Assembly: GCA_002104905.1 (NCBI GenBank)
Contig: MCFE01000067.1
Span: 124,335-188,334, forward strand
DNA from: Basidiobolus meristosporus CBS 931.73
Lineage: Eukaryota; Fungi; Basidiobolomycota
DNA length: 64,000 nt
Reading direction: 5' to 3'
Shown here: piece by piece, positions 1 to 64,000 of the stretch
Numbering within the stretch: the first letter of the stretch is position 1
Layout of the letters: every line of letters starts with the position of its first letter
Made by a program: the position numbers and the translations under genes
The notes under the pieces: model-generated
The model's database searches: none
The model's input: only the letters and a program-made list of their open reading frames with translations
What the model was told of the DNA's origin: nothing

Positions 1-1115
1 ACTGTAATACATGCATATATGAACAACAGGCCAGACAGCTGTTCAAGAGCTCTGGGCTAATCAAAATTATGTAGAAATTAGATCTAATCTCTCATATCTG
101 TCTGAACCTATGCAAAATTTATTTTTAGGCCGGAAGAAGTATTTGATCACTTTTAATGAAAATTATACAAGATACATATAGGTCTACTTGATGGTGAGAA
201 TGAAAGAGGCTCTGTTCAAGCTCTGGGAGTTCAAAGCCATGGTGGAAAGAGAAACCAGTACAGAAATTAAGATAATAAGCTCTGACAATGGTGGAGAATA
301 TTCCTCAAAACACCTCATCTACTTCTGCAAGATTCATGGGATAAATCAAGAGACTACTGTACTGTACTTGCCACAGCAAAATGAAGTGGCAGAACATGCA
401 AACTGATTAATGACTGATATGGCCAGACTTATGTTCCATAATCCAGTATTAGCTTATGATACTTGAGTGGAATCAGTTGCCACTGCTTTATACCCTAGAA
501 ATAGGAGTATAGCAGAATACCTTGTGATTCTACTCCATTTGGGCACTGTATGGATACAGACCATGTGCAGAACATCTAAGAGTGTTTGGGTGTACCGCAT
601 ATGCCACAAAGCTGTCCAGTAATTGGTCAAAATCTGACCCAAGTAATGTAAAATGCATATTTTTGGGCTACTGCAATGGGAGTCAGGCAAACAGGCTCTA
701 CATTACCAAAGCAGAGAAGCTGATCAAGTACAGGGATGTATAATCTGATGAAAATCTGAAATTGGCACAAAAAATTGCATCAGATGATGACAAAAATCTG
801 ATCTCAAGTCCACCAATAATCAGGATTGAATTAAAGCAATACAATGATAATCTTTTCACTCCAGAGGGCTCTACTGCCATGGTTCAGCCTAAGGCAGTGT
901 CCAGGAATATCCCAGAAGTGATCATTCCTTTATCACAAAGTAGGAGATCCAACTAGACCAGAAATAGCCCAAATTACTATATCAATCAGGGCATAAACAC
1001 TACCTATGCCTATTCAATCCATATTGATGAGCCACAGACTGTAAAAGAGGTGCTAAATAGCCTTCTGACAAGCCTTTGGAGACCTGCAATGACTAAGGAA
1101 TATCAGGCCCTGATA
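1..1115 (+). mobile_element. Ty1/copia pol fragment (integrase core, post-integrase region, start of RT), degenerate
   Basis: ORF 188-406 has rve motifs (IKIISSDNGGEY, PQQNEVAEHAN). Downstream I read VFGCTAYATK (~585) and EPQTVKEVL...WRPAMTKEYQAL (~1030-1115), typical of copia. Multiple stops; few CpG. Confidence 0.85.
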
Positions 1116-1121
1116 CTTAGA

Positions 1122-1953
1122 ATGTTTTCACCAAAATATCATGTACCCAGAACATGAAAATTTGATAAGTAGTTCAAACAGCCCCAGACTTTGCACGCAT
1201 ACTCTTGGGACCTTTCTAAGCCTATTTTATGTGTTTGCTCTGCCAAGACCATGTAAAAGTATAAATACCACTATAACATTCAATAAATCATCAAGTGAAA
1301 ACCACATAATCTACTTGTTCTCCCTATCACCTTCAATATAACCAAGACTCTTACCACAGATTATGAGCCCCAAGCTGTCACTCTCTGCAATGTCTACTAC
1401 TGCTATTACTGGAATTCTTCCCTCTGCTGAAAAGTTGGATGGATCTAACTACCAAGTGTGGAAGGTGAAGATGTAGATGCTGTTACAAGAAAGAGACCTT
1501 TGGGATATTATCATGGGAGAAGAATGCCCTCATAAAAATGTGGGAGAGGAATTCTTTAAGTACCAGACAAAAGAACAAAGTGCCCTTAACTGCATTTGCC
1601 TTAATGTCAAAGACAAACTAATTATTCAATGCTCAAGTGCAAAAATGGCAAAGAGGGCCTGGAAGACATTATAAGACACCTACCAGTCATGTTCTGCTGC
1701 CAAGAAAATGTATCTTAGATGAAAATTCTTGACTACAAAGATGCTGCCAGGAGAAGAAATGAAAAATCTTAATAACAGAATTACCCTGCTGGTGGATGAG
1801 ATGGAATCTGTGGACATACCAACTACTGATGAGGATGTGATAGTAACCATCCTTAATAGCCTGGTAGACAGGTTTCAGGGCCTTGTATCAGTCCTAGAGT
1901 CCGGCACTGCAGACCTGAACTTAAGTTATGTATATGGTGTTGCAATATTCTGA
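1122..1953 (+). mobile_element. Ty1/copia partial LTR, PBS and gag 5' fragment
   Basis: LTR-like end TTACCACA at 1351-1358, then PBS-like GATTATGAGCCC (1359-1370). Gag EKLDGSNYQVWKVKM*MLLQERDLWDII and MTTKMLPGEEM...TILNSL (copia gag/UBN2-like), with stops. Confidence 0.8.
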
Positions 1954-1959
1954 GGAGTA

Positions 1960-2627
1960 TTGGAAGTGATGTGGAGAACTAGAGGATTTACATGTTATTC
2001 ACTTGTAGATTTATTGATCAAAAGTATGGTATTTATACTTTTGATAAAGTAGAGGAAACAAACATGTAGAGTTTGTTAAGGAAGGTCCCAAGAATATGTG
2101 TGCAAAGTTTGGGGTCTTTTGGACGACTTTGAGAAAAATAATAATCTGGGTACCTGACAATTTGGTGAAAATATTCTAAGTAAATCCCGACAAGAAATCT
2201 AGTCAGGACAGAATGCTAATGACAGAATAAGATCTATGTGACTAAGTTAGCATGAATATTTAGGTGACAATTCAATAATTACAACATATGGAAGGCTCAT
2301 GCATGAAGAATTAGGAAAATTAAGCTCCAATAAGAAGGAATAAGATGCATTAATAAGCAATGATAACCAGCAAAGAAGATACCCAAGACCTTTTAAAGGC
2401 AATAGCAACCTGTTTTACAGCTACTGCAAAAGGAAAGGACACACATCAGACCAGTGCTTCAAAAAGAGTGATAGTCAGCAGAAAAAGCCTGAATAGGGAA
2501 ATGCTGCCACAACTGAAGATAGACTATGCATATCTGCACTAAATATGACCACAAACAAGGATTCTCAGACATGATATAGGGACTCTGGAGCATCTCAACA
2601 CTTTACACACCAAGAAGAACTTCTTAC
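1960..2627 (+). mobile_element. Copia LTR-like relic (opposite orientation) followed by gag zinc knuckle and protease remnant
   Basis: 1960-2285 resembles the 3060-3391 LTR and ends ATTACAACA. CSYCKRKGHTSDQC-like knuckle near 2410-2460; GACTCTGGAGCATCTCAACAC = DSGASQH (copia protease motif) at 2581. Confidence 0.7.
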
Positions 2628-2635
2628 CAGCAGCG

Positions 2636-3444
2636 TAATTCTGATAATTAGATTTTTCATTTCTTCTCCTGGCAGCAACTTTGTAGTAAAGAATTTTTGT
2701 CTCAGATACATTTTCTTAGAAGCTGAACATGACTAGTAGGTGTCTTCTAATGCCTTCCAGGCATTCTTTGCCATTTTGCTCTTGAGCATTGAATTAGCAA
2801 TTTGTCTTTAACATTAAGGCAAATGCAGTTAAAGGCACTTTGATCTTTCTTCTGGTACTTCAAGGCTTCCTCTCCCACATTTTTAGGAGGGCATTCTTCT
2901 CCCATGATAATATCCCAAAGGTCTCTTTCTTGTAACAGCATCTACATCTTCACCTTCCACACTTGGTAGTTAGATCCATCCAACTTTTCAGCAGAGGGAA
3001 AAATTCCAGTAATAGCAGTAGTAGACATTGCAGAGAGTGACAGCTCAGGGCTCATAGCCTGTTGTAAGAGTCTTGGAGATATTGGAAGTGATTGGGAGAA
3101 CAAGTAGATTATGTGGTTTTCACTTAATGATTTACTGAATGTAAAAGTAGTATTTATACTTTTACATGGTCTTGGCATTACAAACACGTAGAATAGATTA
3201 AAGAAGGTCCCAACAGCATGTGTACAAAGTTTGGGGCTGTTTGGACAACTTATCTAATTTTCATGTTCTGGGTAAATATTCTAAGTAAATCCCGACAAGG
3301 AATTTGGTCAGTATTCTCTAGGATTTGAAGGTGATGATCTAAGTGACTAAGTTAGGTGAATTTTTAGGTGGAAATACGAATTTTTACAACACTAAGTGAC
3401 TAAGTTAGGTGAATATTTAGGTGGAAATACAAATTTTTACAACA
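2636..3444 (-). mobile_element. Inverted copia gag 5' fragment with PBS and LTR (3060-3391), plus a 53-bp tandem duplication at one LTR end
   Basis: ORFs 2747-2941 and 2942-3187 are near-copies of the + strand gag at 1365-1750. The LTR is bounded by TGTTGTAA...TTACAACA. Minus-strand PBS GGCTATGAGCCCTG at 3046-3059. 3339-3391 is repeated at 3392-3444. Confidence 0.85.
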
Positions 3445-4554
3445 AAAACCACATAATCTACTTGTCCTCCCAATCACTTCCAATATCTCCAAGACTCTTA
3501 CAACAGTATAAATGCTAATTTTACATTCAATAAGGCATTGAGTAGATTTACATTATCCACTTGTTCTCCCAGTCATTTCCAGTATCTCCAAAACTCTTAC
3601 TACAAGAAGTACCCAGACCATCACCTTAAGTCAGTCTAGGTATACTCAAGTTATACTTAGGAAGTACTGGATGAAAGATTGTAAGCAGCTACCCTAATGA
3701 AGACAAACTTTCATCAAGAATCAACCAAATCAAGAGAGCTTGTTACTCTCTAAAAGACCAGACTTTTCTAACAAATTTAGTGTTAGCAGTTTAATGAATT
3801 TCATGAATGTAACATGATCAGACTTCAATAGATTATTAAAGAAAATCCACATAATCTACTTGCTCTCCCAATCACTTCCAGTATCTTCAGAAGTCTTACA
3901 ACAAAGCCAGTCATAAAAAATATACTTAAATAGGATCCTAAGAGCATATACATACTATGTGGGGGCTTTTAGACAGCCTAACAAATCTTTATACTCAGAG
4001 TACCTGACACTTTGCTGAAACTTGTCAAGTCAATTTCAACAAAGAATTTGGGCAAGGAATAGTGAAGTTTGTAAGCTAGGATTTCAATGACATGTTTAGG
4101 AGTAAATACCAGATTTACCACATTACAAACAGTTGATTCACTATCCTACATCCAACAAGGGCATATTATACAAACATACATGGCCATAATCTTGCCACTG
4201 TTTACTTTCGCTCAATATACCAATACATAGCCCATTCACTACTTAACACCCAATGGATTAGTCCATGTGAATGTAGAGTGGAGAGGACTTAAATGAATCC
4301 TGACGATTTTACACTCGATTAATCCTGGGATTGGTTTTGCTTAATGACATTATCAAAGGACACCACTTGGTCAGATGATTAATGCACATATGTGAAATAG
4401 GAGATAATCCAGGTTTGGTGCATATCACCGGTTTGGTATATATCGATTCGTCCTGGAAACTCGATCAACCGCCCATGAATAAGATTCGAATTCCGGGAAC
4501 AACTAAGTGAAGTGAATTTCCACCGAGACTTCAGTGACACCTTGATACGATACA

Positions 4555-6638
4555 ATGGACGATTTCGACTACAATGCGGTATCTTGGGATACCGGAGACA
4601 CCACCCATCACGTAAACGACCCGTTGTTTGAGGAAGGTGGCCTCGAGGTTGGCAGCTCGTTCGCTGATTTCCAACCGCCCGAGGTCGCGTCCCCCTTCTC
4701 CCAGCCCGGTGATGAACCGAGCACCACAGACCTGGTAAGAAGCGCTTGTTGGTGGTTGCGTTGCCTCCCTCGAGCTAGTGTTACTCGATATTGATGTCCA
4801 CTCGTTTCGCTAGACCCAACCGGAAATTGTCCCAGCATCCGCGACGGACGCCGCTCAGGATCCTCTCGCCCCAGCCAAGATGCAGATCTCCATCACCCAA
4901 CCCCATAAAGAATACGAGGGAACCACGGCGCAACACATCTCCTACCTGATAACCACCCAGGTAACTCTCATTGACCACCCACGCGCGGAAGTTTAGTTCC
5001 CCGTTGAGCAGTTGGACTAAGGAAAACCCTCCGTTGCTAGACTGAATTGAAAACCTTCCCAAAGTCCGAGTGCCAAGTGCGCAGGAGGTTCCAGGAGTTC
5101 GTGTGGTTGTATAACACCCTTGTTGACGAGTACCCTGCCTCCATGGTTCCTCCTTTACCAGGGAAGCACCGAATGGGTAAGCCCACCCTTATCTCTACTC
5201 TTACCTTGACAACCGCCTCTTAACCATCCTGTCTCCACCCTTACGCTAGAATACTTCAAGGGAGACCGTTTCGGAGAGGAATTCGTGGAGAAGAGAAAAG
5301 ATAGGTAAGTCCCGCATTCGCACCCGCACCCTCCCCGGTTAGTCACTCAACTCCTTCCACCGCCAACTAGTTTGGAACGGTTTTTGCAAAGGGTGGCCAG
5401 ACACCCTACCCTCCAAAAGAGCGTTTGCTTGAGAAACTTCCTCACGGCCGAGAAATTGGTAGTTGCCCCTTAGGTTGCACTACAGACCATCCTATCTGAC
5501 CAATCCGTCTGCTCTCATGTAGTCGACCACGGCACCCAAGGGGGAAGGAGCACTGGAGAATCTCGGAGAAGTGCTGATCAACGCGTTCACCAAGGTACAG
5601 AAGCACGACGAACGATTCTTGGAGATCAAGGAGAGCGTGGAGAAGTTCTCGGAGAACCTCCATACCATCGAGCGGCTCCACCAGAAAATCCTCAAGAAGC
5701 AGATGGGTAGAGACGGCTCTCTGAAGTGGTGGGAATGGCCAGACCGCTAATCGACTTACACCATCTAGAACTCGAGCCCGATTACGCGGCACTAGAGACG
5801 GAGATCAAGGCGTTGAGTCAACTGGAGACCAGAATTGCCGAGCCGTTGTTGAAATTTGCCTCGGCCATCGAGAAACAGGCCGAAGTGACGAAAGAGATGG
5901 TATGTGCCAGCGCCGGGGTCGCCCAACCCACACCTGCTAACCCACACCGGCCTAACCCTGCTCGTTAAAGATCGGTTCAGAGGAGGCAGGATTCCTCAGT
6001 CAGATCCATGAATACATTAGTTACTGCACCAACGTCAAGGTACCTCCACCACACTGCACTCAACCCGTCGACGCGTGTACTGAACATTTATTAGGGAGTC
6101 ATGAAGCTGCGCGAGCAGAAGCAGATAGACTTCGAGGAACTCAGCGTGCTGCTTGACCAACAGAAGAGCGAACGTGAAAAGCTCGTCAACCATGGCAGGA
6201 CCTCCGGGATCTCGTCCTTCCTCAAAGGGAAGTATGACGAGATCAAGGGGGTGGACCAAGAAAAGGCTCGACAGCAGAAACTGGAGAAAGTGGAGGCCAA
6301 GGTTAAGGAGGTAACGCAGATTCGGCTGGACCAGGTTTTTTGCGAGAGTCACTGACCACCGGCTCTTAGCTCGAGAGGGAGGTAGATAGCAGCGGCGACC
6401 TGGCCTCAAGGTTCTCGGAGGAAGTGCTCAAGGAGTTCGCGATCTTCCAGACCTCCAAGACAATCGATCTAAAAGATTCATTCCACAACTACTGCAACAG
6501 CCAGATGGACTACTACAAATCGGTAAGTACCTACGAGCGATGTCCGTCGCTAACCGCGTCGCTAACCATATCCACCCGCAGGGGATTTCCATTTGGGAGG
6601 AGATCATCCCAATCTTGGAGGGAATCCAACCACAATAA
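4555..6638 (+). CDS. SNX4: Sorting nexin-4 / Atg24 (PX-BAR), multi-exon
   Basis: Splicing GT-AG introns (first 4735-4813) gives QPHKEYEGTTAQHISYLITT, VRRRFQEFVWLYNTL, VPPLPGKHR, GDRFGEEFVEKR, LERFLQRVARHP (PX), then BAR helices, ending GISIWEEIIPILEGIQPQ* at 6638. Confidence 0.9.
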
Positions 6639-6659
6639 AGCAGTGACCAATAAACTCCA

Positions 6660-6667
6660 TCACGTGA
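6660..6667. promoter_or_regulatory. TCACGTGA E-box (Cbf1/bHLH-type) upstream of RPS21
   Basis: Exact palindrome ~365 bp upstream of the RPS21 ATG. The same core lies at 20617-20623 (RPS23/BMS1) and 26308-26317. Confidence 0.35.
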
Positions 6668-7030
6668 CGCGAAGCGTCTGCATTTGTAAAAAAGAAAAAA
6701 ATGATTTACGCTGTGTTGTTAGAGCTTTTGGCCAAAGGTGGAACAGGAGGAAACCCACTTCGCCCCGCAGTCCATGATTCTGGAAAGAACGGAAAGATAG
6801 ATGAATGCCCCTAGCCAGACGATGGTAGACCAACACCCACAACACCCACTAATCGAAGCACCCGATGTGCAGTAGAGAACATTTTCAATAAAACTTGCCA
6901 GATCAAAGCCAGTCAGCCAATCACACCGCCCAGCATCGCAGAGGGATTTTTTTTCCGAGTTTGGGCAATTTTATGAAACCAATTTTGTCGGGTGGCTCTT
7001 TCTTTCTCTTCCTTACCGAAGTTTGCAAAC

Positions 7031-7360
7031 ATGGAAAACGATCAAGGTGTTCTCGTCGACTTGTACGTCCCCAGAAAGTGGTATGTACCGAAGGCATCGC
7101 GACCCCCTGCGCCATCCCACCATTACTAAGCTGCTTTTCTCTCCCACAGCTCTGCCACTGGCCGTCTCATCCCCGCCAAGGACCACGCCTCCGTCCAAAT
7201 CAACATTGGTGAGGTCGATGCCGAAGGCCGTTACACCGGTTCTTTCCAAACCTATGCCTTCTCCGGCTTCGTCCGCAAGCTCGGTGAATCCGACGACTCC
7301 CTCAACCGCCTTGCCACCAAGGACGGTTTCTTGAAGAACGTCTGGTCTTACCAAAAGTAA
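7031..7360 (+). CDS. RPS21: 40S ribosomal protein S21 (eS21), 2 exons (7031-7080, 7150-7360)
   Basis: Spliced product [37 protein letters not shown]...[15 protein letters not shown]; canonical GTATGT...CAG intron. Not a single ORF in the track. Confidence 0.97.
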
Positions 7361-7731
7361 TTGAAGGGCGTCTGGTCTCACCCACCCCCTAGCTAACCCT
7401 ACATGTTGACGCTTTCATCGGAACTATAATAAACTGCGATTTCTCGCCAACATTGTGCGTAATTTGTTGGATTTTTTTTATGTTGTTGATCCGGATTTGA
7501 TGATGCAAATTTAATGGATCCCCTATACCAATGATCTATACTAATCCACGGCTGGTTTGTGGTCGGTGATTTGCCATTTGCGATAAGTAAAACGAATCGA
7601 ACCTCGATTACCTGGGCTTTTTGAACCATTGCTGGTATTTTCTCTAACCTAGCAACCAAAACCTAGCGCAGCCCAATCCCTTCCACTGGTACCCATACCA
7701 GAACCTTCTTGACAACGAAGCTGCGAACGTG

Positions 7732-10553
7732 ATGGCAGACTCGTTTTTCGGTTTTAACACCGCCCTTCCCCCGCTGTCCTCCCAGGAGCGACAGAACCTC
7801 CGGAGGGGCCCGTACTCGGCGAACGAGAACGGTTTCGACAAGTTAAACAACCAGCTACACTCCCTCCACCTCAACGAGGGCCTTTCCTCTTTAGATGAGG
7901 AGAAGTACGACCGTCTGGGTGACCAGTTGCAAGAGGAGAACGACAATTTGAACGATGAAACATTCGGCGCGGTCGGCACCGCTAATATGAGTGAGTTTTT
8001 TTTTCAATCTGTGGTTCCAAAGAACAATCTCAGTCCCCCCCTTTACGATCCGACTTCGAGGGCGAATTTTGGTCTCGAGTCGGTCCACATTGCCACCAGG
8101 CTCCATTTCTCTACCTTCCCACCCCACCTTCCCCTCCACCCAAAGCCTATGGCTACTTGTGAAGTGGCGATCTGCGGAACTTGTTGCACCGTCGTTAAAT
8201 GTTGCGTTATTTTCCCTGTCTAGATCGGGATTTCGACTTCGCCGCCAACACCGACAAGATCGCCTCCGCCCTTGAAAAGGAGCAACGTCAGTTGTTCGGG
8301 GATAGAAGAGCCTCGCAAAACCCTGGTTATGAACAATACGGTAAGTTCAGGGGACGCCTTCTTTCCCTTGGTTTGGTCTTTGCTGACCGGAGTCGACGCT
8401 TTTATTAACTTGTGTGCTGCTTCGTGCGTCTGTAGGGGCCCAAAAGCCTACTCGTAACTCGCTCGCCGCCCTGTGGGGTGAGGAGGCAGGTCAGCAAGGA
8501 AACAGAGGGTACGACAAGACCTACGACTACGCAGAGATGGTCCATTCTCCCGTGTCTCCCAGTATTTCCAAGCAACACCAGGATATTTGGAATCAAGGGG
8601 ATGGAAATCGTGGTAAGTAAATCCCACCGACCCGCCCCGACTTGCTCAACCCAGCTTACCTAACGCATTCCAGAAATCCCTTACGGCTTGAGCAGAACCA
8701 GTTCGTACGGGGATGGCGGCCAAGGAGAATTCGGCTTTTCTTCTCCAAGAAATCGCCCCGTCGCACTTAACCAGGCACCTAACGACCTTGGCTACATGTC
8801 GCCAAGAAATCGTCCGGCGATGCTTGGAAGTCCCCGTACCGAGCCTCCCTACATGTCTCCTCGCAACCGACCCGCCCCTCCACCAGGCGTGATGTCGCCT
8901 ATGGGAGGTAGATACTCCTTGGAGGAGATTGAAAACCAACTTCTCCGATCGCTACCTCAATCTGGAATGCCAAACAACCTCCAAGGCTATGACAGACGAG
9001 GCATCGAGATGGACCCCGCCTTGGCCCCAAGAACCGGGCCTATCCCCAACGCCAACTACCTTCAGAGCTACGAGAGGGAGGCGATCTTCGCCATGAAACA
9101 GCAAAGACTTCGGGAGAAGCTGATGCGAATCGTAAGTCGGCGTCGGCCACCTTCCCATCCCCACCCGCTCTTCCGGAATGCCCCATATTGACCACCGTTT
9201 CGTATTTAGGGACGTTACAACAACCTGATGACCCAGGGCGACAAGGACTACATCTCCCGGATCCAGATCTCCCAGCTCGTCACCGACGACCCATACGCCG
9301 ACGACTTCTACTACCAGATGTACAACGCGTTCAACAAGAAGGTCGACCCCGGGCTCTCCTCCCCCGCTGCCGAGAAGCTCCCCTCTGGTGGACGCCGTGG
9401 GCTGACCAGGATGCAGCAACAGATCAAGCGAGTGGTCGAGGAGGCCAAGCGTAGACCCCGGTCTACCCAGTTCTCCCTCGAAGGTGCGCTCGGTAAGATC
9501 GCCCTCAAGTCCGTCAAGAACCCCAAGCAGATCCTGCAAGTCAGTGGGAAGGCGAGCGAGGAATCCGGAGGCTCGTCCCCGGTAATCGAGACGAAGACGG
9601 TAGCCAACAGCCAGGACGATCGGAAGAGGACGTTGAGAGTGATTGAAAACGTCTACAACAAAACGCTCGAGTTGGAGCAGCTGATGCGACAGAACCAGAA
9701 GGACCCCCGCGCACGCCAGGACCAGGAGAGCTTGGAGAAGTGGGTCCAGGAGTGTGAAGAGATCATCGCGGAGATCTGGGCCGAGCTTGGCACCAACAAC
9801 CCCATCTCCACGGAGTATCCTCACCCCTTCATCAGGTTCCTCAACATCCCCAAAGGAAAGAAGCTCATTCCGCGTATCTTGCGACACGCGATTCCCGAGA
9901 AGGGTCTTAGCATGGTGACCACGCTCGTGGCCAATTTCGAGAGTCTGAATGTGTGTCGTGGCGGGGTCTTCGGGCCGCAGTCGACCATCTTGCCGGAAAC
10001 CTTGGAGGAGATCGACCTGTTCGTGAACACGGTGATCGCCTCCCTCCTCGAGAGATTCATCATGGAGGTGCCGATGAAAACCATCAACGGTCTGCTCTCC
10101 GTTTTCATCGAGAGGAACAACATCGCCTGGGTGGCCCGCAGCAAGGTTGGCCTCAGCATGCTCACCATGTTCCTCACACGTGCGGTGATGCTGAAACAAG
10201 GGGTGGGCACCCACCAAGGGTTCGTGCCGGACGAGGTGGAGCTTTCACAATGGAACGAGGTGTACACCGAGCTCTTCGCCCAGCTCCAGTACCACTTCGG
10301 CATGCTCTTCCCACCGACCACCTCCATGATCGACGACCTTTACGTGTGGGAGTTCTTGGCCGCCCTCGGATCACAGGCCACATCCCAACAGCAGCATGTG
10401 CTTGTGACCGAGGTCAGGGAGAAGATCTACGAGAGCCTCATGGCCGCCACCTCGGGACAATTGCCACCCGAGGCTGCCCAGCACAAATACTCCAACGTGA
10501 ATCTGTTCCTTCACTCGTTGGGGCTTGACGCATCTCAGATCCCCCTTCGCTAA
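7732..10553 (+). CDS. PAT1: mRNA decapping activator Pat1, multi-exon
   Basis: N-terminal MADSFFGFNTALP and LNDETFG motifs; LMTQGDKDYISRIQISQLVTDDPYADDFYYQ and FSLEGALGKI motifs; C-terminal NLFLHSLGLD. Confidence 0.93.
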
Positions 10554-10950
10554 CCCACCAAAAGCATCCACTGTGTACCTCACTCGATAGTAAATATTGA
10601 ACCCACACCTCCCACAGACACCAATGTACCGGGACGTACGTCTTAACTCCCCCTTCTTCCTCCCGAAAAGACCACCACGCTTATATATAAATGAAAAAAA
10701 ATCCGTATTCCAATAACACCTGGTCATCCTCCACGTTTCCGATTCCACACTAGAGAAAATAAAGGTGGTAGATTGGTGGCTACTAGTTGGGTAAGGGAGG
10801 ATTTTATTTACGCGTTCTTCGGTTAAGGTGGATAACACCGATGGAATGGAACCGTATTCGCTTTCTAACGACAATCTCTACTGGTTGGGGTGGACAAGAA
10901 ACCAAAAAAAGGAGACTCGGTGGACCCTCTAAACGCCGGGTGGGGTGGGT

Positions 10951-11235
10951 TTATTGGGACTTGGACAATTGCCAGGCGGAGGCGATGAAAGGAAGGGCGT
11001 ATCCGAGACCGAAGAAAGAGACCATCTTCACGGCGAGGGCCTTCTTCTTCTTGACGTCGAAGGGCAAGTGCTACGGGTGGAAGTGGAGGGTGTTTAGTGG
11101 TGTGTCGGGTAACGGGGTTCACGTAAAAGGAACACTTACAGCGCCGTTCTCGTTTTCGAAGTGGTAGGCACTTCTGGTGACGTTGGGGCGAACAAGGGAG
11201 CGGGAGCGGATGGCGGCGCGAGCAAAGACGGACAT
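10951..11235 (-). CDS. COX8: Cytochrome c oxidase subunit COX7C/Cox8, 2 exons (11140-11235, 10951-11070)
   Basis: Hand splice (GTAAGT...TAG) gives 71 aa MSVFARAAIRSRSLVRPNVTRSAYHFENENGA-HLPFDVKKKKALAVKMVSFFGLGYALPFIASAWQLSKSQ: mitochondrial presequence plus one TM helix with the COX7C-like LPF...PF...WQL pattern. Absent from the ORF track. Confidence 0.88.
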
Positions 11236-11600
11236 GGTTCTGAAGGTGTTTTGGTCAGAGGAGAGGGAGCGGTTCAGTGGGATAATATTTCCTCGCCGAT
11301 GAAATCGCCCAATCCTCCCCGGAGTTTCGGGAAGTACTTGGGGTAATGGGTTAAAAAAAACTCAATCGACCATCACTTTAAACGGGAGAGGTTCCCCAGA
11401 TGCAAAACCCAATGCCATTCGGCATTCCATTTTCATTCGGTCACCCCAAACCCAATATATCTGGTGGAAGGTTGATTAACCTGGGCTTTGTTTAAGCAGT
11501 GTTGATTAACCTGGGGTTTATTTATCGAGATGTATGAAGGTGAGAATGCTAGATATGTAGAGAGATTCGTTAATCTATGGGGAGGGTGGTCTGGAATCGA

Positions 11601-12662
11601 TCAGTTGTATTTGAAATCGTCCTTGGAAAGACCACCGGTGTGGTTCGACCAGACAAGCTTGATCTTTCTCTGTCTCTCGGACCTGGTGGCCTCGCGAAGG
11701 GTGCCGTCTCTTTCACGAACCCAAATCTTACGATCTGTGATGTCGAGCTTCTTGTTGGTATCGGTGAACATGAACTTCCAGCGTCTGGTGGCCTCGGAGG
11801 GATCCTTAGCGATGACACGTGGCTTCTCCTCCACCTCTTGCTTGACAACAGCTTCTTGCTGGAGTTCATCTTGGATTTGCTGGAAGGGCTTACGCTTAAG
11901 CACCTTGGCGGCGTCCACGGGAGTGAAGGGGATGTCTTCATCGACAGTTTTGAAGAAGGGCTTGGATACTCTGGGAACGGTTTCATCGATGGGCTCAGGG
12001 GTGATACGGTTGTCAACGCCCATCATACTTTCCATCCCCTTGCGGAATTGAGTTTGCATGCTGAAGCCCTGAAAGCGAAGTCATATTTAGTGACACGAAA
12101 CCTGGCTGTTCGGAAGGCTCTCATACAATACCTTGTCAACCATCTCTCTTTCGTGAGCCTTCAGCTTAATGATGGCCTCGACTCTTTTCAACGACAGGCC
12201 ATATTTGGTGGCCAGCTTTCTGGGGGTCCAGGTAAGTGGCTCGAAGGTATGGGTCTTGAAAATCTCCTCCTTGATATAATCGGAAACCGGAGCGGAGGGC
12301 TTGAAGAGTGGGTTCATGGGGAAGGGGGTCTCGTAAACATAGTTGGTTTGTCCCCACACTGGCTTCTCGAATTGTTTGCCTTCAGCAGCGAACCACAAGG
12401 TAGCCTTTCTTAGTTTTCCTTCGGGCAAGTTGTCCTCCTCCTCCTCCTCTTCCTCGTCCTCCTCTCCTTCTTCAACAGACTCCTCGGTTGCCTCCTTGTC
12501 CTCTACAGGTGGCTTGTCGCCCTCTTTTTCATCAAAGGTAGACAGGCTGTTGTGAATGCGGGCGCCGGCGGTATAGCTAAATCCACGGCATTGACGAAAC
12601 ACAGTCAAGGCCTGGACGTGAACACGAAGCCCTTTGGCGAGAGTTTGGGTGGTCGATAACAT
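11601..12662 (-). CDS. MRPS35: Mitochondrial ribosomal protein mS45 (Bot1/Mrps35 family), 2 exons (12132-12662, 11601-12068)
   Basis: PFPMNPLFKPSAPVSDYIKEEIF, LATKYGLSLKRVEAIIKLK and VRERDGTLREAT motifs; N-terminal presequence; in-frame GT-AG intron. Confidence 0.85.
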
Positions 12663-14580
12663 CGTTTCAAGTCACGGCAAGTTGCTACTTTCTCCGTGAG
12701 ATAACTGGCTTTGCTGCTGGGGAAGAAATGAAATAGCAGAGAAAAAGTCCACTCGGAACCAGGGGGTTTCCAGGCTCTAGTAATTTTCAACGAAATACAA
12801 TTTTTTCAATCTTGTTCGCATGCCACTCCCACTGTTCCGGAATCTCCTGACCGAAAACTGCACCCTGCCCTCTTCATTCCAGAAAAAAGTGGATTTCGAT
12901 CACAACAATTTGAAATTCGGTAAATCGATTTTGAGCGTATTCTTCCCCTGAGCACAAGATTTGAAATGCGAGCTAAAAGGTGCACTGACTCTGTTCACCG
13001 CTAGCAAGTCATCCCAGAAGTCGGTGGATATAGTGGCTTTGATGTTGGCGTAAAAGCATGTCGCAATACTAATATGGTCAAAACTAGCGAGTTGATGTGG
13101 CCAGTGTTCTCAGACAGCAACCAGAAGCAGTCCGGTTTTGTAATAAGGCACTACCGCACTGAACCTATTTATTCACATGAAAACCAAATTTGCTTGGTGA
13201 GTAAAGGAGCATCCATACCAGTTAGGAAACCAAATGCGAAGTAATCCCCGAAATGGGCTTATTGCCTACTCACACCTCGCATCAGCCCTCTCCCTCCACA
13301 CGAAACCTTGTTGAGCCAGCATTGATCAGATACACGTAATGCTACATCCCTCAGCTCCCTCCACACCTCATTCTCAACCTTGTTACTAAGCGGTCCTCCT
13401 TAATCAGACCTCCTCACTCCAAACACTTTTGTAATTAATCTTCCTCACTTGAAATACTGTTGAAGCTTATCTAGTCCAAGCAGTATTGCACACAGAATGT
13501 TCTTGAAACATGTAACTGATCCCAATAGGCTGCACTGTATCATTGCAATATTAATGTTACTCTGGGCGTATGCTATGTATAATGTTTCACGAGCGACTGG
13601 TGCTCTGACCATATACCATGGGAGTTGAGCGTACACCAATGAGATTGAACTAGGATCAAAGTAACTGGTAACGAAGGGGCCAGATACGTAAGCGCTGGCG
13701 TTGTGGAGGAGAGATCCTCCGGCTGTTGATCAACTTGCTTCCTATTCATAGAATGTACTTCGCGTCCATCCAAACCATTAGGCTTCTGATGGAAGAAATG
13801 AAGTAGCAATGCATATGGTGACAGAGACATTCCTACTCAAGTTCGAAACTGAGTCCTCAACGCGGTCCCATGCTTGCTTTCTCCACATCCTCATCTAGCC
13901 AAATACCAACTGCGTCATTTGGAAATATCGAACAATAGTAGATTGGCTGGTTGGGAGTGCATGGTAGGTAGATTGGTTTGATATCTATCGCAAACATACG
14001 GGCTTATTGTCAGTAAAAGAGGTTTCATTGTGTTTGGTTATGTGTAGTTGTGGCAACAGAGGGATCTCAGATGATGTCAGTATTTGTTGACCCGCACTGA
14101 CTCTAATCTGATCCGTGAGTTTCATCTAAGGAGGCACATACCTATCTGACTGGTATAATCTAAGGAAGTGTATATCTATCTGACTGGTACAGGGAGCAGT
14201 GTGAGTCTGAAGAACAAACCCATTGGCTCTCTGGACAGAATTTCACCTATCGTTGTTACATTAGTGATTCGGATGCCATGGAAAGGATCCAGGCTTACTC
14301 AGTTATTACCATAGTCAGCAAGGCTGGATATATCCCAAGTGTTTCGCAAAACGTCAATCAGACTTCGAGATACTCAATATGGACATACTTTCATTGAGCT
14401 GGGTCCGAAATTGGCAAAAAGGGATGAACAAGTGACATCAACTAGTTAGGGATTAACTTGGTAACCAGTTAGAATGGTGTGGTGATAATCACTATATAAT
14501 AGAGATCTATGAATTCCAAGGTAGCCAACACCTAGCGTTGTGGCCATCCTTGCACAAGAATGATGGTCAGCTCCTATAAT

Positions 14581-14656
14581 GATCAGACCACATCTGTCAT
14601 CATGGCAATCAATATTGATCAGACCACATCTGTAATCATAGCAATCAATATTGATC
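14581..14656. repeat. 36-bp tandem duplication
   Basis: GATCAGACCACATCTGTCATCATGGCAATCAATATT twice with 2 mismatches. Confidence 0.9.
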
Positions 14657-15177
14657 TCTAATGTATGATGGCTGAAAGGCAGCGGATTGATATGATACCT
14701 AAAAAGGTCTGTGTAAGCTCAGGTGTAGCCACTTGATTAAAGCGAAATCCGGTGTGTATATGGATGTAGGTTGGATGAATGGCCCTATCATAGTTTCTGA
14801 TTCATGGTGGATGGATTTGTAACGGAATCTAGCATAGCACGTGTAGCAGCAGGAAGCATGGAATCGGCACAAAACTTATAGAAATGCGTAATCCACATCT
14901 GCTGTATCCTCTCGACCAAAAGCCCGTGTTGGGAGAGGGGGAACCTATATACAACTGGGGTACGGTGTCAAACACCCGATGAACTTTATTACAAATACTA
15001 CCAAAATGTCCAAAAATGTGACAACAATCCGCTCTCGAATCCACCTCTGAATCATGGATTGACTGGAGAGATCAGATCAGAAAACGTTCTCCAAATTCAA
15101 TCCTAGTAACAAGAATACTCTGGGTTTGTTGTGGGTTCAACAGCGGATCATCATAGCATCCTTGTGTCCATTAACCC

Positions 15178-15198
15178 TATATATATATATATATATAT
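15178..15198. repeat. (TA)n microsatellite
   Basis: Uninterrupted TA run. Confidence 0.95.
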
Positions 15199-15464
15199 CC
15201 ATTATGTATACTTCAATACTTGGTGCACACAAATGATAGTTCTAGAGATCCACATTTTCCCCCAAGGTGATTGCTTATTTCAAATATGCTGACTCTGACC
15301 ATTGACTCATCCGAATTCAACCAGAGATTTCATCCAGAATAGGTACATAATTAATATAGGGGTGACTTTGCCAAACCTTGCGGCGAGGTTACGGTTGCTA
15401 CCAAGGCTTATATATAAAGGCGGGTGACCCTCGGGCATTTTACCAAACCACCTATTGGAAAAAA

Positions 15465-16304
15465 ATGCCCCAGGGACACACCGCAAAACTCAACGTTCGG
15501 GTGGCGCTGTTCGTGCTAAAACTTTACAAGTAGCTTTATTTCAACAACACTTCCTCCCCACTCGCACTGACCAGAACTGTTGGTTTGTAGCATCCTTTCG
15601 GAACAAACATACTCGGATATCATTGCTTGGGAGCGGTCAGGCTCTGGGTTTATTATCAAAGACCAGGCTGGCTTCACTTCCAAGGTGCTTCCCCAATATT
15701 ATGAAACCAGAAAGTTCACTTCCTTCACTCGTCAGTTAAATGTAGGTTGAAATGGTGAAACCTCACCTGGAGTTTCCTCCTCCCCTCATAAGAACTTGCA
15801 CTAACCTACCCACAGATTTATGGCTTCTATCGGGTTTCCGACCGAAGAAGGTCCAAACAAGAATTCGATGGGTCGACAATCATCTACTCCCACCGATACT
15901 TCAGACGCGACCAACCAGACTCCCTATATTTAATTCAGCGGGTGTCTGGGCCCTATTCCCAGGCGAGAGCGAAATACACCACAACCCCTAAGGTGGCGCT
16001 GAAACCGAAAACGCCACAGTCCACAGAAACGCGAAGGATTATGTACCAGGAGAGTCAGCCAGGTGCTTGTACAAATTGTGAGATACTCAACCAAGAAATA
16101 TCGAATCTAAGGAAAATCATCGACCACTACACAACCCTCCTCAGCGAGCCACCGGCAGTAGCCGAGTGGAAACCAATCACCTGTCAAGAGAAATCGAACG
16201 ATACCCTGTACTTTATAGACAACTCATCACCCACCTATTGTTGCGATTTCTCTACCATGTTCACCGGACAGATCCCCTTTTTGGGCAATTTTACTGAATT
16301 TTGA
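15465..16304 (+). CDS. Short HSF-type DNA-binding-domain protein (~234 aa), 3 exons (15465-15529, 15591-15741, 15816-16304)
   Basis: Spliced frame FVLKLYNILSE...DIIAWERSGSGFII...FTSKVLPQYY...FTSFTRQLN|IYGFYRV...YSHRYFRRDQPDSLYLIQR matches the HSF winged-helix signature. Intron phases are consistent; CTAAC branch point before 15815; TATATAAA ~50 bp upstream. Confidence 0.85.
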
Positions 16305-16423
16305 TTTGGTGTAAGTAAAGTGAAAATGATGCATACCCTCTTGATACATGGTTCGTTTATTGACTGATAAATGTACACATACTACGGTGATGCTGAGGAA
16401 TAGATAGGGGGATGAGCTTTGAT

Positions 16424-19165
16424 CTAGAAGTTGACGATGGACTCGGGCTTGAAGTTCAGCTTCTCAAGGACTGGTGCGCATCCGCATTCAAGCATAGGAG
16501 CAGGCCCGCACAACAATATGAGGGATTTGCTCTCTTCGGTAGAGGGCTGGGGAAGGTGGGTCTTGCACATCTCCAAGTTGACAAAGCCAACAGAGTATTT
16601 CCAGTCAGCCTCGGTGCACTTGTCAACAGTGTACCACACCTTGAACTGCTCTGGGTGCTCTTGGGTGAGACGGTCCAACTCATCGCGAAGCAGGATGTCA
16701 TCGGGGCTGCGGTTGGCGAAGACCAAGGAGAGCTTGGTCTTGTCGTTGGGGTTTCTGAGGACCGATTTGATGACTTGGAGGACAGGGGTGATGCCACTGC
16801 CGCCAGCAATCATACCAATGTGGTCGACGGTGCCCTTGGTTTGGCCGTTGTTGAGGTTGTAGTTACCGCAGCCCTCGTAGACGAAGTGGCCAATAGGGCC
16901 CTTCATTTCAACGGTATCTCCGATCTTCAAGCTGTCGAGGTATTGGGACATGACTCCACCCTCGGGGAACATAGGGTCGGTGTTCTTGCGGTACACCTTG
17001 ATGACCAGGTCGACGTGGCCCAATTCCTCATCCAACGAGTTGGGAGTGTATGCACGGACAACATTCTCTCCGTTGATCTTGGCCTTCAAGTAGACGTGCT
17101 TGCCCACTGGGAGACCCATGCGATGCTTGCTACTTGGAAGTTGGAAGCGCAGCAGGATGGTGTTGTGAGTGATCTGGATCTTCTCGATCAAGGGGAATGT
17201 GCGGTATTCTCTTGGCGCAAGGGCGACGGCACTGTCGATCTCGTTCTGGGGGACATTCTGGGTGTTCTTCTTCATCTCGCCCTCCAATTCACCCACGTAG
17301 TACTTCTCCAAGATCTCGTGGGCATTGGTGGAGTGGACAGCAACGAAATCCTCGGTACAGTCCATGGCTGCGTTGAGGGTGAGACTCTCAGCGCCGCCCG
17401 GATGCTCCTTGATGAAGTCGGTCACGTCGTACACCCTCTTGTTAATAACCATCCAGCAGTCATCAGGCTGGTTGTGCTTGCTGATCTCTTCTTGGGTGAA
17501 GCTCTTGTCGCCCTTTGGCTTCTCGACCGGCTTCTCCTCGGTCTTTTGTCCACCGTACTTGTCAACCATCCAGCCTTCCTTCTCGGAGACACAGGGGTGC
17601 TGGAATCTGAAGACCATCTCGCCCTCGTCATTCTCCTCGAGGTTGACCTTCAATCTGAAGTAGCAGTTGTTCATCTGGCCAATAATGTTCCAGGTGATGT
17701 TAACAGGTTGGGTGTTGAGTGTGGAGTCCCAAGCACGGACAATGATTTCCTCGCATCTGAGCAATTTGTTGAGAGGAAGATCGTAAGACCACAGAGCCCA
17801 GGCCCAGTACTTCTTACTGATAGGTGAGGGGTCGTGTCGGTCGATGTTGGCCAGGATCCAGGACTTGCCGTCGTCGAGGGATAACTCGACACGAGTGACC
17901 TTGCTGCCGTTACCGGTGTAGGCGTAACCACGGCACTTGTAGGTAGGCTGAGAGATGGGGACTACCTCGTTGTTTCGGGGGTAGGCGAAAGCGGAGTTGA
18001 TGTTCATTGGGTTGATGATGTAACTGGGGTTTTGCCACCAATTGTCTCTGACGGACTCCTCGAATTCAACGTGGGAGGGGATGATACGGTTGTCGTAGAT
18101 GTGGTACCAGTTGTCAGACTCGACCTTGGAGACGAAGATCTTCTTGACCCACTTGACCATACGTCCACCAATAATGCCTGGGACGAGGAGTCTGATGGGG
18201 AAACCGTGATCGGGGGAGAGTGGGACTCCATTCATCTCGTAGGCCATGAGCACCTCGTTGTCCTCGTTCATGGCATATTTGTAGCTGATGCTGGTGGCGT
18301 AGAGACCGTTGGGGAGCATCTCGGCTCCTTCGAAGTGAACATGCCAGTCATCCTCCTCTTCGGTGGGAACCTGAACCCCGCAAGCAAGAAGCAAGTCTCT
18401 AAGCATGAGACCACCAAAGATAGAGGTGGAAACGCCAGCGGAGCCCCAACTGAAACCTTTGGATTGTTTGACGAGGTTGACCTCTCTACGACGGTTACCA
18501 GCGCAAGGGAAGGTGACGGGGAACTGTCTCTTGGGGAAACCAGCCAACTCGTCCATGGTGAAGGTCTTGGGGTTGTCAACCAAACCGGTCACCTCCAAAG
18601 TGTGAGTCTCCCAGTCAAGCTTGGGGACAAGACCGTGGTTGCGTACGTAGAAGGTGGCATTGGATGTGATGTAACCCTCATCGAAAAGTATAGTTGGATC
18701 GGGCTCACCATTGAAAGGGTGCTTGCCGGTAAGTCTAATTAATTTGGGATGTCTCTTAATCCAGTTATCTGGCGTTTGCTCGTCGCGCTTGTCGAACACG
18801 ATCTCCTCGTCGGCAGCGAATTTAGGGAAGCTCTTGTAAATCATCCTGGCCTCGCTATCTATATTGTGTCTAAGTAGGTTTGGGTGGCATTCCACCATGA
18901 CTTTATGTGATTTATATATGTGCTTGGACCTGCTAAAGAGTCCTTTATCCGACATTCCATTTCCATCGTTAAGCGGTCGAGGTCCATCTCCTATTAGATC
19001 GAAATAGTCAAGCCATACCTCGAAAATCTCTACTCCATTGGCCATTGGCTCACAGTCCAAGCGATTCCAAACCGGTGGATATCTAACATCAGCCAGGAAG
19101 ATTCTCCCAAAAGATATCAGTCTAGACATTGCATGTCCAAATATGGTAACAAAAGCAATAAGCAC
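16424..19165 (-). CDS. niaD: Eukaryotic assimilatory nitrate reductase (Moco, dimerisation, cytochrome b5, FAD/NAD(P)H domains), intronless; true start may be 18844
   Basis: RLTGKHPFNGEP, FYVRNHGLVP, CAGNRR (Mo-Cys), DHGFPIRLLVPGIIGGRMVKW, HPGG heme motif, VRAYTP, MIAGGSGITP, CGPAPM in one 913-aa ORF. Confidence 0.95.
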   Translation of the reverse strand: MLIAFVTIFGHAMSRLISFGRIFLADVRYPPVWNRLDCEPMANGVEIFEVWLDYFDLIGDGPRPLNDGNGMSDKGLFSRSKHIYKSHKVMVECHPNLLRHNIDSEARMIYKSFPKFAADEEIVFDKRDEQTPDNWIKRHPKLIRLTGKHPFNGEPDPTILFDEGYITSNATFYVRNHGLVPKLDWETHTLEVTGLVDNPKTFTMDELAGFPKRQFPVTFPCAGNRRREVNLVKQSKGFSWGSAGVSTSIFGGLMLRDLLLACGVQVPTEEEDDWHVHFEGAEMLPNGLYATSISYKYAMNEDNEVLMAYEMNGVPLSPDHGFPIRLLVPGIIGGRMVKWVKKIFVSKVESDNWYHIYDNRIIPSHVEFEESVRDNWWQNPSYIINPMNINSAFAYPRNNEVVPISQPTYKCRGYAYTGNGSKVTRVELSLDDGKSWILANIDRHDPSPISKKYWAWALWSYDLPLNKLLRCEEIIVRAWDSTLNTQPVNITWNIIGQMNNCYFRLKVNLEENDEGEMVFRFQHPCVSEKEGWMVDKYGGQKTEEKPVEKPKGDKSFTQEEISKHNQPDDCWMVINKRVYDVTDFIKEHPGGAESLTLNAAMDCTEDFVAVHSTNAHEILEKYYVGELEGEMKKNTQNVPQNEIDSAVALAPREYRTFPLIEKIQITHNTILLRFQLPSSKHRMGLPVGKHVYLKAKINGENVVRAYTPNSLDEELGHVDLVIKVYRKNTDPMFPEGGVMSQYLDSLKIGDTVEMKGPIGHFVYEGCGNYNLNNGQTKGTVDHIGMIAGGSGITPVLQVIKSVLRNPNDKTKLSLVFANRSPDDILLRDELDRLTQEHPEQFKVWYTVDKCTEADWKYSVGFVNLEMCKTHLPQPSTEESKSLILLCGPAPMLECGCAPVLEKLNFKPESIVNF

Positions 19166-19977
19166 ATTGGAGTGACATTTTTGTCGAGACTACTTCCTAA
19201 CATGGTACCCACATGATGTCCCGCACATTAATGTTCAATCAATAGGTGAATTAAGTGGAGTCCCACCATCGATCTGTTGATGCTGGACCCATCATTTACC
19301 AAGATGAGATATGGATTGAACAAATCCAGAATGGCTTGGACAAATAAAACAATTTGGCAAATGGGCTTTCTTGGATGAGGCGAGGTCCCAAATATGATTG
19401 GCGGTGGTCTAACGATCGATTAATGCAGCTTACCCTTAAGGAAATATAAACCCACAGAGCTAGGTCAACCTGGTTTACTTCCACTTGCTCACTCACTCAC
19501 TTGCTAAATGGGTTCAATTACAAATCGTTATGCAAAATAGCAATAGCTTGACCCTAAAGTGAATGATGACTTAGAGATAATGCCTCATTGCGCGTCTTCA
19601 TCGAAGGAGTGTCAACCAGTTAGTGCACGAGCCTTAATTTTAAAATATCTCTGCTTATATATATACGCGTTTATCCCCGGGTCTAGGTATGCCGCAAACA
19701 TTCCATCTTCCAGGAGGACTACATTACTGCCATTCATTGCACTTTCCCGCACACTAACTAAACTATCTTATAATCCAATTCCCCAATTTGGTAACATTGG
19801 TCTTTCAGACAAGTGGTTAAGCTTCGATTAAGTTAGCCCCTTTGGCTCAGAGTTTGACTAAGTTGACAATACGTAGGTTTACATTCACCGGAGGTTTATT
19901 TGAATAGGCGATGGTGTAGGGTAGAAGGTGCTTGAAGCATTTACATCATTATAAAGATAGAAAGCAGTATCAAGTGT

Positions 19978-20515
19978 TTAAGATCTGGGCTTCTCCTTCT
20001 TCTCCTTGTACAAAGCAAGGAGGGAGACACCGGAGACCTTGACGACCTTGAAACGAACACCTGGAATATCACCAACGGCACGTCCCTTACGACCGAAACC
20101 GGAGATGAGAACTTCATCGTTCTCCTCGACGAAGTTCAAACAACCATCGTTGGGAACGAAGGCGGTGATCTTCTTACCGTTCTTGATCAATTGGACACGA
20201 ACGCACTTACGAATGGCGGAGTTAGGCTGCTTGGCTTCGACACCAATCTTTTCCAAGACGATACCCTTGGCGTGGGAAGACCCACCGAAGGGGGAGGACT
20301 TGAAAGCGGTACCGAGGGCACGCTTCTTGTATTGTTTGTCGGCCCAACGTTCTTCGCGACGGTGGTTGCGAAGCTTGCGAGCGGCTTGAAGACCTCTAGG
20401 CTTACCCTTACCTGCGTTAATCAAGGTCGGTTAGCATGGTGATCGAACATGTATGCGTAGATCCTAGGAATGGATGGGTCCATCCATCGGCTTGCTATCC
20501 AAGAAACTTACCCAT
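19978..20515 (-). CDS. RPS23: 40S ribosomal protein S23 (uS12), exons 20512-20515 and 19978-20411
   Basis: ATGG + GTAAG intron gives MGKGKPRGL...[21 protein letters not shown]...[10 protein letters not shown]. Confidence 0.98.
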
Positions 20516-20826
20516 TTTAGTAGGATATCAAACGGTTGAAAGAGGGGGTATCCATGCGAGAGGTAGACTTTTTATTTTCCGGCAACCACGTCAAAATTTT
20601 GGGTCGGATGTGGGGATCACGTGGATGGCCGAGACGGCATCAACTTTGACATACCTTATCCCAGATGGCATAACTCCCGGGCGAAGCAAGAAAAAAAAAT
20701 CATGAGATTTCCTGTATGCGCTCGAGTAAGAAAAGAAAAAAAATCGGCTGGATTTTCAGGGTGAATGGGAATGTGAATGGGCTAGCATACTGGTTCTGGT
20801 TCGTTCTTGCAACCATAAGCATTCTC

Positions 20827-23800
20827 ATGGAACAACGCGAAAACAAGGCACATAGAGTACGTCAGGCCGGACCCAAGTCCGACAAGGCCCGTCGTAAGAA
20901 TGAAGAAAAGAACAACCCCAAAGTAACGTCGAACGCCGAACATGGTCGCAGTTTCATGTGCTCATTCTCCCTTCTCTTTCCATCCGTTTTAGGCATTCGC
21001 TTCGTTCTCCGGTCGCAAGGCAGAGAAAATTATTCGCAGAAATGCCGACCGCGACCAAAAGAAATTGCACGTCCCTTTGGTTGATCGTACTCCGATTGAG
21101 GCGCCACCAGTGGTGGTTGCGGTTGTTGGGCCTCCCGGGGTAAGTTTCCTGTAGCATTTATGTCGGGTCAGCTGAGATATTAAATATGCCAGTGTAGTCA
21201 GGAAAGAGTACTCTTATCAAGTCCCTCGTGAAGAAATACACGAAACACAACTTGAACGAAATCAAGGGACCCATCACGGTCATCTCCGGCAAGAAGCGTA
21301 GATTAACGTTTATCGAGTGCACGAACGACATGAACGCCATGATCGATGTTGCCAAAGTGGCGGATTTGGTTCTATTGCTGATCGACGCATCCTTCGGCTT
21401 CGAGATGGTAAGCATTCACACACTCTGGACAAGTCACTTGGGGGGTCGTATTTAATTAGAAGCGCTCTTAGGAAACATTCGAATTCCTCAACGTCCTTCA
21501 GGCGCATGGATTCCCCAAGATCATGGGTATCCTGACACATTTAGACAAGTTCCGGGACAACAAGAAGTTGCGCAAGACCAAGAAAAGATTGAAGAATCGA
21601 TTCTGGACCGAGATCTATCAGGGTGCCAAGTTGTTCTACCTTTCCGGAGTGCTTAATGGAAGGTATCCCAACACTGAGATCCTGAACTTGTCCAGATTCA
21701 TCTCTGTGATGAAGTTCCGTCCATTGATCTGGAGAAACACTCACCCGTATCTGTTGGCGGATCGTATTGAAGACATCACTGATCCTGAAGAGGTTCGTCA
21801 GAATCCAAAGATCGATCGCGATGTCACTCTCTATGGCTACCTTCGTGGTACGAACTTCAAGCCGGGAATGAAGGTTCACATTCCTGGTTCCGGAGATCAC
21901 GTTGTGGAGGAGATCGACATCATCAATGACCCATGTCCTCTTCCCGAGAAGGTGCGCAAGAGTTTGAGCGAGAAGCAAAAGCTCATCTACGCACCGATGT
22001 CTGACGTGGGCGGTATCATGTACGACAAGGATGCTGTCTACATCAACATTCCTGGAAGTTTCACCAAGAAGAGTCAGTACGCCAAAGACGAGGAGGTGGA
22101 TGAGGACGAAATTGATCCCGAGGCCGAGGCTGGCCCTGGTGAAAAGATGGTCATGAATCTGCAGGATGCTGACGATACCTTGGAAGACCAGCTGCAACAG
22201 AGTGAGCTGAGACTCTTCACCAACTCTGCGCCCATGAAGGCCGACTCCATCGCCACCAATGGACCCACCGAGTCCCTGGAGGAAGATGAAAGCGGTAGAG
22301 TTAGAAGAAGAGCCGTCTTCGGCGACGCTGATGAGGAAGACGACAACTCCGACGAGGATGATGACAATGAGGAGGAAGACGATGAGGCATATGAATCTGA
22401 CGAGCAGGGTCAAGCCAGACGTGCTGCCGTCAAGGATTACACTGGAACGAAGAAGCATCCCGACTCTGACGACGACAAGGAGGAAGAGTATGCATTTGCC
22501 GAGAGTGACAGTGATTTGGGTGAATACAGCCAGGAGGAAGACACCGACTTCGATGGATCCCTTAGATGGAAGTCAGATTTGGTTGAGAAGGCCAAGAGCT
22601 CGTTCTACGAGAAAAGGAGAACCAACCTGATGCAACTTGTTTACGGGGACAAGGATCCCGAGCTCATCTATAACGGCGAAGTAAGCGAAGAAGATAGCCA
22701 GAGCGAGGAGGAGGCGAGCGATGACGATTTGTTCACCGTCAAGAAAGCCCCCAAAGCAACGGCTGAATCACCCTTCACCGACTCGTGCAAATCCAGCCTC
22801 ATCCCTGACGATGACCTTGCACAGTGGGACGATGATGACACCCTGGACTCTATTCGTAACAGATTCATCACCGGCAGCTTAGACGAGGAAGCCCAAGAAG
22901 ACGGTGCCCAGAAACCCGACGACGAAGAGGAGGTCTACGGTGATTTCGAGGATCTTGAAACCGGGGAGGTTGTCCAAGCGCCAGAGGCCGAGGAGGAAGA
23001 GAAGACTCCCGAAGAGCTGGAGAGAGAGGCGATCGCCAAAAAGAAGGAAGACCTCAAGAAAAAGTTCGACGCCGAATATGATGGTGATGAGGATGAGGAC
23101 AAGGGAGATTTCTATGAGGAAGCCAAGGAGGCCATCGCCAAGCAACTCCAGCTTAACCGTGAAGAGTTCGAGGACGATGACCCTCTTGTTCGTGCCCAGG
23201 TAGAGGGATTCCGTGCCGGTACGTATGTTCGTATGGTGTTCAAAGGCATGCCATGTGAGTTCGTCCAGCACTTCGACCCCGTTTACCCGGTTATCGTCGG
23301 CGGCCTACTGTCCAACGAGGAAAACTTCGGATTCATCCAGGTGCGTATCAAGCGTCATCGTTGGCACAAGAAGATCCTCAAGACGAACGATCCATTGATC
23401 TTTTCTCTCGGTTGGAGACGCTTCCAATCCATGCCAATCTACTCGTTGGACGACCGCATCCGCAACCGTATGCTGAAGTATACCCCGGAGCACATGCATT
23501 GTCTGGCCACTTTCTACGGGCCCATCACCCCTCCCAACACCGGTTTCTGCTGCGTTCAATCGGTCTCGAAGAGCACGCCCAACTTCCGAATCTGCGCCAC
23601 CGGAGTGGTCCTTGATATCGATCACTCGGTCGAGATCGTGAAGAAGCTCAAGCTGACCGGTGTCCCCTACAAAGTCCACAAGAACTCCGCCTTCATCAAG
23701 GACATGTTCACATCAGCCCTGGAGGTGGCCAAATTCGAGGGCGCTCATATCCGAACCGTCTCGGGCATTCGTGGTCAAGTGAAGAAACCGCTGGCCAAGC

Positions 23801-24414
23801 CGGACGGTCACTTCAGAGCCACGTTCGAGGACAAGGTGCTGATGAGCGACATTGTGTTCTTGCGTGCTTGGTATCCTATTAAGCCCCGTAAGTTCTACAA
23901 CCCCGTCACCTCTCTCCTGCTGTCGTCCAAGAAGACATGGCAAGGAATGAGGTTGATCTCGGAGATCAGACACGAGAAGAACATGTCCGCCCCCTCCAAC
24001 CCCGACTCCCACTACAAGGACATCCATCGGGAAACCCGTAAATTCAACCCACTCAAGGTTCCCAGACAGCTCCAATCCGAATTGCCCTTCTCCTCCAAGC
24101 CTAAGCAGCTTGCCAAGCAAAAACGACCAGGACTCCTTCAAAGAAGAGCGGTCGTGCTCGAGCCCCACGAGAAGCGGATCTACTCCCTCATGCAGCAGAT
24201 CCAGACCCTCAAGAAGGACAAGGACCGCAAGCGTAAGCTCAAGCAAGCCGAGCGCAAGGAGGTCCACAAGAAGAAGGTCGCCAAGGAGGAAGAGAAATAC
24301 AACGAGCGACAGAAGAGAGACAGAAGAGAGTTCTTCAAGAAGGAGGGGCTGGCCCAAAAGCGCACCGCCGCCCAAGCCTCCGGCCGATATGCCAAGAAGA
24401 GCAAAACCGAGTAA
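20827..24414 (+). CDS. BMS1: Ribosome biogenesis GTPase Bms1, 5' introns; divergent from RPS23
   Basis: [41 protein letters not shown], acidic middle region, [27 protein letters not shown]. Confidence 0.97.
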
Positions 24415-24927
24415 TTCAATAGGATTGGATATCAAATGTATAATACAAAGACTGCTCAAGACTACTCTTACCCTACATCGCTTGCCCCCCTCGGGAGCAT
24501 TCCTTCCTCGTCTAGATATACAGTCCTCCCTGCCATTTATTATTCATGAGTAATATAGAAATACGATACTACGGGTTGTTAGCTAGCATACGCTCGCACA
24601 TGACCAGATCAATTCAATTCCGAATCACTTTATTTACTAAACAATTTAGAATACATCAGATCAAACCAAGTCTAAATGCTACCGGTAGAATGGCACAGAA
24701 AGTGAGGCCAACAGAGAGAAATATCAAGCAGATCCTCTCCTCGGGGAAGAGGACGATGACTGATCAAAAGTGTTAGTAGATGTAGAGCAGGTGGTGATCC
24801 ATTGGCAGAGATGTTAATTGCGGAAGGTTGCTTCCTAAAAATGGCGCTTTTTCTTTTCATGTCAAATTTAATCGATCATTCAATTGCTGGAATTTTGGTT
24901 AAGAAATAATGATTGAGATAGACTTAA

Positions 24928-26043
24928 CTAATCTCTGGGGGACCCTCTGGGGGAGCGAGATGGACTACGAGATGCTGGGCGGGCACCAGGTGAGGCGTCG
25001 CGGTCATTTCTAGGTGAACGAGAGCGGCTACGAGAGCGCTCCTCGTCACGCTTGGGCGAACGAGAACGGGAGTAATCGCGTCTGGGGGAGCGAGAACGGT
25101 CCTCGTTTCTTCTAGGGGAAGGTGAGCGGGAATCTAAGCGTTTGGGAGAGGGGCTGCGGGAGCGGGAGTTTTCTTCACGTCTTGGGCTACGGGAGCGGGA
25201 GTCGTCTCTAGGTTTGGGGGAGTTGGAGCGAGAGCGGTTCTCCTTGGCTCCGGGGGAACCTGAGCGAGAACGGGAGCGGGAGCGGGAGCGGGAGTCGTCA
25301 CGCTTAGGTGAGCGAGAGTCTTCACGTCTGGAGGATCTTCTACCGCGACGAGGAGATCTGGAGCGGGATTCTGAGCGGGGACGTCTACGTTCTCTTCTGG
25401 GAGATCTTGATCTGGAACGGCTGTCTCTTCTTCTAGAGTAAAACCCTGCTTTAGTGACCGTCTCTTGGGTAGCGCTGGTGCACTCGGACACTTACCTAGG
25501 GCTTCTGGAGCTTCTTCTGGAATTACGGCAATCACGAGCCCAATGTCCTGTGAAAGAGATCGTTCGGTATCAATAACGTGTGGCTAGTAACATGTTAGGA
25601 AACATAGGTCCCGACCTTCACGTCCGCAACGGAAGCATTCGTTTTCGCTGGAGCGACGAACAGCGCCCTTGGCGAACTCGACGACAATACGTGCGCCGTT
25701 GAAACGCATGCCATCGCAACCGCGAAGGGCGTCCTCGGCATCGCGTCTGTCGTCATATTCTACAAAACCATAACCTAAACACACAACGGATTAATCTCTC
25801 ATAACGACCACCAATCCCAAACGAGCGGATACTTTACAGTGAGTGGTTCCTCTCTGTTGAATTTCGTGAAAAGGGAAGCATAAAGTTGGGTGAGTTCCTT
25901 CGTTTCTCCGCATGATCAAGGGGTGGGCCGGAAATTACCTTAACATCGCATCTAACGATCTTTCCGTACTTGTAGAAAATGTCTTCAAGTTCGGAAGAAC
26001 GAGTGTCACTGGGTAGACGACCGACGAACAATTGGGTGCTCAT
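24928..26043 (-). CDS. SR-family splicing factor (RRM, CCHC knuckle, RS domain; SRSF7/9G8-like), 5 exons including a 16-nt microexon
   Basis: LFVGRL (RNP2), YGFVEY (RNP1), CFRCGREG|HWARDC knuckle split by an intron, long RS tail (ORF 24928-25491). Confidence 0.9.
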
Positions 26044-26551
26044 TTCAAATGGATTTGTACCGGGGGAGGAATATAAATACTATTAAAATAAAAGAAAGGG
26101 TAAACTAAAGCACAACGGGAGATATTGGGCTATGTTCAGGGCTAACTAAGTGGCGAAGAAAAAAACAGAAAGAACCACAACGCAAGTCCTTCGAATTATC
26201 GGGTTTTTTACACTTGGTTCTCTAGATCCCTTACCTGACCAAATTCGGGACTAATTTTTTTTCATTCCATCTATTTTCCAGTCACCTTTTTCCTTGACCC
26301 TACCTCCGTCACGTGACACGGCACGCGTAACTCCCGAAATCTCGAGGGAATCCGATGGTTTCGTATTGTTTACAGCGGGAAAACATGGCCATTTGATCAT
26401 CAAGATAATACTCTCGTTTACGGACATAATGATGTCAAAATGAGCAGCGACAGATGGTGGATCAGGTACATGGCCTACTGCAATGGGGATTTCGCAGGTC
26501 AGGAGATGTTTATTTATATAACAAGGAATAGAGGTGTGATGGGTGGTGGCT

Positions 26552-28186
26552 TTATGGCTCAAGACGCTTGGGGTCACGAGGGAACATGCATGATTTACGG
26601 ATGTTGCCCAAGTTAAGGTAGAGCATGATAACACGCTCCATACCAACACCACCACCAGCATGAGGGGGAGCTCCGTGGCGGAAGGAGTCGATGTAGGATC
26701 TGATGGTGTCGGGCTCGACGCCGACGGCGGCTGCTCTTTCCTCAAGATAGGCGGGGTCGTGGATACGCTGAGCACCAGACATGATTTCCTCACCGCGGAT
26801 GAAGAAATCGTAGGAGTTGGAGTATCCAGGTCTGGAGGGATCGGGCATGGTGTAGAAGGGACGAACGGCAAGTGGGAACTTGTCCAACATGTAGAAGTCG
26901 GTGCCATACTTCTCTTTGACCAACTTTCCGAGGAAACGCTCGTTCTCGGTGGTAAGATCCTCGAAGTCGCCCATCTCGACTCCGTTCTCGCGAAGCAGGG
27001 CAACGGCGTCCTTGTACTCAAGGCGAAGAGGCTTGGGTGGGTACTCGATCTCTTCGAATGGATACTGGCGTCTGATGGTCTCGATTTCAGCGCGGTATTG
27101 GGTTTTGAGGCCATCGAAGATGTAGGTGAAGAGATCACCGATGAGGTACATCACCTCGTGGTAATGCTCTTCAAAGGCCATTTCCAAATCCAACCCGATG
27201 AACTCGGTCATGTGTCTGTGGGTGTTGGAGTTCTCGGCTCTGAATACGGATCCAATCTCGAACACTCTCTCGAAGTCACCGCACACGCACATTTGCTTGT
27301 AAAGCTGTGGGGATTGGGCAAGGAAGGCCTCTCCCTTGAAGTAGGACACCTTGAACACATTGGCTCCTCCTTCAGAGGCAGCTCCGATGATCTTGGGGGT
27401 GTGGATCTCAATGAACTCGTTCTTGGTCAAGAACTCGCGGAAAAGTCTGCACACACCGGACTGAATGCGGAAGATAGCCTGGTTGGTGATGGTACGGAGG
27501 TCGATGATACGGTTGTCGAGTCTGGTATCAAGGTTGACACGGCTGAATTGAGCTCCCTCTTGAGCAAAGGCCTCCTCGGGTCTAGAAGCATCTTCAAGAG
27601 TGAAAGGAAGTCTGGCAACAGCCTCGCTTACGATCCAGAGCTGCTCGATGTTAAGCTCGACATCTTGGATGGTGCAGCTCTTGACAGGCTCGGCGGCCTT
27701 GACGATCTTGGCTTCGACCAAAATGATGGACTCGGCGGGAATCGAGGTGGCGAACTTGACCATTTGCTTGCTGATTTGCTGTTCATCAGCCGAGACAAGG
27801 GCCTGGATGGTGGAGTTGCGTTGTCTGAGCATGAAGAAGCAAAGCTTAGATCCAGTGGCACGGGCAGTTTGAACACGAGCTCTGAAGTGGATGGTCTCAC
27901 CGACACGCTCAGTGTTGATGTCCTCGATACGCTCTCTACGTTGGTCAGTTCTCTCTTGAGATTGGTTCATAGGCAATTTGCCATATTTCCCCTTGGAGCA
28001 GTCGGTAGCGTTAGCTTCTCTGGCAGCCTTCTCGGCGGCAAGTCTGGCAGCGGTCTCTTGCTTTCTCTTCTCCTTCTCTTGCTCTTTCTCGAGCTTCTTC
28101 AGAGCCTTCTTGGAGAGGGGCTTGCCCTCGGCATCAAGAATAACTTGGTCGAGCTGCTCGGTGACTTTTTCTACGTTCTCCGACAT
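26552..28186 (-). CDS. DPS1: Cytoplasmic aspartyl-tRNA synthetase, intronless
   Basis: OB fold ([22 protein letters not shown]), [44 protein letters not shown]. First ATG at 28186. Confidence 0.97.
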
Positions 28187-28286
28187 ATTGGAATTAGGAA
28201 CCAACAAGAGACGTCGTCATGGATGGCAGTTTCATTTATAGTGGAAAGATTTTTTTTAATCTTCGGATTGAATTTTCAAGCAATTC

Positions 28287-28319
28287 GCTGGGAATTTGCT
28301 GGGAATTTGCTGGGAATTT
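28287..28319. repeat. 3 x 11-bp GCTGGGAATTT tandem in the DPS1/CDS1 divergent promoter
   Basis: Three exact copies. Confidence 0.85.
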
Positions 28320-28613
28320 CCTTAATTCGACATCGAGCATGTACAAATTGGGTCAGAAATGCCTCTAGATTTCGTCATGATTGTGGTGTTAGTGGAGGGC
28401 TGATCCCAACGTCGAGAACCTGAATCATAGGTGTGATAGAATGATTCATTAATACGCGATAATGTAAATCATTAATGTTCCAATCTGGCTTGCCCAATGA
28501 CTTGGGTTGATTTTGAGAGATTTATTTGGAATTTCCTGCGGATTCATGTGCCATTCATGGTGATTTTCGAAGTTGCTCTTCTCCACCACAAAAATCCTCC
28601 TGTGTAATCGAGT

Positions 28614-30399
28614 ATGGTAAAGCGTCGTAAGAATCACAGAAGCTCCGAAAATCTCCACGCAGACAGCGTCGCCTCCAACGGCGTTCAGAATGGTGTGGAA
28701 AATGGCGGTGCCAAGTGTGAGGTATTCTAGTTCGCTCTCCACCCATCTGGGCTTCCCCACTGAAGCTGACATGCCTCGATGTTCTTTAATCACTAGGACG
28801 AAAAGCCCGCCTTGCTGATAGATCAAGCGGCCGAAAAGAAGTGGAAAAACTGGTGGGTGAGAACCACCTGGACCCTCATCATGATCAGCGGTTTTTTCTT
28901 GATCATCGCCGCCGGACATTTGTACGTGGTGATATTCGTTATGTTGCTACAGAACCTCGTGTTCAAGGAGGTGATCAGCCTGTCACACGAGCCAAACAAA
29001 GAAAGAAAACTCCCTTGGTTCCGTGCGCTCTACTGGTAATTCTTAGCTCTAGTGCAGTCGGAAAAGGAGGGTTGAGTAATGTTGTTCCCATTCCAATAGG
29101 TACTCGTTATTGACGACGAATTACTTCCTCTATGGTGAATCGATAATCTATTACTTCAAGAGATCGGTTCTTGTTGATGCCTTTCTGCTCCCCCTTGCAA
29201 CATACCATCGATTCATCTCTTTCATGCTTTATTGTATTGGTAAGGCTCTTCAACACACCATACGTCCAAAAGAATTGAGTGCTAAACTAAACTTCTCAGG
29301 ATTCGTCTGGTTTGTTACCAACCTCAAGAAGGGCCATTACAAGTTCCAGTTCAAACAATTTGCGTGGACCCATATGGCCTTACTGCTTGTTTGTTTCCAG
29401 AGTCACTTCATTATCAACAATATATTCGAGGGGATGATCTGGTTCTTCTTGCCTGTTGCTCTGGTTATCTGCAACGACATCTTTGCATATATATTTGGTT
29501 TCTTCTTTGGTCGTACTCCTCTGATCAAGTTGAGCCCTAAGAAGACAGTGGAGGGATTTATCGGCGGTTGGGTGTCCACCGTGATCTTCGCCTTCATGGT
29601 AACTAAGTTCCATCCACCTCCCTTGCCACCAATTTAACTAACCAGACGCGTATGATTAGTTTTCAATCGTGTTAATCAAGTCCAAGTATATGTGCTGTCC
29701 AGCAGAGAACTTCTCTACCAGCGCGTTTAGCGATGTTCAATGCGATTTGAACCCCGCATTTATCCCAGTGGAGTACAAACTCAAGCCATGGATGTTCCGC
29801 TTGCTTTATCACTTGGTATTGTACCAACTTGTGCTTTGTATTCCCTGTGGCCTCTGTGTATTAACCAGGACTTTTCACTCCAGTTCCGTACGGAAATTCG
29901 CCATGTCTACATCGCCCCTCTTCAGTTGCATGCATTTGTGATGGCATCCTTTGCATCCTTAATCGCTCCTTTTGGTGGTTTCTTTGCCAGTGGATTGAAG
30001 CGAGCATTTAACATCAAGGTTTGTTTGATTGTCGTTCAATGTATGCGCCGTTCTCACCAACAGTCGTCGCTTTTAGGACTTTGGGGATTCGATTCCAGGT
30101 CATGGCGGAATCACCGACCGTATGGATTGCCAATTTCTCATGGGCTTCTTCTCGTATATGTATTATCAGAGCTTTATTAAGGTTTGTAACGTCACATGGG
30201 TTCGTCTAAAGGAGTTTGCTAATGATGTTTCCACCAACAGAGTGTAACAAGCAGCTCCATTGTTATTCTCCAAGACATCATTAACAATCTGTCCACTAAC
30301 GACCAAGTCGACCTATATATGAATCTACAAGAGTACCTTGTTGGTCAAGGACTTTTATCGGAGAAGGTTATAGAATGTACACAGGCACTTCTTAGCTAG
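28614..30399 (+). CDS. CDS1: Phosphatidate cytidylyltransferase (CDP-DAG synthase), multi-exon
   Basis: [68 protein letters not shown]|[19 protein letters not shown]. Confidence 0.95.
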
Positions 30400-30862
30400 A
30401 AAGTGATAACTAGATTTTTTTGAAAAGCCAATTTCAATCTTGCAACTGATCTACGAGTGTTTCTGTATATGACTTTGCATTGTATTTCCTATTTATAAAA
30501 TCGCAACTAATTCACCAATCTCTCCTTACCGACTTCTATGGAATTGTTGTAATAAATATACTACACTTTTTGGCCAAATCCCTACAATGCGGTTTCCCCT
30601 TATTTACCTGATAACTTACCCCTCTATTGATCCTCTAATCATGATCGAGTGTAGAGATGATAATCCGTGCCGGTTATCGTGCATATAAAGCAGGAGGAAA
30701 CGGTAGTGAAGTATTACTGTAGCCATGTACATAGATAAAGCCTGAGGATAGACAAATCTACAGCAGGCAGGGTGGGTAGAGCCTTGCATTTCCTGGCTAT
30801 AAGTAGGTTGCTCACTGTGAGGTTTTGACACACCGTTCTCGGAAGCAGCATCTTTACTCATC

Positions 30863-31237
30863 ATGAAGTTCATTCTTTCCTTGTTGACTGTGTCTTGTGT
30901 TATCTTGGCCACCATGGGTGCCCCATTGCCACTCGATGCTATGGTAGATGTTCATACCGGACCCACAAGCCCTTCCTCAGCCAATCCACCATCAGGTGCA
31001 GGTGCTGGAGGATGTGATGATATCCAAGCAAAGGTCAACGCACTTGGCCTTAACATCAAAGCAGTGGTGTGTCTGGGTGCCAAAGACTCATTGCCTGCTG
31101 AGGCGACTGCCCCACCAGCCAACCCACCCGCAGGTTGCCCAGATGTGGATGCCAAGATCAGGGCGCTAGGACTCAACATCCGAGCAGTTGTCTGCCTTCG
31201 AGATGGGATTCAGGTGTTTGCCGATGTAACGAACTAA
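30863..31237 (+). CDS. Small secreted two-repeat Cys protein, copy 1 (124 aa)
   Basis: Signal-peptide-like MKFILSLLTVSCVILATMG/AP; repeats GCDDIQAKVNALGLNIKAVVCL and GCPDVDAKIRALGLNIRAVVCL; TATAAG upstream; frame conserved across 7 copies. Confidence 0.9.
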   Translation: MKFILSLLTVSCVILATMGAPLPLDAMVDVHTGPTSPSSANPPSGAGAGGCDDIQAKVNALGLNIKAVVCLGAKDSLPAEATAPPANPPAGCPDVDAKIRALGLNIRAVVCLRDGIQVFADVTN

Positions 31238-31579
31238 TACTTGGACCATTGATCATTCATACTCATCATTGCTCAATAATATGGAATATCGTGACTGAAG
31301 GCAATACAATGCCAGAATAAACAACACATTGACATATCATTCAAATATAATCTTGCTTGATTATGCTGTAAAGGTACCGCTCATATGAGACGTGAGGCAG
31401 TTCAGCTCTTACAAATTGACAATTGAACAATCATCAATGGACGAGTAGCTCATTGTGACCGCACACCTTGGAGCAAGATGATCGACCAGTTTGAAGAGGA
31501 CGCTTAAGCATTTACCAGGCTGTAAAGCACACTGTCAACTGTATCTAGTGACTCTTGATTGAAAAGATCAAACATCTGA

Positions 31580-31651
31580 GGCTCAATGGTCTAGTAGTAT
31601 GATTCCTCGTTCGGGTCGAGGAGGTCCCGGGTTCAATTCCCGGTTGAGCCC
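31580..31651 (+). tRNA. tRNA-Pro(CGG), copy 1
   Basis: 72-nt cloverleaf: GGCTCAA/TTGAGCC acceptor, CCTCG-TTCGGGT-CGAGG anticodon arm, CCGGG-TTCAATT-CCCGG T arm; T-run terminator follows. Confidence 0.97.
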
Positions 31652-32102
31652 CTCATTTTACCTCACAATACGCTTATTAATAGTACTAAAATTGCAAAAA
31701 TTGCATATTTTAAGCCTGATTATCAATTCAGTTATATTTGAAGTGCTAGCTTAGCTCATAGAAACCAGAGAGTAGTCGAGTATAGAATGAACAGATAATG
31801 CGTTCTCATATATGGCAACAGATCAGAAATGTTGCTACATGCTCAAAATACACACGAGTACAGTTGATCCGTGCTTGTTTACCACAATTTCATCTCAATA
31901 ACACCTTTGAGAGGTGGAAATTGAAAAGAAGCAGGGGTAAATGGCTATGAGATGTAAGGGTATGAGCATATTGATGAGTGGTAGAGAGACAAATCGATTT
32001 CAGGCAGGATGAGTGCAGGGTTGCCAATGCCAACTATAAGTAGACTGACGCTTGCTACCAGATCTTCACTTACTATCACTTCGAGCTAATTCACTACTCA
32101 TC

Positions 32103-32477
32103 ATGAAGTTCATTCTTTCCTTGTTGGCTGTGTCCTGTGCAATCCTATCCACCATGGGTGCCCCATTGCCACTCGATGCTATGGTGGATGTCCATACCGG
32201 ACCCGCAAGCCCTTCCCCAGTCAATCCGCCGTCGGGCGCAGTTACTGGAGGATGCGATGATATCCAAGCAAAGGTCAACGCACTTGGCCTTAACATCAAA
32301 GCAGTGGTGTGTCTGGGTGCCAAAGACTCATTGCCTGCTGAGGCGACTGCCCCACCAGCCAACCCACCCGCAGGTTGCCCAGATGTGGATGCCAAGATCA
32401 GGGCGCTAGGACTCAACATCCGAGCAGTTGTCTGCCTTCGAGATGGGATCCAGGTGTTTGCCGATGTAACGAACTAA
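32103..32477 (+). CDS. Small secreted two-repeat Cys protein, copy 2
   Basis: As copy 1; ATG at 32103 (the track's upstream extension starts at a non-ATG codon). Confidence 0.9.
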   Translation: MKFILSLLAVSCAILSTMGAPLPLDAMVDVHTGPASPSPVNPPSGAVTGGCDDIQAKVNALGLNIKAVVCLGAKDSLPAEATAPPANPPAGCPDVDAKIRALGLNIRAVVCLRDGIQVFADVTN

Positions 32478-33214
32478 TACTTGGACCATTGATCATTCAT
32501 ACTCATCATTGCTCAATAATATGGAATACCATGACTGAAGGCAATACAATGCCAGAATAAACAACACCGACATATCATCCAATAACCGCATAGTTTGATA
32601 GTGTTCGTAAAGCATAGCAATATTATACTGGACGATACTAGAATACTACAATAGTAAGTAGCATTATTATACGATTCGGCCATACTCTCTTAGTTAAGGG
32701 ATTGGCTAATATTCAAGTCCATATATACGACTTCACAATGTGAATACCATGACTAGAGGCAAATTAAATTCCAGAATAAATAGCACATTGACATATCATC
32801 CAAATACAATCTTGCTTGATTGCACTGTAAAGGTACCTCTCAAATGTAGAATGGGGTAGTTCAACTCTTGCAAAATGATAATCAAATAATCATGGATGGA
32901 CGAATCGCTAATCGTCTTGAGAATTAACCCTGTTATGATGTTATGGAAGCAAAAAGTCATCTCTTACGCAGCATGGTGAAATACGATCAGCCTTTTTGAA
33001 AAGGACATTTATGCGATTGCTCTCATCGTGACAGATGAATCAAATGATTCCTCAGTGAATCAGTCTTCTGTTACGTACTGAAAGAGTAATGTCCTTTAAA
33101 GAGTACGGAAATAAATAACGTGTATGTTATCTCGTAGATTCGACGGGGTAGTTTAAGGATATCTTTTAAAAGGTTAGGATGGTGACTAGTAGAAATATAT
33201 TCAAAGTAATACTC

Positions 33215-33381
33215 GTTTCTACCGCTTTTCTTCTAACCAAACTTATTCTTTATTTGATTGTTTGATTGGTATTTATACCTTGTTATGAGTCTGGTGATTT
33301 GTCTCGTTTACTTTTTTTCCGAGGCTACTAAGCCGTCTTTGTATGCGTTGATGTCACTTAACATCGAGTGATTCCTTACTC
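33215..33381. repeat. Dispersed ~165-bp repeat (LTR-end-like), also at 51158-51317
   Basis: Shared blocks CTTCTAACCAAACTTA, TTTATTTGATTG, GATTGGTATTTATACCTT, GCGTTGATG.CACTTAACAT, CCTTACTC in both places. Confidence 0.75.
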
Positions 33382-33397
33382 GTAAACTACCATCGGA

Positions 33398-33469
33398 GGC
33401 TCAATGGTCTAGTAGTATGATTCCTCGTTCGGGTCGAGGAGGTCCCGGGTTCAATTCCCGGTTGAGCCC
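33398..33469 (+). tRNA. tRNA-Pro(CGG), copy 2
   Basis: Identical 72-mer to copy 1; T-run downstream. Confidence 0.97.
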
Positions 33470-34039
33470 ATCATTTTACTTCACTTTATGCTCTTCAATA
33501 TCTTTATTCGCACCTATGCAGCACCAGTGTATTAATGGGACAACATACAGTACATTAGTAGTACAGCATATCATGTGCCCGACAGTCAGATCATTAAAAT
33601 TTCGAATGTCAACTTAGTAAAGCATTAAATAACTGATGATTCGCTTTTGTGGGTAAAATGGTTTAACCATACTGATCAGTGTCGGTTCGAACATCTATTC
33701 TATGATATGGGTGTGCTGAGCTTCTACACATTTTAATATGATCCACGCATGGTAGACATTCATGAATGTCACTACATGCTCAAAATACACACGAGTACAG
33801 TTGATCCGTGCTTGTTTACCACAATTTCATCTCAATAACACCTTTGAGAGGTGGAAATTGAAAAGAAGCAGGGGTAAATGGCTATGAGATGTAAGGGTAT
33901 GAGCATATTGATGAGTGGTAGAGAGACAAATCGATTTCAGGCAGGATGAGTGCAGGGTTGCCAATGCCAACTATAAGTAGACTGACGCTTGCTACCAGAT
34001 CTTCACTTACTATCATTTCAAGCTATTCCACTACTCATC

Positions 34040-34414
34040 ATGAAGTTCATTCTTTCCTTGTTGGCTGTGTCCTGTGCAATCCTATCCACCATGGGTGCCC
34101 CATTGCCACTCGATGCTATGGTAGATGTCCATACCGGACCCACAAGCCCTTCCTCAGCCAATCCACCATCAGGCACAGGTACTGGAGGATGCGATGATAT
34201 CCAAGCAAAGGTCAACGCACTTGGCCTTAACATCAAAGCAGTGGTGTGTCTGGGTGCCAAAGACTCATTGCCTGCTGAGGCGACTGCCCCACCAGCCAAC
34301 CCACCCGCAGGTTGCCCAGATGTGGATGCCAAGATCAGGGCACTAGGACTCAACATCCGAGCAGTTGTCTGCCTTCGAGATGGGATTCAGGTGTTTGCCG
34401 ATGTAACGAACTAA
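34040..34414 (+). CDS. Small secreted two-repeat Cys protein, copy 3
   Basis: As copy 1. Confidence 0.9.
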   Translation: MKFILSLLAVSCAILSTMGAPLPLDAMVDVHTGPTSPSSANPPSGTGTGGCDDIQAKVNALGLNIKAVVCLGAKDSLPAEATAPPANPPAGCPDVDAKIRALGLNIRAVVCLRDGIQVFADVTN

Positions 34415-34756
34415 TACTTGGACCATTGATCATTCATACTCATCATTGCTCAATAATATGGAATATCGTGACTGAAGGCAATACAATGCCAGAATAAACA
34501 ACACATTGACATATCATTCAAATACAATCTTGCTTGATTATGCTGTAAGGGTACCTCTCATATGAGACATGAGGCAGTTCAGCTCTTACAAATTGACAAT
34601 TGAACAATCATCAATGGACGAGTAGCTCATTGTGACTGCACACCTTGGAGCAAGATGATCGACCAGTTTGAAGAGGACGCTTAAGCATTTACCAGGCTGT
34701 AAAGCACGCTGTCAACTGTATCTAGTGACTCTTGATTGAAATGTTCAAACATCTGA

Positions 34757-34828
34757 GGCTCAATGGTCTAGTAGTATGATTCCTCGTTCGGGTCGAGGAG
34801 GTCCCGGGTTCAATTCCCGGTTGAGCCC
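34757..34828 (+). tRNA. tRNA-Pro(CGG), copy 3
   Basis: Identical 72-mer; T-run downstream. Confidence 0.97.
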
Positions 34829-35279
34829 TTCTTTTTACCTCACAATACACTTATTAATGGTACTAAAATTGCTAAAGTTGCATATTTTAAGCCTGATTGT
34901 CAATTCAGTTATATTTGAAGTGCTAGCTTAGCTCATAGAAACCAGAGAGTAGTCGAGTATAGAATGAACAGATAATGCGTTCTCATATATGGCAACAGAT
35001 CAGGAATGTTGCTACATGCTCAAAATACACACGAGTACAGTTGATCCGTGCTTGTTTACCACGATTTCATCTCAATAACACCTTTGAGAGGTGGAAATTG
35101 AAAAGAAGCAGGGGTAAATGGCTATGAGATGTAAGGGTATGAGCATATTGATGAGTGGTAGAGAGACAAATCGATTTCAGGCAGGATGAGTGCAGGGTTG
35201 CCAATGCCAACTATAAGTAGACTGACGCTTGCTACCAGATCTTCACTTACTATCATTTCAAGCTATTCCACTACTCATC

Positions 35280-35654
35280 ATGAAGTTCATTCTTTCCTTG
35301 TTGGCTGTGTCCTGTGCAATCCTATCCACCATGGGTGCCCCATTGCCACTCGATGCTATGGTGGATGTCCATACCGGACCCGCAAGCCCTTCTTTAGCCA
35401 GTCCACCATCAGGTGCAGGTGCTGGAGGATGTAGTGATATCCAAGCAAAGGTCAACGCACTTGGTCTTAACATCAAAGCAGTGGTGTGTCTGGGTGCCAA
35501 AGACTCATTGCCTGCTGAAGCGACTGCCCCACCAGCCAACCCACCCGCAGGTTGCCCAGATGTGGATGCCAAGATCAGGGCGCTAGGACTCAACATCCGA
35601 GCAGTTGTCTGCCTTCGAGATGGGATTCAGGTGTTTGCCGATGTAACGAACTAA
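35280..35654 (+). CDS. Small secreted two-repeat Cys protein, copy 4
   Basis: As copy 1. Confidence 0.9.
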   Translation: MKFILSLLAVSCAILSTMGAPLPLDAMVDVHTGPASPSLASPPSGAGAGGCSDIQAKVNALGLNIKAVVCLGAKDSLPAEATAPPANPPAGCPDVDAKIRALGLNIRAVVCLRDGIQVFADVTN

Positions 35655-36718
35655 TACTTGGACCATTGATCATTCATACTCATCATTGCTCAATAATATG
35701 GAATATCGTGACTGAAGGCAATACAATGCCATAATAAATAATACGTTGCCATATCGTCTAAATAATGCACTGCTTTATTGCGTTTGCGAAGAGCCATGCG
35801 CTGAGGAAGTGAATTCGTATTTTAAAATATTGCCAGATTAGTTGGTCGAATATCATGAATACAAACAATGATGTTTTGATATTACGGCAATAAGCCTATA
35901 GCAGTATGATGGATTTTTAAATATGAGATTTAGTGACACAAAAATAGGAGTATTTCTTGACGATTTTGCTCTTCAGTGAGAATATCAGATAAGGCCGCCG
36001 TAGTAATCATGTAGATGCCATAACCACAAAGCCTGAATGCCTTATGCAGGATTCATAGCCAAATGACCAGGTAGATGAGGTGTATTCTTTGTTGGTCATC
36101 CGTGCTGATGGCATTTTTTGGGTTTCACATACCGAGATAAATCAGCGGTGTACGTGTGGCAACCTGATTCTTTGCACAACTTTGATGTAGGTCGGGGTAA
36201 GTGATACTTCACGTATATGTATGTGGTAAGAGGGTCGAGCAAAATTGAATGTGATGGTTCCTTGTTTGGGTTAAGGAGGCCCTGTGTTGCTCATTTAAAT
36301 TTCTAGCGTGACATATTGTACGTCCTGCATAATCTATCCAGTAAAATATAAAGTGCCAGCCTAACCCATGGAAGCAAGATAGTCCAGCTGATACGCTCTG
36401 TTGGAAAAAGTGACTAAACTCATTATGGGATACTGAATCAAGATCCTGGAGATCATATATGGCTGTGAAGCTAGAATATGCAGGTACACAATTCGATCGT
36501 GCCTATACGAACCAATTGTAGCTCAATAATACCTTTGAAAGCCAGAAATTGAAGAGAGGCAGGGGGAGTGACATTAAGTTGTAAGGATACCAACATATTG
36601 ATGGGTGGTAGCGACACATCGATTTCCGACAGGATGAGTTCAGGGTTGATACAACCAAATATAAGCGGATTGTAGAGGTGTTTAACCATCATTCCCTCAA
36701 ACAACATCTAGACTCATC

Positions 36719-37096
36719 ATGCAGTTCATTCTTTCTTTGTTGGCTGTGTCTTGTGCCATCTTGGCCACCATGGGTGCTCCCTTGCCACTTAACGCTATGG
36801 TGGATATCCATACCGGGCCCGCTGGCGCCCTGACACCCAGCAGCCCGCAACCAGGTGCAGGTACTGTAGGATGTGATGATATCCAAGCAAAGGTCAACGC
36901 ACTTGGCCTTGACATCAAAGCGGTGGTGTGCCTGGGTGCCAAAGACTCATTGCCTGCTGAGGCGACTGCCCCACCAGCCAACCCACCCGCAGGTTGCCCA
37001 GATGTGGATGCCAAGATCAGGGCGCTAGGACTCAACATCCGAGCAGTTGTCTGCCTTCGAGATGGGATTCAGGTGTTTGCCGATGTAACGAACTAA
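36719..37096 (+). CDS. Small secreted two-repeat Cys protein, copy 5 (125 aa, diverged 5' half)
   Basis: MQFILSLL..., linker GPAGALTPSSPQPGAGTV; 3' half nearly identical to the other copies. Confidence 0.9.
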   Translation: MQFILSLLAVSCAILATMGAPLPLNAMVDIHTGPAGALTPSSPQPGAGTVGCDDIQAKVNALGLDIKAVVCLGAKDSLPAEATAPPANPPAGCPDVDAKIRALGLNIRAVVCLRDGIQVFADVTN

Positions 37097-37473
37097 TACT
37101 CGGACCATTAATCATACATACTCATCATTGCTTGATAATAAGAATACCATGACTAGAGGCAATACAATATCAGAATAAATAATATATTGCCATATAATTC
37201 AAATACATAATTGTTTAATCATGCCGTAAAGGTACTTCTCGAATGTAAGTTGGGACTGTTCAGCTCTTGCAGAAGGACAATCCAATATTCATCAACGTGT
37301 GCGTAGCCCGTCATGTTTAAAATTAATCCTGCTATGATATTATAGCAGCAAGAAACCGTTTTATGCACTGCCTGGTGCAATATTATCGGTCTGATGTGAA
37401 AGAGTGATTACTGTATTATACTACCTAATGATGGATGAAAAAAAATTCCTCACCGAAATCTTCATGCATCCAA

Positions 37474-37545
37474 GGCTCAATGGTCTAGTAGTATGATTCC
37501 TCGTTCGGGTCGAGGAGGTCCCGGGTTCAATTCCCGGTTGAGCCC
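37474..37545 (+). tRNA. tRNA-Pro(CGG), copy 4
   Basis: Identical 72-mer; T-run downstream. Confidence 0.97.
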
Positions 37546-38115
37546 TTACTTTTACCTATCCATACACACTTCAATATCGTTATTCACACCCATATAGTAC
37601 CAGTATACTATTGGGACAACACATAGTATATCACTAGCACAATATATTACCTGCTTGACGGTTGGGTCAGTAAAATTTCAAATGCCAGTTTAGCTCATAG
37701 AAGCCATGTAGCATAGTTGAATATTAAAAATAAAAGACTAATATGATTTCAGGTAAGATAAACGACTTCGACCACATGCAGACTAATATCAGGTCAAACT
37801 TCTGTTTGATGATGAATTAGCACATACTGAAGTCGGATTCATGTACGGATCAAGACCGAAAATGCAGGTGTGCACATTATATCGTATTTAAAAAACGATA
37901 TTTTTATTTTAATGGTGCCCTTATAAGGTGGGGTTTGAAAGAAGCAGGGATGGATGGCTATGGGATGTAAGGATATGAGCATACTAATGGGCAATAGTGA
38001 GATAAAGCGATCTCAGACAGGATGAGTGCAGGATTGCTACTGCCAACTATAAGTAGACTGACGCTTGCTACCAGATCTTCACTTACTATCATTTCAAGCT
38101 ATTTCACTACTCATC

Positions 38116-38490
38116 ATGAAGTTCATTCTTTCCTTGTTGGCTGTGTCCTGTGCAATCCTATCCACCATGGGTGCCCCATTGCCACTCGATGCTATGGTGG
38201 ATGTCCATACCGGACCCGCAAGCCCTTCTTTAGCCAGTCCACCATCAGGCACAGGTACTGGAGGATGCGATGATATCCAAGCAAAGGTCAACGCACTTGG
38301 CCTTAACATCAAAGCAGTGGTGTGTCTGGGTGCCAAAGACTCATTGCCTGCTGAGGCGACTGCCCCACCAGCCAACCCACCCGCAGGTTGCCCAGATGTG
38401 GATGCCAAGATCAGGGCGCTAGGACTCAACATCCGAGCAGTTGTCTGCCTTCGAGATGGGATCCAGGTGTTTGCCGATGTAACGAACTAA
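38116..38490 (+). CDS. Small secreted two-repeat Cys protein, copy 6
   Basis: As copy 1. Confidence 0.9.
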   Translation: MKFILSLLAVSCAILSTMGAPLPLDAMVDVHTGPASPSLASPPSGTGTGGCDDIQAKVNALGLNIKAVVCLGAKDSLPAEATAPPANPPAGCPDVDAKIRALGLNIRAVVCLRDGIQVFADVTN

Positions 38491-39420
38491 TACTTGAACC
38501 ATTGATCATTCATACTCATCATTGCTCAATAATATGGAATACCGTGACTAGAGGCAATACAACACCAGAATAAACATTGACATATCATCCAATAACAGCA
38601 TAGTATAAATATAATAGATTATATTAGAATACTACAGTAGCAAGTAGCGGTTTGATAGATAAGGATTTAGCGAATACTCAAGTACATACATTCGGCTTCT
38701 TCGCCGTGAATTGCCACGAAATATAAGCTATAATGGTCGCTTCTTTGCTCAATATAACGCAAGTCATATTTAAGCCTCCTTCCCCAAGATTCGTAGCTGA
38801 AATATAGTACAAGAAATCTTTTGTATGTATCGTACTACTGTGAACAAATTTCTAATAGACGGGCTTTAGCTAGAGTAAACCGATTCTTAGTGGGCTGCTT
38901 TATTATGGTAAATGATACTTTGTTAATGGCTCCTCATCCTGGTCCTAAATCCAATTCTCGGTTATTTTAGTTGGACTATGAAGAAAAAGATCAAATTCCC
39001 TGCATTCAATACATGAAAATTTAGGAGGAAGAGAATAGAAGGTAAGATTGCTATACTATTATCGGTATAAATCGAGGGTAAATATATATATATAGTGTAT
39101 ATAGGAGACTGAATTCACCATCATACATAGCACATTTACTGAAAATGATACATAGGTATATCAAAGCTGGAAATATGCAGATAGCCAGTAGGATCATCAA
39201 GACGATTTGATAGCAATAATACCCATAACCTTAAACAGTGAAAGGAGGCAGGAGTGAATACCTAAGAGATGTAAGGATCCGAATATATTGCTGGGTACTA
39301 TAGAGAGGCTAAAATATTTCAAGCAGGATGCGTGCTGGGTAGGAAAACTGACTATAAGTAGTCTGCTAGTTTTCACAATGTGCCTAACGATCATCCTCTC
39401 ATACAGCTACTCCATTCATC

Positions 39421-39780
39421 ATGCAGTTTATTCTATCTTTGTTGGTCGTGTCCTGTGCTATCTTGACCACTATGGGCGCCCCACTACCACTTAATGCTGT
39501 GGTAGATATCCACACCGGAACGGCTGTACCCTCAGCTCCCACCGGTGCTCAAGGATGTAGTGATATCCAAGCAAAGGTCAACGCACTTGGCCTTAACATC
39601 AAAGCAGTGGTGTGTCTTGGAGCCAAAGACCCATTGCCTGCTGAGGTAACTGCCCCACCAGCCAACCCACCTCCAGGTTGCCCAGATGTGGATGCAGAGG
39701 TCAGGGCACTAGGACTCAACATCCGAGCAGTCGCTTGCCTTCGAGATGGGATTCATGTGTTTGCCGATATAACGAACTAA
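39421..39780 (+). CDS. Small secreted two-repeat Cys protein, copy 7 (119 aa, most diverged intact copy)
   Basis: Shorter linker GTAVPSAPTGAQ; both repeats retained; second repeat ends AVACL. Confidence 0.88.
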   Translation: MQFILSLLVVSCAILTTMGAPLPLNAVVDIHTGTAVPSAPTGAQGCSDIQAKVNALGLNIKAVVCLGAKDPLPAEVTAPPANPPPGCPDVDAEVRALGLNIRAVACLRDGIHVFADITN

Positions 39781-40180
39781 TATCTAGGTCATTAATTATT
39801 TTTATGGGATTATATACATGCGTCTAATACCTTAATACCAATAAATACGTATGTCACGCCAATTATCTTTAGTCACAATTTCCAGAATATGGTAGCAATG
39901 TAAGTAAGATGGCAAGGGACTGATACTGTATTGTGATTTCGGAATATAATTTTTGCCGCACTTTTTGGAAAGTTGGCCCATAAATAATGAATTTGTACAC
40001 ATTACAATGATGATACTACTCCCAATAGTTGGAAACTAACTCTCTTTAATCTCACTATTCGAGAATTTTGGTTGGGACTGCAGCAGAGGAAGTGGGTGTA
40101 TACATATAGATGTACAATATTCTGATCAGCATCAAGCAGCCTAGAATGCTGTGAATTTTCAAACTAATTCATTAATCATC

Positions 40181-40558
40181 ATGAAGCTCATTTTATCCTT
40201 GTTGACTGTATCTTGTGCTATATTGACCACCATGGATGCTCCATTGCTACTCAATGACATGATGGATATTACACGAGGGCCATAAGTCCCTCTTCTCTAG
40301 CCAACCTACCATCAAGCATAGATGCTGAAAGATGCGATGATATCTAAACGCAGGCCAACAAACTTAGTCTAGGTATCAAAGCAGTTGTGTATTTGAATGC
40401 CAAAAGACCCAATACCAGCTGAGGCGACTACCCCACCAGCTAACTTACCCCCAGGTTGCCCAGATGTGAATGCCAAGGCCAGGGCATTATGACACAACAT
40501 CCGAGCAGTTGCCTGCCTTCGAGATGGGATTCAAGTGTTTACTGATGTAACGAACTAA
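40181..40558 (+). pseudogene. Dead copy 8 of the small secreted protein
   Basis: ATGAAGCTCATTTTATCC...GATGTAACGAACTAA aligns to the family. A frameshift gives MKLILSLL...DITRGP*; further in-frame stops (ATC TAA, TTA TGA); no recognisable family promoter upstream. Confidence 0.88.
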
Positions 40559-42807
40559 TACTTAGACCACGGATCATTTATACCTATCATTGCTCAATAA
40601 TATGAAATAGCGTGCTTAGAGAAAGCTATTGCCATAATAAATGATCCATTGTCATATCGTCTAAATACAATCTCGCTTGGTTATGCTGTAAAGGTACCTC
40701 TCAAATGTAAAGCAGGGTAGTTCAGCACTTACAAATTGATATCCAGACAATCAAGCATGAATGAGTTGCTCATCATGTCAATAATATATTCTGTGTTGAT
40801 GTTGTGGTGGCACAAAACTATTTCTTGTGCAGCATGAAGCAACATGATCAGCCAGTTTGAAGAAAGTGCTTCAGTGACCACTGTATTGTGTTGCATCTTG
40901 ATATATGTATCAATTCCATCACAGTATTAGTGCGCCTGAGGTAACAGTCTGGCAGCGCAAGAGTTGGAATTATGGATGTTGCTGGAGCTATTTGGAACCT
41001 TGAAGTGCGTCAGGGCCACAGAATAGTATATGGCTTTATTCTTAGTAATGCTGCTAGGAATTGTACCTATAATGATATGACAAAGATCAGCTTAAAGTCT
41101 GAAGCTTGGCATCTGAATAACTCGTATTGCTGATGCACAAGTACAAATTCATAGCTAAGTAGGTAACTGTAGCAGCCAAGGTGTACAGAAAGCAAGCAAA
41201 CATATAGCTCATGTATAGCGGAGATGAGAAATGGGAGGCCATATAAAGTAGATTCTAAGTCAATAATCTCTGGCGCAGCCTTTGAATTGATCTGTCCTCC
41301 AAACAGGTCTCCTACAATGGGCATATACCTTAGAGTAATAGATCCTTGGCTAGAACTATAGTTAGTGGTCAAAGCCTGCAGCAAGCTCAATTCTAGTGAG
41401 CAAGCTACTTTGATGAGTCTCATGAATCATTAGTCAATAGATATCAAAAGTTAAATATGATCAACCTGAGCCTGTCATATGGTATAGGTAGGTTCGCTAA
41501 AGTTTTTGCCAAATGGAAATACGTGCTTTTACCAAGTAATAGACAGTAGATGTATTTGAGGAAGGATTTAATCTACATGCTCAACATTGACTAAATGAAC
41601 CAGAATAGCTTCGCAATATTACCAAATACCAACCAAAAATCAGGTAGGTGGTCTGTAAAACAGTTACCAAGCAAGGCAACCAATAAGGAGTGCTTTTAGG
41701 AAGAAAAGCCATGGGATTTAGGCGGTGGTTACTCTGGAGCGGAGTTCTATTCCACTCACCAAGTTGGATAAACATTTGGATCTCTCGGGTAGCAGAGATG
41801 TATCTGGTTCACTAGTGCAGGAAAAATGATCTTTGAAAGGCTTTTCAGATGGACTCATTTCCTAACTGGATAACCAATCTCATAGCCTGATCTATATCTC
41901 CGATCACTATTTTGTTTGTGGCTCACCAATCCTGACCAGGCTGCCCAATTAAGCTATTAAGGCTTCGCCCAAAATAGCATATTTTCTCAGCGTAGATTGC
42001 AGCTAGCTGGTTCAAAGTCTCTTCCACTGATGGCAACTCCACTAGTCTATATTTTAAGCCCCATAACAACGCAGATATACTATTATGTAATCCACCAAAA
42101 ATGACAAATCACAACATACTATTCAAGGGAGCATCAGTTTATCCATATGTTATACTTTAACATCATCGAAGTCATGTTTCAATTTGTCGCTCCTTATGGC
42201 ACTGCTTAATCCATTATCCGACACATATGCGGCAAATAGTCTTTGAATGGATTGGTACTAGAGCCATAGAATGTCGGTATTGTTCAACCTTATGGGAAAA
42301 GTAAGCCTGGTTTCAACCTTCTTAAAGCCACCTTTCTATTATCTTAGTCCAGCAGGATTTACATTTCGGAGGATATTCGGAGATTTCAGGTAAGTAATGT
42401 CCGCCAAGGTATGGGTACTTTTTGTTTATATTCAAGAGTCATGAGCATTAATTTCCTGTTCTGCAACACACTCGACTCTCAATTTTTATCATATGAACAA
42501 ACCCTAGTAAACAAATAGGTTTATCCGAATCCAATATTTTAAGCCACTGAACTCCTTCCAAGCCTAATTCTATTAGGAGGCCATTTACCGGGATGGTTTC
42601 TCCAAACTAAAAGCTAAGCCAAATTAGGCAATCATCATCGGAAATATACCAAGGTAATCGGCATCACAACTATACTCCACAATCGGTGGACAAGATCCTC
42701 CAGAAGAACATCATCAACATATTCCAGAATCAAGTAAACATTAGATTTATTGACAAACGCATTCTACAAATGTACTGAGCAATCACTCTTATATGCAAGG
42801 TGGGCTT

Positions 42808-44220
42808 CTATGCCTGTGCAATGGATTCGGGTTTGACCTTAGGATCCTCCTCATCTTCGTTACAGGTCTCCTTGACATTTCTAGCAAGAATCAACGTGAA
42901 TGGGAAACTGATCACCAAGAGACTCCAAGCAACAATGAATTCAGCAATGTAAGGGGCTTTCACTGCGTCGATTCTCCAAGCAATAGCAGCACCAGCAGAC
43001 TGGATACCCTTGTAGTAGCCGCTGTAACGACCCAGCTGACTGGAATCATTGGTCATAGTACCCATAATCCAATAGGCATAAGATTGAGTAGCTGCATCAA
43101 GTAACCCGTAGCAACAGTAAAGGAACCACCGGGGCCAGAAAAATGAGCGGTCACGAATGAAGTCGTATTTTTGGTACATGCCATCATGGTGTAAAGAGTA
43201 GCGGCTGTATTGGGCTTGCATACCCAAACCGCCACCCCAAATAATCATGATACAGGCCCAAACACCACATAAGCCATAGATGGCTCTAGTACGACGGCTA
43301 AGGCCCTTGTAATCAAGGAAGGAACCAATGATCATGGCACCAATCATCTGGAAGAACCAATAAAAGGCATTATTGAATGAGTTGGAACGATTGTCAAACA
43401 ATGCAGAATTGACATCGTTAAACTGATAAGTGTAAAACCAATTGGAGGCGATGGAAACTGGAGTCAAGAGAAGCATGTTCTTATCCATGAAGAGGAGCAA
43501 GATTGCCTTGGCCTCTGTGAAGGCATTCTGAAACTTTTCCACTTGCACACGAGAGCCATCATTACGAACGATTTTTTCAGGCGGCAGGAGTAATATGCCC
43601 ATAGCAGCACCGCAGCACATAATGCACAGGAAGGCAACATATGTAGAGTAACTAGCACCACCTCCAGTGTTATGGTAGTCAAGGCCAAAAGGAATCCAGG
43701 CGCCCATAACGCCTCCCATATTGAAGATGACCCAGAAGACAGCCACACATTTTCCTTTGTCTGCTTCATTCGGATAGGACATCATGATAACACCTTGCGC
43801 AGTCCAAAGAATACCTGCTCCAATGCCAAGAATAGCCGAGGTGGTGATGACGAATGCTTCAGCGTTTGGAGTATTGTAAATCACGCCGTCGATTTTATAA
43901 GCAGTTTTCCGAACATACAGCAGAGAGCCAGTATAAAGAGCATAGGTGACTCCACCACCCAATAGACAACTACGGATACCAAAATAATTGTAGAAAGCGC
44001 CACCAAAGACACCAAAGACGGCAAAGGTACAGTAAAGAGCCACGTTTCCATTGGTTGCGGTATTACCTGCTTGCTGACCACCGGCACCCATACCGTTGAT
44101 ACAGTTGAACATGCCAGGGCAACAGAAGCAGACAAAACCAATCAGAACCACTTGGGTCATAGGACTATTGTAGCGAAATTTGCCAATTCGGATCTTTGAC
44201 AGATCGTAATTAAGCGCCAT
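42808..44220 (-). CDS. UNC-93-like MFS transporter (NOPE1/Ngt1-related family), intronless
   Basis: 470 aa with many hydrophobic segments; YNSPMTQVVLIGFVCFCCPGMFN...GGGQ-like N-terminus, GAGILWTAQGVIMMSYP, GYYKGIQSAGAAIAW. Confidence 0.88.
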   Translation of the reverse strand: MALNYDLSKIRIGKFRYNSPMTQVVLIGFVCFCCPGMFNCINGMGAGGQQAGNTATNGNVALYCTFAVFGVFGGAFYNYFGIRSCLLGGGVTYALYTGSLLYVRKTAYKIDGVIYNTPNAEAFVITTSAILGIGAGILWTAQGVIMMSYPNEADKGKCVAVFWVIFNMGGVMGAWIPFGLDYHNTGGGASYSTYVAFLCIMCCGAAMGILLLPPEKIVRNDGSRVQVEKFQNAFTEAKAILLLFMDKNMLLLTPVSIASNWFYTYQFNDVNSALFDNRSNSFNNAFYWFFQMIGAMIIGSFLDYKGLSRRTRAIYGLCGVWACIMIIWGGGLGMQAQYSRYSLHHDGMYQKYDFIRDRSFFWPRWFLYCCYGLLDAATQSYAYWIMGTMTNDSSQLGRYSGYYKGIQSAGAAIAWRIDAVKAPYIAEFIVAWSLLVISFPFTLILARNVKETCNEDEEDPKVKPESIAQA

Positions 44221-45243
44221 GGTAATTTGCGAGTTGGATGAAATGATAATGTGATGGGGCTATAACATACAAAATGCTCCTATTTATACTCATCTGTTGA
44301 GACTAGCTTCTGGCTTTTGTGGCGATGGCTGATGACTGATGGCTTTTTCCCACCAGAACTAGACGTACAGCTTTTCCAAAAAGGACTAGACGTACATATC
44401 CCCGCGCTCCATTCCCAAATCTATCTGAAATTCCCAGATCTGGGGTTGAATGTGTATTTTTGGCATTTCCCGTGTGAGATTATCTGGGAGTGCTGCTTCA
44501 AGAAATTTCTTCCCGTTTTGGCTTAAAGTAAGATTCTTCCTTTGATGCTGTTAAGTAAGCCACTTCGGGCCTGGCCATTTTAAGCTAATTTTCAAATCCC
44601 GCAAATCAAAACTACCAGCAAACTAAAGTCGTTTCTATCATGATGTTGATTTCATTTGCATGAACCCTAAATATAAAGAAAGTGCAAATCATGATGCCAA
44701 TACTGCTATGCATTATTTCGTGCTTTTCAAGAAATCTGCGTCAAGTCCATGATTTAAATCATGCATATTTTGTACTACTAAAGGTATATTTGTAACAATC
44801 ATACAGACTGCTAATAATCATCTCAACACATGCTAGTAAGTATATAGTGAGTTTATTGTTAGCTTGAAGCTCAGTATTTTATAAGAACCTAGTTTTACTT
44901 AACTGCCAAAATGGACTTTTGCATGTTGGCACATTGAGTTGATATTAACATCATTCAGTGAACATTGTACAAGAAGTGGTACAAATGTCTTGAGAAAGGT
45001 TCGTACTATCATAAGTAGAAGCTGGCTCTTTTGGACATGCTTGAAGTATCAGATAACATTATATATTCCAATCTAATGTGCAATAGAATACTAGTCATAA
45101 ATATATGAATAATGAAATGTAGCGCAAAATAGCCTCAAAGGTTTTCCTATTTGAAGAAAATAACATATAGATTTGGGAGTGTTTGCAAGTACTTGCCTAC
45201 CATCAGATGTTGCAATGGCCATATTGCAAATACTCAGCGGAAA

Positions 45244-45579
45244 TGTTGTAAGAGTTTTGGCAGTGTTAGAAGTGACTGAGAGAACAAGTCGGTTATGTGG
45301 TTTTCACTTAATGATTTCTTCAATGTCATAGTGGTATCTATACTCTCACATGATCTTGACCAAAAAACACAGTATATGCTTAAAAAGGTCCCAAGAACAT
45401 GTGTGCAAGGTTTGGGACTGTTTGGACAGCTTTGAGAAATTTCATGTTCTTGGTACCTGATGTTTTGGTGAAAATGTTCTTAGTAAATCCCAACAAGGAA
45501 TTTTGTTAGAATTCTCTAGACTATTATCTAACTGACTAAGCTAGGTGAGCGTTAAGGTGCAATCATGAAACTTACAACA
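45244..45579 (-). mobile_element. Solo LTR of the copia family seen at 3060-3391
   Basis: Perfect 9-bp terminal inverted repeats TGTTGTAAG...CTTACAACA; internal similarity to 3060-3391; flanks GGAAA/AGAAG give no clean TSD. Confidence 0.85.
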
Positions 45580-46454
45580 AGAAGTTGCTAACTGTTACAT
45601 TAGCCAACAATTGCAACCTGCAGCAAGTAAGCTCCTAATCAGAATGGATACTCTTTGAAAGATACTCAGGCATTCAGGGTATATGTTAAGTACTAGAAGT
45701 AACCAGAATACCACAAGGCTCCATTCCTAGGTAGAAACTAATAACTATGAGTATCTTTACCTCAGTATTGATAAAATAGCAGCTGCTAGGATGATTGCAA
45801 TATTCACATTGTTGATTTCAAATGTCACTTGCCATGTCTGTATTTGCATTTCTGATTGCAATCTGGTAGCATTAACATTTCACAAATTGCACTACAAAAT
45901 GACTATGCTGTGTGTGCTGCTCCAAAAGTCCAAGTATAAGCTATAAAATGCACACAGTCAATACAAACAAATCCAATCAGCACAAGAATGCAACTTGCAT
46001 CATCTGTGCAAATTTAAATGGACAGTGCTATAGTCCATATGAGAAATCTCAAAGCTGGAATATGTTGGATCTTTAGCTGGAATTCTAGCAATATTCTGAT
46101 GGTATTTTGCTGCTATTCTGCCAGTGTTTCTGCATCAAATTTTGAAATGCAATTTTTGGTGAAAGTAATGAGCAGCTGATTACCAAATTTTGTAGGAATG
46201 CTGCTCAGTCTAGTCTCACTTGGAAAAGATGTCTGCTTGTCTGCTGTAAAGCTAGTACCTGAGATGCTGAAAGTTGTCACCATTGGATAATGTGGAGTTC
46301 AGCTGTTATAGAAATATTATTATGCAGGCCAATTCCAACTTTTTTACTTCAGAAGTACTGGTGTGTTGAGCTTGCACTGCTCTCCTATTCATATTATTGA
46401 AAGTAGAGTAATACAATCTGCTATATTTTCTGTACTACTGGAAGTAGGTGGTCT

Positions 46455-46800
46455 TATAAGAGCTTTGGAGATATTGGAAGTGATTGAGTAAATAATTGGA
46501 TTATGTGGTATTGATCCAATGCTTGAATGAGTACAAGATAGTATCTATACTTGTATATGGTAGTAGCCAGAAAAAGAAAACCTATTATGCTTATCAAGGT
46601 CCCAAGTGCATATGTCCAAAGCTTGGGTTGTTTAGATCATTGATCAAAATTTCATGTTGTGCGTACATGCTGCTTGAGTGAAAATATTCAGAGTAAGTCT
46701 CAGCAAGGAATTAGGAACAAGTTCTTAAAGACTTGTGGACTATGCTCAAGGAGATTAAGCTGGATAAATGTTGAGTTGTAGTTACTAAATTTGCAACATA
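46455..46800 (-). mobile_element. Degraded LTR of the same copia family
   Basis: TAAGAGCTTTGGAGATATTGGAAGTGATTG...GGTCCCAAG...TTGCAACA matches the LTR consensus with many substitutions. Confidence 0.65.
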
Positions 46801-47426
46801 TAGTGCATTTGTTCTCATAAATAGTGCAGGTTCCTTCTGGTAGTGTTGCCCTTGCTAACACACTTTAAAAATAGTGACACCTTCCCACAAATGCTATAGC
46901 ACAATAGTAATATCACCAGAATACTGTAGTGCTTGCCACTAAGGATACTAACAGAGAAACAGGGCTCAGCTCTTGGGGGTAGAAGACACAAAGCACTGCG
47001 TTATTATTCTCATCCTCTATCAGTTTATACTGCACACTATATTTTCAAGACATACAGGTGTTAATGCTACCTGACCTAATATGAGAATGACTAATGGTTA
47101 GTTCAGTGGTAGGTCTCAAATAATGATGGTTTAAGAATGTTGATGACCTAACCATTACAAGTGTTATTGTTGGGGCCTGAGATCCAGTTAGCATTAACAA
47201 CAAGTCTAGTACCCTCCATTGCACTACCTTGCTAAGCCTGGACCAATGGTAAAGAATACTTAAAAGGCCTGAGGTGGGAGAAGAAAGGCAGAGTGAGTTA
47301 TTGGTATTAATTTCCAGACATAGCTTGGACCCTATCTTCACCCAACCCCCCTAACTCCCTTTGAAAAAATCACTCTTAATATCCTTTCTCTATTTGGGCA
47401 AAAAGTTAAAACACAAGAGAGAGATA

Positions 47427-47490
47427 AGGACATTAGCCTAATGGATAAGGCATCAGACTTTGGATTGTGGGTTTGAGTCCCATGCGCCTC
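47427..47490 (+). pseudogene. Degenerate tRNA (Arg-like) relic
   Basis: TAGCCTAATGGATAAGGC D-arm and GTGGGTTTGAGTCCCAT T-arm (GTTCGA mutated). The 3' half of the anticodon arm is missing and the acceptor stem does not pair. Confidence 0.5.
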
Positions 47491-48180
47491 AATTGTGCAT
47501 CTCGAGTATATTTTGGGCGAAAACATACCTAGCCTGACTATTGGGAAAATCTTCTTTGCCGATTTGCATCATGCCTGAAAAACAAACGATAGAGACATAA
47601 CCTCCACTAAGTATGAGCCAAGTTGTATTGATAAAGCTACCTTCTACTGCCATACTTGTCACATGTATGCTCACACTGATCTACCCACCACGTGTTAGCA
47701 GACTGTGTAGATATTACTCTTGCTCCATAAATGAATGCTATGCACTGGATCAATACCTTTAACAACAGTGCCTCATGGCGGATCCATCAGGTTGATCGAT
47801 CTCACGATTGACAGTTTCGGGGACACATGATGGATATGATTTAAAATGGTCGGAAATCTGGTGTCATGGAATGGTCTAAACTGTGCCCGCATTTGTAGTA
47901 CCAATATTAAGGCGCTACTGTGTACATTGATACACAGAAGGTATATTTGCCAGTATGGTTGAGCAAGGATGGAGGAAATTCCAATGTTTAGTAGAATCAA
48001 CGAGATTATATTTACCGCGAAAAACACTCTCTTATCACGATGCAAGTTTGGTTGCACAGATTCCCCAGCTTTCTTTGCTTAGTTTGCATGGTGTGATGAA
48101 TGGGAGTGGCAGATTGCCTTTGACTTGTAAGACCAGGGAAATAAATGATTACGCAACCAAATTTTAGCTAGAGCATCAAT

Positions 48181-48244
48181 AAACCCTGACAACAAACCTG
48201 TATGCTCACTGTAAACCCTGACAGCAAACTTGTATGCTCACTGT
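48181..48244. repeat. 32-bp tandem duplication
   Basis: AAACCCTGACAACAAACCTGTATGCTCACTGT twice, 2 mismatches. Confidence 0.9.
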
Positions 48245-48760
48245 AACTGGCTGCCTTTTGTCCCACCTTACTGCATTCAGATTCTAACACGATCTAGATG
48301 AATCTATTTTGAATGCAACCGGTTTTTCCAGCGTAGCATTTGATTTGGTAATCCGTGCTCTTTACGGAGCTTAGAGCAGTATCTGGTATCAATCTAAGTA
48401 ATAAAGCGGAATACAGAGAATATAATAGAGTTCTACTCCTTTGAACTTGCTTATGTGAGTGGAATTCTGAAGCGATTAATTCCATCCACTCTATTCTTCT
48501 TCGGGCAAGGCTTGTGCCACATGTTCATTGGCGACTCGCATCGGTGTTGACCTATGTAGTGCTATCGTTACGCTACCCAAATAAAATATCACCTCCCATA
48601 AACTTCCAATAGGCGCATTATGTTCACAGGCTGCTGTCAGGTACGATGAAGGACGAATTGTCATACTTTCCTCTTCGATCATCACCTAACGCCATCCGCT
48701 ATATAACATCTGATATTTCCTTGATACTCTCTCAGGTTTCTTGGGTAACCGGCCTTCATC

Positions 48761-50527
48761 ATGAAATCCTTGCTTTCTTTGTTTGTGATTGCACTGGCAG
48801 CAACATCCATCGAGGGGGCTCCGAAGTACAGCTATGACCAATGTGGCTCTCGATACGGCACCTGTGCACCAGGCTTGTGCTGCAGTAAATGGGGCTCCTG
48901 CGGTTCCACCTCGGAATACTGCTCTACTGGTTGCCAAACTAAATTCGGCAGCTGTAGTGGTAGTGCTTCAAAACCAACCACCACAGTCCCAACTCCGCTG
49001 AGACAGCTCAATGAACAATGCGGTTCCGGGTTCGGTTCATGCGCATCAGGATTATGCTGCAGTGAATGGGGCTGGTGCGGCTACTCCTCCGACCACTGCA
49101 CTGGAGGCTGCCAAAAACAGTTTGGTACTTGCAGTGCCAGTAGCACAACGGCCGCTACTCTCCCCACCACTACGAAGTCCCCCACCCCAACACCATTGAA
49201 GCAACTTAATGAGCAATGTGGAGCCAATTTAGGTACTTGTGCACCAGGCTTGTGTTGTAGTGAATGGGGTTGGTGCGGCTACTCCTCCGACCACTGCACT
49301 GGAGGCTGCCAAAAACAATTTGGCACTTGCAGTACTGGCAGCACAATGACCACCACTTCCACTTTCATCACGAACTCCCTTTCTCCAACTCCATTGAGGC
49401 AGCTAAATGAACAGTGCGGCGCCAGTGATGGTACCTGCGCGCCAGGATTATGTTGCAGTGAATGGGGATGGTGTGGATACTCATCTGATCATTGTACTGG
49501 AGGCTGTCAGAAGCTTTTTGGTACTTGTAGTGAGGGAGCAACCACCATCATCTCCTCAACAACCTCTGATACAAGCTCTAGCACTATTCAACCCACTTCT
49601 ACCGCCACCTCCACTACAGCCACCCCGACTCCGACTGGACTAAGATACCTCGATGAACAGTGTGGTTCCAAATACGGCTCCTGTGCACCTGGTTTGTGCT
49701 GTGGCCAAACTGGTTACTGTGGCTACACCTCAGGACACTGCTCTGCAGGCTGCCAAAAGGATTTTGGAATTTGCGACAATAAAATAGAGGCAGAGGTGAT
49801 TACCGGATGTAAAGCACCCGGAACTTTCGCAGTTACCTACGATGATGGACCAAGTGTTCTGACTTCAGGGCTGTTGGATTATCTGGACGAAGTGAAAGTG
49901 AAGGCCACCTTCTTTGTTAATGGGAACAACAGAAAGAATGGTGACACTGGAAACCCAATGTTAACCATCTACGAGCTCGCTGATGTTGTCCGACGCGCCT
50001 ACAACTCCGGACATCAAATCTGTTCTCACACCTGGGCTCACACTGACATTATTACCGTGAACGAGGAAGAGGTCGTCTATGAAATGACCAGACTGAATCA
50101 CGCCTTCAGTAAAATCCTCGGCAAGGTTCCCACTTGCATGAGACCCCCCTATGGCGATACCGATGGGCCATCACGCAAGATTCTTTACAAAATGGGCTAC
50201 ACTGTTGTCAGCTGGAATGTGGATCCAGTTGATTGGAATCCGGTGAATTCCATTGATGAGATGTACCAAGAGTATATTGATCAGACTGGATCTACCAGCA
50301 CTAAAGTTGGCAAATTCATCTCCCTGAACCATGATGTGTGGAATACTACTGCTGACTTCAGGCCCGAGAGCTATCCCAAGACCATTCCACTTGCTAAGCG
50401 ATCTATCGATTATTTGTTGGAAAGAGGTTGGAAGGTAGTTAACCTTGCCGAGTGCTTGCAAAGCCCGCCGCTATACCGTGATCCCAACCCTTCGGATAGT
50501 AAATGCGGCACAAAAGCCTGTGTTTGA
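48761..50527 (+). CDS. Secreted chitin deacetylase (CE4/NodB) with five N-terminal CBM18 hevein domains, intronless
   Basis: Signal peptide; five QCG..G.C..GLCC...G.CG....C..GCQ..FG.C modules with Thr/Pro/Ser linkers; CE4 motifs TYDDGP, HTWAH, RPPYG, WNVDPVDW, SLNHD. Confidence 0.93.
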   Translation: MKSLLSLFVIALAATSIEGAPKYSYDQCGSRYGTCAPGLCCSKWGSCGSTSEYCSTGCQTKFGSCSGSASKPTTTVPTPLRQLNEQCGSGFGSCASGLCCSEWGWCGYSSDHCTGGCQKQFGTCSASSTTAATLPTTTKSPTPTPLKQLNEQCGANLGTCAPGLCCSEWGWCGYSSDHCTGGCQKQFGTCSTGSTMTTTSTFITNSLSPTPLRQLNEQCGASDGTCAPGLCCSEWGWCGYSSDHCTGGCQKLFGTCSEGATTIISSTTSDTSSSTIQPTSTATSTTATPTPTGLRYLDEQCGSKYGSCAPGLCCGQTGYCGYTSGHCSAGCQKDFGICDNKIEAEVITGCKAPGTFAVTYDDGPSVLTSGLLDYLDEVKVKATFFVNGNNRKNGDTGNPMLTIYELADVVRRAYNSGHQICSHTWAHTDIITVNEEEVVYEMTRLNHAFSKILGKVPTCMRPPYGDTDGPSRKILYKMGYTVVSWNVDPVDWNPVNSIDEMYQEYIDQTGSTSTKVGKFISLNHDVWNTTADFRPESYPKTIPLAKRSIDYLLERGWKVVNLAECLQSPPLYRDPNPSDSKCGTKACV

Positions 50528-51428
50528 ACGATTGATTTAATGCCCTTCATAGCCGCATGACATATATGTCTAATAAAAAGTAAGTCGAGAAACGGTCAAT
50601 CGAGTCGTACTGGATATGGATCAGTTCAAAGTTTGATGATTAACAATAGCTATCAGCAATCTTAAAGTCTCCGCTTGGGGACACCAATTTATCATTACGT
50701 ACAAGTTCCTTATTCAGTATTGGCTTACTGTCCTGTGATCAATGCCTGCTGTATCACTTCGGGGCTAACCCGATTGATCCGATCTGGATGTGCTGAGATC
50801 GATCAAGTCAATACCAACATACTGAATATAGATTCGTTCGAGATTTCTGAAAAGAGCATACCTCATACTTTCCTATACAGTATGAATTCGGAAAATTTAA
50901 CTGACTATTTTGCCCTTTTCAGCAGAACGCATATAATATGTATAGGTGTAGTAAGAGCCATCTTGCTGGAACTATGCTACGATATCGCACTGAATTTTCA
51001 CTGCTACACCACGAAGTGTACAGTGTAAAACACACTCCTTATAAATTCCAGGTGGTAATAATCCAGTATCTCCGGAGTTTACAGCAGATTACATTCGCAG
51101 CTCGTTTATACCTATTTACATTGTGCATTCCAAAATGTATCATCAATTGTGCTATTTGTTTCTACCACTCTTACTGCTTCTAACCAAACTTAAACTTTAT
51201 TTGATTGGTTGATTGGTATTTATACCTTATTGTGATTTGTCTTGATATGCTTTTCGTTGGATACTAAGTTGTCTTTGTACGCGTTGATGCCACTTAACAT
51301 TGGGTGACTCCTTACTCTTTAACATTAAGTTGCTACAAGGTTAAGGGGCCATGTAGTAAGAAATAACAATTATGGACAGTGGCATATTTGCCCAGGGGGA
51401 AGAAGACTTTTATAAAAAGGGTTAGGGG

Positions 51429-51582
51429 TGTAGTAAGAATTTGTAATTCCACCAAAATATTCACCTAACTTGGTCACTTAGATCATTACCTCCAAATCCT
51501 AGAGAATACTGACCAAAATCCTAGTTGCGATTTACTTAGAATATTTACCCAGAGCATGAAAATTAGATAAGTTGCTCAAACT
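51429..51582 (+). mobile_element. Truncated copia LTR fragment abutting TTAGGG repeats
   Basis: Reverse-complement match to 3240-3391; stops abruptly before TTAGGGTTAGGG at 51585. Confidence 0.75.
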
Positions 51583-51584
51583 GC

Positions 51585-52108
51585 TTAGGGTTAGGGGGGA
51601 GACAGTCACCAACATGTGAAATCTTTATTTCAGTTGAAACAAAGAAGCCAGCACTACTGTTGTAGCTTTGATACAAGAGTGTGTAGCTGAGGGGAATTTG
51701 TAGGTAAGTTAATAAGAAGTGATGATAGCTCTTCAGTGCTCAAGACACTGTTCAGTGGGAAGGGGGGTAGCAAGAGAGGTAAGAATGACTTGTGAATAAC
51801 ATTAATGAGGGGAATGTGATAAGGATTGATATTCATCATAAAGGGAGTGTGCTGCTGCAGATATTGCTGCCAAAGGTCTGTCAAGTACTTCAGGTAGGCC
51901 AGCTTGGGTTTTTCTGACTACAGAATAAATTGAGCAAACTTCTTGACTTCAGGATCTCCAGGTATAGTTCTCCAGCAGGAGTCAGATGTAGTGTGGTGTG
52001 TTCTCTTCCATGCCTTAATCAGTGGGTTGTTGCAGTGGTGAAGTCTGAGATATAATCTGGTTCTAAGGTAGAGAAGTCTGATCTTATAGGGCATAAACCC
52101 AAAAGCAC
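51585..52108 (-). mobile_element. Non-LTR retrotransposon family A, 3' fragment (unit 1), TTAGGG-joined
   Basis: Nearly identical to the 3' ends at 54472 and 57609; same C-terminus ...LHTLVSKLQQ*; internal stop; interrupted at 52109 by a gypsy LTR. Confidence 0.9.
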
Positions 52109-54471
52109 TGTTGTGCATCAACATTTAAAACTTAGCCAATTTTACTCCGTTTGAAAATCTAGTACCCTAACTGATTTTCCCTAACCCAAACATAACAAAT
52201 CCAGTTACAGTTTATTTTATCCCACCTCAGAATCTATTTTTAGCTATCACACCTGATCTATTTTCAAATGGTCATTACGTTATCAACCTATCTGCCAAGC
52301 CTTCACAGGTGATTAGTCATCTGAGATCTATCCAACCACTGTGCAGTTGCCAAGACATCAGTTGATTGATGATGTAATTTTCATTTATCTTATGCACCTA
52401 TGAACACCCAAATTGATTTCAATCAATCCAGTCCCTTGGCACTTACTAATTCAACTTGATCAGAAAAGTATAAATAAAGTTTACTGAACCTTTTGGTTTA
52501 GTGTGTGTCTCAACAAAGTTAAGATTCTGTCTCAGCAAAAATAAGTAATCCAACAATTCAATTCTAGTTTCTATCCAAGCCTAGCATATCTAGCACTCCT
52601 AAAGAACACCAAGCCTAGCCTGCCTGGCAAACAAATATCATTGTCTTTATAGCCAACCCAGCTATATCCAAGACCAATATCAGATCAGAATCTTTCTGCC
52701 AATATTTCTGCCACTCTCTGACAATTCTAAGATTCTGCACTTAATTGTCCCTTTGGTTCAGTTAAACCATTCAAGAGTTTTATCACACTTTCTCTTGGAT
52801 ACAACATTTTTTTTGTTGAAATCCATTACATTCAGCCTGATTAGAAGATGTCCTCAGCAGCAAGCAATCCAAACCTTTCCATGTTGGAAGAAGCCAGAAG
52901 AAATCAGGAAGAACTTACTGAACAGCTTGAAAACATCATGCTTGAAAGAAATACCATGATGCTTGAGCACTCAAAGCTTGCCAAAACAAGATCTGATATT
53001 CACCGTAGGATGAACTCCTTGAAGTTATATCCAGTTACCAAGATGAAATTGGAATAATTAAGGAAGCACTGGAGAATATTGCCATAGTAATTGACAGCAT
53101 TGAAAATCTGCCAAGCCTTGCTCTGCGTCAGCCACCAAGAAGTCATGCCTGTGAATCCTCCAGATCTACATCTCCTTCTAGACCTGCCCCGGTGGTTGTC
53201 CCAAAATCCTTGCCTGTTTATGCTGAAGGCACCAATGCCATCAAGAATCCAACTGAGCTTCTTTGCAAGTTTAGTCATATCTTAGCTGCACACCAGCTAG
53301 ACCCTGACACCAACTGGGCTAGACTTCTGCCTCTCTGTCTCACAATGCAAGATGCTGACTGGGTTGAAGTGAACATTCCTTCCAATAGTACGTGGAAAAT
53401 TGCCCAAAACCTCTTTTGCAGCCATTTTGAAGATCCTCTCAAGAAAGCACATCTGAACTGCAACTTATAGAAAACTAAAATGCAAAAAGGTGAATCTGTG
53501 CAACACTTCTGTGATAGATTCCAAAGACAAATGAGATTAGCTGGAGTTAGTGATGATAATCCATTGCTTACTGCTCATTTTCTTTCAAACTTTTTACACC
53601 AGCTACAGAGCAATATTGCTATTGTCAAAGCATGCAGCCCTGCATGTACCTATGACCAGATCTCAGAGATATGTACACTGGCAATCATCTTGACTGCAGC
53701 TGTTAGCCAGACTTCAGGCAACTCAACCCAAGATCCCACAACAGCCGGAAAAGAGACCAGTCATGTGACCAAGAAGCAGTCAACCGCTACCAAGCACTGT
53801 GAGCTTCATGGAAAATGCTATCATTCTACCAGTGAATGCAAAGGCATCACCAAGCAGTCAAACAAGTCAGGAAACACCTCAGAAAAGCAGCAAAACACCA
53901 AAACTGATAATCCATATGCTGATGACAAGTGCTTTAAATGTGGAAATATGGGACATAGATCACCTGCCTGTCCTGAGAAGAACTCCACACCATCAGCCAA
54001 AATACCCAGATCCTTGATGATCATTCAGCCAATGATACAATGGGGTATGAAGAAGTATATGAAGAACTTACAGTTCAAGATTATCACAACCTCTTTGAGT
54101 TTCCGGCTAAAATTGCAACTGTTCAACAAAAGAAGCAACCAACCACACAGCTCAAAGCCATAGAAGTGCCACTCACCCTCAATGGCCAATCATATGTAGC
54201 ACTACTGGATACTGGATCATCCAACTCTATTGTATCACCCAATGTAGTCAGAGAACTCAATTTGGAGATAGAAAAACAACAAGGAAAAATCGTTCTTGCA
54301 GCTAAGGATCACTCAGCCCCAAGAATTGGCATTACCAACCCAATCAACATACACTGTGGCTCAGTAACCATAATCCATCAGATGGAAGTTATTGACATAC
54401 CAGATGGACCTCAGGTAGTCATTGGTCTGGAAACCTTCACCAAACTTGGCTTTCACATAGGTGGACTACCC
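52109..54471 (+). mobile_element. Ty3/gypsy element 5' half (LTR ~52109-52806, gag, protease), nested in unit 1 and truncated after the protease
   Basis: TGTTGT...ACAACA termini; gag with frameshift/stop; knuckles CELHGKCYHSTSEC and CFKCGNMGHRSPAC; protease ALLDTGSS; ends at TAGGGTTAGGG. Confidence 0.85.
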
Positions 54472-56524
54472 TAGGGTTAGGGGGAGACAGTCTCCAACAG
54501 GTGAAATCTTTATATCAGTTGAAACAAAGAAGCCAGCGCTACTGTTGTAGCTTTGATACAAGAGTGTGTAGCTGAGGGGAATTTGTAGGTAAGTTTACAG
54601 GAAGTGATGATAGTTCTTCAGTGCTCAAGACACTGTTCAGTGGGAAGGGGGGTAGCAAGAGAGGTAAGAATGACTTGTGAACAGCATTAATGAGGGGAAT
54701 GTGATAAGGATTGATATTCATCATAAAGGGAGTGTGCTGCTTCAGATATTGCTGCCAAAGGTCTGTTAAGTACTTCAGGTAGGCCAGCTTGGGTTTTTCT
54801 GACTGCACAATAAATTCAGCAAACTTCTTGACTTCAGGATCTCCAAGTATAGTTCTCCAGCAGGAGCCAGGTGTTGTGTGGTGTGTTCTCTTCCAGGCCT
54901 TAATCAGTGGGTTGTTGCAGTGGTGAAGTCTGAGGTATAATCTGGTTCTAAGGTAGAGAAGTCTGATCTTATAGGGCATAAACCCAAAAGCACCAAGAAT
55001 AGCATGTCTGTAGGGGCATTCAGGCAAATGAGGCACCAAGGAGGTAATGCACCATACTGCAAACTTGTCAAGCTTAGTGCAGTCTCTAGAAGTAAGAGAG
55101 AGAAGTGGTAAGCCAAATTCCAGGACAGGGAAGACAAACTGCTCGAGTAGAAGAAGGCAGCTGGGAGCTGAAGTTGTAGGAGGAGTAACAGCCAGTAGCT
55201 TGTGGAGTGCCTGTCTTGCCAGGATAATTCTCTTCTTCAGGTGTGCTCCAGAGTCTAGTCCAGTAGGAAGGAAAGGAAAGCCAAGATATGTAGCAGAAAC
55301 CTGAGCAGGTAGAGTGGAGTTCTCCAAGTTGATGGGAGAGCCCAAAGGTACTGTCTTTGCAATGGAAAGCTGGAGATTATTCTTCTGCAGATACTGGTGG
55401 ATGGTCTGGGAGTCTTGTTGCACATTGGAGGAGGATATTCTGATGTCATCAGCAAAGAGAGTAACCAGGCAGTCAGCTGAGAGTCTTGGGAAATCCCTCA
55501 GGAAGATGGCAAACAGTATAGGACCAAGCACAGAGCCTTGAACCACTCCATTAGGAACTGAGAACACAGCTGATTGCTCACTCGGGTGCAGAATTCTTGC
55601 TTGTGGATCCAGAAACAGAGACCTGACAAGGAGGGTGAGAGAGGTCCTGGAGAAGCATTGCAACTTGGACCAAAGCAGATTTCTGTCAACTGAATCAAAG
55701 GCCTTAGTAATATCAAACAGAACAGAGGGATACTTGCACTGGAGAGAGTGATCTTGGCTAAGTATGACTGCATATTCCAAGGAGAGGCCAGAAACAAAGC
55801 CAAACTGTGCAGGGTGAAACTTGAGGGAGTCAGAGTAGAGCTCCTGAGCAAGCAGAAGCTCAAACACCTTTCTGCAGGTGGGCAGCAGAGATATTTGCCT
55901 ATAGGAGCTAGGATCCAGGTGCTTTCCTTTACCCTTGTACAGTGGCAGAACATTTGCAAAGGACCATTCCTCAGGAGTAGAAAGCTGGGCTGAGCATTGC
56001 TGAAACAGTGGAAGCAGAAGTGCAGACATGGCCTTGGTACTAGTCTTCAGAAGCTCACAGGACATTGTGTCCACACCTGGAGCAGTAGAGTTGGGAAGCC
56101 TCTTGAGCACATTATGGATTCTCCCTTGATCAAGTGCAAGTGGGATGGGCAGAGTCTTGAAGTCAGGATGAAAGCCAGGAGTTGAGTACTGCTTTGTAGA
56201 GAAGAAGATGTTAGCCAGCTGTTCTGTTGAAGGTAACTTCCTGGAAGAGGGCCTCATTGCCCTGTAGAGTCTTGATACTGTTCTTGTTATAGAGTTGGAA
56301 GATTGCAGAGGCAAAGAACTCATAATATGATCCCAGAGCTGAGTATGTAGAGTGTGGTGAATTGCCTTGGAGTGGTGTATGGCTGTCAGGAGGAGTTTCT
56401 CTGCTTTTGGGTTAGGGAAACTCAGGTAGCATTGTTGCAGGGCTGAAACAATGGATTCCCATTTTCTTGAGGTAACAGCAGTAGTCTTGCATGGCAGTGA
56501 GAGGGAGGCAGAGACCAGAATCAA
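54472..56524 (-). mobile_element. Non-LTR family A unit 2: 5'-truncated ORF2, 661 codons open (RT)
   Basis: LINE RT motifs APGVD, YRQISLLPTCRKVFE, QFGF, FDITKAFDSV, GVVQGSVLGPILF, LFADDI; 3' hairpin module then CCCTAA. Confidence 0.93.
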
Positions 56525-57608
56525 TTAGGGTTAGGGTTAGGGGGGATGATAATCACCACAGGGTGAAATCTTTATTTAAATCATAAATAAAGAAGCCAAA
56601 TTTGAATATGAATAGTTGAGATGCAGAAAGCCTACAAGATTAACTTGGACTTTGCTGTATCCCAAATATCCTCAATATTGAAGTCTAGAGGAGAATGTAG
56701 CAAAACTGCTTGTTCACTGTAGTATTTCTTGAGGAAGTTTGTGACTTGAAGGGAAGGAGAGTTTTTCAACAAGCTGGTAAACCTTTTGAGGAGTTCTTTT
56801 TCCAGAGAGACTGGTACAAAGAGTGGAATGTCCAAATGATGTCTGAATATATGCTCTGAGAGCTCCCAATCCAGCATATTTTTGACTTCTTCTGTAAAAT
56901 CTTCAACAATATCTTTGTCAAGAATAACTTCCAAGAGATCCCTGGCAATGTACTGAATGTTAATAATCTTGGGCATATGAATACCTAGGTCCTTGAGGTA
57001 GTTTCTTTGTTCTGAAATTGGGAGATAGCCAGCATTTCTGAAATAGCAAACAGCCCAATTGGCAGTGGGAGGAGTATCAGGGCTGACAGGGAATCTTCTT
57101 CTAGCTTTAGGGTGCACTGGCTTAGGTGACTGTCTTGTTGAAAGGGCAGCTGGCTTTGGATGAGCTTGAAGTGCTTGGGAGTATGTCTGAGTATAAATGG
57201 CAGGAGTTGCTGGTTGCTGACAGTGGTCAGATTGACTGGAAGAAGAGCTGGTTGAGGGGTTGCAAGGTAAGGAAGAAGCTGAAAGAGAAGTAGAGAGTGC
57301 TGGGTGAAGTTCAGAGAGAGTTTTGAAGAGAACCTGAATCTGAGATTTCAACATTGAGTTTTCAGCTTCAAGAAGCAAAACTCTTTGTTCAAGATAAGAA
57401 GTCTGTAAAGAGTGAAAGTTGGGTAAAGACATGGAAGAATTAGATAATAAGAAGAAAGGAGTAGTTGGGGTGGGAAGGTGGGAAAATAGTTAAGAAGAAA
57501 AGAGAGGAAAGATCTGAAATTGAAAATCTCAGAATTTATAGATGGATGGACAAGGGTAGAGGATAGATTAATCCAGGGTTAGGGAAAAATAGTTAAGAAG
57601 AAAAGAGA
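56525..57608 (-). mobile_element. ORF1-only unit (family C): 266-aa ORF 56632-57432 with its own 3' UTR, the shared hairpin module and 3 telomeric repeats
   Basis: ATG-initiated ORF homologous to family B ORF1 (NWAVCYFRN...KIINIQY...LLEVILD vs NWSLLYFAN...KIVNLAW...ILEMIVD). The stop is followed within ~90 nt by the 3' module and (CCCTAA)3, with no ORF2. Confidence 0.8.
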
Positions 57609-58775
57609 GGGGGGAGACAGTCACCAACAGGTGAAATCTTTATTTCAGTTGAAACAAAGAAGCCAGCGCTACTGTTGTAGCTTTGATACAAGAGTGTGTA
57701 GCTGAGGGGAATTTGTAGGTAAGCTAATAAGAAGTGATGATAGTTCTTCAGTGCTCAAGACACTGTTCAGTGGGAAGGGGGGTAGCAAGAGAGGTAAGAA
57801 TGACTTGTGAACAACATTAATGAGGGGAATGTGATAAGGATTGATATTCATCATAAAGGGAGTGTGCTGCTGCAGATATTGCTGCCAAAGGTCTGTCAAG
57901 TACTTCAGGTAGGCCAGCTTGGGTTTTTCTGACTGCAGAATAAATTCTGCAAACTTCTTGACTTCAGGATCTCCAAGTATAGTTCTCCAGCAGGAGCCAG
58001 GTTTTGTGTGGTGTGTTCTCTTCCAGGCCTTAATCAGTGGGTTGTTGCAGTGGTGAAGTCTGAGATATAATCTGGTTCTAAGGTAGAGAAGTCTGATCTT
58101 ATAGGGCATAAACCCAAAAGCACCAAGAATAGCATGTCTGTAGGGGCATTCAGGCAAATGAGGCACCAAGGAGGTAATGCACCATACTGCAAACTTGTCA
58201 AGCTTAGTGCAGTCTCTAGAAGTAAGAGAGAGAAGTGGTAAGCCAAATTCCAGGACAGGGAAGACAAACTGCTCGAGTAGAAGAAGGCAGCTGGGAGCTG
58301 AAGTTGTAGGAGGAGTAACAGCCAGTAGCTTGTGGAGTGCCTGTCTTGCCAGGATAATTCTCTTCTTCAGGTGTGCTCCAGAGTCTAGTCCAGTAGGAAG
58401 GAAAGGAAAGCCAAGATATGTAGCAGAAACCTGAGCAGGTAGAGTGGAGTTCTCTAAGGTGATGGGAGAGCCCAAAGGTACTGTCTTTGCAATGGAAAGC
58501 TGGAGATTATTCTTCTGCAGATACTGGTGGATGGTCTGGGAGTCTTGTTGCACATTGGAGGAGGATATTCTGATGTCATCAGCAAAGAGAGTAGCCAGGC
58601 AGTCAGCTGAGAGTCTTGGGAAATCATTCAGGAAGATGGCAAACAGTATAGGACCAAGCACAGAGCCTTGAACCACTCCATTAGGAACTGAGAACACTGG
58701 TGATTGCTCACTTGGGTGCAGAATTCTTGCTTGTGGATCCAGAAACAGGGACCTGACAAGGAGGGTGAGAGAGGT
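57609..58775 (-). mobile_element. Non-LTR family A unit 3, 5'-truncated within RT
   Basis: Near-identical to 54481-55650; truncated at GAGAGGT|AC|TTAGGG (58775-58783). Confidence 0.92.
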
Positions 58776-58777
58776 AC

Positions 58778-61700
58778 TTAGGGGAGGGAAAGTCACCAAG
58801 TTGGTGAAATCTTTATTTGAGTTAGGAACTAATCTAGGTACAAATAAAGAAGCCAATTAAGAGGTCTAGAACCTCTCTAATAAGTAATCTAATTTATGTT
58901 TTGTTTCATCTCTTATGTTTGTTTCAATAAAGTAAAGTTCATCAGGGGTAAATATAAAATTCAGGGGTTTTGGGGGAAGTACAAATTGTAGATGTTTCTG
59001 ATCAATATAATCCAAGACTGGAACCCAGCCTGGGATTAGGTGTAGTAGGAAAGGTGTGTGGACTTGTAAGTAGCTCTGCCACATAGATCTTAGATGGTCC
59101 TGAGCCAGTAGTCTTGGTTTCTCAGCTTTTTGAAGTTTTGAAGCAAGCTCTGTTACTACAGCAGAGCCAACCAGGGTGTGCCAGCAAGAAGATTTCAGGG
59201 AGGAGTTAGATTGAAGCCATTGTTTGATGGAGGGGTTATGTGATTTCTGAAGTTTGACTAGGAAGGAAGCACGGAGATAGACCATTCGGATTTGGTATGG
59301 GTAGAAGCCAAAGGCTCCATTAGTTGCATGGATATAGGGAGATACTGGAAGATAAGGTACCAAGGATCTGATACACTGATGGAGAAATTTATCCAGGCGG
59401 TGAAGTTCTCTGGAGGTTAGGGGTATAATGTGGAGACCAAACTCAAGTACCGGCAGTACATACTGCTTCAGAAGTATAGGGATCTTTTGAATTGGAGTGT
59501 CTGGAGTGACTACTACCAGAAGCTTTTTGAGAGCCTGTTGAGCAAGACGGATCCTATTATTCAGGTGGAGCTTTGAGTCAATCCCATGTTGACAAAATGG
59601 CAGACCTAGATATATTGCAGTTTGTTGTGGCAGAATGCTAGTGTTCTGTATAGTTGTAGTGCATCCAATTGGGACTGTCTTGGAAATTGAGAGTGAGAGG
59701 TTGTTGGCAGCCAAGTACTTCTCAATGATGGCAGTATCTGCTATGGGATTAGGAGTAGCAATCTTGATATCATCCGCATAGAGAGTTAGTAGTGGATAGG
59801 GAGAGTCTGGTGAGGGGCCTTTTGGAAATAAAGGAAAGTCATGTAGGAATATCACAAATAGTAAGGGACCTAGTACAGATCCTTGGACCACTCCATTTGG
59901 AACCTCATAAGTCTCTGATGTACAACTTGGATGCAAAATTTTGGCTGAGTTCTCACAAAATAGAGAACGTACAAGAAGGGTCATTGGTAGTGTGGTAACT
60001 GCTAATAGCTTTCTCCAAAGCAGAGCTCTGTCCACAGAGTCAAAGGCTTTAGTAATGTCAAACAGAATGGTTGGCAATGAGAATTGAAGTGAATGATCAT
60101 GGCTTAGCACTACAGCCATATCCAAGGAGAGTTTGGGCAAGAAGCCAAACTGAGAAGGATGGAATGGATATAGTTGAGATTGCAAGGATCTTGCAATTAT
60201 AAGCTCAAAGATTTTCCGGCAGGTTGGCAGGAGTGAAACTGGCCGGTAAGAACCTGGGAGTGAGTGTTTCCCCTTCCCTTTGTATAAGGGCATTACATTT
60301 GCCTGTGACCAGGCCTTTGGGGTAGTCAATTGTTGGGCACAGATAGAGTAGAATGGGAGAAGTAAGTGACTCATTTTGGAGTAGCACACCCGGAGTAGAT
60401 CGTAGGTAATCAAGTCATGTCCAGGTGCAGTATTTGCAGGAAGCTTCTTTAAAATTTTCTCCAGAAGCTTTGCTGAAACCAAAATTGGAGATGTTGGACT
60501 GCTAGATATGTTACCAGTATGGTAGAAAGGAGGAGTGGGATGCACGGTTGAATCAAAGAATATAGGGGCCAGTTTGTCTGGTGATGGTATACTCCTTGCT
60601 TGGGGTCTCATGGCTTTATATACTCTTGATATGGACCTTGTGGTGGCATTCATATTTACTAAGGGCAAGGTATCCATGATATGAGCCCATAATCTAGTGT
60701 GCTCAGTGATCTGTAGTGACTTGGAGTAGGAGATTGCGCTTTCCAGGAGGTTCTGTGTTTTTGGGTTAGGGAAACATAGGTAGCTGGAATTTAAGGCAGA
60801 AATGATGGATTTCCATTTAAGTTGGTTTGCAGATGGCTTTTGGTAAGACTTGGTGGGCAGGGCCAGACAGCCAGTGATTATGATGAAATGCTGGTAAAAT
60901 AGCCATAATGCATTTACATCATCACAAATCCATGCAGGTAAGCTGGGAAATGCATATTCTGTAAGCAAGGATAGGTAGTTGGCAAAGTCCTGTGTCTGTG
61001 ATACTGAAGCTTTGGCTGGCAGGATTGTAAATGGCTGAAGAAGGGTGCCAATTGGTAGGGTTTTTCTGGCAGAAATGATAATATGTATTGGCTTGTGATC
61101 AGATTTCTCTAGTGAACCACAGCTGATATCCTCTGGAATGCTTGTAACCTGGTGGATGTATTGTAAGGCAGCTGGAGTAGCTGTTACCCAGTCAACACAA
61201 CGTTGAGCTTGCTGAGTGTTTACAGTGACCAGATGGTTTTGTCGGAGGAACTTTGTAAAGTGCTCCTCTCTAGTTCTAAGTCTGGATGAAATAGTGGTGA
61301 TATTTTCAGGGTGGGGAATATTTATATCTCCCACTACCATACAAGGGATTGATGAGCTGTTAATGAATTCTGATGTGGCCAAGAAAATTGCCAGTGTTAT
61401 GGAGTTAGACAGAGATGGAGGGAGATAGATAATAATGGCTACTATAGTTGGAAGTGTTAGAGCATAGCAGTAATACTCATAGATGATGGATACATTTGCT
61501 GAGGGTGCAAGCTTAGAAGATGAAAGAGCAACAAGTGCCATTGAGTGAGCTGGAAGTCTTGGGTGAGCAGATGAATATGCATTCAGTCTAGAGGGAAGTT
61601 TTGGCAACTTAACATCAATTAGTAGGAGCAAGGAATATTCCTTTTTCAGTAAGTTTTCTAATTCAGCTACAGTTGGAGTGATGGAGTTGCAATTGAGTAA

Positions 61701-63343
61701 GAGTATGTTTTGTAGTCAGGCAGACTCTGAGGTTGCCTGTTCCTGCTGAAACTCTTGCACTGCCCTTTGTAAATTTCCAGAATTATTCCACAACTCTTCA
61801 AATGGAGCTTGTGTAATGTCTTTCAGGATTCTAATTGCTTCCTCTTTCAAGAAGTAGGCCACATCATAGGTTGGAGCCTGTTTCTTAATGGCAGCAAAGA
61901 AAGCCATAATTGCCATGTGAGCTGGGGGCTTGTTGAATATTCCTGGCTCAGTGTCCATTGACTCTGGTGGAATGATTGTGAATTTGGTAGACACCCAGTT
62001 TAGATTTTTTGCCAGATACTTAGTCAATGCAGTGGAGAAGTTTCTGTCCACAATCATTTCTAGGATCTTTCCTCTTCTCCAAGCTAGGTTAACAATTTTT
62101 GAAGTGTCAATATTTAGAGAGCGGAATGTATGTCTGATGTTTGATATAGTAGTCCATGGAACATTGGCAAAGTATAGCAAGGACCAATTCTGGAGCTGAG
62201 GTAAGTTTGCTGGAGGCTTATAGGTAGACTTCCTGGCAGGTTGTGTGGTAGGCTTTAGTGTTTCCAAGGTAGCAAGTTGTGGTTGAGACTTTTTAGAATT
62301 ACGTATGACTTTGGAAAGAATTCTGCCAGCAACTGTGTCAGGAATGTTAGTACTTGTTGATGGTGCAGGGCCTGGCTCCTGGTACTGCTTTTGTAGAATA
62401 CTTGAGTATGTCTCTTTTTGTTTTCCTTTATCCAAGGTGCTATGCCTTGGAATGGGATTTTGGGGAATAGAGACTTCAGGTATCAACTCTGGGGTCTGGT
62501 GATTGTCCAACACTGTTGCTTGAGCTTCCAGCTTTTCCTCTAAGATTTGAACTCTCTGCTTAAGCTCATCATTTGACGCTATAAGTGTGCATTGTTTGGA
62601 GCCAGGTCAGGTGTTGAGTTATGAAGGCAGGTTGAGCAGCGTTCTAACTCCTTTGTTTGGTCATCCAACTTTTCTTCTAAGGTTTGAACCCTCAATTTGA
62701 GTGCACCATTTGAGGTTAGAAGCTCCAAGTTATCAGCCTGCAACTTCTTTAGATCCCTAAATATCTCAAATATCTGTGCCTGCAAGTCTTTAGCAGTGAT
62801 ATTTCTGATGGGTACTATTTCCTCTAGGAGTTCTTCTTGAGCCAGGTGAGCATTGGGACTTGAGCACTCTACTGAAGGAGTTGCTGGAATTTCCTCAATG
62901 TCTGACAAAACTCCTTCACTTGCAGCATCAGTTGTATGATTATCCTGAGTAGCAGCAACAACCTCAAGTTCACAAGGACCAGTTGAAGTAAAACATTTCT
63001 TGGGTGGGACTATCTCAAGAGGCTTGGGTGGGACTTTTGCTTTGAATGGTGAGGTACTAGGATCAAGAATTGGGACTGGGACAGAAGCTATGGTGTCTAT
63101 TTCAGCAGCAGTTGCTGTAGAGCTACTGGGGCTCTGACTGGCTGGTTTTTTGGTCTTTGCCTTCACTCCTGCTACCAACTGGTCAAGACCACAAATCTTT
63201 GTACAGGCCTTGCATTGGACCTGCGTAACCTTATTCTTGCCAGCACAGCCATTGAGCTTCCATTTGCCTCTGACACCACAGGCAGTGCAGTCAAGTTTTG
63301 AATGCCATCTTCTGAAGAGAGTCAGATCCTCTTTTTCCTCACT
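58778..63343 (-). mobile_element. Non-LTR family B, near full length: ORF1 region (Zn ribbon, coiled coils, ORF1 domain) and ORF2 (APE endonuclease + RT)
   Basis: ORF2 58866-61715 has APE motifs (LLNCNSI, IYLPP, VGDIN, VDWV, SDH) and RT motifs (APGHD, YRPVSLLPTCRKIFE, FDITKAFDSV, GVVQGSVLGP, YADD). ORF1 parts lie at 61716-62600 and 62579-63343. Confidence 0.93.
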
Positions 63344-64000
63344 GGGTTAGGGGAGGGAAAGTCACCAAGTTGGTGAAATCTTTATTTGAGTTAAGAACTA
63401 ATCTAAGTACAAGTAAAGAAGCCAATTCAGAGGTCTAGAACCTCTCTAATAAGTAATCTAATTTATGTTTTGTTTCATCTCTAATGTTTGTTTCAATAAA
63501 GTAAAGCTCATCAGGGGTAAATATAAAATTCAGGGGTTTTGGGGGGAGTACAAATTGTAGATGTTTCTGATCAATATAATCCAAGACTGGAACCCAGCCT
63601 GGGATTAGGTGCAGTAGGAAAGGTGTATGGACTTGTAAGTAGCTCTGCCACATAGATCTTAGATGGTCCTGAGCCAGTAGTCTTGGTTTCTCAGCTTTTT
63701 GAAGTTTTGAAGCAAGCTCTGTTACTACAGCAGAGCCAACCAGGGTGTGCCAGCAAGAAGATTTCAGGGAGGATTCAGATTGAAGCCATTGTTTGATGGA
63801 GGGGTTATGTGATTTCTGAAGTTTGACTAGGAAGGAAGCACAGAGATAGATCATTTGGATTTGGTATGGGTAGAACCCAAAGGCTCCATTAGTTGCATGG
63901 ATATAGGGAGATACTGGAAGATAAGGTACCAAGGATCTGATACACTGATGGAGAAATTTATCCAGGCGGTGAAGTTCTCTGGAGGTTAGGGGTATAATGT
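63344..64000 (-). mobile_element. Non-LTR family B second copy, 3' end (continues beyond the window)
   Basis: Near-identical to 58778-59430; GGGTTAGGGG at the junction 63344-63353. Confidence 0.92.

Follow-up and report, generated by a model that had tools for sequence, protein, structure and literature searches.

Contig MCFE01000067.1 of Basidiobolus meristosporus CBS 931.73 carries a head-to-tail array of small secreted-protein genes with identical tRNA-Pro(CGG) genes lodged between them. The locus raises the question of whether the tRNA genes helped to build or operate the array or were simply copied along with the protein genes. Analysis of the window (the whole 64,000-nucleotide stretch of DNA examined) and of related sequences favored the latter. 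The preferred reading, given a probability of about 0.7, is a lineage-specific tandem array in which a unit made up of a protein gene and a passenger tRNA-Pro(CGG) gene was multiplied in B. meristosporus. The copying of the tRNA along with the gene looks like ordinary tandem duplication and not a new regulatory device.

Organization of the array

The array consists of seven intact genes and one pseudogene, all on the plus strand. The intact open reading frames (ORFs) encode proteins of 119-125 aa and start at positions 30863, 32103, 34040, 35280, 36719, 38116, and 39421. The gene and tRNA content reported in a first-pass annotation was recovered in full, namely seven ORFs, an interrupted P8, and four tRNA-Pro(CGG) genes called with ARAGORN and Rfam, all on the plus strand. 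The spacings it listed were also exact, with distances from tRNA start to the next ATG of 523, 642, 523, and 642 bp and a separation of 1240 bp for both P1-P2 and P3-P4.

30863..31237, + strand: P1, 124-aa secreted-protein gene, first array copy
31580..31651, + strand: t1, tRNA-Pro(CGG), flank class 1, 343 bp after the P1 stop
32103..32477, + strand: P2, 124-aa copy
33398..33469, + strand: t2, tRNA-Pro(CGG), flank class 2
34040..34414, + strand: P3, 124-aa copy
34757..34828, + strand: t3, tRNA-Pro(CGG), flank class 1, duplicate of t1
35280..35654, + strand: P4, 124-aa copy
36719..37096, + strand: P5, 125-aa copy, more diverged (about 84-90% at the DNA level)
37474..37545, + strand: t4, tRNA-Pro(CGG), flank class 2, downstream flank homologous to that of t2
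38116..38490, + strand: P6, 124-aa copy
39421..39780, + strand: P7, 119-aa copy, the most diverged among the intact copies
40181..40558, + strand: P8, pseudogene, reading frame broken by several in-frame stops

The tRNA genes occupy four of the array spacers (four of eight are without one). They share the strand of the protein genes and always lie between the likely poly(A) signal, located ~100 nt past the stop codon, and the next promoter block. Each spacer has a conserved 3' part, a variable center, and a conserved promoter block. Upstream of P1 the sequence is unique past about -50, and a TATA-like CTATAAGTAG is retained near -65. No other RNA genes were detected by Rfam across 30-42 kb. 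The earlier description of the array as subtelomeric is consistent with the end of the contig 23 kb past the array, although only one (TTAGGG)3 was found there.

The secreted-protein family

The array genes belong to a family of small, four-cysteine, two-repeat secreted proteins found only in Basidiobolus. Family coding sequences have dN/dS values of 0.2-0.4, and their core is homogenized even at synonymous sites. On sequence grounds, the array ORFs are real protein genes under purifying selection. Pfam searches yielded no family match at E<=1 except chance matches. Hydrophobin, the UniRef label of paralogue P0005, was rejected as an identity, as the eight-cysteine pattern is absent, four cysteines are invariant, and no Pfam hydrophobin match was obtained. 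An AlphaFold model of moderate confidence (mean pLDDT 62, core about 75-79) predicts one helix and one strand per cysteine-bracketed repeat, and the predicted structure had no meaningful match in the PDB or the ESM Atlas. Public gene models of the family mostly lack the signal peptide. The locus adds eight copies to an undescribed, genus-restricted family of secreted proteins.

Identical tRNA genes in diverged flanks

Three features of a functional eukaryotic tRNA gene (Pol III type 2) were present: a cloverleaf scoring 56 bits against Rfam RF00005 (gathering score 29), a terminator of four or five T residues within 10 nt of the 3' end in all four copies, and constraint relative to the flanks. 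The four genes are identical at 72/72 nt, whereas the flanks of t1 and t3 are 96% alike and those of class 1 and class 2 only 50-61% alike by global alignment, as the first-pass annotation had claimed in describing identical tRNAs within two flank classes. Given a flank likeness of 50-61%, the chance of finding no difference over 72 nt is <1e-15. To judge from the genome reads, in which its k-mer depth is very high and its loose ends and flanks are numerous and varied, the same 72-nt tRNA is present at many other loci; the array contributes four copies to this tRNA-Pro(CGG) family. The identity is best read as constraint on a multi-copy Pol III gene, as in any functional multi-copy tRNA set.

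Homology among the flanks extends across the classes. Those of t2 and t4 are 81% alike over 220 bp (E 9e-47), and class 1 has in common with t4 the upstream 200 bp, the segment from -19 to +22, a 40-bp motif, and the promoter block, in the same order. Because all four tRNAs lie in homologous, collinear flanks, the tRNA was already in the ancestral unit, and the earlier claim that the tRNA genes belong to the amplified unit holds. Codon supply was ruled out as a reason for the linkage, with CCG accounting for 3 of the 85 proline codons in the family (CCA 53, CCC 16, CCT 13).

Duplication structure and recombination

30855..32561, + strand: block P1-t1-P2, 1707 bp, equivalent to 34032-35738 (P3-t3-P4) at 96.8% identity, ungapped

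The repeated distances of 1240 and 523 bp result from the duplication of this block. The 523/642/1240-bp regularity as a whole is explained by this recent two-unit (P1-t-P2) duplication and an older duplication of a t-P block; the distances presented earlier as an exact periodicity are correct, but they are a by-product of these two events. The same-strand units have collinear homologous spacers and nested high-identity blocks, the edges of which fall at -8 from the ATG, at +84 from the stop, or 170-300 bp downstream of the tRNAs.

Two more contigs from this assembly, L006 and L005, carry the same order of P2 to P7 with t2, t3, and t4 and are about 98.7-98.9% identical to the window there. On L006, the copy at the P4 position has a P1-like variable and core region within P4-like flanks, its variable region differing at one site from P1 and at seven from P4. 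This copy, together with a core nearly without synonymous differences, provides the evidence for non-allelic gene conversion among copies. The duplication edges and the inter-haplotype conversion tract lie at or within gene bodies, not tRNAs, which weakens the proposal that the tRNA could be a recombination hotspot. Upkeep of the array appears to proceed by recombination through the long gene-body homology and not through the 72-bp tRNA. No copy-number variation, the expected sign of ongoing unequal crossing-over, was observed between the window and the haplotype-like contigs L006 and L005, which have the same unit order from P2 to P7.

tRNA-less spacers and an LTR-like insertion

36296..36558, + strand: remnant of the tRNA-downstream flank in IG4, a spacer without a tRNA
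40730..40910, + strand: remnant of the tRNA-upstream flank after P8, at the right edge of the array
33060..33390, no strand assigned: extra sequence of about 330 bp in IG2, between the conserved upstream flank (32871-33059) and t2
33387..33390, + strand: target site CTAC, 11 to 8 nt upstream of t2, duplicated around the insertion on L006

In IG4, ~530 bp of single-copy sequence (35765-36295) replaces the upstream flank, the tRNA, and ~35 nt, while after P8 the homology ends ~35 nt short of the expected tRNA start. The retention of tRNA-flank pieces in these two tRNA-less spacers (nhmmer E 3.8e-10 and 3.5e-12) indicates secondary loss of the tRNA in IG4 and in the region after P8. The extra sequences of IG2, IG4, and IG6 occur at single-copy depth in read contigs. 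They were considered as relatives of the LTR on L006 (IG2, 33060-33390; IG4, 35765-36295; IG6) and rejected, with alignment scores no better than those of shuffled controls.

A 310-bp LTR-like insertion is present on L006 only (L006:1247-1556), 11 nt upstream of t2. Its ends, TGTTATGA and TCATAACA, have the form TG..CA with 8-bp inverted ends, and the target duplication is CTAC or ACTAC (4-5 bp). The insertion combines the features used to recognize Ty3-type tRNA-targeted insertions (PMC6673722), i.e. TG..CA ends, short inverted ends, a 4-5 bp duplication, and a location <=20 bp upstream of a tRNA, and a position 11 nt upstream is in the window used by Ty3-type elements (PMC6673722). No further copies of the element were found in the window or in the fetched loci. 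The insertion at -11 suggests that the t2 gene is occupied by Pol III factors, and insertion just upstream of tRNAs would make the tRNA-proximal spacer the most changeable part of the unit. The idea that the tRNA shapes the locus survives in part, as insertions and replacements tend to fall immediately before the tRNA position or around it, but the duplication edges lie elsewhere.

The family in Basidiobolus ranarum

The B. ranarum family copies form their own clade (support 99/100) and are dispersed, with neither a tandem array nor a tRNA-Pro at any of the family loci; the family has also expanded there without tRNA-Pro. Sufficient sequence downstream was available for nine of the B. ranarum family genes. 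Two of these (L003 and L009) have a same-strand tRNA <=1.2 kb downstream (Leu-CAG, Arg-CCT), and no other tRNAs were detected in the ~92 kb of B. ranarum sequence fetched. A comparison with relatives had been proposed as a check on the linkage, and its outcome was divided: the array and tRNA-Pro are missing, but the two downstream tRNAs hint at a non-random link between family and tRNA that pure hitchhiking does not predict.

The possibility that a tRNA-targeting element had spread the protein gene by retroposition was rejected, as the dispersed B. ranarum copies lack A-tails and have promoter elements in common that lie upstream of the transcribed part. An orthologous B. ranarum locus was also sought, with the flanking UNC-93/MFS gene as an anchor. 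The best homologues reach only 63-65% identity and are more distant than paralogues within B. meristosporus, which leaves orthology in doubt; neither family genes nor tRNAs are found next to these homologues.

Alternative roles for the tRNA genes

A functional coupling of the tRNA and protein genes is unlikely. A co-oriented tRNA gene bound by TFIIIB/TFIIIC would serve as a roadblock terminator or insulator between packed copies and be kept by selection, either stopping Pol II read-through into the next promoter or holding off silencing from the chromosome end. The constant placement of the tRNA on the same strand, past the likely poly(A) signal of one copy and before the promoter block of the next, is what such a role predicts, and both the LTR insertion at -11, with the Pol III factor occupancy that it suggests, and the other same-strand tRNAs ~1 kb downstream of B. 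ranarum L003 and L009 fit it. However, tRNA genes in yeast also repress nearby Pol II promoters (tRNA-gene-mediated silencing), which predicts the opposite effect. The roadblock itself has a precedent in yeast, where TFIIIB-bound tRNA genes halt Pol II about 65 bp upstream (PMC5052057). Within the array, no tRNA is present between P4 and P5 or between P6 and P7, all of them intact; the tRNA is therefore dispensable for keeping a copy intact. Seven of the nine B. ranarum copies and both head-to-head pairs likewise do without a tRNA.

Just as doubtful is a selected pairing, in which family genes are recurrently kept with a co-oriented downstream tRNA (Pro-CGG here; Leu-CAG and Arg-CCT in B. ranarum) as a terminator/insulator module, or in which tRNA-linked retroelement hot spots seed new copies. 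If true, such a module would serve closely spaced, highly expressed genes close to a chromosome end. In the unlikely event that the tRNA link is selected, the locus would be a compact natural setting in which terminator or insulator roles of tRNA genes could be studied in an organism other than yeast.

There is somewhat less reason still to suppose that the tRNA drove the amplification, whether by fork stalling and template switching or through selection for more tRNA-Pro(CGG), with the protein gene as the passenger. Half of the spacers lack a tRNA, yet the protein genes are homogenized and under purifying selection, and the block edges listed above do not coincide with the tRNAs. Furthermore, the family expanded in B. 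ranarum without tRNA-Pro, and a tRNA family with so many copies already gains little from four more. PMC2817429 and PMC2675101 describe tRNA genes as fork barriers and rearrangement breakpoints as often tRNA-bounded, a precedent to which the right edge of the array, ~35 nt before the expected tRNA position, would conform.

Independent arrival of the tRNAs, as tRNA-derived SINE heads or separate insertions into the spacers after the array had formed, is very improbable. Between-class blastn similarity does peak right around the tRNA, but outside the 72 nt the short extension around it is no more similar than the remaining spacer. Target duplications and A-tails are absent, the position and orientation of the tRNA are the same in every unit, and in all four spacers both flanks of the tRNA are homologous and collinear, which rules out a SINE-like arrival.

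The least credible explanation is that the array, or the number of its copies, was produced by repeat mis-assembly: the copies resemble one another at 93-97% and separate haplotype-like contigs terminate within the array, but P2 to P7 with t2-t4 recur on two more contigs (about 98.7-98.9%), and in short-read contigs the unique sequence of each spacer is at single-copy depth with gene bodies common to the copies about 4-6 times deeper, although these runs are possibly from the same sample as the assembly and so do not constitute independent support.

Proposed origin and comparison with known systems

The preferred reading, a tandem array with the tRNA as passenger, would start from an ancestral unit of about 1.2-1.4 kb containing a secreted-protein gene, its 3' end, a co-oriented tRNA-Pro(CGG), and the following copy's promoter. 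In B. meristosporus this unit would have been multiplied by unequal crossing-over and segmental duplication, the tRNA gene probably being carried along. The tRNA copies would stay identical because each is a functional member of a multi-copy Pol III gene family and is under purifying selection, perhaps with conversion, as the contrast between tRNA identity and flank divergence suggests. Some spacers (IG4 and the region after P8) would later have lost the tRNA, and tRNA genes may draw retroelement insertions just upstream, as in the one polymorphic case. The locus would represent a Pol III gene multiplied as the passenger of a protein array and then shaping that array by drawing retroelements.

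Tandem tRNA gene arrays are found in frogs, Entamoeba, and plants. They also occur in oomycetes (PMC9584435). Identical tRNAs, regular distances, and a single strand are common to such arrays and to the B. meristosporus locus. However, their units are tRNA-only and near-identical, whereas the B. meristosporus array has a 375-bp protein gene in each unit, diverged spacers that are 50-97% alike, and four tRNAs, with four of eight spacers tRNA-less. The position of the array tRNAs, between co-oriented Pol II genes near a probable chromosome end, would suit a role like that of yeast tRNA insulators and roadblocks (PMC5052057), but several copies do without a tRNA. The TG..CA ends, inverted ends, and 4-5 bp duplication are shared with Ty3-type LTR retrotransposons at tRNA genes (PMC6673722, PMC6101501, PMC4600332); the L006 site, 11 nt upstream of the mature tRNA start, is polymorphic, the element being found on one contig but not the other, although L006 has only a solo LTR-like piece. 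Tandem gene-family arrays, such as those of effector and tRNA families in Phytophthora infestans (PMC9584435), are likewise head-to-tail on one strand with nested duplication blocks, a homogenized coding core, a decayed edge copy, and a location near a chromosome or contig end. The B. meristosporus array differs from these in that its unit includes a Pol III gene, retained in half of the spacers.

Organization of the array

The first-pass annotation described small secreted-protein genes interleaved with identical tRNA-Pro(CGG) genes, and this observation is real and exact. The contig sequence (MCFE01000067.1) equaled the window at every base from 28167 to 48490, and the contig end coincides with the window end. 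On this contig the array lies in an interval bounded by a CDP-diacylglycerol synthase gene and an UNC-93/MFS gene. The sole tRNAs detected by ARAGORN in 64 kb were four genes for tRNA-Pro(CGG), each on the + strand, and Rfam confirmed every one of them at 56 bits. Their 72 nt are identical in all copies, and a run of four or five T lies within 10 nt after each. Seven ORFs of 119-125 aa are intact; their N-termini are hydrophobic, and four cysteines are invariant among them. An eighth copy is a pseudogene.

Features of the array (window coordinates)
30863, + strand, start of P1 ORF
31580, + strand, start of tRNA t1 (class 1 flanks)
32103, + strand, start of P2 ORF
33398, + strand, start of tRNA t2 (class 2 flanks)
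34040, + strand, start of P3 ORF
34757, + strand, start of tRNA t3 (class 1 flanks)
35280, + strand, start of P4 ORF
36719, + strand, start of P5 ORF
37474, + strand, start of tRNA t4 (class 2 flanks)
38116, + strand, start of P6 ORF
39421, + strand, start of P7 ORF
40181-40558, + strand, P8, eighth copy, reading frame broken by several stops

The reported tRNA-to-next-ATG distances (523, 642, 523 and 642 bp) and the 1240 bp spacing of both P1-P2 and P3-P4 were confirmed to the base. The 1240 and 523 bp distances recur because, in self-comparison, the block P1-t1-P2 (30855-32561) aligns gaplessly with the block P3-t3-P4 (34032-35738) across 1707 bp, at 96.8% identity. The two 642-bp distances go back to an earlier duplication that left the pair t2-P3 and t4-P6; the flanks 3' of these two tRNAs show 81% likeness across 220 bp. 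Every spacer opens with 100-215 conserved bp representing the transcript 3' end (AATAAA near +100), closes with 190-280 conserved bp representing a promoter block (TATA-like CTATAAGTAG near -65), and has a variable center, within which the tRNA is located.

Public gene models of P1-P4 and P6 (30863-38490) start at Met18, yielding 107 aa with the signal peptide missing; the full 124-aa ORFs begin 51 nt further upstream, in agreement with P5, P7 and all B. ranarum homologues. The family protein matched no Pfam family. Its structure, predicted with moderate confidence, has a helix and a strand per Cys-bracketed repeat, and no structural relatives of the model were found in PDB or Atlas. The name 'Hydrophobin', carried by a paralogue in UniRef, was not supported. 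Beyond the array, and as judged by eye, 48761-50527 encodes a secreted 588-aa protein that has five cysteine-rich repeats of the chitin-binding type and a C-terminal part resembling a polysaccharide deacetylase.

Origin and loss of the tRNA

The four tRNAs were aligned together with their flanks (200 bp on the 5' side, 300 bp on the 3' side), and this alignment also served as a profile. All flanks are collinear and homologous, with deletions separating class 1 (t1, t3) from class 2 (t2, t4). The profile also matched two tRNA-less spacers, namely that after P4 and the region after P8.

Flank remnants in tRNA-less spacers (window coordinates)
36296-36558, downstream-flank remnant after P4, profile E 3.8e-10
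40730-40910, upstream-flank remnant after P8, profile E 3.5e-12

After P4, the tRNA, its upstream flank and a further ~35 nt have given way to approximately 530 bp of single-copy sequence; after P8, flank homology stops about 35 nt short of the expected tRNA start. In the spacer after P2, the upstream flank lies at 32871-33059 and some 330 bp of extra sequence immediately precedes t2. Structural change in the array mostly clusters beside the tRNA position. The collinear flanks, together with the remnants in tRNA-less spacers, indicate that tRNA-Pro was present in the ancestral unit, was duplicated along with it, and was afterwards lost from some units.

Identity of the tRNA copies

The tRNAs match at 72 of 72 positions whereas the flanks are 50-61% alike between classes, and the chance of such identity is <1e-15. 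In short-read contigs of two runs that contain the locus, word depth was ~195-260 in the spacers and ~47,000 in the tRNA-bearing bin (summed contig depth does not equal copy number), and the tRNA borders continue into many different sequences, which shows that the tRNA-Pro sequence is also present at many other loci. Runs without the array nonetheless contain tRNA-Pro with 0 or 1 difference. Given the contrast with the flanks and the many loci with the same tRNA, the identity is normal for a constrained multi-copy tRNA family. Proline codons in the protein family are CCA (53), CCC (16), CCT (13) and CCG (3); with only three CCG codons, a CCG-reading tRNA contributes little to these genes.

Apparent second haplotype and recombination

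Two further contigs of assembly GCA_002104905.1 align to the window at about 98.7-98.9%: MCFE01001353.1 (L006) over 32147-39346, and MCFE01001178.1 (L005) over 37513-47414. Their units follow the order seen in the window, their three tRNAs are identical, and they look like the other haplotype. L005 additionally differs from the window by a 350-bp repeat, present as two inverted copies at L005:8251-9225 (~45 kb in window coordinates) and also found at window 1937-2288; this difference is a mobile-element polymorphism off the array.

The copy at the P4 position of L006 (3450-3824) was compared with P4 (35280-35654) and P1 (30863-31237). Both of its flanks are P4-like, each with a single difference. 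The interior is P1-like: the variable region has 1 difference from P1 and 7 from P4, and the core 0 and 2, respectively. This pattern marks a recent non-allelic gene conversion tract within the gene that differs between haplotypes. High-identity blocks have their edges at -8 relative to the ATG, at +84 relative to the stop codon, or between 170 and 300 bp 3' of the tRNAs. Among P1-P6, codons 53-125 are nearly without synonymous differences and codons 21-52 are variable; dN/dS is 0.2-0.4 overall. The proposal that the tRNA could act as a recombination hotspot is weakened, as block boundaries and the conversion tract map to gene bodies or off the tRNAs. Judged from these alignments, the recombination substrate is the long gene-body homology rather than the 72-bp tRNA.

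Relatives in Basidiobolus

Profile searches found no family members outside Basidiobolus. A head-to-head gene pair makes up one subfamily; its neighborhood (GH9, GATA factor, pair, SMI1-like) is conserved between locus L001 of B. meristosporus and locus L002 of B. ranarum, and neither locus has a tRNA. The other subfamily unites the array copies with seven genes of B. ranarum, which form a separate clade (support 99/100), indicating independent expansions in the two species. These seven lie singly on seven contigs with differing neighbors and have a promoter element and TATA box in common, so they arose by DNA duplication, and retroposition is ruled out. A conserved motif, taggtagggagtacct, and a TATAAATAG box at about -90 and -60 upstream of the B. 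ranarum copies (L009-L014) constitute a candidate family-specific promoter element.

No tRNA-Pro lies beside the B. ranarum family genes in the ~92 kb of sequence examined, and two genes have a different tRNA downstream on the same strand, the only two tRNAs in that sequence.

tRNAs near B. ranarum family genes
L003, same strand as gene, tRNA-Leu(CAG), 951 bp past the family-gene stop
L009, same strand as gene, tRNA-Arg(CCT), 1188 bp past the family-gene stop

By a rough, post-hoc estimate, the probability of both lying ≤1.2 kb downstream on the same strand by chance is ~0.004-0.02, which is suggestive, not proof, of non-random proximity to tRNAs in B. ranarum. In these two regions (L003:1811-2379 and L009:7662-8120), a shared ~370-bp repeat (79% alike) is found just upstream of the tRNA, inverted in L003 and at a distance of 16 nt in L009; it probably represents a mobile element that targets tRNAs.

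A run from a different sample labeled as this species lacks the array at 95% likeness. In it, window 38073-38147 (5' UTR and signal-peptide start) has ~10-20x the depth of its other contigs, and the sample probably has a diverged multi-copy family.

Insertion beside t2 and interpretation

The one large within-array difference between L006 and the window is a 310-bp insertion (L006:1247-1556). Its ends, TGTTATGA and TCATAACA, are inverted repeats, and CTAC (or ACTAC) is duplicated; no further copies were found in the window or the other loci examined. It ends 11 nt upstream of t2, a position that provides indirect evidence that Pol III factors may occupy t2.

The locus is most likely an ordinary tandem array in which a tRNA gene happened to be within the unit, and this tRNA has the side effects common to Pol III genes, namely constraint and retroelement targeting. 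A role as a selected terminator or insulator is unsupported and judged unlikely. Behavior related to the insertion beside t2 is known from other fungi and amoebae (PMC6101501, PMC4600332).
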